Part shown: positions 1 to 35,937 of the stretch, in pieces
Numbering within the stretch: position 1 is the stretch's first letter
Layout of the letters: each line of letters starts with the position of its first letter
Origin: a virus
Lineage: Duplodnaviria > Heunggongvirae > Uroviricota > Caudoviricetes
Length of the DNA: 35,937 nucleotides
Strand: one strand, 5' to 3'
IMG/VR virus record: IMGVR_UViG_2778261229_000003
Span: 1 to 35,937 of that record
Made by a program: the position numbers and the translations under genes
The notes under the pieces: generated by a model
The model's input: only the letters and a program-made list of their open reading frames with translations
The model's database searches: none
Told to the model about the DNA's origin: nothing

Positions 1-201
1 TTACCCATTGGCGCGGCTTAAGAGCTTATTTTTGAATTCACAATGGTCACGATATAACCATCTTGCTCGCCCGTGGATAACTTTGGCTTTTGGCAGGTCG
101 CCGGACTTAATCCGGTCGTAGATGAAGGTTTTACCGAAGCCAGTATCGGCCATGATGAATTTCAAATCAACCAGTGAATCAGGTTGTAGTTCGTGTTGCA
201 T
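1..201 (-). CDS. xis: Excisionase / AlpA-family DNA-binding protein
   Basis: 66-aa ORF with helix-turn-helix pattern FIMADTGFGKTFIYDRIKSGDLP...RWLYRDHCEF typical of AlpA/excisionase family; first gene at the left end of the prophage early region, integrase expected beyond coordinate 1. Confidence 0.6.
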   Translation of the reverse strand: MQHELQPDSLVDLKFIMADTGFGKTFIYDRIKSGDLPKAKVIHGRARWLYRDHCEFKNKLLSRANG

Positions 202-246
202 GAGTGCTATCTCCGAATAGGGAATCGAACCTGCAAATCAGGCAAT

Positions 247-268
247 AAAAAACCGCCATCAGGCGGCT
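247..268 (-). terminator. Rho-independent terminator (minus strand)
   Basis: Minus-strand hairpin GCCGCC-TGAT-GGCGG followed by TTTTTT (plus 246-266 reads aaaaaaccgccatcaggcgg). Confidence 0.5.
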
Positions 269-434
269 TGGTGTTCTTTCAGTTCTTCAATTCGAATATT
301 GGTTACGTCTGCATGTGCTATCTGCGCCCACAGCATCCAGTGGTCATAGCAGTCGTTGATGTTCTCTGCTTCGATAACTCTGTTGAATGGTTCTCCATTC
401 CATTCACCTGTTACTCGGAAGTGCATTTATCATC

Positions 435-464
435 TCCATAAAACAAAACTCGCCGTAGCGAGTT
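435..464 (-). terminator. Rho-independent terminator (minus strand) downstream of the 266-aa gene
   Basis: Minus-strand hairpin AACTCGC-TACG-GCGAGTT followed by TTTGTTTTAT, 20 nt past the stop at 484. Confidence 0.45.
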
Positions 465-483
465 CAGATAAAATAAATCCGCA

Positions 484-1284
484 TTAAGCGGCGTCGGTGA
501 ATTCAAATAAAAAACCGGCTTGCGCCGGCTCTCTCATCTTTCTGTCTACCCATGCTGATATCGATGGCGGGTGCACCTTTTCAATAGCAGCGCGAAGTAC
601 AGCTGTGCGTGCCAGTTTGTCGGTAATCTCAGGAAATCGCTTCTCTGTCTTCGGTACGTTAACAGCAACATTAGTAGAATCCGCACTGGCGAACGGATAC
701 ATACCAAGAACTCTCACGTCGAGCATTCGAAGACCATGAATTTTCACTTTCAAATTACGATTGATATAAAGCTCAGTGAAAACTTCATCCATTCTCTGTT
801 CCCACCATTTAGAGCGTATGTGCCTGTGTGGTCCGCAGCATCCAATCGCCACCCATTCAAATTTGCTAGAAAGGCGTAAAAGACGTTCAATTGATTCGTC
901 GGTATGCCAGACCGGAACCGCTTTTGATTTTAGCCAATCAGGAACCAACTCAATCTGCTCGTCGTTTTCTGCCTCTGTCCCTTCGATAACGTCAGGTATA
1001 AGAAACCATTCAATTCTGCTGAACCACTTCCCAACAAAGTCGTAGAATTTTGCTCGTCTCTTACTCCAGTCTACCGGAGTGCCTTTCTTTAATGCTTTCA
1101 TCCAGTCGCTAAAAGCACCGTTATCAAGGCGTATATCACAAGGGAACATGGCAATCTTTTTCATCTGCTCTGGTCTGGCAAATGAAACAAAAGCCCCACC
1201 ATCACGGTAAAGGGCTTTAATCAGCATATCTGTAGGGGCATGCTCATCCCCCCATATTGGGCTGCCGTGAAAGTGGATGGTCAT
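484..1284 (-). CDS. Hypothetical 266-aa ea-region protein; possible TGT-fold (DpdA-like) enzyme
   Basis: Long ORF, last gene of the leftward operon before xis; motif order LDNGAF ... HTDES ... AIGCCG ... SADST resembles the catalytic loops of tRNA-guanine transglycosylase family (from memory, not searched). Confidence 0.5.
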   Translation of the reverse strand: MTIHFHGSPIWGDEHAPTDMLIKALYRDGGAFVSFARPEQMKKIAMFPCDIRLDNGAFSDWMKALKKGTPVDWSKRRAKFYDFVGKWFSRIEWFLIPDVIEGTEAENDEQIELVPDWLKSKAVPVWHTDESIERLLRLSSKFEWVAIGCCGPHRHIRSKWWEQRMDEVFTELYINRNLKVKIHGLRMLDVRVLGMYPFASADSTNVAVNVPKTEKRFPEITDKLARTAVLRAAIEKVHPPSISAWVDRKMREPAQAGFLFEFTDAA

Positions 1285-1326
1285 ATTATCCCCATATAAA
1301 AGAAATCCCCGCGAATGCGAGGATTG

Positions 1327-1611
1327 TTATTCATTGCCGATATTCACCTTTATCGCGAATACCTTTACCGGTTTATCTCCGAAGTGCGGATGTGTGATTG
1401 TCTTGATTTCATATCCGTCATACGGAACATCAATTCTACGGCTGGAATCGTCGCGCTTCGGATATCCCTTTGTGATAATCAGGCGGTCATACTCCCGGAA
1501 CATAATTCGCTTATTCCAGTAGTCATTACACAGGCGATACTCTTCCGTTTTCTCTCCGCGAATGATGGCATCGAAGTATTCACCTTTAACGGCTAGTTGC
1601 AGGTTAGCCAC
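1327..1611 (-). CDS. ASCH/PUA-like small protein (DUF3850-like)
   Basis: 94-aa ORF; N-terminal pattern LAVKGEYFDAIIRGEKTEEYR resembles ASCH-type domains; start overlaps stop of upstream gene. Confidence 0.45.
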   Translation of the reverse strand: MANLQLAVKGEYFDAIIRGEKTEEYRLCNDYWNKRIMFREYDRLIITKGYPKRDDSSRRIDVPYDGYEIKTITHPHFGDKPVKVFAIKVNIGNE

Positions 1612-2167
1612 GGTTAACCTCCTGCGGCGGTTCCGGTAGCCGCATCCAGTCGGTTACATTGCGACTCTGTGTTTCGAAAAATTCATCACCATTGCGGACA
1701 ATATCGAAAAACTCTCCGTCTCGATATTGCGCATAAAGAACGAATGCGCCATCACATAAAATAATTACGTGCTGACCATCATCTGGCATTCGCTCACTAC
1801 AGCTTATCCAACCATCCGGAGTTACCGGAGTTGGTCCATCGAATTCGGGCATGTCAGGACCTTTTCTGATAGCTTTAGCCAGCTCCAGCGGGTCATCGTA
1901 AAGCCAGTCGCCAGTTTGTGGGTGATTTGCTTCTGCAAGCTGCGCAGCCCATTCAAGACCATCTTTTTGACCTTGGAGATAATCAAGCGGCAACTCTTCA
2001 TGATTACTTGCAGGTTCGGCACTATCAGCTTCGCGCCGCTTCTGTAGCTCTGCTGCCATCGCTCTCACGACTTCAACTGGTGCCCTTGCAGCAAACTCTA
2101 TGTTGGTGATCAGCTCATTAAGATATTGCTCGCTGGGATACTGTTTCTTATTGGTAATAGTGATCAT
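1604..2167 (-). CDS. DUF551-domain phage protein
   Basis: 187-aa ORF; C-terminal signature W..C.ERMP...VIILCDG...DWMRLPEPP typical of DUF551; ATGA overlap with upstream gene. Confidence 0.55.
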   Translation of the reverse strand: MITITNKKQYPSEQYLNELITNIEFAARAPVEVVRAMAAELQKRREADSAEPASNHEELPLDYLQGQKDGLEWAAQLAEANHPQTGDWLYDDPLELAKAIRKGPDMPEFDGPTPVTPDGWISCSERMPDDGQHVIILCDGAFVLYAQYRDGEFFDIVRNGDEFFETQSRNVTDWMRLPEPPQEVNRG

Positions 2168-2679
2168 GCCGCGTTTCCTTCTTTCTTATTAACAATTACA
2201 CCGTCATATATTTCATTAAGGTGCCCTCTCAACTCCATGCGCCTTAATGCAGATAACATGTAATCGCATTCAACCTGCTTATTTCCAGTAAATGGCTTAT
2301 CGTCAGGATTACCCCAACAGCAATTACCCTTGGGCCACCCATGTACTTTCCGTACTCTTCCGTTAACAACGTGAAGTAATCCCCAGCCAGGTGGTAAATC
2401 CTCAATTGAAATAATTCCCGGCTCACTAATAAAGAATCGCCAGTCGCCCATTCCAAGAGACGGATTTTTACGGAAACGCTTTTTTCTATCTGCCAACAAG
2501 TCAGCACGAGAACACTTCGCCTCTATCAAGCATGATGCTGAACTTCTGAATCCCATAGCATCTGGCTGTTCTCCGGTGCTGGTTACAGCTATAAAGCGGT
2601 CATGAAAGCAAACCTTGAACCCGTTGCGCTTAAGGAACTTGTACGCAATCTGACAGAGTTCGCGGTGTGTTAACGCCAT
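2164..2679 (-). CDS. PD-(D/E)XK-type nuclease-like protein
   Basis: Start refined to ATG 2679 (MALTHRELCQ) preceded by AAGGAG; motif GEQPDAMGF ... CLIEAKCSRADL matches D...ExK nuclease core. Confidence 0.5.
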   Translation of the reverse strand: MALTHRELCQIAYKFLKRNGFKVCFHDRFIAVTSTGEQPDAMGFRSSASCLIEAKCSRADLLADRKKRFRKNPSLGMGDWRFFISEPGIISIEDLPPGWGLLHVVNGRVRKVHGWPKGNCCWGNPDDKPFTGNKQVECDYMLSALRRMELRGHLNEIYDGVIVNKKEGNAA

Positions 2680-2680
2680 C

Positions 2681-2875
2681 TCACTCTCCTTTAGTGCGCA
2701 GATAACAGTGGTTTTTCCAGCGGTTTTGCGCCGCGCTGGGCTTTTTGCAAAAACCACAATCCATCATCCCGTAATGTTTCATTAACCCCACCCGTCGGTT
2801 GCTGAGTCTCACCCACTGCCAGACGCCAGGAGCGTTTCTGCGAACTAACAGAATCTTTGCTTTACGGTTTTTCAT
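2681..2875 (-). CDS. Small hypothetical protein (64 aa)
   Basis: ORF with AGGAG 9 nt upstream of ATG; ATGA overlap with upstream orf58 and stop 1 nt before nuclease start (translational coupling). Confidence 0.3.
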   Translation of the reverse strand: MKNRKAKILLVRRNAPGVWQWVRLSNRRVGLMKHYGMMDCGFCKKPSAAQNRWKNHCYLRTKGE

Positions 2876-3048
2876 CGTTTTGCTCTCCTGCGTTTCTTTG
2901 CTGCTCGTCGTGCCGATGCAATACCGGTATGGCGGCGCTTTGGTGCCGGGATGATGTTGTCAGCCATCAGGACATGTGGCTTTGCAATTAGCGCAGAAGC
3001 CCAAAAACGAGTCGGGTACGGTAACAAGCCGATACATGCCACACGCAT
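2872..3048 (-). CDS. Small basic hypothetical protein (58 aa)
   Basis: Hand-translated ORF MRVACIGLLPYPTRFW...RRAAKKRRRAKR; ATG overlaps the TAA of the Ea22-like gene (TAATG); below the 60-aa track cutoff. Confidence 0.3.
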   Translation of the reverse strand: MRVACIGLLPYPTRFWASALIAKPHVLMADNIIPAPKRRHTGIASARRAAKKRRRAKR

Positions 3049-3743
3049 TACTCACCTCCTTTGATGCGAATGCCAGCGGCGCGGGAATCATTCCATCGCT
3101 TTACTTCTTCACGAATTACGTCAATGCATTCTTTCGAATCCATTAGGTAATCTTCATCAAAAAGACGTTCCTGTTCGTTTTCTATCGCAACAATGATTGC
3201 TTCAACTAACTTTTGTGCCTGAGAACCACTTTCTAACTCTGCAATGCGCTTCTCTGCGGCTTCCAGCTTCTCGCGCATATCGTCAACGTACTCGACCAGA
3301 GATCCGCCAGCAGGAATTTCGCACTCCTCGACCAGTTGGAAGTAGATATCAGCTGCGGCCCGTGTGTTGCTATGCCTAGCGTCGCCCATCTCACCTTCAC
3401 GAAGAGCATCGCGTTCGGCGGTAAGATTGGCTATTTTGCTGTCTTTGCCTTCCAGCTCAACGCGCAGCCTCCCTACCGTTAGCGCAATATCCTCGTTCTC
3501 CTGGTCGCGGCGTTTGATGTATTGCAGGTTTCTTTCCCGTTCATCCAGTAGTGCCAAAGCAATCTTGGGATTAAAGGCAGCAATAAATTCAGCGTTGTTT
3601 TTCAGAACGTGTTGCGCAATGGCCTGACTACTTAGCCGGACTTCATAACCACGTGCGCCACGGTGTGGTTTATATGAGTCCCAGTCACCCCACGTTGCTT
3701 TCTCTGCCGCCTCACGCAGTGCCTGATAGTCAATCTTGCTCAC
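3048..3743 (-). CDS. Ead/Ea22-like family protein
   Basis: 231-aa ORF with N-terminus [21 protein letters not shown] typical of lambdoid Ead/Ea22-like proteins; acidic coiled-coil rich. Confidence 0.5.
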   Translation of the reverse strand: MSKIDYQALREAAEKATWGDWDSYKPHRGARGYEVRLSSQAIAQHVLKNNAEFIAAFNPKIALALLDERERNLQYIKRRDQENEDIALTVGRLRVELEGKDSKIANLTAERDALREGEMGDARHSNTRAAADIYFQLVEECEIPAGGSLVEYVDDMREKLEAAEKRIAELESGSQAQKLVEAIIVAIENEQERLFDEDYLMDSKECIDVIREEVKRWNDSRAAGIRIKGGE

Positions 3744-4381
3744 TGGTTGCCTCCTTTGCGAAGCTGTTCAGCAATACTTACGCATATCTCTGCGCCTCTA
3801 ATCAGCCCCGGAACGTTCTTGTTTGGCCCAACTTCACCATCAACAAAATCAATCATCGCGTTACGAGCCATATCTACGCCCTGCGCCCGGACTTCAGCCA
3901 GGCATTTGCGAAACTCGGAAACGTACTGTTCGACGCTCATTCCCCAGCTAAGTGGACATTCATTGAATGTTTCGCCTTCGTGCTCTTCATCAGGTAGCTC
4001 TTTGGTAAAGAACTCACGCTCAATGGCGTGGAGTGTGTCAGCAAAACGACGTAAGTTACTCAAACCTGTCGTAATGGAGAATTCAAGAGCATCACATCCG
4101 ACGACCATCTGCTGGTAAACTGCTGTTTTGAAGGCCTTCAGTCTCGCATTCTCCGCAGCCAGCGCTGAAAACTTCTCGTGTGCCAACTTAACAGCCGCAT
4201 CAGCCTGCTTAATTGACTCAATCGCTCTCTGGTGGTCTTCGTACAGAGCCGAAATCTTGGCCTCCGCTTCAGCAAATTTACGCACCAGATATTCAGCGTT
4301 TGTTTCGTTAACCTTTAAATCTCGTGGGATGCATTTACCTTTCAGAAAACCATCCATCTCAATTAGTGACATTTGTTTCAT
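3740..4381 (-). CDS. Hypothetical coiled-coil protein (ea region)
   Basis: Track ORF 3740-4399; likely start ATG 4381 (MKQMSL) with GGAG 9 nt upstream; ATGA overlap with downstream Ea22-like gene. Confidence 0.45.
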
Positions 4382-4542
4382 TTCTTCCCACTCCGCCACA
4401 TCGCATTCAGATATTTGTTTTGATTTACTGACGGAAAAGAATTTCTCTTAAGCAATTCCTCTCTCGATGGCATTGGCTTTACGCGTTGGCGAATAATCAT
4501 TTCTGCCGGAAGAATGCCGTGATTGTATGCAAGTCCTCTCAT
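4378..4542 (-). CDS. Small hypothetical protein (54 aa)
   Basis: Hand-translated ORF bridging two genes, ATG overlaps stop of upstream gene (ATGA); weak evidence only. Confidence 0.2.
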
Positions 4543-4829
4543 GATTTACTCTCCACGAACTGGTCAATAGCCATGCTAAGTGACACACCTAAAGTCTCGA
4601 TATGCTGCTGAATATCCTGTAGCGTCTGCGCCTGAGATAACAGGATTTCACGGTTGCATAACTCTTTGACCAGATGCTCAAACTTGCTGTAATAACCGAT
4701 ACGGCTTAGTGTTTCTTTCCCTGCATTCTCGCCTTCTTTGATAATTCCTCTTTCACTAAGAATCAGGTCGTGTTTGGTTCCGGTAATAACGTATTTTCCG
4801 AGGTCGATGTTTAGCTTCATTGTTTTCAT
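4539..4829 (-). CDS. Hypothetical protein (96 aa)
   Basis: Track ORF 4539-4982; start refined to ATG 4829 ([10 protein letters not shown]) with GAGGA 7 nt upstream. Confidence 0.45.
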
Positions 4830-4839
4830 TGTTAATTCC

Positions 4840-5136
4840 TCAGTCATTACTGATAGCGCCATAGCGTGAGCGGTAATTACGCAGGCGCGGGTCGATATAT
4901 TCAGGGAAGTGGGTATATGTGGCTTTGCGGAATGGTCGGATTGATGTCTGGTAAATTCGCTCGCGTTCTTCTTTCTCTGCAAGCCATATACAATGGCGAA
5001 ATTCCTTTTCCTCTTTCGTTTCCTGCGGTAGCGACATTATCCGATCGTAGTTTTTTCTGAATTTATCCAGCACCTCCGATACGGAATTGCCGGAACAGCG
5101 GCGCGGGTCATCCGCACCATACAGAGGCGCTGGCAT
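4840..5136 (-). CDS. Hypothetical protein (98 aa)
   Basis: ORF with AGGAG RBS 7 nt upstream of ATG 5136; no recognisable motif. Confidence 0.45.
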   Translation of the reverse strand: MPAPLYGADDPRRCSGNSVSEVLDKFRKNYDRIMSLPQETKEEKEFRHCIWLAEKEERERIYQTSIRPFRKATYTHFPEYIDPRLRNYRSRYGAISND

Positions 5137-5152
5137 GGTTTTCTCCTGTTGA

Positions 5153-5701
5153 TTATTTAGCTAACTTTTTCCAGATCGCTGAAACGTATTTGGCTTGGTG
5201 AATGGCATCATCAAGAGCGTTGTGGCGAGTTCCTTTGAATGGCATATCTCGCTTAGGGTCGAATCCTATTACCTTTCCAAGCTCGACGATTGTTCTTACG
5301 TCGCGGTCATTCCACCACTGCCATGGAACTGGCTGCCCTGTCAGCGAATAACTGTTTCGGAGAATAACGCAGTCAAATGATGCTCCATTCCCCCAAACCT
5401 GAACGAATTTGTGGTTAGCGTTCTTTATGATGAATTCAGATAACCATGAAAGAGCCGTTGAAAGCTCCTGAATGTTGCTGGTTAGCGATTTTCTGGCTTC
5501 TTCACTCTGTTCCAGCCACCATAAAATCGTTGAAGCGTCAGGACGCGCCCGATATCGCATTGATGACTCAAGCGAGATATTTACCGAGAACTCTTCTCCT
5601 GTTTCTCCGGTATTCGGGTCAAAGAATACCGCCCCAATAGAAATAACTGGCGCGTATGGCCCGTTGCCCATTGTTTCAAGGTCAACCATCAAGTGATTCA
5701 T
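5153..5701 (-). CDS. DnaQ-like (DEDDh) 3'-5' exonuclease
   Basis: 182-aa ORF with exonuclease motifs MVDLETMG (Exo I) and HNALDDAIHQAKY (Exo III); AAGGA RBS; sits with SSB and annealase. Confidence 0.7.
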   Translation of the reverse strand: MNHLMVDLETMGNGPYAPVISIGAVFFDPNTGETGEEFSVNISLESSMRYRARPDASTILWWLEQSEEARKSLTSNIQELSTALSWLSEFIIKNANHKFVQVWGNGASFDCVILRNSYSLTGQPVPWQWWNDRDVRTIVELGKVIGFDPKRDMPFKGTRHNALDDAIHQAKYVSAIWKKLAK

Positions 5702-5709
5702 GTAAGTCC

Positions 5710-6216
5710 TTAAATTGCGTGAATAGCGTGACGAGGGAAGGGGAGAGTTACTGGTGCAAAGGGTATATCGTCGTCAAAATCCATAGGTGGTTCGTTGTGT
5801 TGTGCTGGTGATGATTGCTGCTGTGGCTTCTGTGATTGCCTGCTGGCTGCTTGTTGTTTGCTGTCGCCAATGCCGCCAAGCATTTGCATCACGCCATTAA
5901 TTCCGACATGAACCTCGGTTGTGTAACGGTCTTGTCCTGACTGGTCTTTCCACTTTCTGGTTCTCAGCATTCCCTCGAAATAAATCTGATCACCTTTTTT
6001 CACATACTGCCCCACGACCTCAGCCAGTTTCCCGGATACAGCAACACGATGCCATTCAGTCAATTCCTTTTGCTCGCCAGTATTTTTATCTCGCCATTGT
6101 TCTGACGTGGCTATTGTCAGGTTAGCGAACGCTGTTCCTGATGGTGAGTATCGAACTTCCGGGTCTTGTCCTACCCGACCAAGGATAATCACCTTATTTA
6201 CGCCTCTGCTTGCCAT
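5710..6216 (-). CDS. ssb: Single-stranded DNA-binding protein with C-terminal extension
   Basis: OB-fold N-terminus [18 protein letters not shown]..., Gln/Pro-rich linker and acidic tip DFDDDIPF, but ORF continues 15 codons ([15 protein letters not shown]) past the canonical terminal Phe. Confidence 0.85.
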
Positions 6217-6924
6217 TTATGCCGCCTGTTTTAGTTCGTTAACTCTGATGTTCATTACCTGAACGCATTTAGCCTGCGCCTCCTCGTTGCCAGCCATTAA
6301 TTGCCAGTCACGCTGATAACGCTCGATGAGTTTTTTCTTGTCAGTTTCTGTTGATGCATAATCGCTGAAGTCTTTCAGGATTTGTTCGCAGTCAACCGAT
6401 GGAGATTTCTGGTTGGTATTTTCTGGTGATGGTTTGTTATCTGATGCTGGGATTGCCCATCCCGGCAGCGTTGGAGGGAGCCAGTAAAACCCTGTTCCAT
6501 CCTTCAGTTTTGCCCTGTGCCACCCCTGTTTTTTATCGAGAGATGTTTGTGCGAAACCTTCCTCAAGGTTATACAGATACCGACCGATTCCCCACTGAAC
6601 GGCAGCGCGCTTCATTGCACCGGAACGACCACCTTTGACGGCTTCTACCTGCGTGTTTTCAGCAGCATCCCATTTGGTTACCCATTCGGAATCAATCTTT
6701 ATTGATATGCCGCATTCAACGCCGCCGTTGTTGGGAATATCGCGGTATTCATTGCGCCATCCTGCTTTGCCGCAAACATCGTCCAGGCGTTTCATGATTG
6801 CCCGGTTCGTTACATAAGCCAGCACCATAGCCCACACTTTGCCATCGCGTGTTTTACCGCTTTGCTGTATTCGCCATTCGATATCTTCAGGGCTGAATGG
6901 CTCATCGAATTTATTCAAATCCAT
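6217..6924 (-). CDS. Rad52/22-family single-strand annealing protein
   Basis: 235-aa ORF with Rad52-type motifs including AMKRAAVQWGIGRYLY; GAGGTG RBS; adjacent to ssb and exonuclease. Confidence 0.7.
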   Translation of the reverse strand: MDLNKFDEPFSPEDIEWRIQQSGKTRDGKVWAMVLAYVTNRAIMKRLDDVCGKAGWRNEYRDIPNNGGVECGISIKIDSEWVTKWDAAENTQVEAVKGGRSGAMKRAAVQWGIGRYLYNLEEGFAQTSLDKKQGWHRAKLKDGTGFYWLPPTLPGWAIPASDNKPSPENTNQKSPSVDCEQILKDFSDYASTETDKKKLIERYQRDWQLMAGNEEAQAKCVQVMNIRVNELKQAA

Positions 6925-7023
6925 AATTCACCTCAGAATGGACATGGCCCAAGGAAATAACGCTGATTTAATACTTCGACTCGGGACAAATTAAGGCATA
7001 CCCGCATTCCTTCGCGGTCGCCA

Positions 7024-7182
7024 TTATGGCGATACCAGAGAGCTTTCTGCGTGTACATGCGTCTCTGTAACTTGCTCTCCTTCACTGTGGTTGCAAGTGA
7101 CATGAATATCTCCTTCGTTACCGATTAATTCTTTCATCTGACGAATGAATTCTTCGTCTGACCAGTTATCTGTAAAACTCAT
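7024..7182 (-). CDS. Small hypothetical protein (52 aa)
   Basis: Hand-translated ORF MSFTDNWSDEEFIRQMKELIGNEG...; ATG overlaps TGA of kil-like ORF; below track cutoff. Confidence 0.35.
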   Translation of the reverse strand: MSFTDNWSDEEFIRQMKELIGNEGDIHVTCNHSEGEQVTETHVHAESSLVSP

Positions 7183-7331
7183 TTCCTGCGATACCACGGA
7201 AGGTTGATAGCTGATTTCATCGCTTTATTTGCTTCAATCCACATTTTTGAATCACCAATAAATCTGGCTATTACTGCTTTGTTCTGTGCTGCACGAAGCA
7301 TCTGGTGATTGATGGCTATTTCATTGCGCAT
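7179..7331 (-). CDS. kil: Kil-like host-killing/cell-division inhibitor
   Basis: 50-aa ORF MRNEIAINHQMLRAAQNKAVIARFIGDSKMW...; FIGD.KM core recalls lambda Kil; located directly downstream of cIII as in lambda. Confidence 0.5.
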   Translation of the reverse strand: MRNEIAINHQMLRAAQNKAVIARFIGDSKMWIEANKAMKSAINLPWYRRK

Positions 7332-7447
7332 AATAAGACCTCAACTCTTTTCCATCCGTCACGTAATTTACGGGTGATTCGTTCAAGTAAAGATTCATTT
7401 AGTTGGAAGGCACCCATGCGAGCGCCTCCCGCGATTGCGTAAATCAT
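7316..7447 (-). CDS. cIII: CIII-like protease inhibitor
   Basis: 43-aa ORF MIYAIAGGARMGAFQLNESLLERITRKLRDGWKR...; the segment SLLERITRKLRDGWKR matches lambda CIII from memory; AAGGA RBS. Confidence 0.7.
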   Translation of the reverse strand: MIYAIAGGARMGAFQLNESLLERITRKLRDGWKRVEVLLCAMK

Positions 7448-7471
7448 GGGTGGTTCCTTATGTTGGTTTTA

Positions 7472-8440
7472 TTAGTAGGTTATTTTTGTTGCGAATACTT
7501 CGCCTTTTACGATGGCTGTTATGATATTTTTAGCAACATCTTCTGATGCGCCAACCTTGATAAGGTCAGCAAGTATTTTGTTATTTACTTCTTTCCGGTG
7601 AGCTTTATCCTTTGCTCTACGCTCTTCTTCGTCCTTGATTCTTTTTTCTTCTGCTATTCTGGCTTGCTCTTTTGCTTCAGCCTCGCGCCGGATTCGTTCT
7701 GCCTCCTCCTGTGCTTTACGGCGTTCTGCTTCAATTGCCGCATGCTTTTCTCTTTCAGTTCGTTCTGCTGCCTCTTTTGCTTCGCGCTGTGCTCGTTGCT
7801 CGGCTTCAATGCGTTCACGCTCTGCACGTTCCGCTGCGGCCTTAGCTTCTGCTTCTCGCCTTGCTGCTGCTTCAATTTCGGCTTTTGCCTTTGCTTCGGC
7901 TTCTGCTCTGGCTTTCTCTTCAGCTTCTCTTTTTAAGCGTTCTTCATGCTCTCGCTTTTCCTGCTCCGCTTTGAGTCTTTCCTCTTCTCTTTGGCGGTCA
8001 AATTCGCGATCCATCAAAATCGCTATTTCATGGTCAGACTCAATTTGCTTTGCGAGAGCTTCAGCTGCTGCCTTAGCTTCTTCTTCGGCTTTAATCCGCG
8101 CCTGTTCTTCCTCATAATCAGTAAGAGGCTGGCGCGCCTTGGCTTTCAGTTCATCAAGGCGATCGCGCACTGTCTTGCGGTTGGCATCAATTAGCTTTGG
8201 AATTTCCTTAAGTTCAGCAACAAGGTCTTTGCCAAGACCATCGAGATATGTTTTCGTCTGCGCAACTTTATACGCCAGAGAAGCGATCTCCTTTCTGCCC
8301 TTTGCCGTTGTGATATCAGGCACAAAGGACATAACTTCACGTTCAACCTTTTGAAGGATTTCTTCAATCTGGTCGGCAGACTGAAATACAGTCATTGCAT
8401 TTGCTTTTTCAATAACAACTAAATCTGTTACTTCACTCAT
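7472..8440 (-). CDS. ER/K-rich charged-repeat protein (predicted single alpha-helix / coiled coil), unknown function
   Basis: Track ORF 7472-8494; start refined to ATG 8440 (MSEVTDLV) with GGAGG RBS; central ~170 aa of A/E/K/R repeats (EAEAKAKAEIEAAARREAEAK...). Confidence 0.6.
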   Translation of the reverse strand: MSEVTDLVVIEKANAMTVFQSADQIEEILQKVEREVMSFVPDITTAKGRKEIASLAYKVAQTKTYLDGLGKDLVAELKEIPKLIDANRKTVRDRLDELKAKARQPLTDYEEEQARIKAEEEAKAAAEALAKQIESDHEIAILMDREFDRQREEERLKAEQEKREHEERLKREAEEKARAEAEAKAKAEIEAAARREAEAKAAAERAERERIEAEQRAQREAKEAAERTEREKHAAIEAERRKAQEEAERIRREAEAKEQARIAEEKRIKDEEERRAKDKAHRKEVNNKILADLIKVGASEDVAKNIITAIVKGEVFATKITY

Positions 8441-8452
8441 ATATCCTCCGTT

Positions 8453-8479
8453 AAAAAAATCGCCCTCACATTGGAGGGC
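8453..8479 (-). terminator. tL1-like rho-independent terminator (minus strand)
   Basis: Minus-strand hairpin GCCCTC-CAATGT-GAGGGC followed by GATTTTTTT, immediately upstream of the RBS of the ER/K-rich gene. Confidence 0.5.
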
Positions 8480-8541
8480 AAAGAAGATTTCCAATAATCA
8501 GAACAAGTCGGCTCCTGTTTAGTTACGAGCGACATTGCTCC

Positions 8542-8569
8542 GTGTATTCACTCGTTGGAATGAATACAC
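8542..8569. repeat. Perfect 9-bp inverted repeat with 10-nt spacer
   Basis: gtgtattca-ctcgttggaa-tgaatacac in the intergenic region between the membrane-protein gene and the ER/K-rich gene. Confidence 0.6.
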
Positions 8570-8596
8570 AGTGCAGTATTTATTCTGTTGTTTATG

Positions 8597-8624
8597 CTAA
8601 AAATAAAGGCCTACTATGCGGCCT
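8597..8624 (-). terminator. Rho-independent terminator (minus strand) after the membrane-protein gene
   Basis: Minus-strand hairpin AGGCC-GCATAGTA-GGCCT followed by TTTATTTTTAG, 5 nt after the stop at 8629. Confidence 0.45.
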
Positions 8625-8628
8625 GAAA

Positions 8629-9078
8629 TTACTTAACCAATGATGCTGCATATTCGATAAGGTAAAGCTTTGGGGCCAGCCAAATTTTTAACCAAGTCAT
8701 ATTGGTTACTACACCAATAATAAAAATCCCCCACAGAGTCAAAACTCCAACCAATGGCATGATAAGAAGATTAATATCACCTTTGCTATCCCAAACCATT
8801 GTCGGCCTGTATTTGGCATTTCCTTTCTCCCATGAATATCCTTCATCACCGATTTTACCTGTCTCAACTCTTTGGCACTGCTTCTTCATAAACCAGAAAA
8901 CTAGTGGGATTGTTAGAATGGCCATTAATGTTTTAATCAGACTGTCAACCATATTCCATAGCAGCAACTGATGAACAACATCAGGAATCTGTGCCTGGCT
9001 AAATGAAACAGCCGCGTCTATTCCATTGCTGGCTTTTTGCAGTAGTTCTACGAGAATCTTGTTTGCTTGTTCTTCCAT
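8629..9078 (-). CDS. Membrane protein at the SieB position (candidate superinfection exclusion)
   Basis: 149-aa ORF with 2-3 predicted hydrophobic helices (LMAILTIPLVFWFM; LLIMPLVGVLTLWGIFIIGVV); directly downstream of N and upstream of terminators. Confidence 0.4.
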   Translation of the reverse strand: MEEQANKILVELLQKASNGIDAAVSFSQAQIPDVVHQLLLWNMVDSLIKTLMAILTIPLVFWFMKKQCQRVETGKIGDEGYSWEKGNAKYRPTMVWDSKGDINLLIMPLVGVLTLWGIFIIGVVTNMTWLKIWLAPKLYLIEYAASLVK

Positions 9079-9086
9079 ATATCACC

Positions 9087-9413
9087 TCAAATAAGTGGTT
9101 TGCTGCCTAATTTCATTTTCTGGCGCCCAACACAAGTCACACCCATTTCGCTGCGTGGCTTGCTGTACCATGTGCGCTGATTCTTTCGCTGAATACGTTG
9201 CAGGTTGCTTTCAATCTGTTCGTGGTATTCAGCCAGCACTGTAAGGTCTATTGGATTCAGTGCGCTTTCTACTCGTGATTTCGGTTTGCGATTCAGCGAG
9301 AGAATAGGGCGGTTAACTGGTTTTGCGCTTACCCCAACCAACAGTGGATTTGCTGCTTTCCATTGAGCCTGTTTCTCTGCGCGACGTTCGCGGCGGCGTG
9401 TTTGTGCATCCAT
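9087..9413 (-). CDS. N: Antitermination protein N
   Basis: Start refined to MDAQTRRRERRAEKQAQWKAANPLLVG... which matches lambda N nearly residue-for-residue (from memory); arginine-rich boxB-binding motif. Confidence 0.9.
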   Translation of the reverse strand: MDAQTRRRERRAEKQAQWKAANPLLVGVSAKPVNRPILSLNRKPKSRVESALNPIDLTVLAEYHEQIESNLQRIQRKNQRTWYSKPRSEMGVTCVGRQKMKLGSKPLI

Positions 9414-9571
9414 CTGGATTCTCCTGTCAGTTAGCTTTGGTTGTGTGTGGGAGTCGTAGTCCTGAACGAAAACACCCCGCGATTGGCACATTGGCAGCTA
9501 ATCCGGATTCGCACTTCCGGCCAATGCTTCGTTTCGTATCACACACACCAAAGCCTTCTGCTTTGAATGCT

Positions 9572-9602
9572 GCCCTTCTTCAGGGCTTAATTTTTAAGAG
9601 CA
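9572..9602 (-). promoter_or_regulatory. nutL: nutL (boxA + boxB)
   Basis: Minus strand reads GCTCTTAAAAATTAAGCCCTGAAGAAGGGC, i.e. boxA-like GCTCTTA and boxB hairpin GCCCTGAAGAAGGGC identical to lambda nutL. Confidence 0.85.
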
Positions 9603-9635
9603 TCACCTTCATGGTGGTTAGTGCGTCCTGCTGAT

Positions 9636-9726
9636 GGCTTAAAATATACCTACAGGTAAAAGTGTTGTCTATACCTGCAGGTAAATAAAATTGGTGTCAG
9701 AGTTTACCTGTTTGAATTTTCAGGTA
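9636..9726 (-). promoter_or_regulatory. pL promoter with oL operators
   Basis: Leader ATCAGCAGGACGCACT as in lambda pL transcript; operators tacctacaggta (9647-9658), tacctgcaggta (9672-9683) and TACCTG-N10-CAGGTA (9705-9726); candidate -10 TATATT. Confidence 0.6.
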
Positions 9727-9744
9727 ATTAATTTTTTGGATTGA

Positions 9745-9770
9745 TATAAAAAAGCCCGCTTTGCGGGCTG
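9745..9770 (-). terminator. Rho-independent terminator of the cI operon (minus strand)
   Basis: Minus-strand hairpin AGCCCGC-AAA-GCGGGCT followed by TTTTTTATAT, 11 nt after the stop at 9781. Confidence 0.6.
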
Positions 9771-9780
9771 AAAGGAGATG

Positions 9781-10077
9781 TCAGAAGCTATTTGGATTGC
9801 TTGGCCATTGCGGCAATTTTGATTCTACCGGGGTGTGTTTGGGTTTGAGTCCGTTTAAGTAGTCAAGACGCTCAATGGCGCATTTATACATAGCAATCTG
9901 ATCTGATGACATGTCGTCATATGACATGCCTTTGAACTTCTTAATTATCGTTTCTGCCTCATGTATAAGATGCTTCTTCTTCATGAGTTCAGCTGTATGC
10001 TTAGAGCTTACAGGAGATAACTTTGCCCATATGAAGCAGATGATTACAACAGCGACCACTATACCTGGTATAAACAT
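9781..10077 (-). CDS. Small single-pass membrane protein co-transcribed with cI (rex-position moron)
   Basis: Track ORF 9781-10095 (TTG); first ATG at 10077 gives MFIPGIVVAVVIICFIWAKL (N-terminal TM helix) + ~75-aa soluble domain; GAGGA overlaps cI stop. Confidence 0.5.
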   Translation of the reverse strand: MFIPGIVVAVVIICFIWAKLSPVSSKHTAELMKKKHLIHEAETIIKKFKGMSYDDMSSDQIAMYKCAIERLDYLNGLKPKHTPVESKLPQWPSNPNSF

Positions 10078-10091
10078 TTGCTGCTTTATCC

Positions 10092-10778
10092 TCAAAATTT
10101 TGGCAGATCGTCCTGGTCTACGTACCTAGTGTGTTTCACAATAGCTGAAACAAAATGCATTTTATCAACTTCTTCAACAGGAAGAGTGATTGGACGGTGA
10201 TCGCTGTTTATACTACTAAACTGATAGTCTCCGTCTCTTGTTTTGTTCATGATCTTTATCATGTTATGACCATCTTTGGTCCTTACAAAGACTTCATCAC
10301 CTGGATGTACTGGCGTATTTGGTTCAATAACAACATATTCTCCTGACTGAATCCTTGGCCACATGCTGTCACCCTTAACCTTCAGACCGTAAGCATCTTT
10401 ATCGCCACTGTAGATGCTTAACCAACCGGATCTGAATTCAATCATATCCACTGAGCCATCAACTCCCAAAACGGCTTCACCAATTACCGGAACAAAACCC
10501 GCACGAACGTTACCCGCAAACTCAAGATGGTCTGCAGATCCAACTTTGCTATCTGCAAGCATGTCCATCCATCCGCGTGGGAGATTAAAAGATTTTTCAA
10601 TTAGTTCCATCATATCGTCAGCAATGCGTTTTTTTCCGCTTTTTCCTTCCGGATACAGCATTCTGGAAACGTATGATGGTTCCCTTTCTATTCGACGAGC
10701 CAACTCTGAGGCCTTTCCATTACAGAATCGGTCTCTTATCTCTATCAGCCTTAGTCGTCTTTGTTCGTATTTATCCAT
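10092..10778 (-). CDS. cI: CI-type repressor (HTH + S24 LexA-like peptidase domain)
   Basis: 228-aa ORF; C-terminal domain with AG cleavage-site candidate (VRAGFVP), catalytic Ser in GDSMWP and downstream Lys; divergent from cro across an operator region. Confidence 0.85.
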   Translation of the reverse strand: MDKYEQRRLRLIEIRDRFCNGKASELARRIEREPSYVSRMLYPEGKSGKKRIADDMMELIEKSFNLPRGWMDMLADSKVGSADHLEFAGNVRAGFVPVIGEAVLGVDGSVDMIEFRSGWLSIYSGDKDAYGLKVKGDSMWPRIQSGEYVVIEPNTPVHPGDEVFVRTKDGHNMIKIMNKTRDGDYQFSSINSDHRPITLPVEEVDKMHFVSAIVKHTRYVDQDDLPKF

Positions 10779-10798
10779 GATTTAATTCTATCTTTGAT

Positions 10799-10860
10799 TA
10801 CCTATCGGTAAATAACCTGTGGGTATTGATTTGTTTTTTACCTGCAGGTAAACTCACCTT
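10799..10860. promoter_or_regulatory. oR operators with divergent pRM/pR promoters
   Basis: Operators tacctatcggta (10799-10810), acctgtgggta (about 10814-10825) and tacctgcaggta (10839-10850); pR candidate -35 TTGATT (10826-10831), 17-bp spacer, -10 TAAACT. Confidence 0.6.
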
Positions 10861-10886
10861 ATTCAACAACGGGAAGGAGATAGCAA

Positions 10887-11117
10887 ATGGAAGAACTCCG
10901 CTTGTATCTGAACTCCCTTTCACTGGAAGAGCAGAGAGAATTTGCCACCAAGTGCGGAACTTCTATCGGCTATTTGAGGAAAGCACTTAGCCGTAATCAT
11001 GAATTGGGCGCAGCACTTTGTGTTCTGATTGAGAAGTTCAGCAATGGTGAAGTGACTCGCAAAGACCTTCATCCGGTTGATTGGGAAAGCATCTGGCCTG
11101 AATTAATGGCTGCTTAA
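10887..11117 (+). CDS. cro: Cro-like HTH repressor
   Basis: 76-aa ORF, first rightward gene after oR, GGAAGGAGA RBS; HTH segment EQREFATKCGTSIGYLRKAL. Confidence 0.7.
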   Translation: MEELRLYLNSLSLEEQREFATKCGTSIGYLRKALSRNHELGAALCVLIEKFSNGEVTRKDLHPVDWESIWPELMAA

Positions 11118-11125
11118 GTTATCAA

Positions 11126-11157
11126 CGCTCTTACACATTCCAGCCCTGAAAAAGGGC
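11126..11157 (+). promoter_or_regulatory. nutR: nutR (boxA + boxB)
   Basis: CGCTCTTAC (boxA) followed by GCCCTGAAAAAGGGC (boxB), identical to lambda nutR. Confidence 0.85.
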
Positions 11158-11170
11158 ATCAAATTAAACC

Positions 11171-11199
11171 ACACCTATGGTGTATGCATTTATTTGCAT
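11171..11199 (+). terminator. tR1-like terminator region
   Basis: Hairpin ACACC-TAT-GGTGT followed by ATGCATTTATTTGC between nutR and cII, as in lambda tR1 region. Confidence 0.4.
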
Positions 11200-11236
11200 A
11201 CATTCAATCAATTGTTATCTAAGGAAATACTTACAT

Positions 11237-11530
11237 ATGGTTCGTGCAAACAAACGCAACGAGGCTCTACGAATCGAGAGTGCGTTGCTTAACAAAATCG
11301 CAATGCTTGGAACTGAGAAGACAGCGGAAGCTGTGGGAGTTGATAAGTCGCAGATCAGCAGGTGGAAGAGGGATTGGATTCCAAAGTTCTCAATGCTGCT
11401 TGCTGTTCTTGAATGGGGCGTCGTTGACGACGATATGGCTCGATTGGCACGACAAGTTGCTTCGATTCTCACCAATAAAAAACGCCCGGCGGCAACCGAG
11501 CGTTCTGATCAAATACAAATGGAATTTTAA
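11237..11530 (+). CDS. cII: Transcriptional activator CII
   Basis: Start refined to MVRANKRNEALRIESALLNKIAMLGTEKTAEAVGVDKSQISRWKRDWIPKF..., matching lambda CII from memory. Confidence 0.9.
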   Translation: MVRANKRNEALRIESALLNKIAMLGTEKTAEAVGVDKSQISRWKRDWIPKFSMLLAVLEWGVVDDDMARLARQVASILTNKKRPAATERSDQIQMEF

Positions 11531-11552
11531 CAACATCCAGCGAGGTAATTAT

Positions 11553-11825
11553 ATGCGAAACAAAGGCTTTAATCCACCTGATACACACAAAGAAGCTAAG
11601 CGTTTGCGCTTCCTTCGTTCAATTGATGAAAGAACTCAAATCTCTTTTGTGAAAGTTGCCAGAACTGAGCTTCTGAAGGCTGAGGCGAGGGCGTTGCTCT
11701 CGTCTCTACCAAAAGAGGAGGGATATACGTTCATTCCAAACGCATTTCTGGAAAAGCTTCTCAAAGAAGACATATCCGTAAGTCAGTTTAACGATGTTCT
11801 TAAGGTCTTTCGTCAAGGCAGGTAG
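11553..11825 (+). CDS. Hypothetical protein (90 aa) between cII and O
   Basis: ORF starting MRNKGFNPPDTHKEAKRLRF with GAGGT RBS; occupies the second half of track ORF 11244-11825. Confidence 0.5.
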   Translation: MRNKGFNPPDTHKEAKRLRFLRSIDERTQISFVKVARTELLKAEARALLSSLPKEEGYTFIPNAFLEKLLKEDISVSQFNDVLKVFRQGR

Positions 11826-11827
11826 TT

Positions 11828-12775
11828 ATGAGCAATACAGCAAAAATCTACGATTTCAGCGCCGCACACGAGCGCAGGAGCAACAGGATGGAGAACCAGA
11901 AAACTGGTTACATTCCGTTGTACCGGAGCATTCTGAAACAGTCATGGGCGAAAGATGTTTATCTTCGCACCCTGTGGGAAAACCTTCTCCTGAATGCTGC
12001 CAGAAAGCCATACAAAGCGAATTTCAAAGGTCATGAATGGCATCTGCAACCCGGTCAACTGGTTGTGACAGCAGTTGATTTAGGTCTTCAGTTATGCGAC
12101 AGGCATGGCAAGCCGGCAAGCCGTGATCAGGTTGAGCGGATGCTTCAGGTTTTTGTGAAAGAGGGGATGATCTCCATTGATGGAGAGAAGCAAAAAGGTC
12201 GTGTGATCACCATCACAAATCACCATGAATATGCTCAAAAAATGGACGATTCACCCGCACATGAAGCCGCACAAACAACCGCACATGAAGCCGCACATGA
12301 TGAAGCCAGTAATGGTGCGGCTTTCAGCGTACATGCCACACATGAAAGCGCACATGAAGCCGCACAAACAACCGCACATCATGAACAAGAAGGTATTAAC
12401 AAGAATATAAATAATACCCCCCTACCCCCCAATGGGGGAGGCGATAGGCAGGTTAAACCTGAACGTCGCAAGGCAGAACGAATCGACTACGAATCCTTCC
12501 TGAACGCCTACAACACCGAAGTCGGTGACAGACTTCCACACGCTGTTGCGGTCAACGAGAAACGCAAACGTCGCTTGAAGAAAATCATCCCGCAACTGAA
12601 AACGCCAAACGTGGACGGTTTCAGAGCGTATGTCAGGGCGTTTGTGCATCAGGCCAAGCCGTTTTACTTCGGAGACAACGACACTGGTTGGACGGCCGAT
12701 TTTGATTACCTGCTGAGGGAAGATTCGTTAACGGGAGTACGGGAAGGGAAGTTTGCAGACAGGGGGATTGCATGA
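11828..12775 (+). CDS. Replication initiator (lambda O-like N-terminus) with repeat-containing linker
   Basis: 315-aa ORF; N-terminus [10 protein letters not shown] resembles lambda O (MTNTAKILNF); central His/Ala/Glu-rich repeats; ATGA-coupled to downstream helicase. Confidence 0.65.
12255..12430 (+). repeat. Iteron-like direct repeats plus AT-rich tract (candidate replication origin inside the O-like gene)
   Basis: About 31-bp repeat cgcacatgaagccgcacaaacaaccgcacat at 12256 and 12349, shorter ccgcacatga units between, followed by ggtattaacaagaatataaataata and a C-rich tract. Confidence 0.5.
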
Positions 12776-14148
12776 GACAGGATATCGAAGCGAGCGTTAT
12801 CGGTGGCCTGCTGATTGGTGGATTAACACCAACCGCCAGCGACGTTCTGGCAACGCTTGAGCCAGAAGCGTTTTCAATTCCGCTCTACCGGAAAGCCTTC
12901 GAGGTTATCCGCAAGCAGGCGCGAAACAGAAATTTAATCGACGCACTGATGGTTGCCGAGGCGTGCGGAGAGGAGCATTTCACGTCAATCCTGATGACCA
13001 GCAAAAACTGCCCGAGTGCCGCAAACCTGAAGGGATATGCCGGAATGGTCGCGGATAACTATCACCGCCGTCTGGTGCTGGAAATCATGGATGAAATGCG
13101 TGAACCAATTCAGAGCGGAACCATCGATACATCGAGTCAGGCGATGGACGAGCTTGTAAAGCGTCTTTCAGCTATCAGAAAGCCCCGTGACGAGGTTAAA
13201 CCTGTACGGTTAGGGGAAATCATCACCGACTACACTGACACGCTTGACAGGCGTCTGAGGAACGGAGAAGAGTCAGATACCCTGAAGACCGGAATCGAAG
13301 AACTTGACGCTATCACCGGAGGGATGAACGCTGAAGACCTGGTGATTATCGCCGCTCGTCCTGGTATGGGGAAAACCGAACTGGCGCTAAAGATTGCCGA
13401 AGGTGTTGCAAGCCGCGTTATTCCTGGTTCTGACGTCCGGCGCGGAGTATTGATTTTCTCGATGGAAATGAGCGCATTGCAGATTGCAGAGCGGAGCATT
13501 GCCAACGCCGGGAGGATGTCGGTTAGCGTGCTGCGAAATCCTGCATCGATGGATGACGAGGGCTGGGCACGTGTTGCTAACGGCATGAGTCAGCTTGCGG
13601 ATTTGGATGTATGGGTAGTCGATGCCTCGCGGTTATCGGTCGAAGAAATACGCTCAATCGCAGAACGGCACAAACAGGAAAATCCAAACCTGTCACTCAT
13701 CATGGCGGATTATCTTGGCCTGATTGAGAAGCCGAAAGCAGACCGCAACGACCTTGCAATTGCTCACATCTCCGGAAGCCTGAAGGCGATAGCGAAAGAC
13801 CTGAAAACGCCTGTTATCTCCCTGAGTCAGCTTTCGCGCGATGTTGAGAAGCGACCAAACAAACGCCCGACAAACGCAGATTTGCGTGATTCAGGAAGCA
13901 TTGAGCAGGACGCAGACTCAATCATCATGCTCTATCGGGAAGCGGTATATGACGAGAACAGTAGCGCCGCGCCATTTGCTGAAATCATTGTGACGAAAAA
14001 CCGTTTTGGCTCACTTGGTACGGTTTACCAGCGGTTCTGCAACGGACACTTTGTTGCATGTGATCAGGATGAAGCCAGACAGATTTGCACAGCATCAAAT
14101 GCACCTGCTGCGCGTGGCAGACGATATGCACAAGGGGCTGACGTATGA
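12772..14148 (+). CDS. Replicative DNA helicase, DnaB family
   Basis: 458-aa ORF with Walker [14 protein letters not shown], Walker B/arginine-finger region ([23 protein letters not shown]) and DnaB-like N-terminal domain. Confidence 0.85.
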
Positions 14149-14173
14149 CCATCTACATTACTGAGCTAATAAC

Positions 14174-14206
14174 AGGCCTGCTGGTAATCGCAGGCCTTTT
14201 TATTTG
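14174..14206 (+). terminator. tR2-like rho-independent terminator
   Basis: Hairpin AGGCCTGC-TGGTAATC-GCAGGCCT followed by TTTTTATTT, between helicase gene and ninB. Confidence 0.7.
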
Positions 14207-14221
14207 GGGGAGAGGGAAGTC

Positions 14222-14662
14222 ATGAAAAAACTAACCTTTGAAATTCGATCTCCAGCACATCAGCAAAACGCTATTCACGCAGTACAGCAAATCCTTCCAG
14301 ACCCAACCAAACCAATCGTAGTAACCATTCAGGAACGCAACCGCAGCTTAGACCAAAACAGGAAGCTATGGGCCTGCTTAGGTGACGTCTCTCGTCAGGT
14401 TGAATGGCATGGTCGCTGGCTGGATGCAGAAAGCTGGAAGTGTGTGTTTACCGCAGCATTAAAGCAGCAGGACGTTGTTCCTAACCTTGCCGGGAATGGC
14501 TTTGTGGTAATAGGCCAGTCAACCAGCAGGATGCGTGTAGGCGAATTTGCGGAGCTATTAGAGCTTATACAGGCATTCGGTACAGAGCGTGGCGTTAAGT
14601 GGTCAGACGAAGCGAGACTGGCTCTGGAGTGGAAAGCGAGATGGGGAGATCGGGCTGCATGA
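14222..14662 (+). CDS. ninB: Recombination protein NinB
   Basis: Start refined to MKKLTFEIRSPAHQQNAIHAVQQILPDPTKP..., matching lambda NinB from memory. Confidence 0.85.
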   Translation: MKKLTFEIRSPAHQQNAIHAVQQILPDPTKPIVVTIQERNRSLDQNRKLWACLGDVSRQVEWHGRWLDAESWKCVFTAALKQQDVVPNLAGNGFVVIGQSTSRMRVGEFAELLELIQAFGTERGVKWSDEARLALEWKARWGDRAA

Positions 14663-15186
14663 CTATCAAATCAAATACGCCAGCACACGACAAGGACTGC
14701 TGGCAAACGCCGCTTTGGCTTTTTGATGCACTGGATATTGAGTTTGGATTCTGGCTGGATTCGGCAGCGAGCGACAAAAATGCTCTGTGTGCTCACTGGC
14801 TAACTGAGGCCGACGACGCGCTCAATTCTGAGTGGGTAAGCCACGGTGCAATCTGGAATAACCCACCGTACAGCAATATCAGGCCGTGGGTGGAAAAAGC
14901 CGCTGAGCAGTGCATTCATCAGCGCCAGACGGTAGTGATGCTTGTGCCAGAGGATATGTCTGTCGGATGGTTCAGCAAGGCTCTGGAGAGTGTCGACGAA
15001 GTTCGCATTATCACTGATGGACGGATTAATTTTATCGAACCATCGACGGGGCTGGAGAAGAAGGGAAACAGTAAAGGCTCCATGCTGCTGATTTGGCGAC
15101 CGTTCATCAGTCCTCGGCGGATGTTTACTACCGTATCCAAAGCGGCATTGATGGCGATCGGGCAGGGCGTCAGGAGGGCGGCATGA
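14659..15186 (+). CDS. dam: Phage DNA N6-adenine methyltransferase (Dam-type)
   Basis: Start refined to [22 protein letters not shown]; catalytic NPPY motif in [10 protein letters not shown]; ATGA overlaps with ninB and ninE. Confidence 0.75.
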
Positions 15187-15359
15187 GGCGACAGCGACGA
15201 AGCATCACCGACATAATCTGCGAAAACTGCAAATACCTTCCAACGAAACGCTCCAGAAATAAACGCAAGCCAATCCCAAAAGAATCTGACGTAAAAACCT
15301 TCAACTACACGGCTCACCTGTGGGATATCCGGTGGCTAAGACATCGTGCGAGGAAATGA
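15183..15359 (+). CDS. ninE: NinE protein
   Basis: Start refined to [30 protein letters not shown]..., matching lambda NinE from memory. Confidence 0.8.
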
Positions 15360-15721
15360 CAATGGATTATTCACAGTTAAGTGATTTTGAAATTAACGTG
15401 GCGGTATTCGAAGCCATTCATAACGGATCACCGGATTACAAAGAAGGTGAGAATGGCGATATGGTGTTTGTCTCATTTGAGGGAGACATTGTAAACGGAG
15501 ACGCAGTTGAAGTAGAAGTTGAGCGCGGATCCTTTAACCCATGCGCAAACCCAGCAGACGCATGGCCGATTATTGAAAAATACAGGATTAGCATTATCAA
15601 TCTCGATGAAGACGAGTGGGGTGCACGCGGTGTGGCCTACTGTAAATCTAAGCGAGCTATACATGAAAATCCCCTCCGCGCCGCCATGATTGTCTTTCTC
15701 ATGATGCAGAGAATCCAATAA
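15356..15721 (+). CDS. ninX: NinX-like protein (DUF2591)
   Basis: [46 protein letters not shown]...; ATGA overlap with ninE; start could also be ATG 15362. Confidence 0.55.
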
Positions 15722-15897
15722 TGCTTAGCCCATCCCAATCCCTTCAATACCAGAAAGAAAGCGTCGAGCGGGCTTTAACGTGCGCTAACTGCGGTCAGAA
15801 GCTGCATGTGCTGGAAGTTCACGTGTGTGAGCACTGCTGCGCAGAACTGATGAGCGATCCGAATAGCTCAATGTACGAGGAAGAAGACGATGAGTGA
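15721..15897 (+). CDS. ninF: NinF protein
   Basis: 58-aa [61 protein letters not shown] matching lambda NinF from memory; below track cutoff. Confidence 0.8.
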   Translation: MLSPSQSLQYQKESVERALTCANCGQKLHVLEVHVCEHCCAELMSDPNSSMYEEEDDE

Positions 15898-16159
15898 TTT
15901 CTCTGAGCTTATTTCCTTCAAAAAAGACAGAGAAGAAATGCGGACTGAATCTGTCTATTACGTTCAACACCGGAATAAACGCTCGGTGCTTGATCAGGAG
16001 TTGGTTATTACCGGAGACCTGGCATTCAGAACATATAAGGCCAGCATGGAAATGAAGGATTTCCCTAAATGTGGTTCTGAAAGAGAAGCCGCGTTAAAGC
16101 TGGCTGAGTGGATGCAGAGAATGGCTGCTGCAATTGAGAATTACTGGAGTGAACCATAA
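15890..16159 (+). CDS. Hypothetical nin-region protein (89 aa)
   Basis: ORF overlapping ninF stop; no recognised motif. Confidence 0.45.
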   Translation: MSDFSELISFKKDREEMRTESVYYVQHRNKRSVLDQELVITGDLAFRTYKASMEMKDFPKCGSEREAALKLAEWMQRMAAAIENYWSEP

Positions 16160-16449
16160 TGGCTAACCTACGCAAAGAAGCGCGCGGCAGAGAATGCCAG
16201 GTACGTATTTACGGCGTATGCAATGGTAATCCTGAAACTACAGTTCTGGCACATTACCGGATGGCTGGAATTTGCGGAACGGGAATGAAGCCTGACGACC
16301 TGATCGGCGCATGGGCTTGTAGCGCGTGTCACGATGAAATCGACCGACGCACCCATAATCTCGACAACAAAGACGCCAGACTTTACCACCTCGAAGGTGT
16401 GATCAGGACGCAGGCGATACTGCTGAAGGAGGGGAAGATTAAGTCATGA
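16159..16449 (+). CDS. Cysteine/histidine-rich nin-region protein (DUF1364-like, possible zinc-binding/HNH-like)
   Basis: 96-aa ORF with CQVRIYGVCNG ... CSACHDEID pattern. Confidence 0.45.
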   Translation: MANLRKEARGRECQVRIYGVCNGNPETTVLAHYRMAGICGTGMKPDDLIGAWACSACHDEIDRRTHNLDNKDARLYHLEGVIRTQAILLKEGKIKS

Positions 16450-16841
16450 AAACCTACCGAATAAAATTGCCGTGGCCTCCTTCAAACAACCGATATTGGC
16501 GACACTCAAGAGGGAACCACTACATCAGCGACTGGGGGAAGAGATACCGAAAAGAAGTAATCGAATTAATCCAGCAACAACAGCTAGACATCAAAATCAC
16601 ACCTCGCATCAGAATAACCATCCACGCAGCACCTCCCGATAACCGCAAACGAGATTTGGACAATCTGCCCAAAGCCGTTTTTGACGCACTCACCAGTGCG
16701 GGCTTCTGGCTGGATGACGGTCAGATAGACGATATGCGCGTCAAGCGCTATCAGGCGATTAAAGGTGGAATGCTTGTGTTGGTTGTGACTGAAACATGCG
16801 GCAGTTTGCCAATGATTACAGAGCTACTGGAGGCCATATGA
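16446..16841 (+). CDS. rusA: Holliday junction resolvase RusA
   Basis: 131-aa ORF MKTYRIKLPWPPSNNRYW... with acidic catalytic region DLDNLPKAVFDAL...WLDDGQIDD typical of RusA. Confidence 0.8.
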   Translation: MKTYRIKLPWPPSNNRYWRHSRGNHYISDWGKRYRKEVIELIQQQQLDIKITPRIRITIHAAPPDNRKRDLDNLPKAVFDALTSAGFWLDDGQIDDMRVKRYQAIKGGMLVLVVTETCGSLPMITELLEAI

Positions 16842-16884
16842 CGTTCTCAGTAAAAACCATTCCAGATAACAAGGGAGAAATCGC

Positions 16885-17373
16885 ATGGGCATAAGAGAAC
16901 TAAACCTCACCAAAGAACAGCATGAGTGGCTGAATGGCTGGCTTGAACTGTGGGGCGCATGGGTTTATTCAGGTCGTCTGGAAAAGCGCATGAGCAGCGT
17001 AATAGCGAAGTTCATGGAGAGCGTAGAGCCGGGAAGAGTTATGACAAGGCCAATGTGTAATGATGATGATGGAATGTTGATTTCTCAGGTCGTCGATTCC
17101 GTCATGTGCATTGACAAGAAAGCCTTTGGCATCCTCCTCAGCTACTACGCTCATGGCTCTTCCAAGCACGCCATTGCATCTTACTATCATTGCGTCGCAA
17201 GACCTCGCAAGATGTTATGCCGTGGCGGTGGGCGCATTCAAAAACCATCGCTCGCAACCTGTCGACGGGAAGTTGACGAAATCCTTAATGCCTCGTTGTT
17301 TATGATTTACCCGGTTCTGGATAGTGCGTTTAAAAATCGGAAACGTGTAGAGAAAATTAAACATGTAGCATAG
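16885..17373 (+). CDS. Q: Late-gene antiterminator Q (phage 21/82-type, not lambda-type)
   Basis: 162-aa ORF in the Q position (after rusA, before lysis genes); LELWGAW and Cys-rich segments resemble Q21-family antiterminators, unlike lambda Q. Confidence 0.6.
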   Translation: MGIRELNLTKEQHEWLNGWLELWGAWVYSGRLEKRMSSVIAKFMESVEPGRVMTRPMCNDDDGMLISQVVDSVMCIDKKAFGILLSYYAHGSSKHAIASYYHCVARPRKMLCRGGGRIQKPSLATCRREVDEILNASLFMIYPVLDSAFKNRKRVEKIKHVA

Positions 17374-17460
17374 AACGTGTTGACATCATTGAGCAAATGA
17401 GCAACACTATTCGCATAAGCTGCCGTTAGTGACTCTTAAGTTGCAACGGTGGCTTTTTTT
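17374..17460 (+). promoter_or_regulatory. Candidate late promoter (pR'-like) and short leader ending in a T-run
   Basis: TTGACA at 17380-17385 just after the Q stop; T8 tract at 17453-17460 preceded by a weak hairpin; elements not confirmed. Confidence 0.25.
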
Positions 17461-17756
17461 GTTTGCACAACAGGTAAGAGCATTGAACCAGCAGACCTCG
17501 CGGAATTGGTGAAAGGTGCCGCGCAGTGCTCTTATCGTTGTGGTGAAGCTCAATGGCGAGCTAGCAGATAGGCGACAGTGAAAATACTAGTCATGTAGCT
17601 GACCGCCGCGCGTACTGCAATCGGCAGCGCACCGATGGAAGCCGGTTCGATTCCGGCCGCCACAACCCAAACTGAGCCGTAGCCACTGACTATCCTGAAT
17701 TCATCAGTGATAGTTACGCTGCGGCCTTCTACACATGATCTTCGTGAAAGCGGGTG

Positions 17757-17790
17757 GCAGGTGGTCGCGCTAACAACCTCCTGCCGTTTT
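17757..17790 (+). terminator. Hairpin + T-run structure in the Q-S leader
   Basis: GCAGGTGGT-CGCGCTAACA-ACCTCCTGC followed by CGTTTTG; 8 of 9 stem pairs. Confidence 0.4.
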
Positions 17791-17910
17791 GCCCGTGCAT
17801 ATCGGTCACGAACAAATCTGATTACTAAACACAGTAGCCTGGATTTGTTCTATCAGTAATCGACCTTATTCCTAATTAAATAGAGCAAATCCCCTTATTG
17901 GGGGTAAGAC

Positions 17911-18234
17911 ATGAAGATGCCAGAAAAACATGACCTGTTAGCCGCCATTCTCGCGGCAAAGGAACAAGGCATCGGGGCAATCCTTGCGTTTGCAATGGCG
18001 TACCTTCGCGGCAGATATAATGGCGGTGCGTTTACAAAAACAGTAATCGACGCAACGATGTGCGCCATTATCGCCTGGTTCATTCGTGACCTTCTCGACT
18101 TCGCCGGACTAAGTAGCAACCTCGCTTATATAACGAGCGTGTTCATCGGCTACATCGGTACTGACTCGATTGGTTCGCTTATCAAACGCTTCGCTGCTAA
18201 AAAAGCCGGAGTAGAAGATGGTGGAAATCAATAA
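17911..18234 (+). CDS. S: Holin/antiholin S (class I, dual-start MKM)
   Basis: 107-aa [37 protein letters not shown]... matching lambda S from memory; three TM segments. Confidence 0.9.
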
Positions 18235-18694
18235 TCAACGTAAGGCGTTCCTCGATATGCTGGCGTGGTCAGAGGGAACAGATAACGGACGACAGAAAAC
18301 CAGAAATCATGGTTATGACGTCATTGTTGGTGGAGAGCTATTCACTGATTACTCCGATCACCCTCGCAAACTTGTCACGCTAAACCCAAAACTCAAATCA
18401 ACAGCAGCCGGACGTTACCAGCTTCTTTCCCGTTGGTGGGATGCCTACCGTAAGCAGCTTGGCCTGAAAGATTTCTCTCCGAAAAGCCAGGACGCTGTGG
18501 CATTGCAGCAGATTAAGGAACGTGGCGCTTTGCCGATGATTGATCGCGGTGATATCCGTCAGGCAATCGACCGTTGCAGCAATATCTGGGCTTCACTGCC
18601 GGGCGCTGGTTATGGTCAGTTCGAGCATAAGGCTGACAGCCTGATTGCAAAATTCAAAGAGGCTGGCGGAACGGTCAGAGAGATTGAGGTATGA
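18218..18694 (+). CDS. R: Endolysin R (lytic transglycosylase)
   Basis: 158-aa [38 protein letters not shown]... matching lambda R from memory; overlaps S end. Confidence 0.9.
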
Positions 18695-19158
18695 ACAGAG
18701 TCACCGCGATTATCTCCGCTCTGGTTATCTGCATCATCGTCTGCCTGTCATGGGCTGTTAATCATTACCGTGATAACGCCATGACCTACAAAGAGCAGCG
18801 CGATAAAAAAGTCAGTGAGCTGAAGCAGGCGACTGCCACCATTACTGACATGCAGCAGCGCCAGCGTACTGCTGATGCACTAGATGCTAAATACACGAAG
18901 GAGTTAGCTGATGCGAAAGCTGAAAATGATGCTCTTCGGCGCAAGCTTGATAATGGTGGCAGGGTGCTCGTCAAAGGAAAATGCCCTGTGCCAGCCTCAA
19001 CCGAAACCTCCCGCGCCTCCGGCATGGGCAATGATGCCACCGTCGAACTCTCTCCAGTTGCTGGACGAAACGTTCTCGGTGTCCGGGACGGAATCATCAG
19101 AGACCAGACAGCACTGAGAACGCTTCAGGAATACATCAGGACGCAATGCCTTCGATGA
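18691..19158 (+). CDS. Rz: Inner-membrane spanin Rz
   Basis: 155-aa ORF with N-terminal TM helix [20 protein letters not shown] and coiled-coil; ATGA-overlaps R. Confidence 0.85.
18911..19117 (+). CDS. Rz1: Outer-membrane lipoprotein spanin Rz1 (embedded in Rz, +1 frame)
   Basis: 68-aa ORF inside Rz with lipobox MVAGC and proline-rich segment [11 protein letters not shown]. Confidence 0.8.
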
Positions 19159-19331
19159 TAGCGATAATTTTACTCATCATTCTTCACATCTGGCTCTGTA
19201 GACAGGGTGGTGATCACTTCTGGAGTAAATCCAGATTAAACATCTCATTGCTGATGCTTGATATTGAGCATCTGGCGCGCGGTAAGGGGCTGCGTTGAGA
19301 TAAGAGCCAGTCATTACAAATACCAGGATTT

Positions 19332-19358
19332 AGCCTCGCATTTGCGGGGCTTTTTTTA
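19332..19358 (+). terminator. Rho-independent terminator downstream of the lysis cassette
   Basis: Hairpin AGCCTCGCA-TT-TGCGGGGCT followed by TTTTTTT. Confidence 0.6.
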
Positions 19359-19542
19359 CATCTGAATTTCACAGCGCATCTCACGCGCATATTACATCAC
19401 CCGAGCCTTTCAGAAAGTTGAGCCTGAGAACTGCCGTATATGGTGGCGACCATCTCGGGGCGGCTTTTCTGTGAGACAGGCTCACTTTCTAAAAGGTAAA
19501 GACGCTATGAATCATCAATTGGCTAATCTCGATTTCCGGGAC

Positions 19543-20026
19543 ATGGTGGTTGTTTCTGGTGATCGCGTGATCACAACCTACCCGCAAGGTAGCAGCTTAC
19601 TTCGACAAGCAGCATCACCACATCATTCAGAAAATCGAAAAGCTAGACTGTTCGGATGAATTTCTAACCAGCAACTTTTCGCGGGTTACCTATGAACACA
19701 AGGGTAATCAGTATGTTGAATATGAAATTTCCAAAGACGGCGCGATGTACATCATCATGTCGTTTACCGGCAAAAAAGCTGCCGCCATCAAAGAGGCGTT
19801 TATCAAGGCATTTAATTGGATGCGTGACAGGCTGATGGAGATGGCTCGCTCATACCAAAGAGAGCACAACGAGTTAATGCTGGAGTTCATGAAGGAAAAG
19901 GATGTTGCCAGTATGTCAGGACGCTTGCTGAACCGCTGGGGCAGGATCAAAAAACCGCAACTCATAGCAAGAATCGAAAGGCTTGAGCAGCAGGCGCAAA
20001 TATCGATCCCCGGACTGCCAAAGTGA
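19543..20026 (+). pseudogene. rha: rha-family regulatory gene disrupted by a frameshift
   Basis: Frame A (MVVVSGDRVITT..., stop 19659) and frame B (from 19571: ...RKVAAYFDKQHHHIIQKIEKLDCSDEF...MYIIMSFTGKKAAAIKEAFIKAFNWM...) together form a Rha-like protein; frames differ by 1 nt near 19576-19583. Confidence 0.55.
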
Positions 20027-20378
20027 CCATTCCAAAGCCCATCTACGGGTGGGCTTGATAATGAAACCGTGATTTACATCCCCACAATCCGGGTATGTAA
20101 AAGATAGTTCAGGCGAGAACAGATTTAACTAAATCTGTGCACCACCAGTTGCGGCAGTACCGCGAAACAACCCAAGCCAGTAAGTGGGGAAATAACACTG
20201 GCAGCCACTGAAAGATGAACCTCCTGCCTTATGGCAAAAAAGATTCTTTGTGGTGGCGGACTGATGGAAAGACATCGGTTATTGCAGAGGCCATTCAATG
20301 AGTGGTCTCGACAATGGCTTATACCCTACACGGGATAACTTAACTGATATCCTTTTTAACGGATAAACGGAGCCAACA

Positions 20379-20621
20379 ATGGCAGAGATTATTCCCATGA
20401 CTGAAGAACAGAAATTCCAGTTAGAGATTTACAAACTGGTCATGAACCAGAACGCAGCCGCAGAAGAAGCATTTCAATTCATTGGCACTGACGAGCTGAA
20501 GCTTGAGCTATTCAAAATTCACTTCCAGTCAGGCGGCGCTAATTCAGATATCACGACCCGCACTATCGAAGCGGTGCGTAAATCGAAGGAAGCGTTAGAC
20601 CTGTTCACTACCGGAGCATAA
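20379..20621 (+). CDS. Hypothetical protein (80 aa) upstream of terminase
   Basis: ORF MAEIIPMTEEQKFQLEIYKLVMNQ...; GGAG-type RBS; no recognised motif. Confidence 0.4.
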   Translation: MAEIIPMTEEQKFQLEIYKLVMNQNAAAEEAFQFIGTDELKLELFKIHFQSGGANSDITTRTIEAVRKSKEALDLFTTGA

Positions 20622-20700
20622 ACATGGCAACTCAAGGTTTCGACAACCCATCCAAATTCCGCGATGAATGGGATAAGCAAGCAGAAGGGAAATAATCAAT

Positions 20701-21126
20701 ATGGCGACTGAGAAAAAGAATGTCGGTCGCCCTTCGGATTACCTGCCGGAGGTGGCTGATGATATCTGTGCGCTGCTTGCCTCCGGGGAAAGTCTGGTTA
20801 AGGTTTGCAAGCGCCCAGGCATGCCAGCAAAGGCTACTGTATTTCGCTGGCTGTCAGAGCATGAAGAATTTAGAGACAAGTACGCGAAGGCAACTGAGGC
20901 GCGAGCTGATTCTATTTTCGAAGAGATATTCGAAATTGCTGACACTGCGATTCCAGATGCTGCTGAGGTGGCAAAGGCAAGACTTCGCGTTGATACCCGC
21001 AAATGGGCGTTGGCCCGAATGAATCCCCGTAAGTATGGCGACAAGGTAACTAACGAGCTTGTCGGCAAAGACGGCGGCGCAATCCAGATTGAAACATCAC
21101 CGATGAGCACTCTGTTCGGAAAATGA
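20701..21126 (+). CDS. Terminase small subunit (Sf6 gp1-type)
   Basis: 141-aa ORF MATEKKNVGRPSDYLPEVADDICALLASGESLVKVCKRPGMP... matching Sf6 small terminase from memory. Confidence 0.8.
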   Translation: MATEKKNVGRPSDYLPEVADDICALLASGESLVKVCKRPGMPAKATVFRWLSEHEEFRDKYAKATEARADSIFEEIFEIADTAIPDAAEVAKARLRVDTRKWALARMNPRKYGDKVTNELVGKDGGAIQIETSPMSTLFGK

Positions 21127-22538
21127 CCTCGATTAATCCTATCTTTGAACCGTTCATTGAGGCGCATCGCTACAAAGTCGCCAAAGGCGGTCGAGGTAGC
21201 GGTAAGTCATGGGCAATTGCGAGACTGCTTGTTGAAGCGGCGCGTCGTCAGCCAGTGCGTATTCTCTGCGCTCGTGAACTGCAAAACAGTATCAGCGATT
21301 CGGTAATCCGGTTGCTTGAAGATACCATCGAGCGTGAAGGGTATTCGGCTGAGTTTGAAATTCAGCGTTCCATGATTCGTCATCTCGGAACGAATGCTGA
21401 GTTCATGTTCTACGGCATCAAAAACAACCCGACGAAGATTAAATCGCTCGAAGGTATTGATATCTGCTGGGTGGAAGAAGCGGAAGCGGTAACGAAGGAA
21501 TCATGGGATATCCTGATACCAACCATCCGCAAGCCGTTTTCCGAAATATGGGTGAGCTTTAACCCGAAGAACATCCTCGACGATACCTATCAGCGATTCG
21601 TTGTAAATCCTCCCGATGATATTTGCCTGCTGACGGTGAACTACACCGACAATCCGCACTTTCCTGAAGTTCTCCGTCTGGAGATGGAAGAGTGTAAACG
21701 CAGAAATCCGACACTGTATCGTCACATCTGGCTTGGTGAGCCGGTAAGCGCAAGTGATATGGCAATCATCAAACGTGAATGGCTTGAAGCCGCAACCGAT
21801 GCGCACAAGAAACTCGGATGGAAAGCGAAAGGCGCGGTTGTTTCTGCTCATGACCCATCAGATACAGGGCCAGATGCTAAAGGTTACGCATCGCGTCACG
21901 GTTCGGTAGTTAAGCGCATTGCCGAAGGCCTGCTGATGGACATCAATGAAGGTGCTGACTGGGCAACTTCGCTGGCTATTGAAGACGGCGCTGACCACTA
22001 TTTGTGGGATGGTGATGGTGTTGGTGCGGGGCTGCGCAGACAGACAACGGAAGCATTCTCCGGTAAGAAAATCACCGCCACGATGTTTAAGGGCAGCGAA
22101 TCGCCATTCGATGAAGATGCGCCGTATCAGGCCGGAGCATGGGCTGATGAAGTCGTACAGGGCGACAACGTTCGCACTATTGGCGATGTGTTCCGCAATA
22201 AGCGAGCGCAATTCTATTACGCGCTGGCTGACAGGCTGTATCTGACATATCGGGCGGTTGTCCACGGTGAGTATGCAGATCCCGACGACATGCTGAGTTT
22301 CGACAAAGAAGCGATAGGCGAGAAGATGCTGGAGAAGCTGTTTGCAGAACTGACGCAGATTCAGCGCAAATTCAATAATAACGGGAAGCTGGAGCTTATG
22401 ACTAAGGTCGAAATGAAGCAGAAGCTCGGTATTCCATCTCCTAACCTGGCTGATGCGCTGATGATGTGTATGCATTGCCCGGAGTCGGCTGCGCAACCCG
22501 ACTATTCCAGTTACTCAATTCCTTGTGGTGTAGGTTGA
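21123..22538 (+). CDS. Terminase large subunit
   Basis: 471-aa ORF with Walker A KGGRGSGKS and nuclease domain; ATGA-coupled to terS. Confidence 0.85.
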   Translation: MTSINPIFEPFIEAHRYKVAKGGRGSGKSWAIARLLVEAARRQPVRILCARELQNSISDSVIRLLEDTIEREGYSAEFEIQRSMIRHLGTNAEFMFYGIKNNPTKIKSLEGIDICWVEEAEAVTKESWDILIPTIRKPFSEIWVSFNPKNILDDTYQRFVVNPPDDICLLTVNYTDNPHFPEVLRLEMEECKRRNPTLYRHIWLGEPVSASDMAIIKREWLEAATDAHKKLGWKAKGAVVSAHDPSDTGPDAKGYASRHGSVVKRIAEGLLMDINEGADWATSLAIEDGADHYLWDGDGVGAGLRRQTTEAFSGKKITATMFKGSESPFDEDAPYQAGAWADEVVQGDNVRTIGDVFRNKRAQFYYALADRLYLTYRAVVHGEYADPDDMLSFDKEAIGEKMLEKLFAELTQIQRKFNNNGKLELMTKVEMKQKLGIPSPNLADALMMCMHCPESAAQPDYSSYSIPCGVG

Positions 22539-22539
22539 T

Positions 22540-24738
22540 ATGGCAGAAAAAAAGATGACTGACTGGCATCGCAAGGTGCTGTGCAACTTTGATAATGCCT
22601 GGTCAGCAACGCAGGATATGCGTGAGCAGATTATTGAGGCTCAACGTTTCGTCCGGGTATCCGGCGCACAGTGGGAAGGCAGCACAAACGCTGGTTACTC
22701 ATTTGATGAAGGCAGGTTTGAGCATTACCCGCGCTTTGAACTGAATAAGATTGCCCGTGAATGTGATCGCATCATTGGCGAGTATCGACAGAATCGCATC
22801 AGCGTTAAATTCAGGCCGAAGGACGATAAGGCATCGGAAGCGTTAGCCGAAAAGATGAACGGCAAATTCCGCGCTGACTATCAGGAAACATCCGGTGGCG
22901 AAGCGTGTGATAACGCATTTGATGATGCTGTAACGGGCGGATTCGGTTGTTTCCGCATGTGTGCCGATTACGAAGATGAAATGGATCCGAGTAACGAGCA
23001 GCGACGCATCAGCCTTCTTCCTGTTTACGACCCAGCGACATGCGTCTTCTTCGATCAGGACAGCAAGCAATATGACCGCTCTGATGCTATGTGGGCTATG
23101 GAAATGTTCTCCATGACGCCTAAAGCGTTCGAGGCTGAATACCCTGATTCCATCGCGGCAAGCCTTTCTCGTGATGACACTGGCACTCAATATGACTGGT
23201 CAACGCCAGATGCCATCTATGTTGGTCGCTACTACGAAGTTCGCATAGAGAAGGTGAAGCTCACGGCATGGCGCAACCCTGTTAGCGGAGAAACGGCAAT
23301 CTATGATGAAGAGCAAATCAAAGATATTGTCGACGAGCTGACCGATGGCGCATTCGAACTGATTGGTGAGCGGACAGTGAAGAAACGCAGAGTTTATTGC
23401 GGTCTTCTGTCTGGCGCTGAATGGCTGGAAGAACCGAAGCGTATTCCGGGCGAACATATTCCTCTCATCCCGGTATATGGGCGTCGCTCATTTGTTGATA
23501 ATCAGGAGCGAATCGAAGGCCACGCAGCAAAAGCGATGGATGCACAGCGTCTTGAGAACCTGATGGTTTCCATGATTGCAGATAACGCTACTCAGGCTGG
23601 CGGTGATGGAATTCCTGTAGTTGATGTTGACATGATTCCTGGTCCTCTCGCCACTCATTGGGCGGAGCGCAACAAAAAGCGCCCGGCGTTCCTGCCGATG
23701 GTAAGTCTGAAAAACAAAAACGGAGATATTACTGCGCAGGCTCAGGTCAGCAGTTATACACCTCCGACACAAATGCCTCCTGCTCTTGCCGGGCTATTGC
23801 AGTACACCGGAACGGCTATTCAGCAAATTACAGGCGCGTCGCAGCTTGAGAACATGCCGAGCAACGTCGCCACCGATACCGTTGATAGCATCTTTAACCG
23901 GATGGACACGCAGTCCTATATCTACATGGACAACATGGCTAAATCCATGCGTCGCGCTGGTGTTGTGTGGCTTTCTATGGCGCGTGAGGTCTATGGCAGT
24001 GATACGCCGATGCGTATCGTTAATGAGGACGGCAGCGATGACGTGGCGCTGATGACTGGTGAAGTGGTTGACCGTCAGACAGGGCAGGTTATCGCGCTTA
24101 ATGACCTTTCGCATGGCAACTATGAAGTGACTGTCGATGTCGGTCAGTCGTTCGCTACTCGCCGTGATGCAACGGTTAAGTCGTTACTTTCCATGCTGGC
24201 ACTTATCCCACCAGGAACGCCGAAGCACGACCTTGTATCGTCGATGATTCTCGACAATATGGACGGCGAAGGGATGGACGACCTTAAAGAATACAACCGC
24301 AATCAGTTGCTTCTGTCTGGAGTTATCAAGCCGAGAACACCAGAAGAACAGCAGATGGTTGAGCAGGCGAAACAACAACAGGACAGTCAGCCAGATCCGG
24401 CTATGGTTGCAGCGCAAGGTCAGCTTCTTGCAGGTCAGGCTGAATTGCAGAAAGCGCAGAACGAACAGGCAGCCATTCAGGTTAAAGCATTCCAGGCACA
24501 GACTGATGCTCAGGTTGCAGCGGCAAACGTTGTGAAAATCCTCGCATCTGCCGATAGCCAGCAGAAATCTGATATCCGCGAGGCTCTGAAACTGCTCGGA
24601 CAGTTCCAGCAACAGCAAGGAGACAATGCCCGTGCTGATGCAGAGCTTGTCCTGAAAAGTCAGGCGCAGGGCCATGCGCAGCGCATGGACATCAGCAGCA
24701 TCCTGCAAAAATCAACTCAGCAACAACCACAGCAGTAA
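22540..24738 (+). CDS. Portal protein (P22 gp1-like)
   Basis: 732-aa ORF; segments RRVYCGLLSGAEWLEEPKRIPGEHIPLIPVYG and C-terminal PEEQQMVEQAKQQQDSQPDPAMVAAQGQLLAGQAELQKAQN resemble P22 portal. Confidence 0.85.
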   Translation: MAEKKMTDWHRKVLCNFDNAWSATQDMREQIIEAQRFVRVSGAQWEGSTNAGYSFDEGRFEHYPRFELNKIARECDRIIGEYRQNRISVKFRPKDDKASEALAEKMNGKFRADYQETSGGEACDNAFDDAVTGGFGCFRMCADYEDEMDPSNEQRRISLLPVYDPATCVFFDQDSKQYDRSDAMWAMEMFSMTPKAFEAEYPDSIAASLSRDDTGTQYDWSTPDAIYVGRYYEVRIEKVKLTAWRNPVSGETAIYDEEQIKDIVDELTDGAFELIGERTVKKRRVYCGLLSGAEWLEEPKRIPGEHIPLIPVYGRRSFVDNQERIEGHAAKAMDAQRLENLMVSMIADNATQAGGDGIPVVDVDMIPGPLATHWAERNKKRPAFLPMVSLKNKNGDITAQAQVSSYTPPTQMPPALAGLLQYTGTAIQQITGASQLENMPSNVATDTVDSIFNRMDTQSYIYMDNMAKSMRRAGVVWLSMAREVYGSDTPMRIVNEDGSDDVALMTGEVVDRQTGQVIALNDLSHGNYEVTVDVGQSFATRRDATVKSLLSMLALIPPGTPKHDLVSSMILDNMDGEGMDDLKEYNRNQLLLSGVIKPRTPEEQQMVEQAKQQQDSQPDPAMVAAQGQLLAGQAELQKAQNEQAAIQVKAFQAQTDAQVAAANVVKILASADSQQKSDIREALKLLGQFQQQQGDNARADAELVLKSQAQGHAQRMDISSILQKSTQQQPQQ

Positions 24739-24828
24739 TTAACCCATAACGTGCAATGGCTGTCTTTATGAGGCCTGGCACCTTATTGCCTTCCGATGGG
24801 CTGAACATCGAGTAAACAGGGGTAACAA

Positions 24829-25722
24829 ATGGACCAGATGGCAGAAAACACACCAGAAGTTGAAATCGAAACCGACGCGTCAGAGCAGATTCCTGATGAT
24901 GTCGAACTGGCTGAAGAAGTCGAAACAGAAGATGGCAGTGAGTCCTCTGGCAATGATGCAGAGGAAGCTACTGAAACTGATGACGACGAATCAGAACAGG
25001 AATTCTACTTTGGTGACGAAAAGCTGGATTCGCCAACCAGCGAAGATAGCGCAGAGCATGGACTGGTAAAACACCTGCGCAAGACGATTAAAGAGAAAGA
25101 CCGCGATCTGAAAGAGCTGATGCGTCAGTCTCAGAAACCCGTCGAGCAGCAGCCGGTAATCACTCAACCACCGCGAATGCCAAAACTGGATGATGAGGAC
25201 ATCGGTTTCGATGAAGAAATCTATCAGCAACGTATGGCTAAGTGGGCAGAGGAAAACGGCAAATACCAGGAGCAAGTACGAGAGCAGAAACGAGAGGAAG
25301 AGGCGCGTACCGCAACGCTTCAGCAGAAAGCAGCCAATTACATGCAGAGAGTAAAAGCACTGAAAGTGGCTGGCTACCAGGATGCAGAGCAGGCTGTGCG
25401 CGAAGATGTTCCTGTTCATATTCAGGACATGATCCTTCTTGAGTCAGAGAAGCCGGAAATCGTTGTTCTGGCACTCGGTCGCAACGCTGAACTGCGCAAG
25501 CAACTGGCAGAAGCTACCAACCCCGTAGCAATTGGTCGTCTGCTGGAACGTATCGAATCTAAGGCCAGAATCATGCCAAAAGCAAAAACCACGGCAGCCA
25601 CAACCCCGACAGTTAAGGGGAGCAACGGCGCAGTAATCAATAACCTCGACAAACTGAAAGCCAAGGCGCTGGAAACTGGTGACTGGACGCCGTATTTCGC
25701 CGCTAAAAAGGCAAAAAAATAA
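24829..25722 (+). CDS. Scaffolding protein
   Basis: 297-aa highly acidic/helical ORF between portal and coat, as in P22 gp8. Confidence 0.7.
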   Translation: MDQMAENTPEVEIETDASEQIPDDVELAEEVETEDGSESSGNDAEEATETDDDESEQEFYFGDEKLDSPTSEDSAEHGLVKHLRKTIKEKDRDLKELMRQSQKPVEQQPVITQPPRMPKLDDEDIGFDEEIYQQRMAKWAEENGKYQEQVREQKREEEARTATLQQKAANYMQRVKALKVAGYQDAEQAVREDVPVHIQDMILLESEKPEIVVLALGRNAELRKQLAEATNPVAIGRLLERIESKARIMPKAKTTAATTPTVKGSNGAVINNLDKLKAKALETGDWTPYFAAKKAKK

Positions 25723-25740
25723 CCTATCGGAGCATTAAGC

Positions 25741-26994
25741 ATGGCTAACCAATTAGCAAAAGACCTTGAAATCATGTTCGAAAACTACGTTGAAGGCTTT
25801 GAGGCCGCCTGCGTAGTTTCCCGTAACGCTAAAAAATTCCGTCCCGGTGATACAGCAATGCAGCGAGCAGGTGATGTTCTGTATCGTCCGCAGCATTACC
25901 ACATGAACATTGAGGAAGGCCTCGACCTCAGCAGCAAAACGCCAACAGCACTGGTTCAGCGCCTTGTTCCTTCTGTGTTCAAGGAGCCGAAAAACATTCT
26001 GTACACTCTGGATGCGCGTGAAATGCGTGACCCGGAACATAAAACTGAAGCTGGTCGCGCCGCAGGTATGCGCCTTGCTGCACAGATTGACTCTGACCTG
26101 ATTTCCATGGTCACGCAGCGTGCTACTAACGTGATCACAATGGCTGACTCAACCACTGGTTCACAGGGCCGTGATTTGTGGAACTGTGCGGCAGGTATTG
26201 ATGCCACCATGACGGCGATTGGTGTACCACAGGGTATCAACCGCCGCTCTTTCTGGAACCCCTTCAACTATAAAGACCTTGCTGGCGAGCTTGGTCACCG
26301 TGCTTATGCTCAGGGCGCAACCCTGACAGCATACGAAAAAGCGCAGATCCCTCCGGTTGCGTCCTTCGATAGCTACAAGACCGATATTTCCGGTCGTGTT
26401 CCGAAGGGTACAGCAACTTCCATTACGCTGGCAGCAGCACCTGCGCACAAGGTTGAAGCGAAAGATGCTAACGATATGCCAGTGGATAACCGACAGGGGA
26501 CCATTACGGTATCTGCTGAAGGTTTGCAGGTTGGCGATGCGTTTACCATCGCAGGGGTGAATTCCGTACACCAGATCACCAAAGATACCACCGGGCAGCC
26601 GCAGGTATTCCGCGTTCTGGCAGTTAGCGGAACGACAGTAACTATATCCCCGAAAATTCTGCCGCCTGACAACGCGGATGTCGCCAGCCGTCCATATGCA
26701 AACGTTGATGCTAATGCGGCAAGTAGCGCAGCAATCACTATTCTCAACAAAAATGCCGCACCGGCTAACCTGTTCTGGGCTGATGGTTCTGTTGAACTGA
26801 TGTACGGCAAACTGGCGTTCCCGACTGGTCAGGGTCCACAGGTAATGACAGCAACCACCGAGCAGGGCGCTACGCTGATCATGTCTTATGCCTTCGACCA
26901 CATCAAAGGCGTAACCACTGCTCGTTTCACCACTCTGTACGGTTGCTCTGTACTTGTTCCTGAATATACGGGCATCGTTATTGCCGGGCAGTAA
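25741..26994 (+). CDS. Major coat protein (P22 gp5-like)
   Basis: 417-aa ORF; motifs GDAFTIAGVN, YANVDANAASSAAITILNKNAAPANLFWADG resemble P22 coat; strong terminator follows. Confidence 0.8.
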   Translation: MANQLAKDLEIMFENYVEGFEAACVVSRNAKKFRPGDTAMQRAGDVLYRPQHYHMNIEEGLDLSSKTPTALVQRLVPSVFKEPKNILYTLDAREMRDPEHKTEAGRAAGMRLAAQIDSDLISMVTQRATNVITMADSTTGSQGRDLWNCAAGIDATMTAIGVPQGINRRSFWNPFNYKDLAGELGHRAYAQGATLTAYEKAQIPPVASFDSYKTDISGRVPKGTATSITLAAAPAHKVEAKDANDMPVDNRQGTITVSAEGLQVGDAFTIAGVNSVHQITKDTTGQPQVFRVLAVSGTTVTISPKILPPDNADVASRPYANVDANAASSAAITILNKNAAPANLFWADGSVELMYGKLAFPTGQGPQVMTATTEQGATLIMSYAFDHIKGVTTARFTTLYGCSVLVPEYTGIVIAGQ

Positions 26995-27001
26995 TTTTGG
27001 T

Positions 27002-27023
27002 GGGGCTTCGGCCCCATTTTTAT
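27002..27023 (+). terminator. Rho-independent terminator after coat gene
   Basis: Hairpin GGGGC-TTCG-GCCCC followed by ATTTTTATT. Confidence 0.7.
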
Positions 27024-27035
27024 TGGGAGAAGACA

Positions 27036-27224
27036 ATGGCACGAACAATGCTCTATAAGCCGGGCAACATGATCACCTGTGGTCAGTTTGCTGTCGATTA
27101 CATCATTGTTGATGACGAAGAAGTTAAATCTCACCTGAAAAAAGGCTGGGTAAAAACTCCTGAAGAAACCGCAACGAAGCAAAAAGTGGCTAAGGCGGAA
27201 GAAGATGGCGAAAACGAAGGGTGA
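27036..27224 (+). CDS. Small hypothetical protein (62 aa)
   Basis: ORF MARTMLYKPGNMITCGQFAVDYIIVDDEEV... with GGGAGAAG RBS; between coat and gp4-like genes. Confidence 0.4.
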   Translation: MARTMLYKPGNMITCGQFAVDYIIVDDEEVKSHLKKGWVKTPEETATKQKVAKAEEDGENEG

Positions 27225-27666
27225 TCTCGTTCTTAAGGCTTTACGAAAAGCCGGGCTGTATTCCAATGCCACGTTGACAGATGCCGACCCTCAGGCAATT
27301 GAAGATGCCATTAATGACCTCGAAGACATGATGGCAGCATGGCAGGCGAAAGGTATCGAGCTTGGATATCAGTTTGCTGATACAGAAAACGGCATCATGC
27401 CGTTACCTGACGATGATTCAGGTATCCCTGCATGGGCAAATGATGGCGTCGCTTTGAAGCTCGCTGTGCAGGTGTGCATGGATAACGTCATTCAGCCGTC
27501 GGATGCTCTCCTGACCGCTGCTGACAGTGCATATCAGACAATCTGTATCGCTTTAACAAAAATACCACCACTTGAGCGACGAAATGACATGCCTCGCGGT
27601 AGTGGTAACAAAAGCGCGTTTACGTGGAATCGGTTTTACATCGAGAAAGATGATCCGAGTACGTGA
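27205..27666 (+). CDS. Head-to-tail adaptor / tail accessory factor (P22 gp4-like)
   Basis: 153-aa ORF MAKTKGDLVLKALRKAGLYSNATLTDADPQAIEDAINDLEDMMAAW resembling P22 gp4. Confidence 0.8.
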   Translation: MAKTKGDLVLKALRKAGLYSNATLTDADPQAIEDAINDLEDMMAAWQAKGIELGYQFADTENGIMPLPDDDSGIPAWANDGVALKLAVQVCMDNVIQPSDALLTAADSAYQTICIALTKIPPLERRNDMPRGSGNKSAFTWNRFYIEKDDPST

Positions 27667-27675
27667 GGTGAATAA

Positions 27676-29094
27676 ATGCCGATTCAGCAACTTCCGCTTA
27701 TGAAAGGTGTCGGCAAAGATTTCCGAAACGCCGACTATATCGACTATCTGCCAGTGAATATGTTGGCTACACCCAAAGAAATCCTTAACAGCAGCGGATA
27801 TCTTCGTTCATTCCCGGGCATTGCCAAACGTTCTGATGTGAACGGAGTATCGCGAGGCGTCGAGTACAACATGGCGCAGAATGCTGTTTATCGCGTGTGT
27901 GGTGGAAAGCTGTACAAAGGAGAAAGTGAAGTCGGTGATGTTGCCGGAAGTGGTCGCGTATCAATGGCGCATGGTCGGACATCACAGGCGGTAGGCGTTA
28001 ATGGTCAACTGGTCGAGTATCGCTATGATGGCACGGTTAAAACCGTCTCAAACTGGCCTACAGACAGCGGATTCACACAGTATGAGTTAGGTTCAGTTCG
28101 CGACATTACGCGCTTACGTGGCCGTTATGCGTGGTCAAAAGACGGCACCGATTCATGGTTTATCACTGACCTTGAAGACGAATCGCATCCTGACCGATAC
28201 AGCGCACAATATCGCGCAGAATCACAGCCTGACGGCATCATCGGAATCGGAACATGGCGAGACTTCATCGTCTGCTTTGGTACATCGACTATTGAATATT
28301 TCTCCCTGACTGGTGCAACCACAGTTGGTGCTGCTTTGTATGTCGCACAGCCATCGCTGATGGTGCAGAAAGGCATTGCCGGGACTTACTGCAAAACACC
28401 ATTCGCTGATTCTTATGCGTTCATCAGCAATCCGGCAACGGGTGCGCCGTCTGTGTACATCATCGGTTCCGGGCAGGTGTCACCAATCGCCAGCGCGAGC
28501 ATTGAGAAAATTCTTCGCACCTACACTGCTGATGAACTGGCTGATGGCGTAATGGAATCGCTGCGGTTTGATGCTCATGAATTGCTGATTATCCATCTTC
28601 CGCGTCACGTCCTCGTGTACGACGCATCTTCAAGCGCCAATGGTCCGCAATGGTGTGTGTTGAAAACAGGCCTGTATGACGATGTGTACCGCGCTATCGA
28701 CTTCATTTACGAAGGCAATCAGATAACGTGCGGCGATAAGCTGGAATCCGTGACCGGGAAATTGCAGTTCGATATCAGCAGCCAGTACGACAAGCAGCAG
28801 GAACACCTGCTGTTTACTCCACTATTCAAAGCAGATAACGCCAGAGTTTTCGACCTTGAGGTTGAATCGTCAACTGGCGTTGCGCAGTACGCCGACCGCC
28901 TGTTCCTCTCTGCAACCACTGACGGCATAAATTACGGACGTGAGCAGATGATTGAGCAGAATGAACCGTTCGTTTACGACAAGCGTGTTTTGTGGAAGCG
29001 AGTAGGGCGCATCAGGAAAAATGTCGGCTTCAAACTTCGCGTTATCACGAAGTCACCTGTAACTCTGTCTGGCGCTCAGATAAGGATTGAGTAA
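27676..29094 (+). CDS. Tail hub protein (P22 gp10-like)
   Basis: 472-aa [52 protein letters not shown]... matching P22 gp10 from memory. Confidence 0.9.
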
Positions 29095-29942
29095 TGGCGG
29101 ATTCATCACTGAATAATCCTGTAGCGGTTCAGGCTACGCGCCTTGATGCTTCAATTTTGCCACGCAATATATTCAGCCAGTCTTACCTGCTGTATGTCAT
29201 TAATCAGGGGGCTGATGTAGGCGCAATTGCCGGGAAGGCAAATCAGGCTGGTCAGGGCGCTTATGACGCGCAGGTAAGGAACGATGAGCAGGATGTGATT
29301 CTCGCTGACCATGAGCAGCGAATTTCTGCTGCGGAAGCAACGCTTGTTAATCATGAGGAGCGAATCAGCCAGGCAGAATCAACTCTTCAGGACCATGAAA
29401 CACGAATCGCTCAGAATGAAAGCGATATTGCGTCGCTTGATACCAGAGTTCAGTCGCTGGAATCGCAGGTTTCAGACCATGAAACGCGCATCGATGCTCT
29501 GGAGTATGCAACTACTCGCAAGAAGTCAGAGGTTGTTTACTCTGGCGTATCTGTAACCATCCCGACAGCGCCGACCAACCTTGTTAGCCTGCTGAAAACG
29601 CTCACGCCGTCATCTGGCACGTTGACACCATTCTTCGACACCGTTAACAACAAGATGGTTGTGTTCAACGAGAACAAAACCTTGTTCTTCAAGCTGTCGA
29701 TCGTCGGGACGTGGCCCAGCGGAACCGCCAACAGGTCAATGCAGCTAACATTCTCCGGTTCTGTTCCTGACACACTGGTAAGCAGTCGCAACTCGGCGAC
29801 AACAACCGATAACATCTTGTTAGCTACGTTCTTCAGCGTGGATAAAGACGGCTTTCTTGCCACAAATGGCAGCACGTTAACCATTCAGTCGAATGGTGCG
29901 GCGTTTACTGCCACAACCATCAAAATCATTGCGGAGCAGTGA
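29094..29942 (+). CDS. Tail needle (gp26 N-terminal domain + C-terminal knob, Sf6-type)
   Basis: 282-aa ORF; N-terminus [50 protein letters not shown] matches P22 gp26; heptad HE.RI repeats; divergent ~130-aa C-terminal domain. Confidence 0.85.
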
Positions 29943-30421
29943 TGGAAATAAAGCTCATCGATAATCCGGTGAAGCTTGCAGAATTCCTCAACAACCCGGC
30001 AAACACGGGAAATATCGTAGACAGTGGAGACAAATACTACATCAAGCCTGATGCGGTATACCTCGGCATCTACGAAGGACTGATGCTGGTCGGAGTGCAT
30101 GAAGTGCGTAACTTCTGGCATAGCGTTGTTGAATGCCATGCGGTGTACGACCCCGGATTCCGTGGCGAATATGCACTGCAAGGGCATCGATTATTCTGCA
30201 AATGGCTTCTCGAAAACTCACCATTCCTTAACAGCATCACTATGGTTCCTGACACCACGAAATACGGACGGTCAATTATCCGTTTGCTTGGCGCTACCCG
30301 TGTTGGTCACCTTGATGATGCTTATACCAGCAATGGAAAGCCTGTAGGCATCACGATTTATCAGTTACCGCGCTCAAAATACGAGGAGCTAAAGAATGTT
30401 AATTTTCCAGATTGCCAATAA
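29939..30421 (+). CDS. gp14-like virion assembly/ejection accessory protein
   Basis: 160-aa ORF in the position of P22 gene 14, ATGA-coupled to needle gene; similarity not verified. Confidence 0.45.
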
Positions 30422-31070
30422 GCACCTCAGCAAAACTGTTTACTGCAAAGGTGGCGGTGATGGCGGTTCAAAAGCCCAGGCACGCGCCACTGAAAAGGGC
30501 ATCGAACTGCAGCGTGAAATGTGGCAAACGAACATGCAGAACCTTGCACCGTTTACGCCACTCGCTCAGCAGTACGTATCAGAGTTGCAAAATCTTTCCT
30601 CTCTTCAGGGGCAAGGTAAGGCGCTTAACCAGTATTACAACTCTCAGCAGTATAAAGACCTTGCAGGGCAGGCGCGCTATCAGAGTCTGGCAGCAGCAGA
30701 GGCAACTGGTGGATTAGGCTCTACAGCAACAGGAAACCAGTTAGCAGCAATCGCACCTACACTCGGTCAAAACTGGCTGTCAGGTCAGATGAACAACTAC
30801 AACAATCTGGCAAATATCGGCCTTGGTGCTCTTACAGGTCAGGCAAATGCCGGACAGAACTACGCTAACAACGTCAGCCAATTGTATCAACAGCAGGCGG
30901 CAGCATCTGCGGCTAATGCTAACCGACCATCAGGACTGCAATCAGCCTTGGGAGGTGCCATGAGCGGTGCTGCATCAGGGGCGATGATTGGCTCTGTGGT
31001 GCCTGGAATAGGTACAGCTGTTGGCGCTATTGGTGGCGGTATTATCGGTGGGCTTGGATCATTGTTTTAA
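30396..31070 (+). CDS. Ejection protein (P22 gp7-like)
   Basis: 224-aa Gly/Gln/Ala-rich ORF in gene 7 position; start uncertain (overlaps upstream ORF by 26 nt). Confidence 0.6.
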   Translation: MLIFQIANKHLSKTVYCKGGGDGGSKAQARATEKGIELQREMWQTNMQNLAPFTPLAQQYVSELQNLSSLQGQGKALNQYYNSQQYKDLAGQARYQSLAAAEATGGLGSTATGNQLAAIAPTLGQNWLSGQMNNYNNLANIGLGALTGQANAGQNYANNVSQLYQQQAAASAANANRPSGLQSALGGAMSGAASGAMIGSVVPGIGTAVGAIGGGIIGGLGSLF

Positions 31071-31079
31071 GGTGGGAAT

Positions 31080-32381
31080 ATGGCTACTTGGCAACAAGGA
31101 ATCAACTCAGGCGGCTTTCTTGCTGGTATCGGTGGGCAAAACTCAAATGCGCCAAAGGCAAGTGATGTAAGTGAGGCGTTGGCCTATATTCGCCAGAACA
31201 ACGAAATGGAGCGCTCAGGTCGCAATAACATCGGCCTTCAGGCGTTGCAGGGTCTTGGTAGTGTCGCTCAAGCATATCAAGCCGCAAAGCAACAGGAAGC
31301 GGATGCTGCATTCCAAAAAGAATATGCGGCAGCCATCCAGTCCGGCGATCGACAGCAGGTTCGAAATCTGATGACCAAATATCCTGGTCAATTAGAGAAG
31401 ATTCAGTCTGGTATGAAGTGGGCAGACGAAGACCAGCGCAATTCCATCGGTACCTTAGCGGCTGGCGCACGCCTTGCGTCATCGTCTCCAGAAGCAATGC
31501 AATCATGGCTGCAAAACAACGCCAAGGAACTGACTCGCGTCGGTGTTGACCCTAATAACGTTGCTCAGATGTATCAGCAGAATCCTTCAGGATTTGGTGA
31601 GTTTGTTGATCACCTTGGAATGGCTGCTCTTGGTCCGATTGATTACTTCAATGTTCAGGACAAGATGGCTGGTCGTGAGATTGACCGAGGCAGGCTGGCA
31701 GAGACAATCCGCAGCAATCAGGCAGGAGAAGCACTAACAGCTCGAGGTCAGGACATCCAGATACGTGGACAGAACATCAGCGCACAGAATGCTGCTCTTT
31801 CCCGAGAAATACAAAGAGCAGAATTACAAGAAAAGGCTCTGGACAGACAGATAGCCAGAGAAAGCAATCAGTTAAAGCTTGAAGAGCTAAAACAGAAACA
31901 GGCAGATGTTCGGCAAAAGGCTGACATAGCCCGCGCTGACAGGCAGGCCGCCGCTCAGGGTGCAGTTGATACGTTCAGCACCGCGCTTGATTCTCTCAAC
32001 GAGATAGAGCAAAGCCCCGGCCTTTCAAAAGCAGTAGGAATTCGCTCAGCGTTTCCGACAGTTCCTGGCTCTGATGCGGCTAACTTTGAAGCAAGGCTCG
32101 ACACCTTTAAAGCTCAAACATTCCTTCCTATGGTGCAGTCCCTGAAGGGTATGGGCGCTCTTTCAGATGCAGAGGGTAAAAAATTATCCGATGCGGTTGG
32201 TGCCCTAAGCCCCAAAATGAGTGAAAAGGCTTTTCGTGACTCTATCGGAAAGATTAGAAATCAGCTTGAAAGCAAGTTGAGCACTGTTAAAAAACAGTTT
32301 GATTATCAGGAGCCAGTACAGAATACGCCAGCGCAACAACCTACTACTGGCAGTAATTTTTCTTCACTATGGGGTGATTAA
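31080..32381 (+). CDS. Ejection protein (P22 gp20-like)
   Basis: 433-aa ORF in gene 20 position, coiled-coil central region. Confidence 0.6.
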   Translation: MATWQQGINSGGFLAGIGGQNSNAPKASDVSEALAYIRQNNEMERSGRNNIGLQALQGLGSVAQAYQAAKQQEADAAFQKEYAAAIQSGDRQQVRNLMTKYPGQLEKIQSGMKWADEDQRNSIGTLAAGARLASSSPEAMQSWLQNNAKELTRVGVDPNNVAQMYQQNPSGFGEFVDHLGMAALGPIDYFNVQDKMAGREIDRGRLAETIRSNQAGEALTARGQDIQIRGQNISAQNAALSREIQRAELQEKALDRQIARESNQLKLEELKQKQADVRQKADIARADRQAAAQGAVDTFSTALDSLNEIEQSPGLSKAVGIRSAFPTVPGSDAANFEARLDTFKAQTFLPMVQSLKGMGALSDAEGKKLSDAVGALSPKMSEKAFRDSIGKIRNQLESKLSTVKKQFDYQEPVQNTPAQQPTTGSNFSSLWGD

Positions 32382-34378
32382 TGGCTAAAGCATGGAAAGA
32401 TGTTATCGCCTCTCCACAGTATCAGGCGTTAGCACCAGAACAAAAAGCGCAGGCTCAGGAGCAATACTTCAATGAAGTCGTGGCCCCGCAAGCCGGAGAA
32501 AATGCAGAGCAGGCTAAGCAAGCTTTCTATGCTGCCTATCCATTGCCATCTGTGCAGCCAGTGGATACACAGCAACCAGTAGCACAGCAACAACCACAGC
32601 AAAGTGGATTTATGTCTGATCTTGGTGAAGCCGTGAAAGAAACTGGTCGCGGACTGGTGCAGGCTGGCGTGAACGTGGCAAACATACCTGCATCAGTTGC
32701 CGATGCTGTAACAAGCGCGGCGGCTTGGGCTGGCGGTAAACTCGGAATTGGCGATGGGACATATCACCCAGCGCCACGAGTAACAACGCAGGGATTAGAG
32801 CAGGACTTTGGCCTTCAGCAAGGCGCGCTGACTCCACAAACTACAGAGGGCAGGGTATTTGCTGAGGCATTGCCTTACCTCACTCCTGCTGGCATTGAGA
32901 GAGCGGCAACACAGGCACCAACACTCGCTGGTAGAATCGCTCAGGGTGCAACTCGCCTTCTCGCTGAAAACGCAGTCGGGTCACTTGCTGCAAATAGTGC
33001 GAAAGATGATGCGGAAGCCCTCGCCACCGATTTAGGTGTTGGCGTTCTGGCAGGCGGCGCTATTAACGCTGCTGGACGTGGATTAGGTGCTGCTTATCGT
33101 GGCGTTAGTGGTGCTATTGCGCCAGAAGCGCAGCAGGCTATCAGATTTGCAGAGCGTGAAGGAGTTCCTCTGCACACCACAGACCTGTTACAGCCTACTT
33201 CCCGCGTCGGGAAAATGGCGCAGACGACAGCGGAAAATATCCCCCTGGCTGGCACAAGCGGAATGAGAGCAACGCAACAGGAAGCGAGAAGCCAGTTGGT
33301 GCAGAGATTTGCTGATAAATTCGGTGAGTATGATCCAGCTGTTGTTATTGACAGCCTTAAAGCGAAAACATCAGGAATTCGTCGTGCTGCAGGGAACCGT
33401 CTTGAGCAGGTTCAGAATGCAATGGCGGGAGTCAATATCCAGCCTGCGCGAGCAATTCAGCAGATTGATACTGAGATATCTAACCTGCAGAAGCTTGGTA
33501 AGGTTGCTGATAACGAGACTATTTCAAAACTTCAATCATATCGTGATGAACTTGTTCGCAATGCTGGTCCTGATGGTCCGGTAAATCTGGATTTGAAGCA
33601 ATTAAGCGACCTGCGCAGCCAGTTCAGAATGGACGTGAAAGGTGAGCGACCAGTGTTACCAAACCGTTCCGATGCTGCCATTCAGCGCGTTTACAAGGCA
33701 ATGACCGACGATATCAATGGTGCCATTGGTCAGAATCTTGGCAACGATACTCTCCGTAAATATCAGCAGGCCAATGCCGTCTACGCTGACGAAGCGGCGA
33801 AACTAAAGAATACCAGGCTGAAGAATGTTCTCATGAAAGGCGACCTGACGCCGGAAGTTGTCAACAACATGCTATTCAGCAAGAACAAATCGGAAATTAA
33901 GACTCTGTATAACTCAGTTGGTCGTGTTGGCAGGACGCAAATGCGCAATGGCATCATTGGAAAGGCGATGGAGAAATCTGGCGGATCCCCTGACCAGTTC
34001 CTTCGGCAGCTTAACATCCTGCAAAACCAGACTGGCATCACATTTAAGGGGCAGGACGCTGCTTATCTGAAAGGATTAAAAAACTACCTGCAATCCACGC
34101 AGCAGGCTGCAAAAGCGGCAGTAACAACACCCACAGGGCAGCAAACTATCCCGTTCATAATTGGGTATGGGACGGCAATGAACCCGGCTACAACTGGCGC
34201 AGCAGTAAGCTACGGACTTCTTACTCGCGCCTATGAGAGCGAGCCATTCAGAAATGCAATGCTACGAATGGCAAACACACAACGCGGATCGACAGCGTTT
34301 GAGAAAGCCATGCAGCAAGCGCAAAAAGCGATTAATGCACTGACGCAGGGTGCGAAGTCTGATTCGTTGTCAGAATAG
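32381..34378 (+). CDS. Ejection protein (P22 gp16-like)
   Basis: 665-aa ORF in gene 16 position, ATGA-coupled to upstream gene. Confidence 0.6.
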   Translation: MAKAWKDVIASPQYQALAPEQKAQAQEQYFNEVVAPQAGENAEQAKQAFYAAYPLPSVQPVDTQQPVAQQQPQQSGFMSDLGEAVKETGRGLVQAGVNVANIPASVADAVTSAAAWAGGKLGIGDGTYHPAPRVTTQGLEQDFGLQQGALTPQTTEGRVFAEALPYLTPAGIERAATQAPTLAGRIAQGATRLLAENAVGSLAANSAKDDAEALATDLGVGVLAGGAINAAGRGLGAAYRGVSGAIAPEAQQAIRFAEREGVPLHTTDLLQPTSRVGKMAQTTAENIPLAGTSGMRATQQEARSQLVQRFADKFGEYDPAVVIDSLKAKTSGIRRAAGNRLEQVQNAMAGVNIQPARAIQQIDTEISNLQKLGKVADNETISKLQSYRDELVRNAGPDGPVNLDLKQLSDLRSQFRMDVKGERPVLPNRSDAAIQRVYKAMTDDINGAIGQNLGNDTLRKYQQANAVYADEAAKLKNTRLKNVLMKGDLTPEVVNNMLFSKNKSEIKTLYNSVGRVGRTQMRNGIIGKAMEKSGGSPDQFLRQLNILQNQTGITFKGQDAAYLKGLKNYLQSTQQAAKAAVTTPTGQQTIPFIIGYGTAMNPATTGAAVSYGLLTRAYESEPFRNAMLRMANTQRGSTAFEKAMQQAQKAINALTQGAKSDSLSE

Positions 34379-34468
34379 CCTTTCAAACACCAGGAACGTG
34401 CAAAAACCAAATATGTAGAACGCGAGGTTTATCGTATCCCTCTGCATAGGCGATACCTTTGCTGATTG

Positions 34469-34954
34469 TTATCTGATGCTACTGCTACTGTTGCATGTTA
34501 CCGTGTTTCTAAATCCTGAATTGCAGTTTGTGTAAGTGTCAACTCGTGTTGGATAGGGTTGAGTTATAACAGGCTGTCTCGCTTTTTGCTCGATCGCTTG
34601 CATTGTGTTTACAGCCTGATAATTCAATAAAGCCTGCTGGAATGCTTGGCTTTGTGCTATTTGTTGGGCTTGTTCTTGGCTTTGTAATTGAACATAAAGA
34701 TTCTGAAGCTCAAGTCTTGCCTGTGCGTCACTTATCTTGCCTTCATCGACACTTTGCCCGAGCATCTTTGCAGCAAGGACATACAGCTTAGGTGTTGGTG
34801 CTGATGCCATGCGTGAGTCGTTCTTCACACTGGCATCAAGGCAATTAGCCATATCGCTAAGCTTTTGATAGCGTTGTTCGCAACTTGCTTGATAGTCACT
34901 TACTTTTGCGCACCCAACCAGCAGAAGCGGGATAATTAACAGTGATTTTTTCAT
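34469..34954 (-). CDS. Predicted lipoprotein (moron; candidate exclusion/lysogenic-conversion protein)
   Basis: Start refined to MKKSLLIIPLLLVGCAKV (signal peptide + lipobox LVGC), AAGGAG RBS; Gln-rich middle region; same strand as and 70 nt downstream of mnt. Confidence 0.6.
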   Translation of the reverse strand: MKKSLLIIPLLLVGCAKVSDYQASCEQRYQKLSDMANCLDASVKNDSRMASAPTPKLYVLAAKMLGQSVDEGKISDAQARLELQNLYVQLQSQEQAQQIAQSQAFQQALLNYQAVNTMQAIEQKARQPVITQPYPTRVDTYTNCNSGFRNTVTCNSSSSIR

Positions 34955-35024
34955 ATGGTTAACTCTCCTTAGTTTTTCACAGGATATCATGAAGGCAATG
35001 CCATTTTAGCCGGAAACTAGATTT

Positions 35025-35291
35025 CTATGTTCCCTTTTTATTATTGCTATACATGGTCTTAAGCGTTTCAAAAACCATTTTCTTAACCATATCAGATTGT
35101 TGTTCTGCTATACGCTCTGCATCGTCAATGTAAACTGATGCAGAGCTTTGTTTAGCCAATGATTCTTCAATCGCTGCAATTATCTCTGAGTTCAGCGACC
35201 TGTTATTCATCTTCGCGCGCTGTTTAATTTTCGCGTGAAGTTCATGCGGAAGTCTCAAGTGAAACTGCGCCTCGTCGTATTTACTGTACAT
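35025..35291 (-). CDS. mnt: Mnt-like ribbon-helix-helix repressor
   Basis: Start refined to MYSKYDEAQFHLRLPHELHAKIKQRAKMNNRSLNSEIIAAIEESL...; RHH N-terminus and C-terminal DDAERIAEQQSDMVKKMVFETLK resemble P22 Mnt. Confidence 0.7.
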   Translation of the reverse strand: MYSKYDEAQFHLRLPHELHAKIKQRAKMNNRSLNSEIIAAIEESLAKQSSASVYIDDAERIAEQQSDMVKKMVFETLKTMYSNNKKGT

Positions 35292-35364
35292 CCTTGATGC
35301 CTCACCAGTTGGGTGGAATGGCATCGTAACCTACTGGATAAATACTCAATAGTACCATTTCGAT

Positions 35365-35387
35365 ATGCAATCACATCATGGTTGCAT
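35365..35387. promoter_or_regulatory. Inverted repeat, candidate operator in mnt-tailspike intergenic region
   Basis: ATGCAA-N11-TTGCAT between divergent mnt and tailspike starts. Confidence 0.3.
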
Positions 35388-35412
35388 CATATCATTCGTC
35401 TGGAGCAATGAA

Positions 35413-35937
35413 ATGTCAGATATCACCGCAAATGTTGTGGTAAGCATGCCTTCGCAACTCTTCACTATGGCGCGTTCTTTTAAAGCCGTAGCCAATGGCA
35501 AAATTTATATCGGTAAAATTGACACTGACCCGGTAAATCCTGAAAACCAGATTCAGGTTTATGTAGAGAACGAAGACGGTTCTCACATTCCTGTTTCGCA
35601 ACCAATAATCATTAACACTGCTGGATATCCGGTATATAACGGACAGATTGCCAAATTCGTAACCGTGCAAGGCCATTCTATGGCTGTATATGATGCGTAT
35701 GGTGCACAGCAGTTCTATTTTCCTAATGTTCTAAAATACGAGCCTGACCAGTTACGTCACTACGTAGATGAGCTACTGGCAGCAATACAATCAGAAATTG
35801 ATGAGATATCAGATTTTAACTGCCGATTATCTTCAAAAGAAGGTGCTAGCCTAGTTGCGACTGAAACAGGAAGAACGGTAGAGGCTTCTATTCGTGCTGC
35901 GTCTGGATCATCACAGGCCCTTTTCCCAAATTTCGTC
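35413..35937 (+). CDS. Tailspike protein, N-terminal head-binding domain (partial, continues past window end)
   Basis: [58 protein letters not shown]... matches P22 gp9 N-terminal domain; GGAG RBS; no stop before 35937. Confidence 0.9.

Follow-up and report, generated by a model that had tools for sequence, protein, structure and literature searches.

A 266-residue protein encoded near one end of a lambdoid phage genome is probably a minimal DNA-guanine transglycosylase of the DpdA type, a reading to which we give a probability of about 70%. By its sequence relationships, it would belong to a 9g-like (DpdA1-related) 'singleton DpdA' clade of gamma-proteobacterial phages. The window, by which we mean the whole stretch of 35,937 nucleotides analysed, is a P22-like lambdoid phage or prophage, with an N-type antiterminator, a cI-like repressor, nin-region genes and a P22-type portal and capsid. 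The gene under study is the following.

484..1284, minus strand: coding sequence of the predicted DpdA-type (TGT-like) TIM-barrel protein, an ATG-started open reading frame of 266 aa

The DpdA identity has been known as a prediction since Hutinet et al. 2019, because the orthologue in phage HK106 (gp29, YP_007151699) is in their catalogue; Supplementary Data 1 lists it as a DpdA among phages with 'DpdA but no G+ or preQ0 biosynthesis protein homologs', beside Salmonella phage 7-11, PEAT2, SfI, SPN3UB and BTP1. The HK106 protein is 98.5% identical to that of the window and is encoded at the same position upstream of xis-int, so that there is essentially no difference between the two, although the window gene is found with a P22-like and not an HK97-like virion module. 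The proteins of phage 7-11 (gp032) and PEAT2 are 58% and 64% identical to it, respectively. Among 5426 complete E. coli genomes, 82 carry the gene, in every case on the chromosome, and despite the 2019 catalogue the RefSeq/PGAP label is still 'hypothetical protein' on 12 of 12 records among the matches listed; the gene therefore deserves a functional name. To the earlier prediction, the present analysis adds a residue map, an assignment to the DpdA1 rather than the DpdA2 side of the family, a tight coupling to VUT (YhhQ-family) genes with loss of VUT in the E. coli lineage, and recurrent fusions to Dam.

Relationship to DpdA and tRNA-guanine transglycosylases

The protein matches PHROG 887, 'queuine tRNA-ribosyltransferase', with an E-value of 1.3e-102. 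A profile built from an alignment of 66 diverse homologues (mean column identity 24%) was compared with characterized enzymes using hhalign, and it aligned to the DpdA of phage 9g with a probability of 98.35% (E 1.1e-14, 154 columns) with the catalytic motifs paired, whereas the probabilities for the two negative controls, E. coli Tgt and the DpdA2 of Vibrio phage nt-1, were 0.13% and 1.2%. Together with the identity to the catalogued HK106 protein, this match supports the TGT/DpdA-like identity that the first-pass annotation had put forward. The (beta/alpha)8 barrel which that annotation had in view is also predicted, as the AlphaFold2 model (pLDDT 93.1) consists of eight beta/alpha units. 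On the strength of this model, the fold appears to be a TIM barrel closest to DpdA and TGT. A Foldseek search of the model against BFVD returned 26 matches at E<=1e-3, every named one of which is a phage queuine or queuosine tRNA-ribosyltransferase, and the match that follows has an E-value of 2.7e-3, about 40-fold above the preceding 6.9e-5. The corresponding search of the PDB returned generic TIM barrels and Cap10 only, and is not discriminating.

Several database searches were negative. The protein has no Pfam match at E<=10, none of the 66 family members has one at E<=1, single-sequence and profile HMM searches of NCBIfam, PADLOC and PDB sequences returned nothing, and the PADLOC DpdA model gave no match at E<=10. 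These negatives say little against family membership, since the validated 9g DpdA is equally invisible to Pfam and to a PDB sequence search. A homologue search started from 9g DpdA recovered nothing below 70% identity to the query, and hence no bridge to TGT.

The DpdA of Enterobacteria phage 9g (DpdA1, gp03) inserts preQ0 into DNA. Beyond the 98.35% match, the two proteins share the D, F, H..E, G, H196 and DS positions, and both lack the Zn-binding CxCxxC site as well as a Pfam match. They differ in size (266 aa versus 317 aa), the N-terminal 60 and the C-terminal 90 residues of 9g DpdA being absent from the window protein, and there is no similarity at the BLAST level. The genomic settings differ too, because the DpdA genes of 9g and CAjan are located within a FolE-QueD-QueE-QueC cluster and these phages modify 25–32% of G, while the window has no such cluster.

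Other members of the superfamily are more distant. The bacterial DpdA of S. Montevideo (PDB 7UI4) is a 413-aa protein with four insertions, including one of 128 residues in strand 8, and a structural Zn site; in the bacterial Dpd system, it needs the DpdB ATPase and works with DpdC. None of these features is found in the window, where the neighbours of the DpdA-like gene are ordinary lambdoid early genes. The window protein matches TGT (PF01702) neither in Pfam nor by profile comparison, and it lacks the Zn site, the beta-sheet lid at the N-terminus and the C-terminal region for tRNA binding. In E. coli Tgt, the Zn cysteines are C302, C304 and C307, and the window protein is without a CxCxxC...H motif; its only cysteines are C49, C149 and C150, and because none follows residue 150, a Zn site is not expected. 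The DpdA2 of nt-1 (YP_008125322), for which the same reaction has been proposed, has only the 1.2% profile match, and low modification levels (<0.1% of G) were reported for DpdA2 phages. Finally, the likeness to Cap10 of type IV CBASS (PDB 9NTN) is structural only; Cap10 acts on a protein N-terminus together with Cap9 in a defence operon, and its partners Cap9 and CD-NTase are absent around the window gene.

Predicted catalytic residues of the barrel

Only six columns are invariant among the 66 aligned sequences, those of D54, D98, H127, H183, D202 and S203, while G148 is nearly invariant. In the model, the invariant residues follow strands 3, 4, 5, 7 and 8 and G148 ends strand 6, which gives the order D(b3)-D(b4)-H(b5)-G(b6)-H(b7)-D(b8). 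The corresponding segments are listed below.

1111..1128, minus strand: LDNGAF, residues 53-58, closing strand 3; the predicted roles are general acid/base for D54 and stacking on the base for F58
979..999, minus strand: IPDVIEG, residues 96-102, in the loop past strand 4; D98 or E101 is the candidate base-recognition acid
892..906, minus strand: HTDES, residues 127-131, at the end of strand 5; H127 is invariant, E130 nearly invariant and D129 variable
832..849, minus strand: AIGCCG, residues 146-151, the Gly-rich loop that follows strand 6; contact with the 7-substituent is predicted
730..741, minus strand: IHGL, residues 182-185, strand 7; H183 is invariant
673..687, minus strand: SADST, residues 200-204, closing strand 8; the catalytic nucleophile is predicted to be D202

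The first-pass annotation had noticed LDNGAF, HTDES, AIGCCG and SADST in this order, and the order is confirmed from the sequence. Four of the six invariant columns (D54, H127, D202 and S203) lie within these motifs, and the four motifs exceed chance.

The structure paper on bacterial DpdA provides the framework for assigning roles. In that structure, Asp95 and Phe99 are found at the strand-3 loop, the strand-8 insertion has Asp256 at its start, and Asp130 and His181 are listed between the two aspartates; a Gly-rich loop, through which TGTs and DpdA contact the 7-substituent, follows strand 6. Asp256 is the nucleophile and Asp95 the general acid/base, and both D95A and D256A are inactive; the roles proposed here for D54 and D202 are drawn by analogy from this mutagenesis. 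In a MAFFT alignment with 9g-type DpdA, D54 and F58 pair with D72 and F76 of 9g (LDSGAF), and the D-x3-F spacing is the same as that of Asp95/Phe99 in the bacterial enzyme. D202 and S203 pair with D215 and S216 (SCDSS), and G148 with G162 (LGGLVG). Furthermore, H127 corresponds to H141 and E130 to E144 of 9g (FHAGEP), at the strand-5 position of bacterial DpdA His181.

The parallels that had been drawn by eye with the TGT motifs hold for LDNGAF, AIGCCG and SADST, but HTDES is not the counterpart of the 'DEC' motif: its D129 varies, and the positions that are conserved in it, H127 and E130, are part of strand 5, as is His181. In addition, the two catalytic aspartates had been assigned the other way round, since the predicted nucleophile is D202 in SADST and the predicted acid/base is D54 in LDNGAF. 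The true counterpart of the 'DEC' aspartate (Asp130 of bacterial DpdA, Asp156 of TGT) is a candidate assignment to D98 or possibly to E101, judging from the alignment. D98 follows strand 4 and is invariant in the 66 sequences; 9g has Ser111 in this column, and E101 is also considered because Asp114 of 9g faces it. H183, which pairs with His196 of 9g, is of use for classification, because His196 is conserved in the 9g type and absent from DpdA2 (Hutinet et al. 2019), whereas its equivalent is invariant in the window family; by this mark, the protein groups with DpdA1 within the family.

The gene, its operon and its neighbours

The reading frame matches the annotated 801-nt coding sequence HK106_029 of phage HK106. 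Its dN/dS is 0.04–0.07 versus copies that are 75–88% identical, with synonymous sites near saturation, and 0.12 versus HK106; the gene is thus real and constrained by purifying selection. The leftward early operon has the gene at its far end, where Ead/Ea22-like, DUF551 and ASCH-like genes flank it on one side and xis on the other, so the earlier placement in the 'ea region' was right. The elements that bear on its expression are as follows.

1289..1293, minus strand: GGGGA, a Shine-Dalgarno-like sequence 4 nt ahead of the ATG, with a putative function in translation initiation
1304..1325, minus strand: terminator-like hairpin with a T-run directly upstream of the DpdA-like gene, from a consensus scan
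446..465, minus strand: terminator-like hairpin with a T-run just past the stop codon of the DpdA-like gene, from a consensus scan
9087..9491, minus strand: N-type antiterminator gene (Pfam N36, E 2.8e-26) at the head of the same leftward operon

No sigma-70-like promoter was detected on either strand of window positions 1-3200, as against 5.0 +/- 2.5 in shuffled sequences, and given the terminator-like hairpins that flank the gene, we infer that it is likely expressed in lytic growth through N-antiterminated read-through. The hairpin at 1304..1325 would then represent a module boundary that is crossed by the antiterminated transcript. The order of the N gene and the leftward operon is the same as in HK106, where a PL-like promoter is annotated. 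The same 3200 nucleotides contain eight terminator-like sites, compared to 3.2 +/- 1.8 expected. A third hairpin with a T-run (509-534, minus strand) lies within the 3' end of the coding sequence, where it encodes the peptide EPAQAGFLF, which is kept in a 76% identical DpdA-like::Dam fusion protein (P0006); it is a candidate terminator or recombination boundary.

The gene directly upstream (1327-1611, minus strand) encodes a 94-aa ASCH-like protein, the Pfam ASCH match of which falls under the curated cut-off (18.6 versus 21.2 bits), while PGAP calls its homologue an ASCH domain protein; it occupies the position of the VUT gene in relatives. In the prophage of E. coli 20AR1039 that is homologous to the window, PGAP labels the xis-like frame (window 1-201, minus strand) as 'response regulator inhibitor TorI'. 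Two further early-operon products, one of 197 aa (2164-2757, minus strand) and one of 340 aa (7472-8494, minus strand), have no Pfam match and hit only PHROGs of unknown function (phrog_9263/631 and phrog_1376/21365, respectively). In the recombination module, a gene for an Rv2179c-like 3'-5' exoribonuclease-family protein (5153-5701, minus strand; PF16473, E 1e-72) adjoins ssb and a Rad52/Erf-type annealase. The nin region includes a Dam-family N6-adenine DNA methyltransferase gene (14599-15186, plus strand; PF05869, E 1.3e-64), so that the phage has two putative DNA-modification genes; in relatives, this Dam domain and the DpdA-like protein are joined in one fusion.

The first-pass annotation had seen no preQ0 synthesis genes in the window, and this stands, as tblastn detected no FolE, QueD, QueE or QueC either in the window or in 79 IMG/VR loci with homologues. 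Likewise, neither the window nor the homologous prophage contains a Cap9/QueC-like or CD-NTase gene. A search for preQ1 riboswitches and other Rfam RNAs in the window and near the VUT-DpdA modules recovered only two tRNAs, in the Phleasolo locus.

Context in relatives, alternative readings and biological meaning

The 79 IMG/VR loci were also surveyed for neighbouring genes. In 21 of them, a Vut_1 (YhhQ-family) gene of about 155 aa ends at the start codon of the homologue, a layout also seen in the annotations of PEAT2, Phleasolo and a Flyfo siphovirus. YhhQ is a preQ0 transporter, and CAjan has a yhhQ gene within its dpdA cluster. The VUT gene is present in all ten loci with a 76–88% identical copy, and absent from all 29 with a copy at least 98% identical, and from the window; in this the window differs from PEAT2 and the 76–88% identical relatives. 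In a lambdoid prophage inserted beside fliE/fliF and represented by at least three independent assemblies (L088-L090, 5001-6383), the VUT gene is followed by a 460-aa fusion of the DpdA-like protein to Dam, and a second lineage has a 569-aa DpdA-like::Dam fusion (L044, 6001-7710). A C5-cytosine and N6-adenine methylase abuts the homologue (41–43% identical) in five loci; in one of them (L078, 6792-9695), it is a 967-aa protein with C5-cytosine and D12 N6-adenine DNA methylase domains, the start of which lies 9 nt inside the 3' end of the DpdA-like gene. Moreover, a single metagenomic protein (P0211; L091, 2840-3847) is a fusion of QueD (6-pyruvoyl-tetrahydropterin synthase family) to the DpdA-like domain. 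Taken from gene neighbourhoods, these links to VUT, QueD and Dam or other methylases would tie the family to 7-deazaguanine supply and to a DNA substrate.

Some other features of the loci are recorded for completeness. P0211 is on one 24-kb JGI metagenome contig, with a dCMP-deaminase-like gene about 5.7 kb downstream. In twelve loci (L066, 6753-9266, and 11 similar ones), the homologue is 39–42% identical and located directly upstream of a Pfam Phage_GPA gene, for bacteriophage replication gene A protein. The copy in L041 (3689-4488) is frameshifted, with an 800-nt match and 24 in-frame stops after the shift, and is likely a pseudogene or a sequencing error. Two apparent fusions to a methylase and a baseplate protein (P0127 and P0167) were set aside as probable chimeras, because the DpdA segment is identical in both and both partners are truncated.

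Three other readings were weighed against that of a DNA-modifying DpdA. It is very improbable that the protein is a TIM-barrel enzyme of another kind, for instance an aldolase, a PdxJ-like protein or a glycosidase, with a coincidental resemblance to TGT motifs, since the family profile pairs its catalytic motifs with those of 9g DpdA and gives next to nothing with the two other TIM-barrel proteins, the BFVD matches are specific, the lack of a Pfam match is shared by 9g DpdA itself, and the linkage to VUT, QueD and Dam favours DpdA. A TGT-fold enzyme that acts on something other than phage DNA, such as host tRNA or a protein, and thereby reprograms host translation or disables a host protein, has a precedent in the 7-deazaguanine-protein conjugation by Cap10. 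We regard it as improbable, given that no Cap9/QueC-like or CD-NTase gene is nearby, that the TGT Zn subdomain and the C-terminal RNA-binding parts are missing, that the Dam fusions and adjoining methylases point to DNA, and that the closest relative of known function by sequence, 9g DpdA, uses DNA.

The protein might also be a diverged or effectively inactive relative, which binds or excises guanine or sequesters preQ0 with no useful insertion, or which persists as a marginal passenger after the loss of VUT in E. coli. That loss in all 29 of the closest loci would fit such a fate, as would the published reports that Orion is unmodified and that the DpdA1 of phiSM is inactive when expressed in E. 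coli, the very low level in phage 7-11 (about 0.02% of G) and the frameshift in L041. However, selection on the gene is strongly purifying with every invariant catalytic residue kept, 79 complete E. coli genomes contain intact copies of 95–100% identity, and preQ0 production and a YhhQ transporter are both native to E. coli; we therefore consider inactivity unlikely.

If the protein is an active DpdA, it would probably be made early in lytic growth and would act on replicated phage DNA by the double displacement of TGT and DpdA. D202 on strand 8 would attack C1' of the target deoxyguanosine and displace guanine, with D54 on strand 3 as the general acid; the 7-deazaguanine base (preQ0, or ADG or preQ1) would then bind between F58 and the strand-7 region and be read by the strand-4 acid (D98 or E101), H127 and the Gly-rich loop, and D54, now as a general base, would resolve the covalent intermediate. 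As neither the window phage nor the 'DpdA-only' clade has precursor genes, the base must be made by the host queuosine pathway or taken up by the host YhhQ. Hutinet et al. 2019 accept the DpdA-only phages as a group, the hosts of which encode the queuosine pathway, and CAjan mutants without their own folE or queC keep dPreQ0 at a 12-fold lower level, which was credited to host-made preQ0. The outcome would be a sparse, probably motif-specific modification that may shield some sites from nucleases. In this scheme the substrate, the DNA target, the expression route and the protective effect are all what we infer from homology and gene context. The 7-11 phage carries dADG at 50 per 10^6 nt, a figure obtained with no deletion control (Hutinet et al. 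2019), and modification this sparse may give no bulk protection, by analogy with the CAjan mutants, in which the 12-fold lower level is already insufficient.

The VUT-DpdA::Dam fusions suggest a composite DNA-marking module with adenine methylation, and we tentatively propose, as a minority possibility, that the DpdA-only enzymes of temperate enterobacterial phages use precursors made by the host or imported through VUT to mark DNA with a 7-deazaguanine (perhaps ADG), sparsely and at specific motifs, as one arm of such a module and not as bulk anti-restriction. The VUT coupling, the Dam fusions and the loss of VUT in the E. coli lineage lead to predictions that can be tested in an easy genetic system. 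A mark of this kind could serve self-recognition or the evasion of one particular defence system, and a P22-like or lambda-like coliphage would be a genetically tractable model for the idea.

Follow-up and report, generated by a model that had tools for sequence, protein, structure and literature searches.

An MmcB-like PD-(D/E)XK nuclease gene among reassorting modules of a P22-like coliphage early accessory operon

A tightly packed leftward gene chain

The window analysed here is a 35,937-nucleotide stretch of DNA from a virus of the Caudoviricetes (IMG/VR record IMGVR_UViG_2778261229_000003). Between positions 1327 and 3048 it carries five leftward ORFs with overlapping or abutting stops and starts, all of which are real and located where a first, sequence-only reading had placed them. 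From upstream to downstream, they encode two small basic proteins (orf58 and orf64), a PD-(D/E)XK nuclease, a DUF551 protein and an ASCH/PUA-like protein (Table 1). The region belongs to a P22-like coliphage (CUS-3/Sf6/Kapi1-type), in which it forms a segment of the long early accessory operon that is read leftward: by megablast, CUS-3, Kapi1, HF4s and Sf6 are 96-97% identical over portions of the query, and the block lies among Ea22-like, SSB, exonuclease and xis genes.

Table 1 Features of the five-gene block and its borders (positions in the window)
Feature	Position	Strand	Remarks
Terminator-like hairpin, predicted	1304..1325	-	nine-pair stem, then T-rich tail (consensus scan)
ASCH/PUA-like domain protein	1327..1611	-	94 aa; GTG start; fold search
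DUF551 protein	1604..2167	-	187 aa; acidic; PF04448, E 4.5e-19; phrog_60, phrog_6847
Downstream module linker	2153..2172	-	GCGGCATGAtCACTATTACC; nuclease stop overlapping next start, plus first codons (M-I/T-T-I-T)
MmcB-like PD-(D/E)XK nuclease	2164..2679	-	171 aa; phrog_631 family; 99% identical to P7 Upf89.0
Upstream module linker	2677..2692	-	AAAGGAGAGTGAgATG; SD, upstream gene's stop and nuclease start
orf64	2681..2875	-	64 aa; basic, pI 11.1; phrog_1380, E 5e-38
orf58	2872..3048	-	58 aa; pI 12.0; Arg/Lys-rich C-terminal tail; phrog_13831, E 1e-41
Ead/Ea22-like gene, upstream neighbour	3048..3743	-	231 aa; Pfam PF13935, E 3.6e-27

In P22 such a region goes by the name 'ea', in lambda and the Stx phages by 'exo-xis'. 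Its counterpart in the window shares with them the position between the recombination genes and xis/int, membership in a leftward early operon, an Ead/Ea22-like gene directly upstream, and the mosaic make-up of domains and genes. Among the genes known from these regions (Ea22, orf60a, orf63, orf61 and EaA), the orf60a/63/61 set is missing from this part of the window. Conversely, genes of the orf58, orf64, DUF551 and ASCH types are found in 933W and Min27, where the nuclease of the window is missing. Genes of the exo-xis region influence the lysis-lysogeny decision of lambda and Stx phages, and DUF551 has been described as a portable domain in these regions, matching the pattern in the window (PMC10834534).

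A single promoter-like site was detected in positions 1-7500 of the window (7176-7149), outside the five-gene block, and positions 1-8000 contained no known RNA families. Throughout the block, stops and starts of same-strand genes overlap or abut and a Shine-Dalgarno (SD) sequence lying inside the upstream gene precedes each of the five starts, as in an operon. Successive gaps from the Ea22-like to the ASCH gene are -1, -4, +1, -4 and -8 nt, the junctions reading TAATG (1-nt overlap, Ea22-like/orf58), ATGA (orf58/orf64), TGAgATG (orf64/nuclease), ATGA (nuclease/DUF551) and GTGGCTAA (8-nt overlap with GTG start, DUF551/ASCH). The overlaps listed previously are therefore all genuine, but TAATG joins the Ea22-like gene to orf58 and so falls outside the five, and the DUF551/ASCH overlap had been omitted.

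This packing is not confined to the block. From orf147 to the ASCH gene, nine genes in a row are separated by gaps of -8 to +1 nt, which extends the chain by at least four genes upstream of the five, and similar overlaps occur on the plus strand elsewhere in the window (12772/12775, 16446/16449, 18691/18694, 29094 and 29939/29942). The overlap pattern is thus generic, with nothing particular to these five ORFs. All genes in this part of the operon are joined in the same manner, which argues against the earlier proposal that coupling reflects stoichiometric co-expression of cassette partners. Downstream of the ASCH gene, a gap of 42 nt ahead of a DpdA-like gene holds the terminator-like hairpin, the predicted end of the tightly packed chain.

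Conserved linkers and reassorting neighbours

The composition of the block elsewhere was followed in 80 viral contigs encoding a nuclease at least 98% identical to that of the window, with some counts made over 71 of these. Since a near-identical nuclease was the criterion of choice, the set consists mostly of E. coli prophages. The upstream linker occurs in all 80 loci with rare single-base variants; it is preceded by a gene of the orf64 type in 38 of them and in the others by an Ea22-type 3′ end. The downstream linker or close variants of it were found in most of the 80 loci, followed by at least six different genes. The immediate flanks of the nuclease gene are constant (AAAGGAGAGTGAnATG upstream; GCGGCATGA plus ~11 nt downstream) irrespective of what lies beyond. 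As the linkers are kept with any neighbour, the coupling architecture is a trait of the module junction rather than of a specific protein pairing.

The genes themselves come and go. In these same-nuclease loci, orf58 was found upstream of the nuclease in 35 of 80, the ASCH gene in 17 of 71 and the same DUF551 gene in only 3 of 71, and a single locus (1/80) united all five. Even the DUF551 gene is split in its distribution, with its N-terminal ~54 codons accompanying the nuclease in 8/71 loci and its C-terminal domain (≥85% identity) in 3/71. No phage or E. coli record contained at least 80% of window positions 1200-3300 in one place, while partial matches to this interval were present in 469 phage and 3564 E. 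coli records. In the Yersinia phage and in P7 the nuclease has different surroundings; that of P7 is flanked by an Ead-like gene upstream and by the 432-aa Upf89.5 downstream. The conserved 3′ end of the Ead/Ea22-like gene, which in the window supplies the SD/stop linker for orf58, is in other loci joined straight to orf64 or to the nuclease, and the nuclease also occurs fused in-frame to Ea22 N-termini (P0009 and P0092).

The five ORFs are thus separate, independently reassorting gene modules, packed head-to-tail by conserved stop/SD/start linkers. We consider it probable that this, i.e. five modules of a P22-like early accessory operon held together by such linkers, is the best explanation of the block. 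The linkers would allow re-initiation of translation along a polycistronic early transcript, and may double as short homologies at which phages exchange modules. Given these two presumed functions, the overlaps can be read as serving genome compaction and modular exchange, and not a need for fixed ratios of the five proteins.

The sequence-only reading had pointed towards a different scenario, which spelled out would be that the five genes form one anti-defence or defence cassette, with the nuclease as effector, nucleic-acid-binding proteins as its partners, and ratios set by translational coupling. The overlaps on which it built are real, one operon does hold both a nuclease and a PUA-like fold (a fold that often reads modified bases), and ea-type regions are non-essential and a known home of accessory functions. 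In 48/71 loci the 2.5 kb that follow the nuclease encode some DUF551-type protein, although DUF551 genes are common in such regions, and orf64 is adjacent in about half, so that some pairs might cooperate where both members are present. We nevertheless judge this scenario very unlikely for the five as a set, whereas a single gene among them might still act in anti-defence. The five genes neither co-occur nor keep their order across loci, the neighbours of a near-identical nuclease differing in most of the 80; the junction linkers stay constant whichever gene adjoins, the overlap chain continues into unrelated upstream genes, and nuclease homologues of virulent phages lie in replication modules devoid of DUF551 or ASCH partners. 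Nor did any of the five proteins match a PADLOC defence model (E ≤ 0.1), and a scan of all five against NCBIfam was equally without matches. A functional link in which the nuclease or ASCH protein would work with the DpdA-like neighbour, own DNA being modified and unmodified DNA cut, was rejected as a conserved association: one of 71 nuclease loci has the DpdA-like gene at a distance of up to 5 kb, and in 45 loci picked via the DpdA-like gene, ASCH was adjacent in eight and the nuclease in one.

Besides the nuclease, the block encodes four unrelated accessory proteins: those with the DUF551 and the ASCH/PUA-like domain, and the small basic products of orf58 and orf64. The DUF551 call was borne out by Pfam (PF04448, 69.5 bits against a cutoff of 22), with the domain occupying residues 119-182 (model positions 1-68 of 68) and residues 1-110 being variable. 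The ASCH/PUA-like call was likewise upheld, here by a fold search that returned a PUA-like beta-barrel closest to solved ASCH domains. The Pfam ASCH model (PF04266) scored 18.6 bits against a cutoff of 21.2, aligning residues 6-28 alone, and the N-terminal motif F-D-x-I-x-x-G-x-K-T-x-E-x-R fits the start of that model; NCBIfam gave no match for this 94-aa protein. It is shorter than the known ASCH domain proteins, which include E. coli YqfB (an ac4C amidohydrolase), Zymomonas ASCH, human TRIP4/ASC-1, PH0355 and E. faecalis 3IUW, and none of its residues could be assigned a catalytic role. When the profile of the ASCH alignment was compared with E. coli YqfB, represented by an approximate sequence, the match was not significant.

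For the two small ORFs, the question is whether they are genes at all. Conceivably, orf58, and possibly orf64, could be chance ORFs in conserved linker DNA, reducing the chain to three genes plus spacer. Their products are short, extremely basic and partly of low complexity, with zero matches in Pfam and NCBIfam; the stretch homologous to orf58 was left unannotated in 933W and Min27, in two E. coli records the corresponding ORF carries a PGAP frameshift flag, and the pN/pS of orf58, ranging from 0.14 to 1.25, attains 1.0-1.25 in some comparisons. Yet both ORFs have a well-placed SD and start (for orf58, AAAGGAGG 6 nt ahead of the ATG), each belongs to a PHROG family, and their pN/pS values are mostly below 1 (0.16-0.62 for orf64). 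The orf58 frame is intact in 15 DNA versions in which indels are in-frame, among them a 60-aa form (58% identical) and a 51-aa in-frame deletion form. Homologues of orf64 down to 49% identity were detected by tblastn in 142 phage records, including the L0068 region of 933W, which has orf64 without the nuclease; their ends are conserved (MKNRKAK... and ...SAAQNRWKNH..LRTKGE) around a variable centre, also at ~50% amino-acid identity, and many loci hold a paralogue that is 37-39% identical. Chance ORFs are hence an unlikely account, and orf58 is probably coding, as judged from its frame conservation and start signals. The idea that orf64 is a zinc-ribbon protein (CxxC...HC) was discarded because the cysteines are missing in homologues of 50-57% identity.

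A phage nuclease family beside MmcB

The central gene of the block encodes the nuclease. While the mechanical ORF runs to a GTG at 2757, we place the start at the ATG, on which homologue N-termini and an AAGGAG sequence 7 nt upstream agree. A programmed frameshift producing an orf64-nuclease fusion, a possibility prompted by phrog_9263 and the 197-aa GTG-extended ORF, was rejected: such a fusion exists in one locus only (L061), where the frame changes, and the remaining database entries with an extended N-terminus have different upstream sequences.

The PD-(D/E)XK core and its named residues, as proposed from the sequence, were corroborated. The protein adopts the core alpha-beta-beta-beta-alpha-beta restriction-endonuclease-like fold, with the D...(D/E)-x-K motif on strands beta2 and beta3 and E37, D40, E53 and K55 as predicted catalytic residues. 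Absence of the motif from homologues had been named as grounds for abandoning the assignment; instead, all four residues are invariant in 26 close homologues as well as in seven phage lineages at 28-54% identity, and among 46 representatives of 35-56% identity D40 is invariant while E37, E53 and K55 are conserved in at least 90%. A pN/pS of 0.03-0.10 indicates strong purifying selection on the gene. From its fold and motif, the 171-aa protein would be a metal-dependent PD-(D/E)XK phosphodiesterase.

The group to which this protein belongs is large and phage-borne, and probably sister to the MmcB/DUF1052 DNA-repair nucleases. The closest solved structure is SPO1766 (PDB 3DNX), the representative of DUF1052, with which the motifs align at ~23% sequence identity, and a fold search of BFVD listed viral proteins named MmcB-like among the structural neighbours. 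Like the 171-aa protein, members of DUF1052/MmcB (PF06319; SPO1766 and Caulobacter crescentus MmcB) are single-domain proteins of similar size, and both share the pattern D-x-x-G ... (I/V)-E-C/A-K-x-S-R-x-D-F-x-x-D-x-K. PF06319 itself had no match in the 171-aa protein (E ≤ 0.1), which is thus below the gathering threshold, and matched 6/46 relatives weakly (best E 2.9e-4). As the protein reaches no Pfam threshold, its placement beside MmcB leans on fold similarity and one profile match (E 4.5e-4); single-sequence searches of the PDB with the nuclease, ASCH and DUF551 proteins yielded chance-level matches only.

DUF1052/3dnx is listed among the PD-(D/E)XK families, and its members are mostly chromosomal and from alpha-proteobacteria (PMC3424549), in contrast to the nuclease family, which is borne by phages and prophages in gamma-proteobacteria and Vibrio. 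The SOS-regulated MmcB is itself a PD-(D/E)XK endonuclease and confers protection against mitomycin C and cisplatin, a repair role known only for the Caulobacter protein (PMC9578287), whereas the window nuclease is encoded in the early operon of a phage. Another set of small single-domain PD-(D/E)XK proteins is formed by the archaeal Hjc-type Holliday junction resolvases, and Hjc gave weak Pfam matches in 8/46 family members. Still, the nuclease resembles Hjc much less than 3dnx, and a further conserved helix region at the C terminus (E137, R146) sets its family apart from Hjc.

The sequence of the nuclease is already in public records, given that phage proteins 98-99% identical to it have been deposited: P7 Upf89.0 and 'hypothetical proteins' of Stx phages, the Shigella phage Ss-VASD and the Yersinia phage vB_YpM_39. 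All of these records are devoid of a functional annotation. The family, phrog_631, comprises more than 3000 clusters at 50% identity and is without a Pfam or NCBIfam model.

Genomic context and possible role of the nuclease

In temperate enterobacterial phages, the nuclease family travels as a portable early gene. Distant homologues are found in another setting, being located directly upstream of a phrog_47 DNA primase in Salmonella phage S118 and in Vibrio phages 207E48.1 and vB_VpS_C2, which represent only two independent lineages (S118 and 207E48.1 are Ackermannviridae, vB_VpS_C2 is a Mardecavirus). These primases were missed by Pfam and recognized by PHROGs. In vB_VpS_C2, two helicases and Pol I precede the nuclease homologue. 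The homologues of Vibrio phages VP-RY-9, LV6 and H8 sit among unknown genes. Two further distant or intermediate homologues (P0172 and P0114) have neighbourhoods made up of arrays of tiny unannotated genes.

Since homologues of virulent phages directly precede a primase in replication modules, we tentatively favour, as the most likely job of the nuclease, the cutting of some structure or lesion in the DNA while the phage genome is replicated, recombined or repaired. More speculatively, phrog_631 might as a whole be an unnamed sister family of the MmcB repair nucleases that works with the phage replisome.

Alternatively, the nuclease could be selfish or offensive, either as a free-standing homing-type endonuclease that promotes its own spread between related phages, or as a nuclease of host takeover, breaking down the DNA of the host or of competitors. 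Its being at least 98% identical across P22-like phages, Stx phages, P1/P7 plasmid-prophages and a Yersinia phage with differing flanks, and bordered by short conserved sequences, would fit a mobile element of this type. However, with neighbours this variable there is no conserved target gene for homing, and conserved linkers flank other modules too, as where the Ea22 3′ end directly adjoins orf64. Moreover, orthologues keep a stable place beside a primase in families of virulent phages, the family nearest to the nuclease is that of the repair enzyme MmcB, and no specificity or DNA-recognition domain is evident in the 171-aa single-domain protein. We therefore regard a selfish or offensive nuclease as highly improbable, and retain the tentative assignment to replication, recombination or repair.

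Taken together, the block is an ordinary mosaic accessory region, and its reading as a cassette should not be carried forward. Its invariant linkers provide a clean example of lambdoid accessory genes that are swapped as units while retaining their translation signals. A widespread and strongly conserved phage nuclease family, annotated as 'hypothetical' in P7, Stx phages, Ackermannviridae and Vibrio phages, is now placed beside MmcB/DUF1052, with named predicted catalytic residues and a replication-module context that make it directly testable. Should phrog_631 indeed work with the replisome, it would constitute a newly recognized phage nuclease processing replication forks, lesions or branched DNA or, as the less likely alternative for this family, a nuclease aimed at host or competitor DNA.

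Gene packing and gene content

All five minus-strand ORFs of the proposed chain (orf58, orf64, nuclease, DUF551 and ASCH; 1327–3048) were recovered, each with a Shine-Dalgarno sequence (SD) before its start, and the nuclease, DUF551 and ASCH-like domain calls were verified. The four overlaps listed by the sequence-only reading are real, with a small correction: one of them (TAATG) belongs to the gene upstream of orf58, and the DUF551/ASCH junction had been missed. Gaps of −8 to +1 extend across nine genes in a row, beginning with a 147-aa ORF and ending with ASCH, and the plus-strand operons of the window contain comparable overlaps. Tight packing is thus not peculiar to the five ORFs.

At least 80% of window positions 1200–3300 was found in one place in no phage record and in no complete E. 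coli genome, and partial matches occurred in 469 phage and 3564 E. coli records. As a comparison set, 80 viral contigs carrying a nuclease at least 98% identical were searched with the window proteins (some counts are over 71). An orf64 homologue adjoined the nuclease in 38 of the 80 loci, and orf58 lay upstream of it in 35. Some DUF551 domain occurred within 700 nt of the nuclease in 32/71 loci and within 2.5 kb in 48/71, with the same DUF551 protein (≥85% identity) in only three of the 71; ASCH lay within 3 kb in 17/71, and a DpdA-like gene within 5 kb in 1/71. Within this set all five genes came together in a single locus, L049. In 933W and Min27, orf58-, orf64-, DUF551- and ASCH-type genes are present and the nuclease is absent, and among 45 loci chosen through the DpdA-like gene, ASCH was adjacent in eight and the nuclease in one. 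With one locus holding all five genes, variable neighbours and generic packing, the evidence does not support reading the block as a coupled cassette for defence or anti-defence; this is ordinary lambdoid/P22-like ea-region mosaicism.

Features of the leftward operon and of related loci
Feature	Position or locus	Strand	Remark
Junction Ea22-like gene / orf58			TAATG
Junction orf58 / orf64			ATGA
Junction orf64 / nuclease			TGAgATG
Junction nuclease / DUF551			ATGA
Junction DUF551 / ASCH			GTGGCTAA; ASCH start is GTG
Upstream linker	2677-2692	-	near-invariant, loci L006-L085
Downstream linker	2153-2172	-	GCGGCATGAyCACTATTACC or close variants
Terminator-like hairpin	1325-1304	-	inside 42-nt gap after ASCH; tightly packed chain stops there
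Terminator-like hairpin	509-534	-	within final 50 nt of DpdA-like ORF
Terminator-like hairpin	250-269	-	after 55-aa ORF at 259-426
266-aa DpdA-like protein	484-1284	-	phrog_887 'queuine tRNA-ribosyltransferase', E 1e-102
Nuclease homologue + primase	L131 3480-5161; L132 3363-5107; L135 1697-3466
58-aa orf64 paralogue	L011, L018, L024, L036, L049, L052

Operon setting and neighbouring proteins

As a coliphage or prophage, the window is P22-like (Lederbergvirus-type); its first 25 kb are ~96–97% identical to CUS-3, Kapi1, HF4s and Sf6 across 34–56% of the query. Within its early leftward accessory operon, the five minus-strand ORFs follow, in transcription order, SSB, a DnaQ-like exonuclease, several small ORFs, a 219-aa ORF and an Ead/Ea22-like gene (Pfam PF13935, E 3.6e-27), and precede a 42-nt gap, a 266-aa DpdA-like gene and xis. 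The transcribed strand has three terminator-like hairpins. Since a 54-aa ORF (4378–4542, minus strand) has ATGA overlaps with both neighbours, the real start of the 219-aa ORF appears to be its seventh codon, ATG at 4381 (giving 3740–4381, minus strand), rather than GTG at 4399.

The 266-aa protein matched no Pfam or NCBIfam model. Its gene adjoins xis, and preQ0 synthesis genes are absent nearby. It appears to be a singleton DpdA-like DNA transglycosylase, similar to those of the gamma-proteobacterial phage group termed 'singleton DpdA' (PMC6884629), and the phage may put 7-deazaguanine into its own DNA via host preQ0. The gene was present in 45 IMG/VR loci, with varying upstream neighbours.

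The 187-aa protein bears a C-terminal DUF551 domain (Pfam, 69.5 bits) behind an N-terminal part that is acidic and variable; the literature describes DUF551 as a portable domain and places it in YfdS of prophage CPS-53 as well as in some Stx Ea22 variants (PMC10834534, PMC4776307). orf64 is treated as a gene: its product (pI 11.1) has homologues down to ~50% identity, with conserved ends, a variable middle and cysteines that are not conserved, and its pN/pS is 0.16–0.62. A second, 58-aa paralogue (MKNRKAKRLFLQ...KPTASQNRRKKGYAVR; 37–39% identity) in many related ea regions suggests that such tiny basic proteins form a family in which the ends are conserved and the middle varies. orf58 (pI 12.0, Arg/Lys-rich tail) is probably a gene: it corresponds to a PHROG family and its indels preserve the reading frame, but its pN/pS spans 0.14–1.25.

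A phage-borne relative of MmcB-like nucleases

None of the Pfam, NCBIfam and PADLOC models matched the 171-aa protein, a member of PHROG 631 (annotated without function) that is also weakly connected to phrog_5429 ('DNA repair protein'). Near-identical counterparts (98–99%) are P7 Upf89.0 and the products of unannotated genes in Stx phages, a Yersinia phage and Shigella phage Ss-VASD. Searched with a profile, 1.84 billion representatives yielded 3266 clusters at E ≤ 0.001. Among 46 representatives at 35–56% identity, D40, D60, G78, R81 and E137 were invariant and E37, P39, E53, K55, S57, D64, K67 and R70 at least 90% conserved; across seven phage lineages (28–54% identity), H5, E37, P39, D40, E53, K55, R58, D60, D64, K67, R70, R81 and E137 were invariant. 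The AlphaFold2 model (pLDDT 79, pTM 0.75) has the canonical alpha-beta-beta-beta-alpha-beta core, strand 2 beginning at D40 and strand 3 ending with E53/K55. At the sequence level, the family profile matched 3DNX, a structure of the DUF1052/MmcB-like family (PMC3424549), at E 4.5e-4, aligning 'PD..G' and 'IECKxSRxDFxxDxK'. The PD-(D/E)XK prediction, including its named residues D40, E53 and K55, is thereby supported by conservation, predicted core and profile match; enzyme activity is a prediction.

Weak Pfam matches among the 46 relatives were to MmcB-like (6/46) and Hjc (8/46), several BFVD structural neighbours bear the name MmcB-like, and the Vibrio phage H8 homologue carries its depositors' own remark 'spo1766 structure'. 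The protein is most aptly placed in a sister family of MmcB-like that is carried by phages; by the Pfam criterion, its sequence places it outside PF06319. A pN/pS of 0.03–0.10 points to strong purifying selection.

The sole contextual lead on function is the adjacency of distant phrog_631 homologues to a DNA primase gene (phrog_47), which lies directly downstream and is overlapped or abutted by the homologue. These cases, Salmonella phage S118 and Vibrio phage 207E48.1 (both Ackermannviridae, virulent) and Vibrio phage vB_VpS_C2 (Mardecavirus, virulent), keep the same invariant residues as the 171-aa protein. In vB_VpS_C2, two helicases and Pol I precede the homologue; in other Vibrio phages, uncharacterised genes surround it. 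In Caulobacter, the endonuclease MmcB is under SOS control and confers protection against mitomycin C and cisplatin (PMC9578287). From the primase-adjacent homologues and this role of MmcB, we infer, with low to moderate confidence, that the most likely role of the 171-aa protein is cleavage of a DNA structure or lesion in phage replication, recombination or repair. No mechanistic link of DUF551, ASCH or the small basic proteins to the nuclease was found.

Junction linkers and proposed module exchange

Short stop/SD/start stretches flank the nuclease gene, and on the cassette question they are the most informative result. The upstream linker, AAAGGAGAGTGA(T/G)ATG / AAAGGAGAGTGAnATG, precedes its start in 80/80 loci with rare single-base variants, behind orf64 and behind several Ea22-type genes alike. 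The nuclease stop sits, in most loci, within the downstream linker or a close variant, followed by at least six different genes whose first codons are alike (M-I/T-T-I-T). Because the linkers stay the same while neighbours differ, the overlaps belong to module junctions, not to a specific protein pairing. Both linkers are candidate sites of recombination at which modules could be exchanged.

Fusions show the same modular behaviour: the nuclease is joined in frame to Ea22 N-termini in P0009 and P0092, and to TniB in P0134. The latter, a 428-aa metagenomic relative, bears an AAA+ ATPase domain of the TniB type (Pfam TniB, E 3.2e-6) N-terminal to the nuclease domain. In one locus, L061 (~4812–5513), a frame change fuses orf64 and nuclease into a 234-aa ORF; a programmed fusion was rejected, as the change looks like mutation or sequencing error, and fusion of this type accounts for the PHROG 9263 profile (orf64 first, nuclease next). 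The residual interest of the region lies in the MmcB-like nuclease family and in the conserved junction linkers.

What the first reader, a model, noticed from the sequence alone, without database searches (positions are those of the whole stretch)
5710..5760. Phage SSB with a 15-residue extension beyond the canonical DDDIPF tip
Bacterial SSBs end in an acidic tip DFDDDIPF whose free C-terminal Phe docks partner proteins. This ORF contains MDFDDDIPF but reads through 15 more codons ([15 protein letters not shown]) before the stop at 5710. An internally buried tip would alter or abolish host-partner binding, possibly to favour the phage annealase/exonuclease or to act as a dominant competitor; a recent stop-codon loss is also possible.
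Basis: seen in the sequence. Interest (0 to 1): 0.45.

Follow-up and report, generated by a model that had tools for sequence, protein, structure and literature searches.

The report
Phage SSB with a capped tip
This phage's single-stranded-DNA-binding protein carries a conserved 15-residue tail after the "DDDIPF" tip that normally must be the free end of the protein; such capped tips prove common in phage SSBs and appear undescribed in the papers searched.

Summary
Window 5710-6216 (- strand) encodes a 168-aa bacterial-type SSB that ends ...[26 protein letters not shown].

It is not a sequencing error, a recent stop-codon loss or random read-through.
- The identical protein is in phages mEp235, mEpX2 and HK75.
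- 111 of the 120 closest protein clusters carry a tail of exactly 15 residues, in 28 distinct variants.
- Substitutions are conservative (F/Y, I/V/L, H/Y). Tail pN/pS is 0.34-0.55. The now-internal tip has pN/pS 0.03.

Capping is general. About 30% of a 120-locus sample of FDDDIPF-encoding viral contigs read on past the Phe. Tail families follow host lineage: 15 aa in Enterobacterales, 14 aa in Vibrio/Alteromonadales, 9 or 11 aa in Pseudomonas, and one-residue caps.

In Sf6, Huey, IME10 and N7, an endonuclease gene related to I-KsaII sits exactly between the Phe codon and the tail. There the SSB ends at a free IPF and the endonuclease takes the tail as its own C-terminus.

Function is inferred, not shown. 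The tail most likely stops the tip docking into host partner pockets that anchor the terminal carboxylate, and may add a new short motif. I found no paper describing this. Interest is moderate to high; it is a new variant of a known kind.

The parts
5710..6216 (-). SSB gene, 168 codons plus TAA
   Evidence: ORF list; Pfam PF00436 E 1.6e-36; PHROG 44 'single strand DNA binding protein' E 1.6e-66; PDB E. coli SSB 1eqq E 6.6e-58 over residues 1-153.
5878..6216 (-). OB-fold DNA-binding/tetramerisation domain (aa 1-113)
   Evidence: AF2 model mc976d75744ef: strands E8-113 with block pLDDT about 80-89. pN/pS 0.23.
5791..5877 (-). Gln/Pro-rich intrinsically disordered linker (aa 114-142)
   Evidence: pLDDT below 50 from residue 114 onward. 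pN/pS 0.52, and the alignment is gappy here.
5758..5790 (-). Acidic SSB-Ct tip [11 protein letters not shown] (aa 143-153), here internal
   Evidence: Read directly from the sequence. pN/pS 0.03 with pS 0.64. Nearly invariant in 111 tail-bearing clusters.
5713..5757 (-). 15-residue C-terminal cap [15 protein letters not shown] (aa 154-168)
   Evidence: 111/120 clusters have exactly 15 aa, with P2 and L5 invariant and F7, P8, R9, H10 and I15 near-invariant. pN/pS 0.34-0.55. Predicted disordered. No counterpart in any solved SSB structure.
5710..5712 (-). TAA stop; also a mosaic boundary
   Evidence: Homology with HK75, Huey, ECP1 and CP-1639 ends exactly at query position 551, which is window 5710. 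Downstream of that point those phages carry abc2 rather than the exonuclease.
5757..5758 (.). Empty insertion site of the mobile endonuclease gene, between the Phe codon and the Ala codon
   Evidence: In Sf6, CurroJimenez and Huey, 441-447 nt lie between the TTY Phe codon and the CCA of the tail. The insert comprises a stop, an RBS and an ORF running to ..IYPDE[E/A]. IME10 and N7 show the same two-piece match. L025, L032 and L117 keep the Ala (PDE-APVTL). Other rearrangement breakpoints fall at the same point (L119, L467).
6217..6924 (-). Rad52/22-family single-strand annealing protein (annotated 'Erf-like'), immediately upstream with its stop abutting the SSB ATG
   Evidence: Pfam PF04098 E 5e-26; PHROG 1097 E 7.6e-130.
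5153..5701 (-). Rv2179c-like 3'-5' exonuclease, 8 nt downstream of the SSB stop
   Evidence: Pfam PF16473 E 1e-72. Absent from HK75, ECP1 and CP-1639, which still have the tail.
4840..5136 (-). Abc2 anti-RecBCD protein
   Evidence: Pfam PF11043 E 4.3e-62.

Best explanation
The 15 codons are a genuine, selected part of the gene. They form a disordered short linear motif that caps the SSB-Ct tip, so the Phe that normally ends bacterial SSBs becomes internal. Shown: the cap is conserved in length and pattern across enterobacterial prophage SSBs. Related or analogous caps (14, 9-11 or 1 residue) occur on phage SSBs of many Proteobacteria. The tip beneath the cap remains under very strong purifying selection. 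The capped gene is the ancestral 'empty site' of a mobile endonuclease gene. That gene inserts exactly at the tip|cap junction, gives the SSB a free IPF end, and takes the cap as its own C-terminus. Inferred mechanism: host SSB-interacting proteins (ExoI, RecQ, RecG, PriA, chi, DnaG, RecO and others) anchor the alpha-carboxyl of the terminal Phe. The cap should therefore weaken or prevent their docking. Phage SSB would then coat recombination and replication ssDNA without recruiting host nucleases and helicases, and at high dose could compete with host SSB. The acidic tip would stay available for carboxylate-independent uses, such as intramolecular OB-fold regulation or contact with the phage annealase. 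The lineage-specific tail sequence may add a new docking surface. The cap modulates rather than being essential, because sibling phages with the endonuclease make an uncapped SSB.
For: Reality and conservation: (111/120 clusters with exactly 15 aa; 28 variants; conservative substitutions). Selection, over 63 coding sequences: tail pN/pS 0.34, tip 0.03, OB 0.23, linker 0.52. Pattern-unbiased species-level sets: 0.55, 0.39 and 0.43 for the 15-, 14- and 9-aa families, with synonymous sites near saturation (pS 0.66-0.84). Generality: 109 species-level loci with FDDDIPF[AS]P, from Enterobacterales to Pseudomonas, Vibrio, Pasteurellaceae and beta- and alpha-proteobacteria. 36 of a 120-locus sample of FDDDIPF viral loci are extended. 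One-residue caps exist. 13-15 of 78 tip-bearing representatives are capped. Disorder/SLiM. Direction of the endonuclease event: 559 phage homologues of Sf6 gp26 align only to about residues 1-141 and never to the tail. PHROG 2340 covers 1-143 of 159. Some copies keep the Ala of the SSB tail. Biochemical premise: the 'basic lip' anchors the alpha-carboxyl and is among the most important contacts (PMC10164576; PMC5872125). SSB-C-terminal-GFP fails to bind ExoI and behaves as a dominant negative from a plasmid (PMC7293020). The tail class follows host lineage rather than neighbouring gene family: YqaJ, ERF, Sak4-like, RecT, Rad52 and Gp157 neighbours all occur.
Against: No binding, stability or genetic experiment exists for any capped SSB, so the mechanistic step is inference. 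The very strong conservation of the internal tip shows it still does something. It could still bind some partners, so 'abolished' may be too strong. Long tails have conserved sequence beyond what mere capping needs, which argues for an added specific function. Capped and uncapped viral SSBs sit in similar recombination modules, so context gives no support for a special role. AF2 gives no docking hint. Phages with the endonuclease make an uncapped SSB and are viable, so any benefit is modest or conditional.
Confidence: 0.5

Rival explanations
1. Gain-of-function docking motif. The tail's main role is to recruit one specific partner, a host factor or a phage protein. Loss of the free Phe carboxylate is incidental.
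For: Tails longer than one residue have position-specific conservation. In the 15-aa family these are P2, L5, F/Y7, P8, H10, I12 and I15. In the 14-aa family they are G4, L5, Q6, P8, L10 and L11. In the 9-aa family they are H4, L6, G8 and A9. The tail is predicted disordered, like a SLiM. Tail class follows host taxon, as expected if a host protein is the target. PVTLPF loosely resembles the clamp-binding hexamer QLxLx[LF] (own knowledge). Phage annealases are known to read SSB C-termini (HK620 Sak4/SSB, PMC5928155).
Against: One-residue caps (DDDIPF-N and similar; 42 of 120) cannot be docking motifs, yet they share the capping feature. The tails lack the Gln of clamp motifs, and the Pseudomonas and Pasteurellaceae tails do not fit that pattern. 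No single neighbouring gene family co-occurs with the tail. The endonuclease carries the same tail in Sf6-type phages, with no obvious need for the same partner.
Confidence: 0.2
2. Processing or turnover signal. Either the tail is cleaved off to expose IPF-COOH (a 'pro-SSB'), or it is a C-terminal degron that keeps the phage SSB short-lived.
For: The tip stays under extreme purifying selection (pN/pS 0.03), as expected if it is eventually used as a free end. Most tails end in small or hydrophobic residues (..HAI..LAGA..NCM..NII). These recall the ClpX C-terminal signals LAA and MuA ..KAI (own knowledge).
Against: No protease site or protease gene is associated with the tail. The tails are heterogeneous: the alpha-proteobacterial APEVR and the one-residue N, S, R and K caps do not look like degrons. 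A phage could encode a free tip directly, as the endonuclease-bearing alleles do. Nothing here could be tested with the tools available.
Confidence: 0.12
3. Nucleotide-level element. The 45 bp are conserved as DNA or RNA, and the amino-acid sequence is a by-product. Candidates are an endonuclease target or recombination boundary, or an RNA structure coupling translation of the downstream gene.
For: In the E. coli/Salmonella phage set, synonymous divergence in the tail (pS 0.26) is far lower than in the rest of the gene (about 0.6). Tail DNA is 44/45 identical between SSB bodies that are only 75% identical. Mosaic boundaries and rearrangement breakpoints fall at both ends of the tail. The CU-rich tract could pair with the downstream Shine-Dalgarno sequence.
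Against: Across species the tail DNA is near saturation at synonymous sites (pS 0.66-0.84), yet the residue pattern and exact length persist. RNA folds of the tail plus downstream RBS in four contexts are no more stable than shuffles (z 0.01 to 1.31). The low pS in coliphages is explained well enough by recent recombination or co-conversion next to the homing site.
Confidence: 0.05
4. Non-functional read-through: a sequencing error, a recent stop-codon loss, or a scar left when the downstream endonuclease gene was deleted.
For: The same 14 residues end the Sf6-type endonuclease, so a deletion could in principle fuse them to the SSB. A decayed endonuclease gene exists in phiKp_30.
Against: The same reading is found in independently sequenced phages and in 411 E. 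coli genomes. 111/120 clusters have exactly 15 aa, with 28 variants. pN/pS is below 1. Homologous tails occur in genera where no such endonuclease was seen. The endonuclease family elsewhere lacks the tail.
Confidence: 0.03

Closest known systems
E. coli SSB and its SSB-Ct interaction hub
   Same: Same fold and architecture: an OB domain (PDB 1eqq, E 6.6e-58), a disordered Gln/Pro-rich linker, and an identical [10 protein letters not shown] tip sequence.
   Different: In E. coli SSB the Phe is the last residue and its alpha-carboxyl is a key contact for partners (PMC10164576). Here 15 conserved residues follow it.
Engineered SSB with GFP appended to the C-terminus (Dubiel et al. 2020, PMC7293020)
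   Same: The tip is followed by extra polypeptide. That construct fails to bind ExoI, needs a wild-type ssb copy, and looks dominant-negative from a plasmid. It is the nearest experimental model for what a cap may do.
   Different: It is artificial and carries a large folded domain. The natural cap is a short disordered peptide shaped by selection, and its effect on binding has not been measured.
HK620 SSB / Sak4 pair (Hutinet et al. 2018, PMC5928155)
   Same: An SSB in the recombination module of a P22-like phage, whose C-terminal residues mediate functional coupling to the cognate annealase.
   Different: HK620 SSB is a distant SSB homologue that ends in a terminal NDYPPF, so it is uncapped. 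Its annealase is Sak4, not Rad52-like.
Sf6 genes 27 and 26 (SSB plus endonuclease)
   Same: The same locus in a sibling phage. The gp26 C-terminus [15 protein letters not shown] corresponds to the window's tail. The GenBank note already records '14 contiguous amino acids identical to ... E. coli SSB protein'.
   Different: In Sf6 the SSB ends at a free ..DDSDIPF, and the tail belongs to the inserted endonuclease. The window holds the uninterrupted allele.
Free-standing homing endonuclease genes (I-KsaII of Staphylococcus phages; T4 seg/mob genes)
   Same: Present or absent between near-identical genomes (Huey vs HK75, 98-99% nt). Inserted at a highly conserved coding sequence. Homologous to I-KsaII (about 35% identity, E 1e-20). 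A decayed copy exists in phiKp_30.
   Different: It is not in an intron or intein. It splits off the last 15 codons of the target gene and reads into them in frame, so homing changes the C-terminus of the host protein. Cleavage activity and target have not been tested.
T7 gp2.5 (own knowledge: Marintcheva et al. 2006)
   Same: A phage ssDNA-binding protein with an acidic C-terminal tail whose terminal Phe is needed for partner binding.
   Different: A different fold family, and its Phe must be terminal. It is not capped.

Membership tests
Bacterial-type homotetrameric SSB (Pfam PF00436) | N-terminal OB-fold ssDNA-binding domain | tested here: met
   PF00436 E 1.6e-36, residues 6-104. PDB SSBs match at E 2e-59 to 6.6e-58. 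The AF2 OB fold has pLDDT about 87.
Bacterial-type homotetrameric SSB (Pfam PF00436) | Intrinsically disordered Gly/Gln/Pro-rich linker | tested here: met
   Residues 114-142 are Q/P/S-rich. pLDDT is below 50. The region is gappy and fast-evolving, with pN/pS 0.52.
Bacterial-type homotetrameric SSB (Pfam PF00436) | Acidic SSB-Ct motif D-F-D-D-D-I-P-F | tested here: met
   [11 protein letters not shown] at aa 143-153; pN/pS 0.03.
Bacterial-type homotetrameric SSB (Pfam PF00436) | The Phe of the SSB-Ct is the C-terminal residue, with a free alpha-carboxyl for partner docking | tested here: not met
   Fifteen residues follow Phe153. The premise comes from PMC10164576 and PMC5872125.
Bacterial-type homotetrameric SSB (Pfam PF00436) | Tetramer formation and ssDNA binding | not testable with these tools
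   Inferred only from 60-70% identity to E. coli SSB in the OB domain.
Free-standing homing endonuclease gene, with the window as its empty site | Presence/absence polymorphism at one precise site between otherwise near-identical genomes | tested here: met
   The Huey SSB is 98.2% identical to the window in two pieces, with 441 nt inserted. HK75 and mEp235 are uninterrupted. Of the first 120 tail-bearing viral contigs, 22 carry the insert.
Free-standing homing endonuclease gene, with the window as its empty site | The insert encodes an endonuclease of a known homing family | tested here: inconclusive
   No Pfam hit at E <= 0.01 and no PDB sequence hit. PHROG 2340 'endonuclease' matches at E 2.6e-47. 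tblastn finds homologues annotated I-KsaII and 'PacI-like HNH'. An HH..CxxC..H motif is visible by eye.
Free-standing homing endonuclease gene, with the window as its empty site | The enzyme cleaves the insert-free allele near the insertion point and is copied in by repair | not testable with these tools
   Indirect only. Other rearrangement breakpoints fall at the same junction (L119, L467). The 3' flank is homogenised.
Beta-clamp-binding motif (QL[SD]LF / QLxLx[LF]) | Conserved Gln at position 1 followed by the hydrophobic pattern | tested here: not met
   The tail has P-V-T-L-P-F with Pro invariant at that position. The Pseudomonas, Pasteurellaceae and alpha-proteobacterial tails do not fit.
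ClpX-type C-terminal degron (ssrA-like ..LAA or MuA-like basic ..KAI) | A terminal tripeptide or basic patch matching a known recognition class | tested here: inconclusive
   ..RHAIHAI and ..HHLAGA resemble these only loosely. ..NCM..APEVR and the one-residue caps do not. No degradation data are available.

The most novel reading that the evidence does not exclude
Capping the SSB-Ct is a widespread strategy of temperate phages. By hiding the terminal carboxylate, the phage makes an 'insulating' SSB. This SSB coats its recombination and replication ssDNA, and may poison host SSB tetramers, without engaging the host SSB interactome. Lineage-specific tails create new private docking sites. A family of homing endonucleases has specialised on the tip|cap junction, so homing toggles the phage SSB between capped and uncapped states.
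Probability: 0.35. Interest if true: 0.8.

Novelty: new variant of a known kind. Interest (0 to 1): 0.62.

Why it matters
The terminal Phe and its free carboxylate are treated as the universal handle by which bacterial SSB organises more than a dozen genome-maintenance enzymes. That pocket is also being pursued as an antibiotic target.

A large natural class of phage SSBs keeps the handle but buries it. It makes up roughly a third of a 120-locus sample of FDDDIPF-bearing viral SSB genes, and occurs in prophages in about 8% of complete E. coli genomes. This would give a ready-made natural experiment on which SSB functions need a free end.

It could explain how phages keep host nucleases off annealing intermediates, and it may matter for choosing SSB partners in recombineering systems.

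The endonuclease that inserts precisely at the junction is a clean case of a mobile gene that changes the C-terminus of its target protein and borrows the displaced peptide.

Databases currently label these genes simply 'ssb', so the feature is invisible to annotation-based work.

Tried and rejected
1. Sequencing error or recent stop loss: rejected by the survey.

2. Scar of an endonuclease deletion: rejected. The endonuclease family elsewhere lacks the tail, and some copies retain the SSB-type Ala.

3. RNA structure or RBS sequestration in the tail region: folds of four contexts are no better than shuffles (z 0.01-1.31).

4. Frameshift producing a canonical end: the -1 frame has no stop for at least 25 codons, and the +1 frame gives IPF-HQ*. 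There is no slippery heptamer in the correct register (by eye).

5. Tail docking onto the OB fold: the AF2 monomer shows residues 114-168 at pLDDT below 50, with no contact.

No complex prediction was possible.

7. Link between capping and a particular annealase or exonuclease: neighbours are diverse. A capped versus uncapped comparison showed no difference (19 vs about 22 loci; ERF, Rad52 and AAA_24 in both). The samples are small.

8. Retron-Eco8 sensing of the phage SSB tail: the T7 C-tail is dispensable for activation, so this is not relevant.

9. Literature searches found no description of capped tips. I searched for 'IPFAP', for SSB with prophage, C-terminal extension and DDDIPF, and for phage-encoded SSB with C-terminal tail. 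The Sf6 genome paper (Casjens et al. 2004) was not sought by title and did not turn up in these searches.

10. Pfam and PDB classification of the endonuclease: no significant hits.

Full report
OBSERVATION. The window is a P22-like E. coli phage or prophage; its closest relatives are CUS-3, Kapi1, HF4s and Sf6. Its early-left region lies on the minus strand. It encodes a Rad52/22-family annealase (6217-6924), an SSB (5710-6216), an Rv2179c-like 3'-5' exonuclease (5153-5701) and Abc2 (4840-5136). The SSB is 168 aa. Residues 143-153 are [11 protein letters not shown], with the Phe codon at 5760-5758. They are followed by [15 protein letters not shown] (5757-5713) and TAA (5712-5710).

NOT AN ARTEFACT. 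The identical protein is annotated in phages mEp235 and HK75, and mEpX2 matches at 98.7% nt. Epsilon34 and g341c are 90% identical in DNA and have the same tail. ECP1 and CP-1639 have SSB bodies only about 75% identical in DNA, yet also read [18 protein letters not shown].

I searched 5.8 billion proteins. Of the 120 best 90%-identity clusters, 111 carry a tail of exactly 15 residues, in 28 distinct versions. They come from Escherichia, Salmonella, Klebsiella, Citrobacter, Enterobacter, Kluyvera, Phytobacter and Pluralibacter. P2 and L5 are invariant. F/Y7, P8, R9, H10 and I/L15 are nearly so. The substitutions are conservative: A/S, V/I, T/A, I/V, H/Y and A/V. This SSB 3' end is present in 411 of 5426 complete E. 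coli genomes, where PGAP simply calls it 'ssb'.

SELECTION. Pooled Nei-Gojobori proportions on 63 unique coding sequences are shown below.

| Region | pN/pS |
|---|---|
| OB fold | 0.23 |
| Linker | 0.52 |
| Tip | 0.03 |
| Tail | 0.34 |

That set was partly chosen by a tail pattern, so I repeated the calculation on species-level loci found with a pattern that fixes only FDDDIPF[AS]P.

| Tail family | pN/pS |
|---|---|
| 15 aa | 0.55 |
| 14 aa | 0.39 |
| 9 aa | 0.43 |

In these sets synonymous sites are near saturation (pS 0.66-0.84), so the values overestimate dN/dS. Tail length is constant within each family despite this divergence. The tail is therefore maintained at the protein level, and the tip beneath it is among the most constrained parts of the gene.

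In the coliphage/Salmonella-phage subset, the tail DNA is unusually uniform (pS 0.26, against about 0.6 elsewhere). I attribute this to recent recombination next to a homing site (see below). An RNA element is unlikely, because folds of the tail plus downstream RBS in four contexts are no more stable than shuffled controls.

A MOBILE ENDONUCLEASE USES THE JUNCTION. In Sf6, CurroJimenez_Bas106 and Huey, and in 22 of the first 120 tail-bearing IMG/VR contigs, the SSB ends at a free ..DD(S)DIPF or ..DDEIPF. IME10 and N7 give the same two-piece match as Sf6. A 155-159-aa endonuclease gene follows, and its last residues are ..HKHNKPIYPDE[E/A][14 protein letters not shown].

The insert between the Phe codon and the CCA Pro codon is 441, 446 or 447 nt. 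It consists of a stop for the SSB, an RBS, and the ORF, which always reads into the tail in the tail's frame. There are two lineages. They are 52% identical overall: 29% in the first ~87 residues and 83% in the last 64.

The direction of the event is clear for three reasons.
- 559 phage records hold homologues of Sf6 gp26, including I-KsaII of Staphylococcus phages. They align to residues ~1-141 and never to the tail.
- PHROG 2340 covers residues 1-143 of 159.
- Three copies keep the SSB-type Ala (PDE-APVTL..).

So the capped SSB is the ancestral, empty site, and the endonuclease captured the displaced 15 codons. Other features fit a homing-endonuclease life cycle.
- phiKp_30 holds a decayed copy, and its now non-coding tail has drifted.
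- Two unrelated rearrangements break at the same TTT|GCA junction (L119, L467).
- Several homologues in other phages also lie next to SSB genes.
- ES18 has a different HNH gene at the SSB 3' end.

Cleavage itself was not testable. The Sf6 GenBank note already records the 14-residue identity between gene 26 and 'E. coli SSB', so that coincidence had been seen but not explained.

CAPPING IS GENERAL. A scan of one genome per species for FDDDIPF[AS]P found 109 loci.
- Enterobacterales, including Proteus, Providencia, Xenorhabdus and Tatumella: 15-aa tails with consensus AP[IV][GT]L[PQ][FY]P.H.I[HY].[IL]. Sodalis has 16.
- Vibrio, Pseudoalteromonas, Idiomarina and Rheinheimera: 14-aa tails (APIGLQYPALLNCM-like), sharing the first eight positions with the enteric family. 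Colwellia has a related 15-aa tail.
- Pasteurellaceae: 15 aa.
- Pseudomonas: about 45 loci with 9 aa (APLHHLAGA-like), or 11 aa (APISRLLLNII).
- Beta-proteobacteria: 11-15 aa.
- Alpha-proteobacteria: 5-6 aa (APEVR-like).

Allowing other first residues revealed more members of the Pseudomonas family, of the form x-[PRQ]-h-[HP]-[HY]-L-[AS]-G-[AI]. It also revealed many one-residue caps, DDDIPF-N/S/R/K/I.

In a 120-row sample of viral contigs encoding FDDDIPF with no constraint on the next codon (the first rows returned), 84 stop directly and 36 (30%) continue, mostly for 5-15 codons. Among the best 150 representatives from a 1.84-billion-protein library, 64 end at the tip and 13-15 are capped.

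The capped genes lie in prophage recombination and replication modules of many types. Neighbours include YqaJ, ERF, Sak4-like AAA_24, RecT, Rad52, Gp157, RdgC and integrase. Uncapped viral SSBs have similar neighbours. Tail class therefore tracks host lineage or SSB lineage, not a particular phage partner.

STRUCTURE. AF2, run with a 41-sequence alignment, gives a confident OB fold. Residues 114-168 have pLDDT below 50 and show no intramolecular docking. No solved SSB structure extends beyond the tip. The tail behaves as a disordered short linear motif.

MECHANISM (inferred). SSB-interacting proteins share three features: a hydrophobic pocket for the Phe side chain, a basic ridge for the Asp residues, and a 'basic lip' that anchors the alpha-carboxyl of the terminal Phe. 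The last is described as one of the most important contacts (PMC10164576; PMC5872125). SSB with GFP appended to the C-terminus does not bind ExoI, requires a second wild-type ssb, and could not be introduced on a plasmid, consistent with dominant negativity (PMC7293020).

The simplest property shared by all natural caps, including the one-residue ones, is that they remove this carboxylate from the Phe. I therefore favour the view that the cap weakens or prevents docking of host partners. Phage SSB-coated ssDNA would then not be handed to ExoI, RecJ, RecQ and the like. This fits the theme of the operon, which also encodes Abc2 against RecBCD.

The extreme conservation of the internal tip shows that it is still used. 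Possible uses are OB-fold autoregulation or contact with the annealase. Phage annealases do read SSB tails: in HK620, Sak4 needs the last six residues of its SSB (PMC5928155). The position-specific conservation of the long tails suggests an added, lineage-specific interaction.

The cap is not essential, because endonuclease-bearing siblings make an uncapped SSB. None of these functional steps has been tested.

RIVALS. There are four.
- A pure gain-of-function docking motif (0.2). The clamp-motif version fails its defining Gln.
- A cleavable pro-peptide or a degron (0.12).
- A nucleotide-level element (0.05).
- Non-functional read-through or a deletion scar (0.03).

The report sections give the evidence for and against each.

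NOVELTY. The gene and its homologues are in databases as ordinary 'ssb'. Full-text searches of the held library (PubMed Central open-access papers and bioRxiv) found no description of SSBs with residues after the tip, no occurrence of the motif string, and no discussion in the epsilon34, HK620-Sak4, Orf-family or ETfinder papers. I rate it a new variant of a known kind: a bacterial-type SSB that fails one defining feature, the terminal Phe, in a conserved and widespread way.

Noticed in passing
L004 (Sf6) 2528-3007; L005 (Huey) 2022-2489; L466 2058-2554: The endonuclease inserted at the SSB tip|tail junction has no Pfam hit and no PDB sequence hit. It is related to I-KsaII and to genes annotated as 'PacI-like HNH'. 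In the E. coli chromosome locus L466 the ORF is intact, but PGAP leaves the 497-nt stretch unannotated.
   Followed up: partly
L009 (Klebsiella phage phiKp_30) 2016-2219: A decayed copy of the endonuclease gene. Only the first ~11 codons and the last ~20 remain, around a GC-rich palindromic filler. The now non-coding tail has drifted to ..RHAAYAI.
   Followed up: partly
L119 (about 1326 on the reverse-complement strand); L467 2501-2553: Two unrelated rearrangements have their breakpoint at the same TTT|GCA junction. One is a different upstream sequence. The other is a truncated acyltransferase in a scrambled prophage. This suggests a recombination or cleavage hot spot.
   Followed up: partly
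L151 (Rheinheimera MAG) 5191-6726: A tandem duplication. The SSB 3' end (tip plus 14-aa tail) and the following 129-aa lipoprotein-like gene occur twice, 548 nt apart. The second SSB fragment is only 55 codons.
   Followed up: partly
L010 (ES18) 2054-2575; viral loci of alignment A3: An unrelated HNH gene, similar to T7 gene 7.7, follows the ES18 SSB stop directly. Four ORFs among the neighbours of about 22 uncapped viral SSB loci have an HNH_3 domain within 2 kb. The SSB 3' end seems to be a general landing site for endonuclease genes.
   Followed up: no
viral loci L243-L359: Many phage SSBs end DDDIPF-N (32 loci), or -S, -R, -K or -I. These are one-residue caps, which cannot be docking motifs but do move the terminal carboxylate off the Phe.
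   Followed up: partly
tails in L131-L239 and P0001-P0120: His and Cys recur in otherwise different tail families. Enterics have H10 and H/Y13. Pseudomonas has HH. Pasteurellaceae have HH.H. Vibrio-type tails have ..[HN]C[MIV] at the end. The enteric tail also repeats a hydrophobic-Pro-Phe triplet (IPF...LPF). Both are unexplained; metal binding or a pseudo-tip are possibilities.
   Followed up: no
window 7472-8494 (- strand): A 340-aa ORF with a long, highly charged Glu/Ala/Lys/Arg-rich repetitive middle (EAEAKAKAEIEAAARREAEAK...). It has no Pfam family. Related phages list a 'TolA protein' among the features under the 25-kb match, but it was not mapped to this ORF.
   Followed up: no
window 3740-4399 and 4539-4982 (- strand): A 219-aa ORF has only a sub-threshold Pfam match. 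A 147-aa ORF has a weak DUF5405 match and overlaps the abc2 3' end in another frame. Their status as genes was not checked.
   Followed up: no
window 6217-6924 (- strand): The annealase is annotated 'Erf-like' in phage records and PHROGs, but it matches Pfam Rad52_Rad22, not ERF. The epsilon34 paper says only the C-terminal 56 aa resemble P22 Erf, a domain swap (PMC2629481).
   Followed up: no

Follow-up and report, generated by a model that had tools for sequence, protein, structure and literature searches.

The question raised by positions 7472–8440 of the window (the whole stretch of viral DNA that was analysed, IMGVR_UViG_2778261229_000003:1-35937, 35,937 nucleotides) is what a protein with a long, highly charged middle does for a phage that encodes it in its early-left operon. 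We approached the question through the gene itself, the parts of its product, its relatives and its genomic company.

The open reading frame lies where the original prediction had put it, on the minus strand, with an ATG start at 8440–8438, a TAA stop at 7474–7472 and a product of 322 aa (ORF call and translation). The gene and the signals in front of it are the following.

7472–8440, minus strand: complete Agt-family gene of 322 codons plus TAA, equivalent to Sf6 gene 33 and belonging to PHROG 1376
8445–8449, minus strand: Shine–Dalgarno sequence GGAGG, 4 nt 5′ of the ATG, by direct sequence reading
8453–8481, minus strand: intrinsic-terminator-like hairpin with a T-run (8 pairs, 5 of them G–C), directly 5′ of the gene

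The hairpin is the counterpart of the homologous site that is annotated as 'tL2A' in Sf6, and a scan of the minus strand from 8440 to 9640 found no promoter-like site. Given a terminator directly 5′ of the gene, expression probably depends on N-antiterminated pL transcription; the gene is a delayed-early member of the leftward operon. A longer TTG-started ORF (8494) would cross the terminator hairpin and is unsupported by the homologues, all of which start with MSEVTDL. An Rfam scan of 7000–9800 returned no relevant match.

The nucleotide sequence had been described as a quasi-repetitive gcttc/gcttt array. Weak periodicity is indeed present (GCTTCT ×14 at 7845–7928 with 63% matches, and units of 15 and 18 nt), but low complexity is a better description than a true repeat array. 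The numerous overlapping ORFs on both strands, which had been taken as spurious, are by-products of this low-complexity DNA: seven were seen inside the gene (57–160 aa), all confined to the low-complexity stretch. Across 72 distinct alleles, 79 polymorphic sites fall on the third codon position and 37 and 45 on the other two, and the variants comprise 82 synonymous and 91 non-synonymous changes. This third-position excess of polymorphism, together with the conservation of the terminal domains in thousands of clusters, indicates that the minus-strand frame is the real gene.

The expected architecture of the product (an N-terminal domain of ~115 aa, a charged helix and a short C-terminal domain) holds, with the following boundaries.

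8102–8440, minus strand: conserved N-terminal region, residues 1–113, with two short helices, a VPDITTAKGR loop and the start of a long helix
7610–8101, minus strand: charged helical linker, residues 114–277, on the basis of composition, salt-bridge pattern and AlphaFold2
7715–8059, minus strand: indel-prone part of the linker, residues 128–242, on the basis of the close-allele alignment, lengths and weak periodicity
7475–7609, minus strand: C-terminal domain, residues 278–322, defined by an ungapped 45-column alignment

AlphaFold2 modelled the whole protein (pLDDT 87) with helices at residues 12–20 and 22–37, the VPDITTAKGR loop, helices at 46–193 and 202–295 that take in the linker (pLDDT mostly >85), and a small terminal unit. 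The N-terminal region has invariant columns at R49, G70, K78, D85, R88, P105 and E110 and many near-invariant charged residues; within residues 49–110, the 13 most highly conserved positions share a single 120-degree sector of the helical wheel, and the charged conserved stripe on the N-terminal helix is ~9 nm long. The C-terminal domain follows the consensus D..H...IN..A...L...G..E..AK..V..IA.G.I..V.I.Y, in which the terminal tyrosine (Y322) is present in at least 90% of the aligned sequences. When modelled alone, this domain forms two helices with a packed tail (AlphaFold2, pLDDT 96, pTM 0.71); comparison of residues 278–322 with the RuvA domain III/UBA-like fold gave a hint of similarity that was below significance.

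Within the linker, residues 114–150 carry a semi-conserved hydrophobic motif (ESDHEIAILMDREFDRQ), and from residue 151 onward the chain is a block of E, R, K and A that is single-alpha-helix-like. In residues 151–283, E/R/K account for 61%, Ala for 25% and hydrophobic residues for 6%; the net charge is −1, and oppositely charged residues are paired at i/i+4 far above expectation (z = 4.6 and 6.4 against 2,000 shuffles), with no excess of i/i+3 pairs and no power at period 3.5 (that is, no heptad repeat). The choice between a single alpha-helix and a coiled coil had been put forward as a check on the structure, and with a predicted helix, few hydrophobic residues, i/i+4 enrichment and no heptad signal, the charged block looks like an ER/K single alpha-helix. 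At 0.15 nm per residue, 133 residues in such a predicted helix would span ~20 nm. Across the family, the linker measures 97–251 aa (median, 182 aa) and contains 43% E/R/K and 1% Gly+Pro.

Comparison across relatives, which had been suggested for the number of repeats, placed all length changes in the linker. The 322-aa length is shared by 74 of 75 near-identical IMG/VR alleles, by relatives of ~77% identity from Enterobacter, Cronobacter, Citrobacter and Salmonella, and by phi80 Agt. Length variants among close alleles range from 245 to 333 aa, and every indel is single-sided and lies within residues 128–242; among them are a tandem duplication of 11 aa and a common deletion of 77 aa (the 245-aa variant), which removes the semi-conserved linker motif. 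The confinement of indels to the linker indicates that the DNA slips while the ends are untouchable, and that length is preferred but not critical. Indeed, since the 245-aa variant is common in nature, precise spacing cannot be critical.

The same gene occurs at 98–99% nucleotide identity in Sf6 (gene 33), CUS-3, mEp043, mEp213, HK633, IME10, N7, Sf101 and Stx1a phages, and was found in 530 of 5,426 complete E. coli genomes (~10%); the match to PHROG 1376 covers residues 1–322 (E = 1.5e-109). Databases label it 'hypothetical', 'coiled-coil domain-containing' or 'TolA', and many records carry the automatic names 'cell envelope biogenesis protein TolA' and 'colicin import membrane protein'. The idea that the product is a TolA-like cell-envelope protein has next to no chance of being right. 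Its Ala/Glu/Lys-rich helical composition, which resembles the charged helical domain II of TolA, explains the automatic label as a composition artefact. The membrane anchor is absent (the highest Kyte–Doolittle 19-residue mean is 1.03, at residue 293 and not at the N terminus), as are the TolA C-terminal domain and any TolA or other Pfam/NCBIfam match at E ≤ 1 to 10, which refutes the TolA identity at the sequence level; the gene, moreover, is placed within a DNA-metabolism operon.

Homology was sought with the terminal domains alone, as had been advised. With residues 1–113 as the query, an exhaustive phmmer search matched the representatives of 4,874 clusters (50% identity) at E ≤ 1e-3 (3,294 at E ≤ 1e-10), nearly always at the N terminus of proteins of about 280–430 aa, and an alignment of 112 diverse members (273–429 aa) has the three-part architecture throughout. 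A profile search of the protein database with the C-terminal domain retrieved fragments of the same gene only, with no domain shuffling. The family is very large and is without a curated model: Pfam and NCBIfam gave no match above noise for the whole protein, either end domain or the 112 relatives, and a PDB sequence search with the N-terminal sequence and profile found nothing. A word-indexed protein search with the N-terminal domain yielded truncated or frameshifted fragments only, and three divergent metagenomic members lie on contigs that were mostly too short for context. No identity as a known structural or replication protein, the finding that would have contradicted the original prediction, emerged from the analysis.

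The informative relative is Agt of phage phi80 (NC_021190 gp39), to which the window protein is 50% identical over residues 1–322 (BLASTP, E = 7e-65). In GenBank, the note on phi80 agt reads 'anti-toxin for Gam; Mog (modifier of Gam)', and that on gamL 'toxic without Mog'. The record of HF4s labels its own copy 'similar to phi80 Agt; Gam antitoxin'. In describing the phi80 genome, Rotman et al. 2012 reportedly found that GamL inhibits RecBCD and SbcCD and that phi80 lysogens behave like recD and sbcCD mutants; agt is said to appear there as 'its own antidote, apparently encoding a modifier protein'. The function of the window gene, given as unknown in the original prediction, is sharpened by this full-length homology and by the company that the gene keeps.

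The genes that follow in the window are these.

7316–7447, minus strand: cIII (phrog_550, E = 1.6e-20), the next gene downstream
7179–7331, minus strand: kil (phrog_2055, E = 3.6e-35)
6217–6924, minus strand: Erf-like single-strand-annealing protein (phrog_1097, E = 7.6e-130)
5710–6216, minus strand: SSB (phrog_44)
5153–5701, minus strand: exonuclease-like protein (phrog_255)
4840–5136, minus strand: Abc2 anti-RecBCD protein (phrog_656)

The full order is N, a membrane-helix protein, the Agt-family gene, cIII, kil, two small ORFs, Erf-like, SSB, exonuclease-like and Abc2. The start of erf is ~550 nt downstream of the stop codon of the family gene on the same strand, and cIII, kil and the two small ORFs intervene. 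We extended this view to 261 IMG/VR loci in phages of five host clades (Enterobacteria, Pseudomonas, Acinetobacter, Vibrio and Sinorhizobium), 248 of which had enough flank, and labelled neighbours by PHROGs and local searches. A same-strand gene for a single-strand-annealing recombinase was found within 1 kb in 244 of these 248 loci (~98%), and within 100 nt in 151; in the remaining 4, the recombinase was farther away (1), the adjoining gene encoded a helicase (2) or the neighbours were a RecE-like exonuclease and a helicase (1). Coupling between the family gene and its neighbour is often 8–12 nt or overlapping. Part of this linkage could reflect synteny rather than function, as lambdoid early-left gene order is conserved anyway.

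Unrelated families are represented among the linked recombinases, namely two Erf types, four Bet/RecT types, Sak4 and the phrog_3290 annealing family. Family proteins that are 100% identical stand beside different kinds of recombinase in the E. coli, Pseudomonas and Acinetobacter clades, with two Erf types, RecT and Sak4 among the partners of identical alleles. Near-identical alleles of the E. coli clade occur with Abc2 or with MuGam, and most Pseudomonas-clade loci had no known anti-RecBCD gene. The family gene tracks the host clade, not the recombinase type. The range of gene orders is illustrated by individual phages.

D3 (Pseudomonas): family gene–Erf–exo
phiLM21 (Sinorhizobium): family gene–ERF–YqaJ exo–NinB
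phi5013-M1 (Acinetobacter): family gene–Bet–exo
PhiPLPE (Iodobacter): RecE–Bet–family gene–RdgC
Eta (Serratia): family gene–x–exoVIII–x–Bet, with the family gene after a primase gene
Seahorse (Vibrio): Sak4–SSB–family gene
ST101-KPC2phi6.1 (Klebsiella): family gene–GamL–Bet–exo

On the basis of these patterns, we tentatively favour, with somewhat less than even confidence, a reading in which the protein is a general, dumbbell-like accessory of the recombination module, with a host component or DNA as its target. The occurrence of identical alleles with non-homologous recombinases, and with differing anti-RecBCD genes or none, most likely means that the target is invariant across modules; docking on one phage recombinase or inhibitor would not tolerate such shuffling, which points to a host component or a generic DNA target. 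The two end domains would bind this module-independent target (a protein of the host, or some generic structure in DNA), and the helix would keep the two contacts at a set distance of roughly 20–25 nm. The annotation of phi80 agt, with GamL as an inhibitor of RecBCD and SbcCD, suggests the host double-strand-end nuclease machinery as the most likely target area, and the protein might adjust the extent to which this machinery is inactivated or redirected during the action of the phage recombinase. The AlphaFold2 model and fold searches gave no hint of a binding partner.

The phi80 annotation can be read more narrowly, as describing a dedicated, toxin–antitoxin-like antidote or modifier of the phage's own anti-nuclease (GamL in phi80, Abc2 here). 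The phrases 'anti-toxin for Gam' and 'toxic without Mog' speak for it, as do the 30 of 74 GamL loci in which the family gene lies upstream, always exactly 8 nt before gamL, and the like arrangement in Klebsiella phage ST101-KPC2phi6.1. We nevertheless consider it very unlikely. For the other 44 GamL loci, no family gene lies within 3 kb, and none of the 248 family loci in five other clades has GamL nearby, so placement 5′ of gamL is not a family-wide trait. The window has neither a GamL nor a MuGam homologue. In the E. coli clade, near-identical alleles are accompanied by Abc2 at some loci and by MuGam at others, and a known inhibitor is missing from the majority of Pseudomonas loci; as Abc2, MuGam and GamL are non-homologous, one binding domain is unlikely to fit all three. 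With only 30 of 74 GamL loci carrying the gene, and the window carrying it without GamL, a dedicated GamL antidote is rejected as the general function; in the accessory reading that we favour, 'GamL antidote' would be one manifestation of the role of the family and not its defining job. A bolder form of the same reading, which we regard as rather improbable, would give the recombination modules of Proteobacteria phages a fourth, unrecognised and almost universal member in the Agt family, alongside the annealing protein, the exonuclease and the gene for SSB or an anti-RecBCD protein. The Agt-family protein would then be a ruler with one end domain on RecBCD or SbcCD and the other on a second, fixed site in the host or on DNA, its helix setting the spacing, and host nucleases would be switched from phage-killing to phage-serving whichever recombinase is present.

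If the target were DNA, the protein could be a recombination factor that protects ends, bridges two DNAs or holds ends or single-stranded DNA near the recombinase. Independence from recombinase type suits such a target, most Pseudomonas-type loci are without another candidate end-protection gene, the conserved helix face carries many K and R residues (R49, K63, K71, K78, K82, R88, R92 and R103), and the place directly 5′ of the recombinase mirrors the slot of Mu Gam, DUF1351 and gp157 genes (PMC8093625). We hold this explanation to be unlikely, however, because the N-terminal region is net negative (18 K+R against 22 D+E) and the whole protein acidic, PDB sequence, profile and fold searches found no similarity to a DNA-binding fold, homology to DUF1351 is undetectable (hhalign probability of 0.2–0.4%) and MuGam coexists with the family gene in some loci. 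Just as unlikely, in our judgement, is that the gene has nothing to do with recombination and encodes an anti-defence, host-takeover or lysogenic-conversion protein that travels by conserved gene order. Accessory genes of such kinds abound in early-left regions (the maps of Sf6 and lambda show ral, sieB, kil and cIII), the Sf6 annotation places a mosaic 'boundary sequence' immediately upstream of gene 33, the gene follows the host clade as a host-directed anti-defence protein would, and one metagenomic member near thyX has no recognisable recombinase nearby. Against such a passenger, linkage persists in non-lambdoid gene orders (bet and rdgC in PhiPLPE, sak4–ssb in Seahorse, and primase, exoVIII and bet in Eta), and the coupling is often as tight as 8–12 nt or overlapping.

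The gene is not new as an object, given its presence in dozens of deposited genomes and its relationship to the genetically described agt of phi80. A 2025 survey names GamL as an anti-RecBCD protein, and a search of its text, which covers 325 lambdoid phages, turned up neither Agt nor TolA nor a coiled-coil gene (PMC12315714); the literature searched on Agt/GamL, Sf6 gp33 and the mEp phages contained nothing on this gene. Two results may be absent from the searched literature: the size of the family with its near-obligate linkage to recombinases of any type, and the evidence against a GamL-specific antidote role. Recombineering is built on phage recombination modules, which also drive phage mosaicism. 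If host end-processing nucleases are truly modulated by the protein, this would explain the free swapping of unrelated recombinases among phages, and recombineering in Pseudomonas, Acinetobacter or Vibrio might be improved. The predicted long ER/K single alpha-helix would be a clean example from a bacterial virus, and the close alleles of 245–333 aa provide a ready-made test of how important linker length is.

Among known systems, Sf6 gene 33, the CUS-3 gene, mEp043 'TolA' and HK633 gp43 are essentially the window gene and likewise lie after a tL2-like terminator and before cIII and kil. The downstream recombinase is Erf-like phrog_1097 in the window and Sf6, and the other Erf-like type, phrog_155, in mEp043 (where GenBank names it 'Bet'). 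Phi80 Agt has in common with the window protein its 322-aa length, the N-terminal region (~39% identity when compared alone), a central DHE(I/M)A(I/L)LM motif, the E/R/K helix and, at the C terminus, the ...AI..G.V....I.Y domain. Both genes are in the early-left operon and 5′ of a recombinase, but phi80 agt is followed after an 8-nt gap by gamL–recT–exo, whereas the window gene precedes cIII–kil–erf–ssb–exo–abc2. The window gene also occupies the lambda ea10 slot, as the original prediction had it, in the pL operon between ral/sieB and cIII; with lambda Ea10 (122 aa) it shares this map position but no sequence relationship (BLASTP E = 1.4; hhalign probability, 0.07%). In phages of Firmicutes, the slot beside erf, sak4 or recT holds Mu Gam-like, DUF1351, DUF2483 or gp157 genes, for which analogous functions have been suggested (PMC8093625). 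Streptococcus phage MM1, for example, has the order Erf–DUF1351–SSB, with a DUF1351 protein of 330 aa that is near the window protein in size. The likeness to DUF1351, Sipho_Gp157 and DUF2483 is positional and not one of homology, DUF1351 (PF07083) being the one compared by sequence (hhalign probability 0.2–0.4%, or 0.2% for the N-terminal profile against a 68-sequence DUF1351 alignment; no Pfam match in 113 members). Finally, the ER/K single-alpha-helix domains of myosin VI, myosin X and caldesmon offer a physical analogy only to the helix predicted here; unlike them, the window linker contains 25% Ala and joins two small, phage-specific end domains.

The conserved part of the N-terminal region of the 322-aa Agt-family protein (window 7472–8440, minus strand) is concentrated on one helical face: when residues 49–110 (window 8111–8296) were projected onto an ideal α-helical wheel, all 13 of the 13 invariant or near-invariant residues fell within a single 120° sector and made an unbroken charged stripe, which in this projection is the obvious candidate for a binding surface. 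Profile comparison of the C-terminal domain (residues 278–322; window 7475–7609) with PDB sequences repeatedly returned RuvA domain III and UBA matches (E = 0.03–1.3). RuvA domain III is the domain that binds RuvB. The likeness is suggestive rather than significant, and would fit a recombination-linked protein.

The protein also occurs as a 245-aa allele that lacks residues 128–204 and, with them, the semi-conserved DHEIAILMDREF motif (proteins P0165–P0181). Given that this allele makes up at least 17 clusters at the 90% identity level and is found in both E. coli and Salmonella, it is probably functional and not a dead remnant. Separately, three database entries (P0016, P0022 and P0043) join the first 70–100 residues of the Agt-family protein to unrelated sequence (the foreign tails include DUF2856 and a DUF1233 excisionase-like sequence); such joins may reflect frameshifts, misassembly or genuine intragenic recombination.

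The gene for family member P0294 (positions 5001–6020 of a metagenomic phage contig, locus L167) departs from the linkage between Agt-family and single-strand-annealing recombinase genes: no recognizable recombinase was found within 5 kb of it. Such exceptions are rare. Nearby genes include those for ThyX and a CxxCxxCC protein, and capsid genes follow downstream. Linkage to GamL was examined in IMG/VR loci (L258–L337) with GamL genes 75–100% identical to that of phi80. No Agt-family gene lay within 3 kb of 44 of the 74 GamL genes, in contrast to the GenBank note that describes GamL as 'toxic without Mog' (Mog being Agt). At these loci, either another gene replaces Agt or the toxicity of GamL depends on context.

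Three further genes lie on the recombination side of the Agt-family gene:

5153–5701, minus strand: 'exonuclease', 182 aa, partial phrog_255 match
6933–7103, minus strand: small ORF, 56 aa, between kil and erf, overlapping the next
7024–7197, minus strand: small ORF, 57 aa, between kil and erf, overlapping the previous

The exonuclease-like product covers only positions 180–362 of the 436-position phrog_255 profile, and its matches to longer RecE-like profiles are confined to their C-terminal ends; it may represent a nuclease domain, either truncated or stand-alone. Such a gene was detected in only 11 of the 28 near-identical E. coli-type loci that share the Erf type of the window and were tallied for accessory genes. 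The two small ORFs match PHROGs 1723 and 2123 (HK97 gp42/gp42.1-like), labelled 'recombinase', a label that is implausible because proteins of 56 and 57 aa are too small.

On the upstream side, the features are:

8453–8481, minus strand: terminator-like hairpin 2, abutting the ribosome-binding site of the Agt-family gene
8607–8624, minus strand: terminator-like hairpin 1
8629–9078, minus strand: predicted membrane-helix protein, 149 aa, phrog_3054 match (no assigned function)

The membrane-helix gene fills the ral/sieB slot, with N on one side and the Agt-family gene on the other, and may serve in superinfection exclusion or have a similar accessory role. Both hairpins lie within the 190-nt gap that separates it from the Agt-family gene, and in Sf6 the site homologous to hairpin 2 is annotated as tL2A and adjoins a mosaic 'boundary sequence' (bsq4).

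What the first reader, a model, noticed from the sequence alone, without database searches (positions are those of the whole stretch)
8629..9078. Membrane protein between N and the tL1-like terminators (SieB position)
A 149-aa protein with 2-3 hydrophobic helices lies immediately after N and is bracketed by two minus-strand terminators (8597-8624 and 8453-8479) before the rest of the pL operon. In lambda and P22 this neighbourhood encodes sieB (superinfection exclusion). Its position means it could be expressed without N-dependent antitermination. I could not confirm similarity to SieB, so it may be a different exclusion or abortive-infection protein.
Basis: partly seen in the sequence, partly recalled or inferred. 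Interest (0 to 1): 0.55.

Follow-up and report, generated by a model that had tools for sequence, protein, structure and literature searches.

The report
Uncharacterised phage membrane protein after N

Summary
The 149-aa ORF at 8629-9078 (-) is a real gene under purifying selection (pN/pS 0.25). It matches PHROG 3054 (E 2e-63, function unknown). A profile search finds 5,166 clusters, all 125-180 aa among the 150 listed, in temperate and virulent phages of Gamma- and Betaproteobacteria. It is not SieB: no Pfam hit at E<=10, while lambda SieB scores 9e-30 on PF14163, and the profile-profile probability is 0.15%. sieB lies on the opposite strand with its own promoter and can co-occur with this gene. 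ORF149 starts 8 nt after the N stop codon, so it should be read from pL with N. Both hairpins lie downstream of it; they do not bracket it. The protein has an invariant acidic N-terminal segment, a variable two-helix membrane hairpin and an invariant Trp-rich C-terminal helix. The charge distribution predicts both ends in the periplasm. Enterobacterial phages carry three unrelated central alleles (149, 140 and 121 aa) between nearly identical DNA ends. No partner gene is conserved, and the gene's position varies among phages. Function is unknown. My best guess (0.3) is an early-expressed protein that interferes at the membrane with rival phage entry. Counter-defence (0.2) cannot be separated from this by sequence.

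The parts
9643..9671 (-). pL-like sigma-70 promoter (TAGACA-17-TATATT, 10 of 12 matches), the presumed source of the N-ORF149 transcript
   Evidence: It lies upstream of a lambda-type nutL and N. Its function is inferred, not shown.
9572..9586 (-). nutL boxB hairpin (GCCCTGAAGAAGGGC on the minus strand)
   Evidence: Read directly from the sequence. The scan flags its complement as a hairpin. Identification as lambda nutL boxB rests on my own knowledge of the lambda sequence.
9087..9413 (-). Antiterminator N, lambda type, 108 aa
   Evidence: Pfam N36 E 1.8e-26. About 96% DNA identity to lambda N.
9079..9092 (-). N stop codon, GAGGTGAT ribosome-binding site and 8-nt spacer: the 5' junction of the gene cassette
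   Evidence: The same about 17 nt (ATTTGAGGTGATATATG or CAAGGTGATATATG) precede the gene behind different upstream genes in 80 related loci.
8629..9078 (-). ORF149: small inner-membrane protein of PHROG 3054, function unknown
8956..9078 (-). Residues 1-41: invariant acidic N-terminal helical segment (family motif G-I-D...F.QAE(I/L)PDV(I/V)xQLLxW), predicted periplasmic
   Evidence: Alignments A1 and A2. pN/pS 0.10. Positive-inside analysis.
8707..8943 (-). Residues 46-124: TM1 (46-64), basic 41-residue loop (65-105) and TM2 (106-124). This is the variable, allele-defining centre.
   Evidence: Hydropathy. AlphaFold2 helices 2-68 and 106-125. The centre cannot be aligned with Sf6 gene 34 or sal5 ORF38. 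Three discrete alleles. TM2 pN/pS 0.87.
8632..8706 (-). Residues 125-149: invariant Trp-rich amphipathic C-terminal helix (WLKIWLAPKLYLIEYAASLVK)
   Evidence: Invariant I132, P136, K137, E142 and Y143. pN/pS 0.08.
8597..8624 (-). Hairpin plus T-run directly after the stop codon; a terminator-like 3' end of the cassette and a candidate tL1 analogue
   Evidence: dG -9.0, z -2.5. It travels with the gene in relatives as AGGCCGCATAGTCGGCCTTTATTTTT. Termination is inferred.
8482..8596 (-). Conserved spacer with a 9-bp inverted repeat (GTGTATTCA...TGAATACAC); equivalent to the Sf6 boundary sequence bsq4 and to lambda around 33.9 kb
8453..8481 (-). Second, stronger intrinsic terminator, homologous to the site annotated tL2A in Sf6
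   Evidence: dG -12.9. Sf6 annotation. Match to lambda 33911 onward.

Best explanation
Shown: ORF149 is a genuine phage gene for a ~17-kDa protein with two predicted membrane-spanning helices. It belongs to a very large family of unknown function (PHROG 3054; Sf6 gene 34 is a member). It is not SieB or SieA.

Inferred from layout: it is transcribed and translated together with N from the repressor-controlled pL promoter. It would therefore appear in the first minutes after infection or induction, before N acts, and would be silent in the lysogen. The transcript would end at the gene's own hairpin or at the tL2a-like terminator.

Inferred from charge distribution: the protein inserts with the basic loop in the cytoplasm. 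The invariant acidic N-terminal segment and the invariant Trp-rich C-terminal helix would lie together on the periplasmic face of the inner membrane.

Proposed mechanism (speculative): these two invariant helices next to the membrane form the working surface. From there the protein interferes with a competitor at the membrane, most likely genome entry by a second phage into an already infected cell. This would resemble T4 Imm or P22 SieA, but with lytic-cycle timing. The exchangeable membrane hairpin alleles would set specificity or simply anchor the protein.
For: Real gene and family.

Co-transcription with N: 8-nt spacing, a ribosome-binding site over the N stop codon, and no terminator-like or promoter-like site between pL and the ORF. 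In 80 close loci every recognisable upstream gene, such as N or ral, is co-oriented with it.

Membrane topology: two TM segments in 101 of 111 family members. K+R within 15 residues is 0.56 before TM1 and 3.47 after it. The N-tail carries 5.6 acidic against 2.0 basic residues on average.

Modular build: the ends are invariant across the family, with pN/pS 0.08-0.10 against 0.87 in TM2. Three unrelated central alleles sit between DNA ends that are 97-100% identical in E. coli, Shigella and Salmonella phages. Conserved ends around a swapped centre are reminiscent of genes that set specificity in conflicts between competitors (inference).

Early or independent expression elsewhere: the gene lies in early or middle regions of N4-like and phi92-like virulent phages. 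In Pseudomonas prophages it is a lone opposite-strand gene with a bidirectional terminator between terL and portal.

Background: the N-to-cIII slot of lambdoid phages collects conflict genes such as ral, sieB and P22 gene 17. Characterised small phage inner-membrane proteins outside lysis are mostly exclusion proteins, for example SieA (PMC10883804).
Against: There is no functional evidence of any kind. No homology links the family to any exclusion, defence or anti-defence family: Pfam, NCBIfam and PADLOC give zero hits at E<=10, the PDB profile search gives nothing, and fold searches are uninformative.

The family is shared by phages with very different injection machines, including P22-like, N4-like, phi92-like and siphoviruses. 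That is awkward for a specific block on DNA injection.

In Pantoea prophages and E. coli phage-plasmids the same subtype lies after the lysis cassette, which is late-gene territory. Early timing is therefore not universal.

The topology is a prediction, and the AlphaFold2 model is only moderate (pLDDT 70.7, pTM 0.43).
Confidence: 0.3

Rival explanations
1. Counter-defence or host take-over: an early membrane protein that neutralises a membrane-acting host or prophage defence, such as an Abi pore, or otherwise conditions the inner membrane for phage growth. This would parallel other pL genes (ral, gam/abc, kil, cIII) and P22 gene 17, which occupies the same slot.
For: It is co-oriented with the pL operon, which carries anti-host genes. 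P22 gene 17 ('allows growth on Fels-2 lysogen') is the last gene before the equivalent terminator. The family is kept in virulent phages, in regions that also carry RNA polymerase, dUTPase or thymidylate synthase genes. Allelic diversification fits an arms race.
Against: It is not homologous to gp17 or to any other known protein. The target is unknown. The late-operon position in some phages is wrong for a function that must act early.
Confidence: 0.2
2. Lysis-related accessory protein, such as an antiholin, a lysis-timing factor or an envelope factor acting at the inner membrane.
For: It is a small protein with two predicted membrane helices. In Pantoea stewartii prophages a 61%-identical homologue directly follows holin, lysozyme and the spanins, with its start overlapping the LysC gene. 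It sits between lysis genes and terS in E. coli phage-plasmids. Lysozyme, Rz, peptidase M15 or holin families appear among the two upstream genes in a minority of 68 dereplicated loci.
Against: The window already has a complete holin, endolysin and Rz cassette at 17911-19158. Here the gene is immediate-early, about 9 kb away on the other arm. About 10% of upstream neighbours being lysis genes is roughly what random placement would give (my estimate). Holins are too diverse to explain invariant ends. It lacks the charged cytoplasmic tail typical of holins (my own knowledge).
Confidence: 0.12
3. One reading: a prophage-expressed, SieB-like exclusion or abortive-infection protein that protects the lysogen.
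For: It lies in the neighbourhood where lambda and P22 carry sieB. It is a membrane protein. In Pseudomonas prophages the homologue is a stand-alone opposite-strand unit with its own terminator, the layout of an independently expressed accessory gene ('moron').
Against: It is not SieB by Pfam or by profile-profile comparison. It co-occurs with sieB. It is co-oriented with N and tightly coupled to it behind repressor-controlled pL, and no promoter-like site lies upstream or travels with the cassette. The family is also present in strictly virulent phages. PADLOC gives no hit.
Confidence: 0.08
4. A chance ORF or a decaying remnant with no function.
For: None, beyond the absence of annotation.
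Against: pN/pS is 0.25 overall and 0.08-0.10 at the ends. There are thousands of full-length relatives of the same size. The ribosome-binding site and the terminator are conserved with the gene.
Confidence: 0.01

Closest known systems
Shigella phage Sf6 gene 34 protein, the CUS-3, HK633 and SPN9CC 'hypothetical proteins', and HF4s 'TM helix-containing protein' (PHROG 3054)
   Same: Same family. HF4s, Gally and Stx2a-phage copies are near-identical. Sf6 gp34 shares residues 1-39 and the last 21 residues almost exactly, with the same ribosome-binding site and hairpin, and also lies in the pL operon before tL2A.
   Different: Sf6, CUS-3 (140 aa) and SPN9CC, HK633 (121 aa) carry unrelated central membrane hairpins. 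In Sf6 the gene follows ral rather than N. None has a known function.
SieB of lambda and P22 (Pfam PF14163): prophage-expressed abortive-infection membrane protein
   Same: A small protein with hydrophobic helices, encoded between N/24 and the rest of the pL operon in lambdoid phages.
   Different: No sequence or profile similarity. sieB is on the opposite strand with its own promoter. SieB has its hydrophobic segments near the N-terminus and a long C-terminal domain, the reverse of ORF149. The two genes co-occur.
[quoted passage not shown]
   Same: A small inner-membrane protein without an enzymatic domain, encoded by a P22-like phage. It is a model for how such a protein could exclude rivals.
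   Different: SieA has three predicted TM helices, is expressed from the prophage, and lies next to gene 16 and mnt (PMC10883804). hhalign probability is 0.7%.
T4 Imm: early lytic-cycle superinfection immunity protein
   Same: A small membrane protein made early in a lytic infection. This is the closest analogy for the proposed timing. The comparison rests on my own knowledge of T4; I did not compare the sequences directly.
   Different: The whole-Pfam scan returned nothing at E<=10. Whether that Pfam copy holds an Imm model was not checked, so this is only indirect. Imm is restricted to T4-like phages, whereas this family spans many phage types.
P22 gene 17 protein ('allows growth on Fels-2 lysogen')
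   Same: It occupies the equivalent position: the last pL gene before the terminator that precedes c3 and kil.
   Different: It is an acidic 103-aa protein with no evident hydrophobic helices and no relation to this family.

Membership tests
SieB (Pfam PF14163) | Match to the SieB profile | tested here: not met
   hmmscan against Pfam-A gives 0 families at E<=10. Lambda SieB in the same tool gives PF14163 at E 9.2e-30. BLASTP finds only a 19-residue hydrophobic stretch, E 0.2. hhalign of the family profile A2 against the SieB profile A5 gives probability 0.15%.
SieB (Pfam PF14163) | Encoded antisense to pL with its own promoter, allowing expression in the lysogen | tested here: not met
   sieB is on the opposite strand to N in lambda and P22, where its promoter and RNA start are annotated. 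ORF149 is on the N strand, 8 nt after N, with no promoter-like site upstream.
SieB (Pfam PF14163) | Hydrophobic segments near the N-terminus followed by a long C-terminal domain | tested here: not met
   Lambda SieB sequence compared with ORF149, which has a 45-residue N-terminal segment, a TM hairpin and a 25-residue tail.
SieB (Pfam PF14163) | Aborts lytic growth of superinfecting phages | not testable with these tools
   Needs plating and macromolecular-synthesis assays.
PHROG 3054 (unnamed family; includes Sf6 gene 34) | Full-length match to the family profile | tested here: met
   E 2e-63, residues 1-149 on profile positions 1-137 of 137.
PHROG 3054 (unnamed family; includes Sf6 gene 34) | Invariant N-terminal motif (PDV.xQLLxW) and C-terminal motif (IWxAPK...EY) flanking two TM helices | tested here: met
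   P32, W41, I132, P136, K137, E142 and Y143 are invariant in 111 sequences with ORF149 as the reference. Two TM segments in 101 of 111.
P22 SieA-type injection blockers | Sequence or profile similarity to SieA | tested here: not met
   hhalign probability 0.74%.
P22 SieA-type injection blockers | Blocks DNA entry while adsorption stays normal | not testable with these tools
   Needs K+ efflux and DNA-entry assays as in PMC10883804.
Known anti-phage defence proteins (PADLOC-DB v2) | Match to any defence-system model | tested here: not met
   0 families at E<=10.
Holins and antiholins (Pfam Phage_holin families) | Match to a holin profile, or position inside the phage's lysis cassette | tested here: not met
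   No Pfam hit. The window's own cassette is at 17911-19158. Some homologues elsewhere do lie next to lysis genes.

The most novel reading that the evidence does not exclude
PHROG 3054 would be a previously unrecognised family of modular inner-membrane conflict proteins, found across phages of Proteobacteria. An invariant pair of helices next to the membrane, on the periplasmic face, would act as the effector. An exchangeable membrane-hairpin cassette would set specificity. Both virulent and temperate phages would use it from the first minutes of infection to shut out rival phages or to disarm membrane-acting defences.
Probability: 0.3. Interest if true: 0.7.

Novelty: new variant of a known kind. 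Interest (0 to 1): 0.42.

Why it matters
If the family acts in phage-phage or phage-host conflict, it would give a function to thousands of 'hypothetical' phage genes. These include genes in Stx-converting prophages, in P22-like prophages of E. coli, Shigella and Salmonella, and in N4-like and phi92-like virulent phages. It would also supply a small, modular membrane protein with natural specificity alleles that could be swapped in experiments. If the gene instead turns out to be a housekeeping membrane factor, the result still corrects the tempting 'SieB-position' annotation. It also shows that a more plausible lysogen-expressed accessory gene in this window lies elsewhere, just after cI.

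Tried and rejected
- **SieB homology:** rejected by Pfam with a positive control, by BLASTP and by hhalign.
- **SieA and P22 gp17 homology:** rejected.
- **Other libraries:** NCBIfam and PADLOC gave no hits. A PDB sequence-profile search gave only a spurious receptor hit at E 4.6.
- **Rfam:** nothing over the whole window.
- **Partner genes:** I looked for a conserved partner in 68 dereplicated loci. No neighbour family occurs in more than 5 loci.
- **Surface-modification link:** glycosyltransferase-, sialyltransferase- and PagP-like genes lie downstream in three hand-inspected prophages. This did not hold up in the larger set.
- **Lysis association:** its frequency is about what chance placement would give (my estimate).
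- **Tandem paralogues:** none found.
- **Own promoter:** none detected in the window, in Pantoea, or in a phage-plasmid.
- **Literature:** searches for the PHROG number, for Sf6 gp34, and for pL-operon membrane or superinfection proteins found nothing on this family.

Full report
**1. The observation**

The ORF at 8629-9078 (minus strand, 149 aa, ATG start) exists exactly as described. Directly upstream is a lambda-type N gene at 9087-9413 (Pfam N36, E 1.8e-26). N is preceded by a lambda-like nutL and by a pL-like promoter at 9671-9643. The ORF's ATG lies 8 nt after the N stop codon, and a GAGG ribosome-binding site overlaps that stop.

The first has its stem at 8624-8607 (dG -9.0 kcal/mol). 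The second has its stem at 8481-8460 (dG -12.9 kcal/mol). Both are downstream of the ORF on its own strand. The ORF is therefore followed by two terminators, not bracketed by them. The second corresponds to the site annotated tL2A in Sf6 and matches lambda from 33911 onward.

The window is a P22-like (Lederbergvirus) E. coli prophage closest to CUS-3, Kapi1, HF4s and Sf6.

**2. The gene is real**

- Across 57 distinct DNA alleles of the 149-aa type, pN/pS is 0.25.
- The protein matches PHROG 3054 ('unknown function') over its full length at E 2e-63.
- It has 516 relatives in the 5.8-billion-protein collection. All of the 120 listed ones that carry a name are called 'hypothetical', and none has a Pfam domain.
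- A profile built on 111 diverse members finds 5,166 clusters (50% identity) at E<=1e-3 and 2,379 at E<=1e-10. The 150 listed are all stand-alone proteins of 125-180 aa.
- Pfam, NCBIfam and PADLOC return nothing even at E<=10.

**3. It is not SieB**

Lambda SieB scores 9.2e-30 on PF14163 in the same tool that gives ORF149 no hit. BLASTP between the two finds only a 19-residue hydrophobic stretch. A profile-profile comparison of the family against a ten-sequence SieB alignment gives probability 0.15%.

The genomic logic also differs. In lambda and P22, sieB lies on the strand opposite to N/24 and has its own promoter. ORF149 is co-oriented with N and tightly packed behind it.

The two genes are not alternatives either. 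IMG/VR locus L072 carries N, a sieB identical to lambda's on the opposite strand, ral, and then ORF149. Salmonella phage 103203_sal5 carries an N-like gene, sieB on the opposite strand, and then a 121-aa family member.

P22 SieA and P22 gp17 are likewise unrelated. gp17 is the gene that occupies the equivalent slot in P22.

**4. Anatomy of the protein**

Family alignments show an unusual pattern. The first ~41 residues and the last ~22 residues are nearly invariant from E. coli phages to Vibrio and Pseudomonas phages.
- N-terminal consensus: MNEQLQ..GID..V.F.QAE(I/L)PDV(I/V)xQLLxW.
- C-terminal consensus: WLQIWIAPKIWLIEYAAxLVK.
- Invariant residues: P32, W41, I132, P136, K137, E142 and Y143.

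The ~80-100 residues between these ends vary freely in sequence and length. Even so, 101 of 111 members have two hydrophobic helices there.

AlphaFold2 gives an all-helical model of moderate confidence (pLDDT 70.7, pTM 0.43). It has one long helix over residues 2-68, a small beta loop, and helices at 106-125 and 128-148.

Basic residues crowd just after TM1: 3.47 K+R within 15 residues, against 0.56 just before it. The N-terminal tail is acidic, with 5.6 D+E against 2.0 K+R on average. By the positive-inside rule, the loop should be cytoplasmic and both invariant ends should lie on the periplasmic face of the inner membrane. This is a prediction, not a measurement.

**5. A gene cassette with allelic centres**

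At the DNA level, the window gene, Sf6 gene 34 and ORF38 of Salmonella phage 103203_sal5 share two nearly identical ends (97-100%). The 5' end covers ~125 nt including the ribosome-binding site. The 3' end covers ~90 nt including the hairpin. Their centres cannot be aligned.

I scanned IMG/VR for the exact 5' 35-mer and clustered the encoded proteins. This gives three discrete types: 149 aa (117 loci), 121 aa (21 loci) and 140 aa (16 loci).

Within the 149-aa type, constraint is strongest at the ends (pN/pS 0.10 and 0.08) and weakest in TM2 (0.87).

In 80 close relatives the unit made of ribosome-binding site, ORF and hairpin (AGGCCGCATAGTCGGCCTTTATTTTT) is preserved. Only ~17 nt upstream of the ATG are shared, so no promoter travels with it.

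Of those 80 loci, 48 had a callable upstream ORF. That ORF is ral in 15, N of several types in 14, and other small ORFs in the rest, always co-oriented. N-independent expression is therefore a feature of this window, not of the family.

**6. Distribution and context**

- **Temperate lambdoid phages:** Sf6, CUS-3, HK633, N7, SPN9CC, HK639, Oslo and Stx2a phages.
- **Virulent phages:**
  - N4-like Shigella phage B2, where the gene lies between the RNA polymerase subunit genes and the dUTPase gene.
  - Vibrio phage 1.245.O, where it lies next to the thymidylate synthase gene.
  - phi92-like Justusliebigvirus phages.
  - Pseudomonas and Rheinheimera phages.
- **Prophages:** in Enterobacterales, Pseudomonas and Alcaligenaceae.
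- **Phage-plasmids:** 46-kb E. coli plasmids, where it lies between lysis genes and terS.
- **Pantoea stewartii:** a 61%-identical copy directly follows holin, lysozyme and the spanins, and is followed by a strong terminator.
- **Pseudomonas prophages:** either after the head-completion gene, or as a lone opposite-strand gene with a bidirectional terminator between terL and portal.

Across 68 dereplicated loci, no neighbouring family recurs in more than 5 loci. The gene is thus a solitary accessory gene with no conserved partner. It is usually packed into whatever operon it lands in, and several of the copies examined are followed by an intrinsic-terminator-like hairpin.

**7. Interpretation**

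Firm conclusions:
- It is a real gene in a very large, uncharacterised phage family.
- It encodes a small protein with two predicted membrane-spanning helices.
- It is not SieB or SieA.
- By layout it belongs to the pL early transcript with N, which would make it immediate-early and silent in the lysogen.

The function is unknown. I favour an interference function at the membrane, exercised from the start of lytic development. My leading candidate (0.3) is exclusion of a second phage's genome. Neutralising a membrane-acting defence (0.2) is close behind. The reasons:
- The lambdoid slot it occupies collects conflict genes such as ral, sieB and P22 gene 17.
- Its ends are invariant while its centre is swapped between discrete alleles, a pattern reminiscent of specificity genes.
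- Virulent phages keep it in regions that also carry RNA polymerase and nucleotide-metabolism genes.
- In Pseudomonas prophages it is an independent transcription unit.
- Characterised small phage inner-membrane proteins outside lysis are mostly exclusion proteins (SieA, PMC10883804; T4 Imm from my own knowledge).

Against this reading:
- There are no functional data and no homology to any known conflict protein.
- The family spans phages with unrelated injection machines.
- Some copies sit in late operons.

The remainder of the probability is 'something else'.

**8. Verdict**

The 'SieB-like' label should be dropped. What is worth keeping is the family's size, the absence of any annotation, and its striking modular, allelic architecture. 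Together these make it a cheap and well-defined target for exclusion and anti-defence assays.

Noticed in passing
window 9781-10095 (-), with terminator 9753-9769 (-): A 104-aa ORF with an N-terminal hydrophobic helix overlaps the stop of the cI repressor gene (10092-10778) and is followed by a strong terminator (dG -12.6, z -3.4). This is the rexAB position downstream of cI in lambda (my own knowledge), so it is likely read from pRM in the lysogen. It matches PHROG 10450 (unknown function) and has no Pfam hit. It is a better candidate than ORF149 for a prophage-expressed exclusion or defence gene.
   Followed up: partly
window 34469-34990 (-): A 173-aa ORF lies on the opposite strand just after the gene 16-like ORF and next to a Mnt/Arc-like gene (35025-35324). 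This is the position of sieA in P22. It matches PHROG 6067 (unknown function) and shows no BLASTP similarity to P22 SieA.
   Followed up: partly
window 8482-8596 (-): The ~115-nt spacer between the two terminators contains a perfect 9-bp inverted repeat (GTGTATTCA-10 nt-TGAATACAC). The surrounding query region matched 335 phage records. In lambda and Sf6 the match runs into this stretch (lambda from 33911; Sf6 boundary sequence bsq4). No Rfam family matches. Whether it is a structured RNA or only a recombination boundary is unknown.
   Followed up: partly
L003 (Sf6), L172 (103203_sal5) and IMG/VR loci L174-L247, compared with window 8629-9078: Three discrete central alleles of the gene (149, 140 and 121 aa) sit between DNA ends that are 97-100% identical, in E. 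coli, Shigella and Salmonella phages. The same allele crosses host genera; for example the 121-aa type occurs in Salmonella SPN9CC and in E. coli HK633 and N7.
   Followed up: yes
L102 6001-6498 and L162 3678-4040: In Pseudomonas-type prophages the homologue is the only plus-strand gene between terL and portal, both on the minus strand. A bidirectional terminator (GCCCGCTGACGCGGGC) follows it. This is the layout of an independently transcribed accessory gene.
   Followed up: partly
window 7472-8440 (-): The gene after the tL2a-like terminator encodes a 322-aa charged coiled-coil protein rich in E, K, A and R. RefSeq calls such genes 'TolA', the HF4s record calls it 'antitoxin/Agt-like', and it equals Sf6 gp33. 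It has no Pfam hit, and its PHROGs (1376, 21365) have unknown function.
   Followed up: no
window 484-1284 (-): A 266-aa ORF matches PHROG 887 (queuine tRNA-ribosyltransferase-like, 'moron/host takeover' category). It could be a DpdA-type 7-deazaguanine DNA-modification gene (my own knowledge).
   Followed up: no
L005 4473-5462 (Shigella phage B2 gp84): The gene downstream of the family member in this N4-like phage encodes collagen triple-helix repeats plus a YadA-like outer-membrane anchor domain. That is unusual for a gene in this part of a virulent phage genome.
   Followed up: no

Follow-up and report, generated by a model that had tools for sequence, protein, structure and literature searches.

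We have found that positions 9637-11125 of the window, the whole 35,937-nucleotide stretch of phage DNA analyzed here, are very probably an mEp043-type lambdoid immunity module that was recombined into a P22-like/CUS-3-like genome, with regulation along the lines proposed below. The immunity type is not new, as it is already that of the sequenced phage mEp043 and of ~1% of complete E. coli genomes. The locus is a standard lambdoid switch and leaves the general understanding of such switches unchanged. Our contribution is to define one more lambdoid immunity specificity at the level of sequence, through its operator, recognition helix, Cro partner and promoter geometry. This specificity, common among E. 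coli prophages, extends to Burkholderiales and Xanthomonadales, and its definition can be used for annotating prophage immunity types, predicting homoimmunity and building orthogonal repressor/operator pairs. The module also illustrates a natural exchange whose borders fall exactly at PL +1 and behind cro, and the re-pairing of a DNA-binding domain with different C-terminal domains. A split site next to the two canonical OL operators is the sole element that might repay experiment.

Borders of the exchanged module

Lambda homology stops exactly at 9636, which corresponds to lambda PL +1, and restarts at 11126, just past the cro stop codon. On the left, window positions 9112-9636 were aligned by BLAST to lambda 35062-35583 with 93.9% identity, a block that covers N, nutL and the PL leader. 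On the right, positions 11126-11526 were aligned to lambda 38249-38649 with 97.5% identity, covering nutR and cII. No DNA homology to lambda was detected by BLAST between these blocks (9637-11125). The foreign insert of ~1.5 kb therefore spans the interval from the PL start point to immediately after the cro stop codon.

The left flank carries a lambda-like N antiterminator gene on the minus strand (9087-9413; Pfam N36, E 1.8e-26), followed by nutL (9572-9600, minus strand), where boxB GCCCTGAAGAAGGGC at 9572-9586 and a boxA-like TGCTCTTAA can be read. This nutL lies within the aligned block, whose lambda side includes nutL at 35518-35534. The right flank (11126-11530, plus strand) contains nutR, with boxA and boxB readable from 11126 on, and cII (Pfam Phage_CII, E 5e-48). 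A PRE box, TTGC-N6-TTGC, was read on the minus strand at 11243-11256; it lies in the lambda-derived flank, and thus a lambda-type cII could establish repression, as in classical imm hybrids. The module is accordingly bracketed in lambdoid fashion by N/nutL on one side and nutR/cII on the other. The remainder of the window is P22-like/CUS-3-like phage. The sequence-only reading of this DNA had described N, nutL, nutR, the pL leader and cII as essentially lambda-like and the immunity region as a clean module exchange, and both descriptions are borne out by the identities and exact borders given here.

Repressor, Cro and accessory gene

The insert encodes a divergently transcribed pair consisting of a repressor with a helix-turn-helix (HTH) and an S24/LexA-like domain and a small Cro. 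The cI gene (10092-10778, minus strand) encodes 228 aa, in which an HTH N-terminal domain (residues 1 to ~70) is followed by an S24 autopeptidase domain (Pfam S24). Candidate self-cleavage features are Ala88-Gly89, Ser138 of a GDSM motif and a downstream Lys175. The N-terminal domain has no model in Pfam or NCBIfam, and a sequence search of the PDB with cI returned only noise (E > 0.08); a confident structure model predicts a repressor-type HTH. Cro (10887-11117, plus strand; 76 aa) is a YdaS-like HTH protein (Pfam YdaS_toxin, E 8e-6, below cutoff; PHROG 35) that matches the PDB Cro structures 8co2/8c7k with E 2e-10. A literature search with the codes 8C7K/8CO2 returned chemistry papers only. 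With BLASTP, cI showed a weak match to lambda cI in the S24 domain only and Cro had no match to lambda Cro, as anticipated by the claim that the cI/cro pair differs from that of lambda.

An accessory gene for a predicted membrane protein of 104 aa (9781-10095, minus strand) occupies lambda's rex position and is co-transcribed with cI. This moron belongs to PHROG 10450 (E 1.3e-55), a family of unknown function, and is also found in mEp043; searches of Pfam, NCBIfam and PADLOC gave no match. PADLOC likewise returned no match for cI or for a 149-aa ORF. The cI-moron transcript is closed by a predicted intrinsic terminator on the minus strand (9753-9769), AGCCCGC-AAA-GCGGGCT followed by a T run.

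Promoters and predicted operators

Perfect copies of TACCTGCAGGTA are located at 9672-9683 and 10839-10850, with the variants TACCTACAGGTA at 9647-9658, TACCTATCGGTA at 10799-10810 and (A)ACCTGTGGGTA, i.e. AACCTGTGGGTA, at 10814-10825. These copies, as well as a split TACCTG-N10-CAGGTA at 9705-9726, were all found where the sequence-only reading had placed them.

On the left, PL (9643-9671, minus strand) was called by the promoter scan with 10/12 matches and consists of TAGACA (9671-9666), a 17-bp spacer and TATATT (9648-9643). Its start at ~9636 is the exact end of lambda homology. The same element was annotated as putative PL by the depositors of mEp043 (JQ182734), and it is conserved in all alleles, with TTGACG/TTGACA in the Paraburkholderia and Stenotrophomonas loci (L102/L103). 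Two canonical sites, read in the sequence and supported by motif scans, are predicted as operators here: OL1 (ATACCTACAGGTAA, 9646-9659), centered at -16.5 of PL and overlapping the -10 element and spacer, and OL2 (ATACCTGCAGGTAA, 9671-9684), centered at -41.5 and abutting the -35 element. All loci with this N-terminal domain whose sequence covers OL show the OL1/OL2 pair at a spacing of 25 bp. Between the -35 element and OL1, the PL spacer bases at 9661-9665 are hypervariable, with 2 to 4 alleles per column, and 3-4 at 9663-9665, in an alignment of 27 sequences that are otherwise 97-100% identical.

On the right, the promoter scan called PRM (10785-10812, minus strand), with TTTACC (10812-10807), a 16-bp spacer and TAGAAT (10790-10785). 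Its -10 element keeps its position across alleles, and 6 nt separate it from the cI ATG, as in lambda; the predicted start, obtained by counting, is the A of the ATG at 10778, and the cI mRNA is therefore probably leaderless, also as in lambda. PR (10826-10854, plus strand) was read by eye as TTGATT (10826-10831), a 17-bp spacer and TAAACT (10849-10854). It scores 8/12 against consensus, which is under the threshold of the promoter scan, so it was not called; both hexamers are nevertheless conserved in position in all 15 alleles (e.g. TTGACT in L102).

Three predicted operators overlap these promoters. OR1 (TTACCTGCAGGTAA, 10838-10851; sequence and motif scans) overlaps the PR spacer and -10 element and is the core of a perfect 16-bp palindrome at 10837-10852. 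OR2 (TAACCTGTGGGTAT, 10813-10826; sequence) is centered at -41.5 of PRM and abuts the PR -35 element. One of its halves is non-consensus (GGTTA in the cI sense) and is kept in all enterobacterial alleles; because this half is conserved, OR2 is suggested to be a weak site whose occupancy would be assisted by OR1 at a distance of 25 bp. OR3 (TTACCTATCGGTAA, 10798-10811; sequence and motif scan) overlaps the PRM -35 element and is kept as TTACC-N4-GGTAA with a free center in 15 distinct OR alleles. The distance between the centers of OR2 and OR3 is only 15 bp, compared to 23 in lambda, and their simultaneous occupancy and a lambda-like OR3 logic are therefore uncertain. Dyad sites thus overlap PR/PRM on one side and PL on the other. 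Of the three operators per side in the sequence-only reading, OR1-OR3 stand, while OL consists of two canonical sites and the TTACC-N14-GGTAA element in place of a third canonical one.

Conservation of the half-sites and variability of the center

The motif is strongly enriched in the window. Allowing up to 2 mismatches, TACCTGCAGGTA gave 4 matches where 0.70 were expected, a count reached in 0/100 shuffles, and the relaxed dyad TACCNNNNGGTA gave 5 where 0.19 were expected (0/100 shuffles reached 5). Four of the five relaxed matches lie in two control regions of ~100 bp; the fifth, at 26225, is isolated inside a late gene and looks like a chance match. Pooling distinct sites from ~40 related loci, the predicted operator is a 14-bp dyad, tTACC-YRYR-GGTAa, in which TACC/GGTA is nearly invariant.

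Control-region columns were then compared among 27 distinct alleles that are 97-100% identical. Outer operator positions were variable in 0/40 columns, central positions (5-8) in 10/20 and other intergenic positions in 17/192 (Fisher's exact test: center vs outer, p = 2.5e-6; center vs other, p = 1.7e-5). This is the signature that would be expected of contacted half-sites around a non-contacted center. The emphasis of the sequence-only reading on a central CTGCAG therefore needs refining, as the center is the variable part and the conserved determinant is the outer TTACC/GGTAA. Both perfect copies do hold restriction sites (CTGCAG for PstI, CCTGCAGG for SbfI), and the palindromes could in principle be such sites or chance occurrences with no regulatory role. 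We consider this exceedingly improbable, since the five matches against 0.19 expected are clustered on promoters and their positions are fixed across ~40 loci from three bacterial orders. The PstI/SbfI reading in particular was effectively ruled out by the CTGCAG center, which is the most variable part of sites whose outer TACC/GGTA is conserved.

Co-inheritance with the N-terminal domain

The predicted operators were tested by comparison of 103 loci encoding cI relatives, assembled from viral and genome collections. The motif keeps set distances, with OR1 at -72, OR2 at -47 and OR3 at -32 from the cI start and the OL pair 25 bp apart. Among the 103 loci, the positioned motif is found only with the MDKYEQRR…SYVSRMLYPEGK N-terminal domain, and every locus with the MDKYEQRR…ELARRIEREPSYVSRMLYPEGK domain carries it. 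Where just the S24 C-terminal domain is shared, the positioned motif is lacking and a locus has 0-1 scattered matches.

This association outlasts replacement of the C-terminal domain. The motif is present in Paraburkholderia xenovorans LB400 (L102), where the repressor is 136 aa long with a different C-terminal domain, in Stenotrophomonas (L103), with a different S24-like domain, in phage CharmingMan (L108), whose N-terminal domain is 81% identical, and in an E. coli Rac-like cryptic prophage (L110), with a 139-aa repressor beside YdaT and DicB genes. A homologous Cro (…TSIGYLRKALS…) is divergently encoded in every checked locus with the N-terminal domain, including L102 and L103. The cI of SfV, with an N-terminal domain that is 39% identical, has a different dyad, TGTACC-N5-GGTACA; the wider repressor family may favor TACC half-sites.

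Probable assignment to the mEp043 immunity group

The insert shares 96.9% nucleotide identity with the immunity region of coliphage mEp043 (JQ182734 / NC_019706 / PV340537), spanning cI, cro, the moron and both operator regions. The two cI proteins are 98% identical, with 72/72 identical residues in the N-terminal domain. All TTACC/GGTAA half-sites and their spacings are the same in both phages, the split site included. The operator centers differ at 5/6 sites (all but OL1, the split site being counted), and the promoter spacers differ too. The flanks differ as well: in mEp043, cII is P22-C1-like and the replication module is another one, but the window combines a lambda-like cII with a P22-like/CUS-3-like virion module; the same immunity cassette thus sits in different genomes. 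The full region is carried by 52/5426 complete E. coli genomes. mEp043 is reported to constitute an immunity group distinct from those of lambda, HK022 and the rest of the phage panel studied (PMC3442831), and this grouping, together with the shared region and DNA-binding domain, upholds the earlier claim of a specificity distinct from lambda. The literature searched gave no description of the mEp043 operators and no binding, footprint or reporter study of this repressor, and a search with the 12-mer returned only an unrelated cloning paper.

Proposed mechanism of the switch

Sequences, positions, homologies, co-inheritance and the conservation pattern were observed directly; binding, cooperativity, activation and cleavage are inferred. 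The repressor would combine an XRE-type HTH N-terminal domain with a LexA-like, self-cleaving S24 C-terminal domain and bind as a dimer to the 14-bp dyads. Contacts to the invariant TTACC half-sites would be made by residues 34-40 (PSYVSRM), its putative recognition helix, and the four central base pairs would be left uncontacted and tune affinity. Occupancy of OR1 and OR2 would silence cro and the rightward genes. OR2 could also activate the leaderless PRM-cI transcript, because its center at -41.5 is the activation geometry of lambda. OR3, on the PRM -35 element, could give negative autoregulation or Cro-mediated shut-off of cI. OL1 and OL2 would repress PL and N, and Cro, a constant companion of this N-terminal domain, is expected to act on the same sites as cI. 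Establishment would depend on lambda-type cII acting at PRE in the lambda-homologous flank, and induction on RecA-stimulated self-cleavage of cI.

Comparison with characterized repressors

The layout is shared with lambda in the divergent cI/cro genes, the leaderless PRM with equal -10-to-ATG geometry, OR2 at about -42 of PRM, OR1-OR2 and OL1-OL2 spacings of about 24-25 bp, the presence of an accessory gene and a terminator in the interval from cI to OL, and identical module boundaries beside nutL and nutR. It differs in a DNA-binding domain and Cro without detectable similarity, in its 14-bp TTACC-N4-GGTAA operators as opposed to the 17-bp TATCACCGC-type of lambda, and in the replacement of the third OL site by the split element. 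Neither the cI/Cro homology nor the 17-bp operators of imm-lambda are therefore found. A match of the operators to lambda immunity, named by the sequence-only reading as the outcome that would count against it, did not appear, and the lambda locus (L004) contains no TACCNNNNGGTA.

The nearest experimentally characterized relative is the 933W repressor, which is ~49% identical overall and has the same S24 domain; the annotation of mEp043 cI reads ‘similar to 933W CI’. The two systems also share an OL with two canonical operators only. Operators were compared by way of the published description, in which that of 933W spans 15 bp, has its dyad axis at a central base pair and conserves other bases, at positions 2-5, with A and C at 4 and 5 (PMC3317979). 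The 933W recognition helix differs as well, being SKAVSK-type in 933W-like loci and PSYVSRM here, and the TACC motif is missing from the control regions of five loci with 933W-like N-terminal domains (L069, L070, L089, L090 and L101). The locus thus has neither the recognition helix nor the 15-bp operator of 933W immunity. The 933W repressor is reportedly non-cooperative (PMC3317979), and cooperativity is therefore not to be assumed from the 25-bp spacing. Positions 24000-32000 of 933W hold lysis and packaging genes.

The operators of phage 434 are likewise 14-bp dyads in which the outer half-sites (ACAA/TTGT) are conserved and the central base pairs vary. Koudelka, Harrison and Ptashne reportedly found in 1987 that the non-contacted central bases of the 434 operator tune affinity. 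By analogy, the contrast here between invariant outer columns and variable central ones is what indirect readout would give. The Rep protein of Salmonella phage SPC32H (PDB 5d50) is described as acting as a tetramer that is inactivated by an antirepressor (PMC9638917); the cI of the window instead bears an S24 self-cleavage domain.

The split site

The split site, TTACC-N14-GGTAA with an A/T tract at its center, was read at 9704-9727. Its half-sites are canonical and in the correct inverted orientation, but the gap between them exceeds the normal one by 10 bp, or one helical turn. It does not fit a simple dimer-on-dyad model. All enterobacterial S24-type alleles that reach OL share these half-sites unchanged, together with the 14-bp spacing between them and the 19 nt that separate the element from OL2. 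This holds at 78-85% cI identity and with differing neighboring intergenic DNA and upstream cargo genes. Among the 27 close alleles no half-site column is variable, and the spacer retains an A4TT or T5 tract. OL1/OL2 are the only OL sites in the Paraburkholderia, Stenotrophomonas and CharmingMan loci (L102, L103, L108); the split site is missing from these distant lineages and is therefore inessential to the switch. The conservation of half-sites and spacings argues for a function.

One explanation is a functional long-spacer operator, ‘OL3’, with weak or long-range control of PL/PRM through an OL-OR loop, in which one dimer with flexibly linked DNA-binding domains, or two dimers, would reach across a bent A/T tract. 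We consider this less likely than not. It would account for half-sites without polymorphism, for spacings that stay invariant though the surroundings differ, and for the retained tract. Spacer tolerance has precedents, as the C repressor of phage 16-3 works with spacers of either 4 or 6 bp and the half-sites of AraC may be separated by one more helical turn; however, a 10-bp increase far exceeds any documented spacer change for a cI-type repressor, and the three loci above keep OL1/OL2 without the split site. It seems unlikely that the element is instead a relic, i.e. a third operator broken by a 10-bp insertion, or has another use such as a weak leftward promoter (ATTACC-16-TAAACT). At its proximal half GGTAAACT does reproduce the PR -10 context (TAAACT), and all lineages have two canonical OL sites only, so a third is dispensable. 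Decay, however, would not preserve both half-sites and exact spacings where the neighboring DNA has diverged, and the promoter match is poor (~7/12) and was not called by the promoter scan. A promoter or an RNA hairpin was rejected as unconvincing, given this weak match and a location downstream of a strong terminator.

A long-spacer operator that would be read through flexible linkers is the most attractive of these readings. In its fullest form, the same cI would use its flexible linkers and the intrinsically bent A/T tract to occupy the split site as the distal anchor of an OL-OR loop or for fine control of PL. Separately, the operator centers and promoter spacers that vary among otherwise near-identical prophages may be selected retunings of the switch. 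We regard these ideas as rather doubtful. If true, such variants would retune set-points (lysogen stability or induction threshold) while leaving immunity specificity unchanged.

The DNA-binding module and its putative operators

The DNA-binding domain of cI is kept together with the same Cro and putative operator set in loci where the repressor carries a short C-terminal domain that is not of the S24 type. This arrangement was found in Paraburkholderia xenovorans LB400 (locus L102), on an E. coli contig of GCA_021058705 (locus L110) and among proteins P0004-P0043. The short repressors are about 135-140 aa in length, and one cluster of them, comprising 543 member sequences, is located in a Rac-like prophage, where it adjoins the YdaT, DUF1391 and DicB genes. 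More than one kind of oligomerisation or induction domain has therefore been joined to this specificity module.

The cI of phage SfV (locus L109) has an N-terminal domain 39% identical to that of the window's cI, and its annotated operator region (1440-1470 of L109) holds the dyad TGTACC-N5-GGTACA, unlike the putative operators of the window. These sequences hint that the wider repressor family may read TACC-type half-sites, with the spacing between them varying. Within the window, TACCACAGGGTA at 26225-26236 also fits a relaxed operator pattern; it is isolated, lies within a late (virion) gene and most likely represents a chance match.

Among 27 alleles that are elsewhere 97-100% identical, the part of the PL spacer between the -35 element and OL1 (9661-9665) carries two to four bases per column, with three to four different bases in each column of 9663-9665. 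Its counterpart in the PR spacer (10833-10835) is also variable, albeit less so. These bases may be the sole unconstrained positions of the two promoters; alternatively, their variation may serve to tune promoter strength.

Genes in and around the immunity module

Between cI and OL, in the slot that is occupied by rexAB in lambda, lies a gene for a 104-aa predicted membrane protein (9781-10095, minus strand), which was assigned to PHROG 10450 (category: unknown function) and had no match in Pfam, NCBIfam or PADLOC. It shares a transcript with cI, and a strong terminator follows it at 9753-9769. The cargo of this slot differs among related immunity modules, and the cI-OL distance ranges from ~470 to 1450 bp.

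The boxA of nutL (9590-9600; TGCTCTTAA) departs from lambda boxA (CGCTCTTAA) only in its first base; boxB is identical to that of lambda. Downstream of N, the minus strand encodes a 149-aa protein with hydrophobic stretches (8629-9078; PHROG 3054, category: unknown function) and a 340-aa Glu/Ala/Lys/Arg-rich, "TolA-like" protein (7472-8494), annotated in mEp043 as similar to Sf6 gp33.

The replication genes of the window are not lambda-like. On the plus strand, a 315-aa O-position protein (11828-12775) with a His/Ala-rich repeat is followed by a 458-aa DnaB-type helicase (12772-14148), in place of the P loader of lambda.

What the first reader, a model, noticed from the sequence alone, without database searches (positions are those of the whole stretch)
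9781..10095. Small membrane protein translationally coupled to cI at the rexAB-equivalent position
Lambda carries rexA/rexB, an abortive-infection system, directly downstream of cI in the pRM transcript. Here that slot holds a single ~98-aa ORF (TM helix FIPGIVVAVVIICFIWAKL plus a ~75-aa soluble domain) whose RBS overlaps the cI stop and which is followed by a clean terminator (9745-9770). A gene expressed with the repressor in lysogens is a strong candidate for a compact phage-exclusion or toxin-like function; I do not recognise the protein.
Basis: partly seen in the sequence, partly recalled or inferred. Interest (0 to 1): 0.65.

Follow-up and report, generated by a model that had tools for sequence, protein, structure and literature searches.

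The report
Unstudied small membrane gene beside repressor
A real, conserved 98-residue membrane protein sits directly after the prophage repressor gene, its relatives occupy two phage genome positions known for genes that keep other phages out, and it is probably a new anti-phage exclusion protein that nobody has tested.

Summary
On the minus strand a 98-aa ORF (ATG 10077, stop 9783-9781) follows cI (10092-10778). A GAGGA ribosome-binding site overlaps the cI stop, and an intrinsic terminator (9769-9747) lies just before OL/pL. The operator sets OR and OL bracket a two-gene cI-ORF unit laid out like lambda cI-rexAB.

The ORF is a real gene. It matches PHROG 10450 (unknown function) end to end, has about ten invariant residues, and shows dN/dS of 0.16-0.27. 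It evolves 6-10 times faster than the adjacent cI.

The family is tiny: 10 hits among 1.84 billion representatives, all Enterobacteriaceae. It has no Pfam, PADLOC, NCBIfam, PDB or fold match.

Its members occupy two lysogen-expressed slots. Subfamily A (this gene) always lies 3-14 nt after the same cI type. Subfamily B lies in P22-like phages, next to the ejection-protein gene 16 and downstream of mnt. That is where P22 keeps sieA, to which the family is unrelated.

All 20 members checked have one N-terminal transmembrane helix, predicted N-out/C-in, plus a helical hairpin.

Best reading: a prophage-expressed inner-membrane exclusion protein, analogous to SieA and HK97 gp15. Function is inferred from position and architecture only; nothing was tested experimentally.

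The parts
10785..10812 (-). pRM-like promoter (TTTACC-16-TAGAAT). The -10 hexamer ends 7 nt before the cI ATG, which implies a leaderless cI-ORF transcript.
   Evidence: Consensus scan. Function is inferred by analogy with lambda pRM.
10798..10851 (.). OR: three TTACC-N4-GGTA palindromic operator sites.
   Evidence: 11 matches in the window against 3.2 expected, and 0 of 100 shuffles reached 11.
10092..10778 (-). cI repressor, 228 aa, with an S24 autopeptidase domain.
   Evidence: It is 98% identical to mEp043 cI.
10089..10093 (-). Shine-Dalgarno GAGGA overlapping the cI stop codon TGA (10094-10092).
   Evidence: Read from the sequence. GAGGA also sits at the cI stop in L010 and L012-14.
9781..10077 (-). 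The 98-aa ORF including its stop codon; member of PHROG 10450, subfamily A of the family described here.
10018..10074 (-). Codons 2-20: the single N-terminal transmembrane helix (FIPGIVVAVVIICFIWAKL).
   Evidence: Mean Kyte-Doolittle 2.53. Helical in both AlphaFold models.
9784..10017 (-). Codons 21-98: basic juxtamembrane stretch, helical hairpin (helix to residue 47, helix 58-76) and an extended tail with invariant W91-P92. Predicted to be cytoplasmic.
   Evidence: Invariant residues are K34 I38 E40 A41 M56 C66 A67 L71 W91 P92.
9747..9769 (-). Intrinsic terminator ending the cI-ORF unit.
   Evidence: -12.6 kcal/mol, z -2.65.
9643..9684 (-). pL (TAGACA-17-TATATT, 9671-9643) overlapped by two OL operator palindromes (9646-9659 and 9671-9684).
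   Evidence: The N gene follows at about 9087-9410.

Best explanation
The ORF encodes a prophage-expressed, single-pass inner-membrane protein that travels as an accessory gene ('moron') of the immunity operon.

Expression: it is transcribed with cI, from a pRM-like promoter in the lysogen and presumably from pRE during establishment. It is translated from its own GAGGA site at the cI stop, and the transcript ends at the terminator in front of OL/pL.

Architecture: the protein inserts with a 1-4-residue N-terminus facing outward. A roughly 75-residue helical-hairpin domain is held at the cytoplasmic face of the membrane.

Proposed function: it protects the lysogen against superinfecting phages by acting at the inner membrane. 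The most probable action is interference with the DNA-entry step. It would do this by binding the incoming phage's membrane conduit proteins (gp16/gp20/gp7 in P22-like phages, the tape-measure channel in siphoviruses) or a host membrane factor they need. P22 SieA and HK97 gp15 are thought to act in these ways.

Shown: gene reality, operon anatomy, family distribution, the two slots, and fast evolution under purifying selection.
Inferred: co-transcription, membrane topology, and the anti-phage function with its step of action.
For: Operon anatomy:
- OR, pRM-like promoter, cI, SD at the cI stop, ORF, terminator, then OL/pL. This is the layout of lambda cI-rexA-rexB.

The ORF is a real protein:
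- PHROG 10450 matches 98 of 98 positions at E 1e-55.
- Ten residues are invariant across 23 sequences that are 27-98% identical.
- dN/dS is 0.16 against mEp043 and 0.27 for L010 against L012.

Slot 1, the rex position:
- In five independent metagenomic or genomic loci, the 35-42% identical homologue lies 3-5 nt after an 83-88% identical cI and before N. The rest of each early region is mosaically different.

Slot 2, the sieA position:
- The 30-37% identical subfamily lies in P22-like phages immediately convergent with ejection-protein gene 16. It is downstream of Mnt/Arc in N7, L006 and L008. This is the position of P22 sieA.
- No SieA or SieA motif is present in any of these loci.

Both slots are documented homes of lysogen-expressed exclusion or abortive-infection genes:
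- RexAB and BstA sit in the cI-N gap, which is described as a mosaic hotspot (PMC8585504).
- SieA sits between genes 16 and 9 (PMC10883804).

Evolution and architecture:
- The ORF's dN is 6-10 times that of the linked cI, as expected for a gene in a host-parasite arms race.
- All 20 members checked have one N-terminal TM helix, no K/R before it and 1-6 K/R in the next 15 residues.
- HK97 gp15, a proven inner-membrane DNA-entry blocker, has the same build: N-terminal TM plus a short basic helical tail.
Against: - No experiment, expression data or phenotype exists for any family member. No paper cites the protein accessions.
- There is no sequence or fold similarity to any known defence protein, so the function rests on position and architecture alone.
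- The module occurs both in a lambda-like siphovirus (mEp043) and in P22-like podoviruses (the window; E. coli K56-43). A specific link to P22-type ejection proteins is therefore not established.
- Lysogen-expressed slots also carry non-defence cargo. H-19B has a HigBA-like pair there.
- A domain facing the cytoplasm is not the obvious geometry for blocking a periplasm-spanning conduit. Against that, the conserved motif of SieA is also predicted to be cytoplasmic.
- Topology comes from the positive-inside rule only.
Confidence: 0.45

Rival explanations
1. A membrane-acting abortive-infection or toxin-like effector. The small protein would oligomerise in the membrane and depolarise or permeabilise the cell when triggered by an infecting phage, as RexB does when activated by RexA. 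The infected cell dies and phage spread stops.
For: It sits in the same slot as RexAB and BstA, both abortive-infection systems. It is a membrane protein. It is a stand-alone gene with no conserved partner in either slot.
Against: A single TM helix with no sensor partner is a poor match to known abortive-infection channels; RexB has four TM helices and needs RexA. A constitutively expressed toxin without an antitoxin would be costly, and no partner gene is conserved. There is no similarity to holins or RexB.
Confidence: 0.15
2. A lysogenic-conversion or host-modulating small membrane protein with no direct anti-phage role. It would bind and tune a host inner-membrane protein (transporter, sensor kinase, protease such as FtsH/HflKC, Sec/YidC components) and so alter host fitness. 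Many small bacterial membrane proteins work this way.
For: It is expressed from lysogen-active positions in both subfamilies. It is a small single-TM protein with a conserved cytoplasmic surface including K34, E40, C66 and R70. The moron literature lists many non-defence functions (PMC3594210). Alternative occupants of the slot include non-defence-looking cargo.
Against: Its rapid divergence relative to cI fits an arms race better than binding to a conserved host protein. Subfamily B sits consistently against the ejection-protein genes at the sieA site. The family is restricted to prophages and has no chromosomal homologues.
Confidence: 0.25
3. A phage-autonomous regulatory factor of the lysis-lysogeny circuit, for example one that stabilises lysogeny or modulates induction or repressor and antirepressor activity. 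That would explain why it is linked to repressor genes (cI here, mnt elsewhere).
For: In subfamily A it is tightly and invariantly juxtaposed to one cI type. In subfamily B it is downstream of Mnt. There is a weak PHROG hit to a 'transcriptional regulator' family (phrog_1077, E 0.0032).
Against: cI (an S24 LexA-like protein) and Mnt (ribbon-helix-helix) are unrelated repressors with different circuits. In L004 and L007 no Pfam-recognisable repressor gene is adjacent. Related cI proteins function without it: H-19B cI is 49% identical and its slot holds other genes. There is no DNA-binding fold. A membrane anchor is unusual for such a regulator.
Confidence: 0.1
4. A spurious or decaying ORF: the stretch is only a spacer and terminator region of the cI transcript.
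For: NCBI's PGAP pipeline leaves it unannotated in most of the 52 RefSeq E. coli genomes that carry the module. Short fragments of 42-73 aa exist in some assemblies.
Against: The protein is conserved at full length down to 27% identity, with invariant residues. dN/dS is below 0.3. A conserved start and RBS are present. It matches a PHROG family end to end. At least 156 intact copies are on record.
Confidence: 0.03

Closest known systems
Lambda RexA/RexB (abortive infection, cI-rexA-rexB operon)
   Same: It occupies the same genomic slot: after cI, before OL/pL, on the repressor strand, and ended by a terminator. A membrane component is involved. The slot is known as a mosaic hotspot for defence genes (PMC8585504).
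   Different: This is one 98-aa gene with one TM helix, against two genes (RexA 279 aa cytosolic, RexB 144 aa with four TM helices). There is no homology: hhalign probability to RexB is 0.3% and PADLOC gives no hit.
P22 SieA (types A, B and C), inner-membrane superinfection exclusion protein
   Same: Subfamily B occupies exactly the sieA position, convergent with gene 16 and downstream of mnt. It is an inner-membrane protein expressed from the prophage. The conserved part is predicted to be cytoplasmic in both.
   Different: SieA is 162-164 aa (type A) with three TM helices, four in types B and C, and carries the motif FxRYPxEAxxFNK. This family is about 100 aa with one TM helix and no such motif. 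hhalign probability is 0.2%. It is not a homologue.
HK97 gp15 (YebO-like moron, superinfection exclusion at DNA entry)
   Same: The build is the same: a hydrophobic helix starting at the extreme N-terminus, followed by a basic helical tail. It is a stand-alone moron with its own terminator and is expressed from the prophage.
   Different: gp15 is 62 aa and lies in the tail operon, not beside a repressor. There is no sequence relation (hhalign probability 0.8%). gp15 has chromosomal YebO relatives, whereas this family has none.
BstA (BTP1 and other prophages), abortive infection with aba self-immunity
   Same: [quoted passage not shown]
   Different: BstA localises to sites of phage DNA replication rather than to the membrane (PMC8585504 abstract). 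No Pfam domain or BstA model matches this ORF.
PHROG 10450
   Same: Full-length match, 1-98 of 98 positions, E 1e-55. The ORF is a member.
   Different: The PHROG carries no functional annotation, so membership says nothing about function.

Membership tests
PHROG 10450 (unknown function) | Significant full-length match to the family HMM | tested here: met
   E 1e-55, 187 bits, residues 1-98 against profile 1-98 of 98.
Lambda RexAB system | Location between cI and OL/pL, on the cI strand | tested here: met
   cI 10092-10778, ORF 9781-10077, terminator 9747-9769, OL/pL 9643-9684. Lambda layout.
Lambda RexAB system | Two components: RexA sensor plus four-TM RexB, with sequence homology to them | tested here: not met
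   A single 98-aa gene with one TM helix. hhalign to RexB gives probability 0.3%. PADLOC gives no hit.
P22 SieA family (types A-C) | Sequence homology, including the conserved motif FxRYPxEAxxFNK | tested here: not met
   hhalign probability 0.2%. The motif and tblastn hits are found only in P22 itself among all loci examined.
P22 SieA family (types A-C) | Three or four transmembrane helices in a protein of about 160-200 aa | tested here: not met
   One hydrophobic segment only; the second-best window has Kyte-Doolittle 0.46 or less in all 20 members. Length is 97-114 aa.
P22 SieA family (types A-C) | Position between genes 16 and 9 of a P22-like prophage | tested here: met
   Met for subfamily B (L003, L004, L006, L007, L008). 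The window's own gene is at the rex slot instead, and the window's sieA slot holds a lipoprotein-like ORF.
P22 SieA family (types A-C) | Blocks DNA injection by P22-like phages | not testable with these tools
   Needs plating, K+ efflux and DNA-entry assays.
HK97 gp15 / YebO family | Sequence homology to gp15/YebO | tested here: not met
   hhalign probability 0.8% with 1 aligned column.
BstA | Match to a BstA profile or to any recognisable domain | tested here: not met
   No Pfam domain above threshold. No PADLOC hit.
Prophage moron (functional class, not a homology family) | Accessory gene whose presence varies between related phages, positioned for expression from the repressed prophage, with its own terminator | tested here: met
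   The slot content differs in H-19B, whose cI is 49% identical. The family occurs in two unrelated slots. A terminator follows the gene. Expression itself was not tested.

The most novel reading that the evidence does not exclude
This is the founding member of a new single-gene superinfection-exclusion family that has colonised both classic exclusion slots of lambdoid and P22-like prophages: the rex slot after cI and the sieA slot after mnt. It would block genome entry from the cytoplasmic face of the inner membrane through a roughly 75-residue helical hairpin. Its target would be the membrane end of the incoming phage's DNA conduit, or a host factor such as YajC. That would make it a non-homologous functional replacement for SieA.
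Probability: 0.3. Interest if true: 0.6.

Novelty: new variant of a known kind. Interest (0 to 1): 0.45.

Why it matters
If the protein does exclude phages, it would add a very small (98 aa), single-gene inner-membrane defence. It is carried by about 1% of complete E. coli genomes in each subfamily, and standard annotation and defence-finder tools currently miss it.

The family occupies both the rex slot and the sieA slot, so it offers a natural comparison for the still unresolved question of how inner-membrane proteins such as SieA and HK97 gp15 stop phage DNA from crossing the membrane. A 75-residue domain with ten invariant residues is much easier to study than SieA.

It also shows that 'the gene right after the repressor' is a productive rule for finding prophage defences. 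If the gene instead has a host-modulating role, it is still an uncharacterised lysogen-expressed membrane protein of pathogenic and commensal E. coli.

Tried and rejected
- Known-family searches found nothing. Pfam gave only sub-threshold noise (TTC3, Chromo_MIT1). PADLOC gave no hit. NCBIfam gave only E 0.11 noise. A PDB sequence profile search gave E of 0.44 or worse, against designed helical filaments.
- Direct profile comparisons with P22 SieA, lambda RexB and HK97 gp15 were all negative.
- I considered the TTG start at 10095 (104 aa, N-terminal MRIKQQ), which would reverse the charge-based topology call. I rejected it because the family N-terminus M-[FYW]-I is conserved and L011 has an in-frame stop directly upstream of its start.
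- I considered that the family is specific to P22-like virions. I rejected this as a firm claim because mEp043 is a lambda-like siphovirus.
- I looked for an internal promoter inside cI, like pLit. There were only chance-level matches.
- Rfam found no RNA family anywhere in the window.
- Promoter and terminator scans around subfamily B genes were uninformative.
- Literature searches for the protein accessions or for any mEp043 exclusion phenotype found nothing.

Full report
**What is there.** The window is a lambdoid prophage with P22-type virion genes: portal 22540-24738, and ejection proteins gp7 30396-31070, gp20 31080-32381 and gp16 32381-34378. Its immunity region is 96% identical in DNA to coliphage mEp043.

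On the minus strand the order is as follows:
- OR, three TTACC-N4-GGTA palindromes at 10798-10851. The window has 11 matches against 3.2 expected.
- A pRM-like promoter, TTTACC-16-TAGAAT, at 10812-10785.
- cI at 10778-10092, 228 aa, with an S24 peptidase domain at E 1.4e-17.
- The ORF in question.
- An intrinsic terminator: stem 9769-9753 followed by a T run, -12.6 kcal/mol, and 0 of 200 shuffles folded as well.
- OL/pL: TAGACA-17-TATATT at 9671-9643, with operator palindromes at 9646-9684.
- A lambda-type N gene.

This is the architecture of lambda cI-rexA-rexB, with one small gene in place of two.

**The observation.** The 98-aa reading starts at ATG 10077. GAGGA at 10093-10089 overlaps the cI TGA and lies 11 nt before the ATG.

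Homologues all begin M/V-[FYW]-I-[PS]. In one relative an in-frame stop lies directly before that start. The 98-aa form is therefore the conserved product.

In relatives the gap between cI and the ORF is only 3-5 nt, usually with GAGGA inside the end of cI. Tight juxtaposition is thus conserved, but true translational coupling is not demonstrated.

Residues 2-20 are the only hydrophobic segment, with mean Kyte-Doolittle 2.53.

**Is it a gene?** Yes, on several grounds:
- It matches PHROG 10450 (unknown function) over 98 of 98 positions at E 1e-55.
- Intact copies form clusters of 135, 20 and 1 sequences.
- Against mEp043 the ORF has 6 synonymous and 4 non-synonymous changes, giving dN/dS 0.16.
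- In the informative pair L010 and L012, dN/dS is 0.27 for the ORF and 0.025 for cI.
- Across 23 sequences that are 27-98% identical, K34, I38, E40, A41, M56, C66, A67, L71, W91 and P92 are invariant.

**How wide is the family?** It is very narrow. An exhaustive HMMER scan of 1.84 billion representative proteins gave 10 hits at E below 1e-3. Profile searches of 5.8 billion clusters gave 20-25 clusters. Where a source names the organism, it is E. coli, E. fergusonii, Salmonella or Cronobacter.

Of 50,697 phage records, five carry a member: three mEp043 records, N7 and HZ41. Among 5,426 complete E. coli genomes, 52 carry this cI-ORF module and 57 carry the N7-type gene. In most RefSeq genomes listed, PGAP does not annotate the ORF.

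**The two slots are the main new result.**

Subfamily A is 97-98 aa and 35-42% identical to the window protein. In all five loci examined it lies directly after a 231-237-aa S24 repressor and before N. The replication and recombination genes around it are mosaically different.

Those repressors are 83-88% identical to the window's cI, while the small proteins are only 35-42% identical. The ORF's dN is about 0.6 against about 0.1 for cI. The ORF is therefore an old passenger of this immunity module, and it diverges 6-10 times faster than the repressor.

Subfamily B is 101-114 aa and 30-37% identical. It lies in P22-like phages and prophages, immediately convergent with ejection-protein gene 16. 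It is downstream of an Arc/Mnt-family repressor gene in phage N7, L006 and L008. In L008 it follows Mnt directly.

That is precisely where P22 carries sieA. The P22 SieA paper states that sieA homologues always lie between genes 16 and 9, and that only 22 of 66 P22-like phages have one (PMC10883804).

None of the loci carrying the new family contains SieA or its conserved motif. The family is not homologous to SieA (hhalign probability 0.2%).

The cI-N gap is itself described as a hotspot of mosaic diversity that holds RexAB and BstA (PMC8585504). In H-19B, whose cI is 49% identical, the gap holds a HigBA-like pair and other ORFs.

The module is not tied to one virion type. mEp043 is a lambda-like siphovirus. 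The window and the prophage of E. coli K56-43 are P22-like.

**The protein.** All 20 members checked share these features:
- one hydrophobic helix starting at residue 1-3;
- no Lys or Arg before it;
- 1-6 Lys or Arg in the next 15 residues.

By the positive-inside rule this predicts N-out/C-in topology, which puts the conserved domain in the cytoplasm. This is an inference and was not tested.

Two AlphaFold runs, with 15 and 23 sequences and pLDDT 75 and 79, agree. The TM helix runs into a long helix ending at residue 47. A short loop carries the conserved S-W-x-[DE]-M. A second helix covers residues 58-76 and carries C66, A67, R70, L71 and L74. An extended tail follows, with the invariant W91-P92.

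**Most likely function.** I commit to a prophage-expressed inner-membrane exclusion protein, with confidence about 0.45.

The steps that are shown:
- the gene is real;
- the operon anatomy is as described;
- the family is restricted to prophages;
- it occupies two independent lysogen-expressed slots that are classic homes of exclusion genes;
- it evolves fast while remaining under purifying selection.

The steps that are inferred:
- transcription from pRM/pRE together with cI;
- the membrane topology;
- the anti-phage role, and its step of action (DNA entry at the inner membrane).

The closest functional analogues are P22 SieA and HK97 gp15. [quoted passage not shown] Escape mutations map to gp16 and gp20, and its conserved motif is predicted to be cytoplasmic. 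HK97 gp15 is a 62-aa protein with the same N-terminal-TM-plus-basic-helix build that blocks genome entry. Neither is a homologue.

The rivals are:
- a RexB-like abortive-infection or toxic membrane effector (0.15);
- a host-modulating small membrane protein with no defence role (0.25);
- a regulator of the lysis-lysogeny circuit (0.10);
- a spurious ORF (0.03, effectively excluded by the conservation data).

**Novelty and score.** The kind of thing is well known: a lysogen-expressed moron beside the repressor, probably defensive. A specialist would not be surprised to find a gene there.

What is new is the family itself, which is uncharacterised and has no detectable relatives. Also new is its use of both the rex and the sieA slots, which turns a vague guess into a sharp, cheap experiment. 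I rate it a new variant of a known kind, with interest 0.45.

Noticed in passing
window 34469-34954 (-), with Mnt at 35025-35324 (-): This phage's own sieA slot lies downstream of Mnt and convergent with gp16. It holds a 161-aa ORF with a lipoprotein signal (MKKSLLIIPLLLVGC). The ORF matches PHROG 6067 (unknown function) and shows no similarity to SieA. It is a second candidate lysogen-expressed envelope protein in the same prophage.
   Followed up: partly
window 8629-9078 (-): A 149-aa ORF with hydrophobic, membrane-like segments lies immediately after N in the pL operon. It matches PHROG 3054 (unknown function) and has no Pfam, PADLOC or NCBIfam hit.
   Followed up: partly
window 7472-8494 (-): A 340-aa protein extremely rich in E, A, K and R, annotated 'TolA' or 'Sf6 gp33-like' in relatives, lies in the pL operon. 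It matches PHROG 1376 (unknown function).
   Followed up: no
window 10785-10812 and cI start at 10778: The -10 hexamer of the pRM-like promoter ends 7 nt before the cI ATG. The cI-ORF mRNA would therefore be leaderless, as for lambda pRM.
   Followed up: no
52 RefSeq E. coli chromosomes, e.g. NZ_CP026399.1 5272678-5273278: PGAP annotates only the S24 repressor and leaves the conserved 98-aa ORF uncalled in most genomes listed that carry the module. Only a few carry 'hypothetical protein' (WP_000470488.1).
   Followed up: partly
L016 (phage H-19B) 2801-3504: The cI-N gap of H-19B is unannotated in the record. It contains what looks by eye like a HigB/HigA-type toxin-antitoxin pair (95 aa plus 139 aa), plus further ORFs. 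This is another example of variable cargo at this slot.
   Followed up: no
L003 (phage N7) 3008-3848: Between mnt and the family member, N7 carries two further unknown ORFs. One is a 115-aa protein with CxxC pairs that suggest a zinc ribbon (PHROG 4293). The other is a 169-aa protein with a central hydrophobic helix (PHROG 24865). L006 has two different ORFs in the same place, so only the family member is conserved.
   Followed up: partly
window 10095 and L010 about 4980: An in-frame TTG lies six codons upstream of the conserved start in both the window and L010. In L011 a stop lies there instead. If used, the extension (MRIKQQ) would add positive charge at the N-terminus and could alter topology.
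   Followed up: partly

Follow-up and report, generated by a model that had tools for sequence, protein, structure and literature searches.

Positions 12255-12438 of the analyzed DNA, a stretch of 35,937 nt referred to below as the window, very likely form the vegetative replication origin of a P22-like (CUS-3/Kapi1-type) temperate phage, placed within the linker-coding middle of its own O-like initiator gene. The direct repeats found in this segment are very probably the initiator-binding sites of the predicted origin. Comparison of relatives supports the view that the repeats form a cis-acting DNA element specific to the initiator, with an unwinding tract after it, because the repeats and the winged helix of the initiator change together, constraint is seen at the DNA level, the AT-rich tract is invariant among close relatives and recombination junctions fall within this tract. 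A preliminary description of the same DNA had suggested a candidate origin by analogy with lambda. The layout, the DNA-level constraint and the linkage with the initiator supported this suggestion, whereas the iterons differed in form from those of lambda. The features of the region are as follows.

11828-12775, plus strand: O-like replication initiator gene (315 aa), an open reading frame with Pfam and PHROG matches, which contains the candidate origin
11885-12220, plus strand: N-terminal winged-helix DNA-binding domain (Pfam match); predicted recognition helix aa 99-112, nt 12122-12163
12255-12302, plus strand: left iteron block, four 12-nt direct units (CCGCACATGAAG, CCGCACAAACAA, CCGCACATGAAG, CCGCACATGATG), with position and period kept in 32 diverse relatives
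12303-12335, plus strand: central spacer of 33 nt, with a conserved 17-mer, CCAGTAATGGTGCGGCT, at 12306-12322
12336-12383, plus strand: right iteron block, four 12-nt direct units (CCACACATGAAA, degenerate; GCGCACATGAAG; CCGCACAAACAA; CCGCACATCATG)
12384-12416, plus strand: AT-rich tract, candidate DNA-unwinding element, 18% GC, carrying AACAAGAA twice, 14 nt apart
12417-12438, plus strand: C-rich tract and 13-nt palindrome CCCCCA-A-TGGGGG (12426-12438), candidate right arm of the origin, co-inherited with the C-terminal domain and the helicase module
12772-14148, plus strand: DnaB-like replicative helicase (P22 gene 12 type; Pfam DnaB_C, 1.8e-77; DnaB N-terminal domain, 4.5e-13; PHROG 19)

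Initiator gene and repeat array

Residues 20-131 of the initiator matched Pfam PF04492 Phage_rep_O (E = 2e-14, 54.3 bits against a cut-off of 28.7), and the whole protein matched PHROG 345, “replication initiation O-like” (E = 3.7e-98). In the AlphaFold2 model, the N-terminal domain contained a helix at residues 44-58, strands at 63-80, helix 2 at 82-88, the recognition helix at 99-112 and a wing at 115-129, all with pLDDT of 74-91. Overall, the model was of moderate quality (mean pLDDT 63, alignment of 23 sequences); the alignment was shallow because most sequences obtained in a homology search with the N-domain were fragments, either partial or frameshifted. Top Foldseek matches in the PDB were all winged-helix regulators, with weak scores (E about 0.01), and a sequence search of solved structures gave no match at E <= 1. 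The repeats correspond to codons 143-186 of the 315-codon gene and the C-terminal module starts from about residue 192. Residues 140-200, which are encoded by the repeats and the AT-rich tract, were predicted to be disordered (pLDDT < 40). Upstream of the initiator gene are a cII homologue and a 90-codon open reading frame. The downstream helicase gene overlaps the 3' end of the initiator gene by 4 nt, and its product is the presumed partner of the initiator C-terminal domain. The remainder of the window is a P22-like virion module, the closest phages being 720R6, Kapi1 and CUS-3.

Within the gene, the 31-mer CGCACATGAAGCCGCACAAACAACCGCACAT occurred in two exact copies (12256-12286 and 12349-12379), with none expected from 100 dinucleotide-preserving shuffles. 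This exact repeat is part of a series of eight 12-nt units with the pattern nCC GCA CAT nnn, and Tandem Repeats Finder and a second repeat finder agreed on the 12-nt period and on the consensus CCGCACATGAAG. Unit starts, as read off the sequence, are 12255, 12267, 12279 and 12291 in the left block and 12336, 12348, 12360 and 12372 in the right block. A degenerate sequence, CCACACAT, opens the right block at 12336; in most close relatives, this first unit reads GCC GCA CAT. No unit has an internal inverted repeat or dyad symmetry, and the array consists of direct repeats arranged 4+4 around the 33-nt centre. The spacing of 12 bp places the units out of helical phase, a point that, like the absence of dyad symmetry, weighs against the origin model given below. 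The motif SCGCACAW had 12 matches in the whole 35.9-kb window, 7 of them inside these 125 nt, all on the plus strand. No other cluster of the 8-mer core was present anywhere in the window, and no comparable repeat cluster was seen in the 1.8 kb scanned around the initiator gene (11500-13300).

The repeats are followed by a segment with a GC content of 0.275 (12380-12419), whose central part, 12384-12416, has 6 G/C in 33 nt and is purine-rich on the plus strand. The C-rich tract, ACCCCCCTACCCCCC, occupies 12416-12430 and runs into the palindrome. No variable site was found in the AT-rich and C-rich tracts (12381-12431) among 65 distinct genes of close relatives. The C5/G5 inverted repeat was also present in HK97, S.Inf 5-2 and the relatives L112 and L117, with differing loops. 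A 7-bp inverted repeat that flanks the AT-rich tract, GGTATTA/TAATACC, was not kept in relatives and probably arose by chance where the modules were joined. These results bear out what the preliminary description had read from the letters: an O-like gene, a unit of about 31 bp present twice (12256 and 12349) with additional ccgcacatga sub-repeats, and an AT-rich stretch and C-rich tract after them; the check by repeat finder that it had proposed resolved the sub-repeats into the eight 12-nt units.

Several other kinds of elements were considered for this locus. An Rfam search over 10500-14500 gave nothing at gathering thresholds, and an RNA element was rejected on this basis. No promoter-like sites were found inside the initiator gene. 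Terminator-like matches on the minus strand (12365-12348 and 12256-12244) were weak 5-bp stems, and their count was within shuffle expectation. DnaA-box matches numbered 29 in the window against 30 expected, which is the chance level, and none fell within 12255-12438; a role for DnaA boxes near the candidate origin was accordingly rejected.

In the model we propose, the N-terminal winged helix would bind the 8-bp cores (CCGCACAT) of the eight 12-bp direct units, four in each of two blocks with a distance of 45 bp between them. The resulting oligomeric initiator complex would then, by analogy with the O-some of lambda, stress the adjoining 33-bp AT-rich tract and lead to its melting. Gene order and modular co-inheritance suggest that the C-terminal domain would recruit the phage DnaB-like helicase encoded by the next gene, rather than a lambda-P-type loader. 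The His/Ala-rich peptide would then be a by-product of in-frame iterons within a disordered linker.

Conserved layout and module boundaries

O genes with 97-98% identity to the initiator gene were found in CUS-3, JEP4, Gally, HF4s and about 50 Stx2a phages, and 286 of the 5,426 complete E. coli genomes carried the segment comprising the N-domain and repeats. A degenerate-pattern scan, with one genome per species, yielded 45 loci from Xenorhabdus, Yersinia, Enterobacter, Pantoea, Brenneria, Sodalis, Proteus and further genera, with N-domains 41-85% identical to that of the window. The layout after the peptide ..ITNYxEYAxK was identical in every full-length copy: a block of 12-nt units, a centre encoding (A/P)SN(G/D)AA and a second block, followed by CAT GAA CAA GAA, an AT-rich tract and a locus-variable C-terminal domain. 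The clade of the window, which carries CCGCACAT units and AH.. linker peptides (the AH clade), was represented by 32 diverse sequences from genome and phage collections, whose N-domains were 59-99% identical to one another. Their cores were located at fixed codon offsets, and in all 32 the last core of the left block and the first core of the right block were 45 nt apart. Comparison of repeat copy number among homologues, which had been proposed in the preliminary description, gave 3+3 units in 27 of these sequences and 4+4 in the other 5 (including the window). Here too, the second block was followed by the AT-rich tract, which begins with GAACAAGAA, a motif present in 39 of 43 diverse relatives. 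Linker length was constant among close relatives. That the two blocks grow and shrink together (3+3 or 4+4) at a fixed distance of 45 bp suggests that two head-to-tail initiator oligomers may assemble here, not dimers on palindromes.

Besides, the region proved to be a mosaic boundary. HK97, HK446, SPN9CC, ST104, Stx2-1717, BTP1 and other phages had only 12401-12775 in common with the window, at about 95% identity, and the O genes of this group had a lambda-like N-domain and different repeats. Conversely, Klebsiella phages 2b LV-2017 and Mulock and Yersinia phage 210.17 matched the window only up to about 12411 (about 75-80% identity); beyond this point they had a lambda-type C-terminal domain, the right arm of lambda (GAGAATTCTGGCGAATCCTCTGAC) and, farther downstream, another replication gene, which in phage 210.17 is annotated as “DNA replication protein P”. 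Since one group shares sequence from 12401 and the other up to about 12411, the crossovers map to about 12401-12411, inside the AT-rich tract. On this comparison, the left part of the putative origin travels with the DNA-binding domain, and the right arm with the domain presumed to interact with the helicase or loader.

A boundary of this kind could also be a passive low-complexity junction, prone to slippage and recombination between modules and devoid of sequence-specific function. For example, in relative L080 recombination of one 31-nt repeat with the other has removed 93 bp, and many database entries for the initiator protein are partial and end in the linker. However, copy number and spacing were strictly kept across genera, the cores were more constrained than the bases between them (see below), and the crossovers fell in the AT-rich tract, not in the repeats. 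We therefore consider a purely passive junction extremely improbable and retain the reading of the segment as a replication origin.

Sequence constraint, recognition and the central element

Codon usage in the repeats was strongly skewed. Among 184 units, the core Ala codon was GCA in 138 and GCG in 46, and never GCC or GCT, compared with 24/17/27/32% in the rest of the same genes (Fisher P = 3e-60, with kinship ignored). Core His codons were CAT in 171 cases and CAC in 3, compared with 81 and 65 outside the linker. Similarly, in the clade with EVTN.. peptides, Val was encoded by GTA in 31 of 32 units and Thr by ACA in 29 of 32. In the 65 distinct genes of close relatives, nucleotide diversity was 0.0077 at 56 core positions and 0.0436 at 40 inter-core positions (Mann-Whitney P = 2e-5), so the cores were about 6-fold less variable. 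Substitutions in the linker fell on all three codon positions, unlike those in the flanking domains. Moreover, the same linker position reads PDEPSEEPS or EVTNEVTNQVTN in sister clades. Judging from these patterns, the constraint acts on the DNA, not on the peptide. Concerted evolution among the repeats could contribute to the codon uniformity.

The competing possibility is that selection acts at the protein level only, on a periodic, His/Ala-rich, flexible or metal-binding linker, and that the DNA has no role in cis. The repeats are in frame with a period of four codons, which makes the peptide periodic, the segment is predicted to be disordered and linker length is constant in close relatives, all of which would suit such a linker. 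In contrast, the peptide varies by clade (AH.., PDEP.., EVTN..) while period, copy number and position do not, and synonymous positions are constrained (Ala was GCA or GCG in 184 of 184 units, uniformly within each genome, in addition to the bias in His codons). Furthermore, the encoded amino acid may change as long as the DNA core is retained, as in the step from GCG to GAG, and the homologous units of phage L, which have an 11-nt period, are read in three frames. Selection on the protein alone is therefore very unlikely to explain the repeats. Because of the codon bias, the difference in diversity between core and inter-core positions, the clade-variable peptide and the frames of phage L, the His/Ala composition is best viewed as a by-product of the DNA repeats. 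The translated peptide did match the preliminary description, which had called the His/Ala/Glu linker unusual for an initiator; yet it is no unusual functional linker but CC-GCA-CAT read in frame, as the peptides of sister clades differ and the segment is predicted to be disordered.

The type of repeat unit changed with the clade of the N-domain while its position and period were kept, and at least four specificity classes could be distinguished. The AH clade had CCGCACAT or CCGCGCAT units; the clade with PDEP.. peptides (S.Inf 5-2, L116 and L117) had units of the GAACCATCC type; the EVTN.. clade (L118, L119 and L122-L127) had GGTAACA; and L121 had units of the GATACAC type. In each genome of the AH clade, the core Ala codons also had one and the same third base, apart from single deviant units: 21 genomes had GCA throughout, 9 had GCG or GAG throughout and two had one deviant unit. 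This A/G difference segregated perfectly with two substitutions in the N-domain, A82S and D100H (SRD to SRH), which the AlphaFold2 model places at the N-terminal ends of helix 2 and the predicted recognition helix. An A/G switch in all cores coupled to D100H/A82S would amount to a testable base-to-amino-acid recognition rule. A second case is L098, a prophage copy from Yersinia vastinensis. Compared with Yersinia phage 210.17, it was 95-97% identical over residues 1-78 and 99% identical in the C-terminal domain, but only 71% identical over residues 79-133, and its iterons were of another type. L098 thus represents a clean swap of a cassette consisting of the winged helix plus iterons. The A-to-G core change with D100H and A82S and the cassette exchange in L098 are natural specificity swaps that could be used to study how O-type winged helices read iterons. 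The sample for covariation comprised few independent events (about five specificity classes plus the cassette transfers) and kinship was ignored in the statistics; the association of repeat type with the N-domain is accordingly linkage evidence and not an independent test of covariation.

The centre of the array behaved differently from the iterons. Its 17-mer was recognizable with no more than 5 mismatches in 43 of 44 sequences, covering all iteron classes and phage L, and followed the pattern CCAGTnnTnnCGCGGC, in which third-codon bases are kept while amino acids change. This feature points to a DNA-level role of the 17-mer independent of iteron specificity. The 17-mer falls outside the account given by the origin model and counts against it. 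In the centre of the window's array, GTGCGGCTT corresponds to the reverse complement of AAGCCGCAC, and the predicted single-stranded DNA fold of the whole region (z = -5.1) pairs it with a unit of the right block. As a general explanation, however, an inverted iteron in the centre was rejected, because the same centre was kept in clades with unrelated iterons (EVT, PDEP and phage L), in which the complementarity to a unit is lost. If it is a second cis element, the 17-bp sequence may serve, for example, to bind a host factor, to prime replication or to provide a contact with the initiator that is the same in all classes.

The 17-mer also bears on the possibility that the repeats are protein-binding sites but the origin lies elsewhere, with the sites involved in autoregulation, titration or handcuffing, exclusion of related phages, or binding of another phage or host protein. 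Being conserved independently of iteron type, the 17-mer could bind another factor, and plasmid iterons and cloned ori-lambda fragments are known to be inhibitory or titrating (PMC3349717). Against this, the invariant AT-rich tract and the palindrome directly after the repeats complete the full plan of the lambda origin, the repeat type is linked to the recognition helix of the initiator and to no other gene, and a second cluster was found neither in 11500-13300 nor, for the core 8-mer, elsewhere in the window. An origin at another location is thus improbable, and 12255-12438 is the preferred assignment. A broader proposal, which we regard as possible but rather doubtful, is that the initiator family out to phage L gp18 would share an origin plan unlike that of lambda, namely two equal blocks of direct repeats plus a specificity-independent 17-bp element, CCAGTnnTnnCGCGGC, with the A/G core switch and D100H/A82S as its recognition rule.

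Comparison with known origins

A close counterpart of the predicted origin was found in phage L. Its gene 18 (GenBank MW013503) is a distant homologue of the initiator in the window (21% identity over the full length, E = 2e-8 in BLASTP), and a putative origin is annotated in the same record (rep_origin 31650-31726). The authors who described the phage L genome state that different repeats are present in each of lambda O, P22 gene 18 and L gene 18, and propose them as the origins (PMC8022706). As in the window, the initiator gene of phage L is followed by a gene for a DnaB-like helicase and has short direct repeats in its middle, arranged in two blocks. The L origin, itself only predicted, has the same order of parts: three 11-nt units (TGTCCAACGGA), the 17-mer, 2-3 further units and an AT-rich tract (AACAATAATATAAATAAT). 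The 17-mer of phage L, which reads ACC AGT AAT GAC GCG GCT, is nearly identical to that of the window, and both have the central CCAGTAATGRCGCGGCT element. The two differ in that phage L has an 11-nt unit in 3+2-3 copies, whereas the window has a 12-nt unit (CCGCACATnnnn) in 4+4 copies and constant frame; because of the 11-nt period, the repeats of phage L rotate through the three reading frames. The iteron sequence and recognition helix of phage L are also unrelated to those of the window. Given a homologue with the same plan in phage L gene 18, the element in the window is a further instance of an origin located within its initiator gene, which is a known principle, and its novelty is modest. 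It extends a textbook principle to one more family and would be no surprise to a specialist.

In the lambda record, four 18-nt iterons are annotated at about codons 117-145 of O; an AT-rich tract comes next, and then a palindrome whose stem is 10 bp long. These iterons are near-palindromes that bind O dimers (PMC5043065). In both lambda and the window, the part of the initiator gene that separates the N-terminal Phage_rep_O domain from the C-terminal domain holds the known or predicted origin. Repeats, AT-rich tract and inverted repeat succeed one another in this order in both, and the N-domain with iterons and the C-domain with its partner behave as exchangeable modules. They differ in the iterons, which in lambda are near-palindromes of 18-19 bp spaced 20-24 bp apart, and in the window eight 12-bp direct units in two blocks with a conserved centre. 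Thus, the parallel that had been drawn initially with the lambda iterons holds for their location between the DNA-binding and C-terminal domains, but does not extend to their form: the units are short direct repeats and not palindromes of 18-19 bp. The partners also differ: lambda P is a loader that recruits host DnaB, whereas that in the window is a phage DnaB-like helicase. Hairpins formed by ori-lambda iterons were recently proposed as triggers of defence systems (bioRxiv 10.64898/2026.07.10.737580); the units in the window would not form such hairpins because they are non-palindromic.

The 18/12 module of P22 has the same gene order as the window (a cII-like gene, a small open reading frame, the initiator and a DnaB-like helicase), and an origin has been reported inside its initiator gene. 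According to the phage L authors, P22 gene 18 contains four repeats of ~20 bp (PMC8022706); on this comparison, which was made by description only, the P22 repeats differ from those of the window in length and sequence. Iteron plasmid origins (pPS10 RepA, R6K pi, F RepE and RK2 TrfA) likewise have direct repeats beside an AT-rich unwinding element, and in the window binding by a winged helix is presumed. Plasmid unwinding elements have a short repeated motif in the AT tract (PMC4081077), as is the case in the window. Plasmid iterons differ in that they are typically 17-22 bp long, located outside the rep gene and usually accompanied by DnaA boxes, whereas those of the window are 12 bp long and in-gene, with no enrichment of DnaA boxes.

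A literature search for the repeat or the linker peptide returned no paper containing either, and this version of the arrangement was not found described. The records of CUS-3 and Kapi1 annotate a “replication protein” and have no ori feature. The present analysis locates a probable origin for the module found in the 286 of 5,426 complete E. coli genomes mentioned above, in CUS-3 and Kapi1, and in many Stx2a-converting phages. In Stx phages, blocking phage DNA replication impairs stx expression (PMC7466680), and the cis site of this module is therefore relevant to Stx2a phages, as the candidate site also is to plasmids and reporters built from them.

Conserved DNA motifs within the candidate origin

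Three elements of the candidate origin at 12255-12438, within the linker-coding part of the O-like initiator gene (11828-12775), were compared among related loci:

12306-12322: central 17-mer, CCAGTAATGRCGCGGCT, between both iteron blocks
12383-12407 region: GAACAAGAA, with which the AT tract begins
12426-12438: palindrome CCCCCA-A-TGGGGG, right of the AT tract

We found that the central 17-mer was kept in every iteron-specificity class (the groups of relatives defined by unit sequence), and also alongside an initiator with only 21% identity. Its counterpart in phage L is located at 22687-22703, and it was found at 42 further loci. Because third-codon bases of this element (the T of AGT, the T of the next codon and the C of the codon that follows) are retained while the encoded amino acids differ, the constraint on it looks to be exerted at the level of DNA. 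A second, near-matching copy (2 mismatches) was observed on the minus strand at 13411-13427, within the helicase gene. About 0.16 such near-matches are expected by chance per window, and this one may well be a coincidence.

The AT-tract sequence GAACAAGAA was found in 39 of 43 diverse relatives, without synonymous variation. In this region (12383-12407), two copies of AACAAGAA are spaced 14 nt apart. S.Inf 5-2 has two copies of AACAAGAAGGTAGTT, and the AT tracts of lambda and HK97 each contain ACAAAAGA(C) in two copies. Such doubled sequences may represent a repeated motif of the candidate unwinding element. For the palindrome, the inverted repeat was kept with other loops in HK97 (CCCCC-TAAC-GGGGG) and in two further relatives, L112 (CCCCC-GAT-GGGGG) and L117 (TCCCCT-GA-AGGGGA). 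Among the relatives compared, the palindrome was co-inherited with the DnaB-helicase-type C-terminal module.

Exchange and disruption at and near the repeats

The O genes of Yersinia vastinensis NZ_CACVAF010000008.1 (L098) and Yersinia phage vB_YenM_210.17 (L003) showed 95-99% identity everywhere except aa 79-178, which comprise the winged-helix part and the iterons. Within this segment, the recognition helix changes from SRD to SRH and all six iteron cores change from GCA to GCG/GAG. The pair is a natural cassette swap.

A close relative, IMGVR_UViG_2778261458_000005 (L080), lacks 93 bp and has a single iteron block remaining in its linker; such a loss is consistent with recombination between both 31-nt repeats. 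In two other relatives (viral contigs L005 and L018), a frameshift was observed inside C-rich homopolymer runs equivalent to about 12417-12430 of the window, and it shows in the protein sequence past the AT tract. Either a sequencing error or a polymorphism in C-tract length may account for this frameshift, or the genes may be pseudogenes. Besides, among the proteins returned by homology search with the initiator N-domain (P0001-P0073), most entries were partial (150-210 aa), ending in or just past the linker, and several were frameshifted there. This points to the repeats or the mosaic junction as a place where assemblies are often interrupted or where gene calling fails.

Region upstream of the initiator gene

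Two features were noted on this side:

11506-11479, minus strand: strong hairpin of terminator type, with a stem of 12 pairs and TTTTTTATT after it, antisense to cII at its 3' end
11553-11825: 90-codon ORF (PHROG 2519, function unassigned) that separates cII from the initiator gene

The hairpin resembles the terminator of the oop antisense RNA of lambda; no Rfam match at gathering thresholds was obtained over 10500-14500, hairpin included. The last 34 residues of the ORF weakly resemble aa 26-59 of lambda O (29% identity, pairwise E = 5e-4), and its Kapi1 homologue is annotated with the note 'CDD:Phage_rep_O'. This ORF may be what is left of the 5' end of a lambda-type O gene that was displaced.
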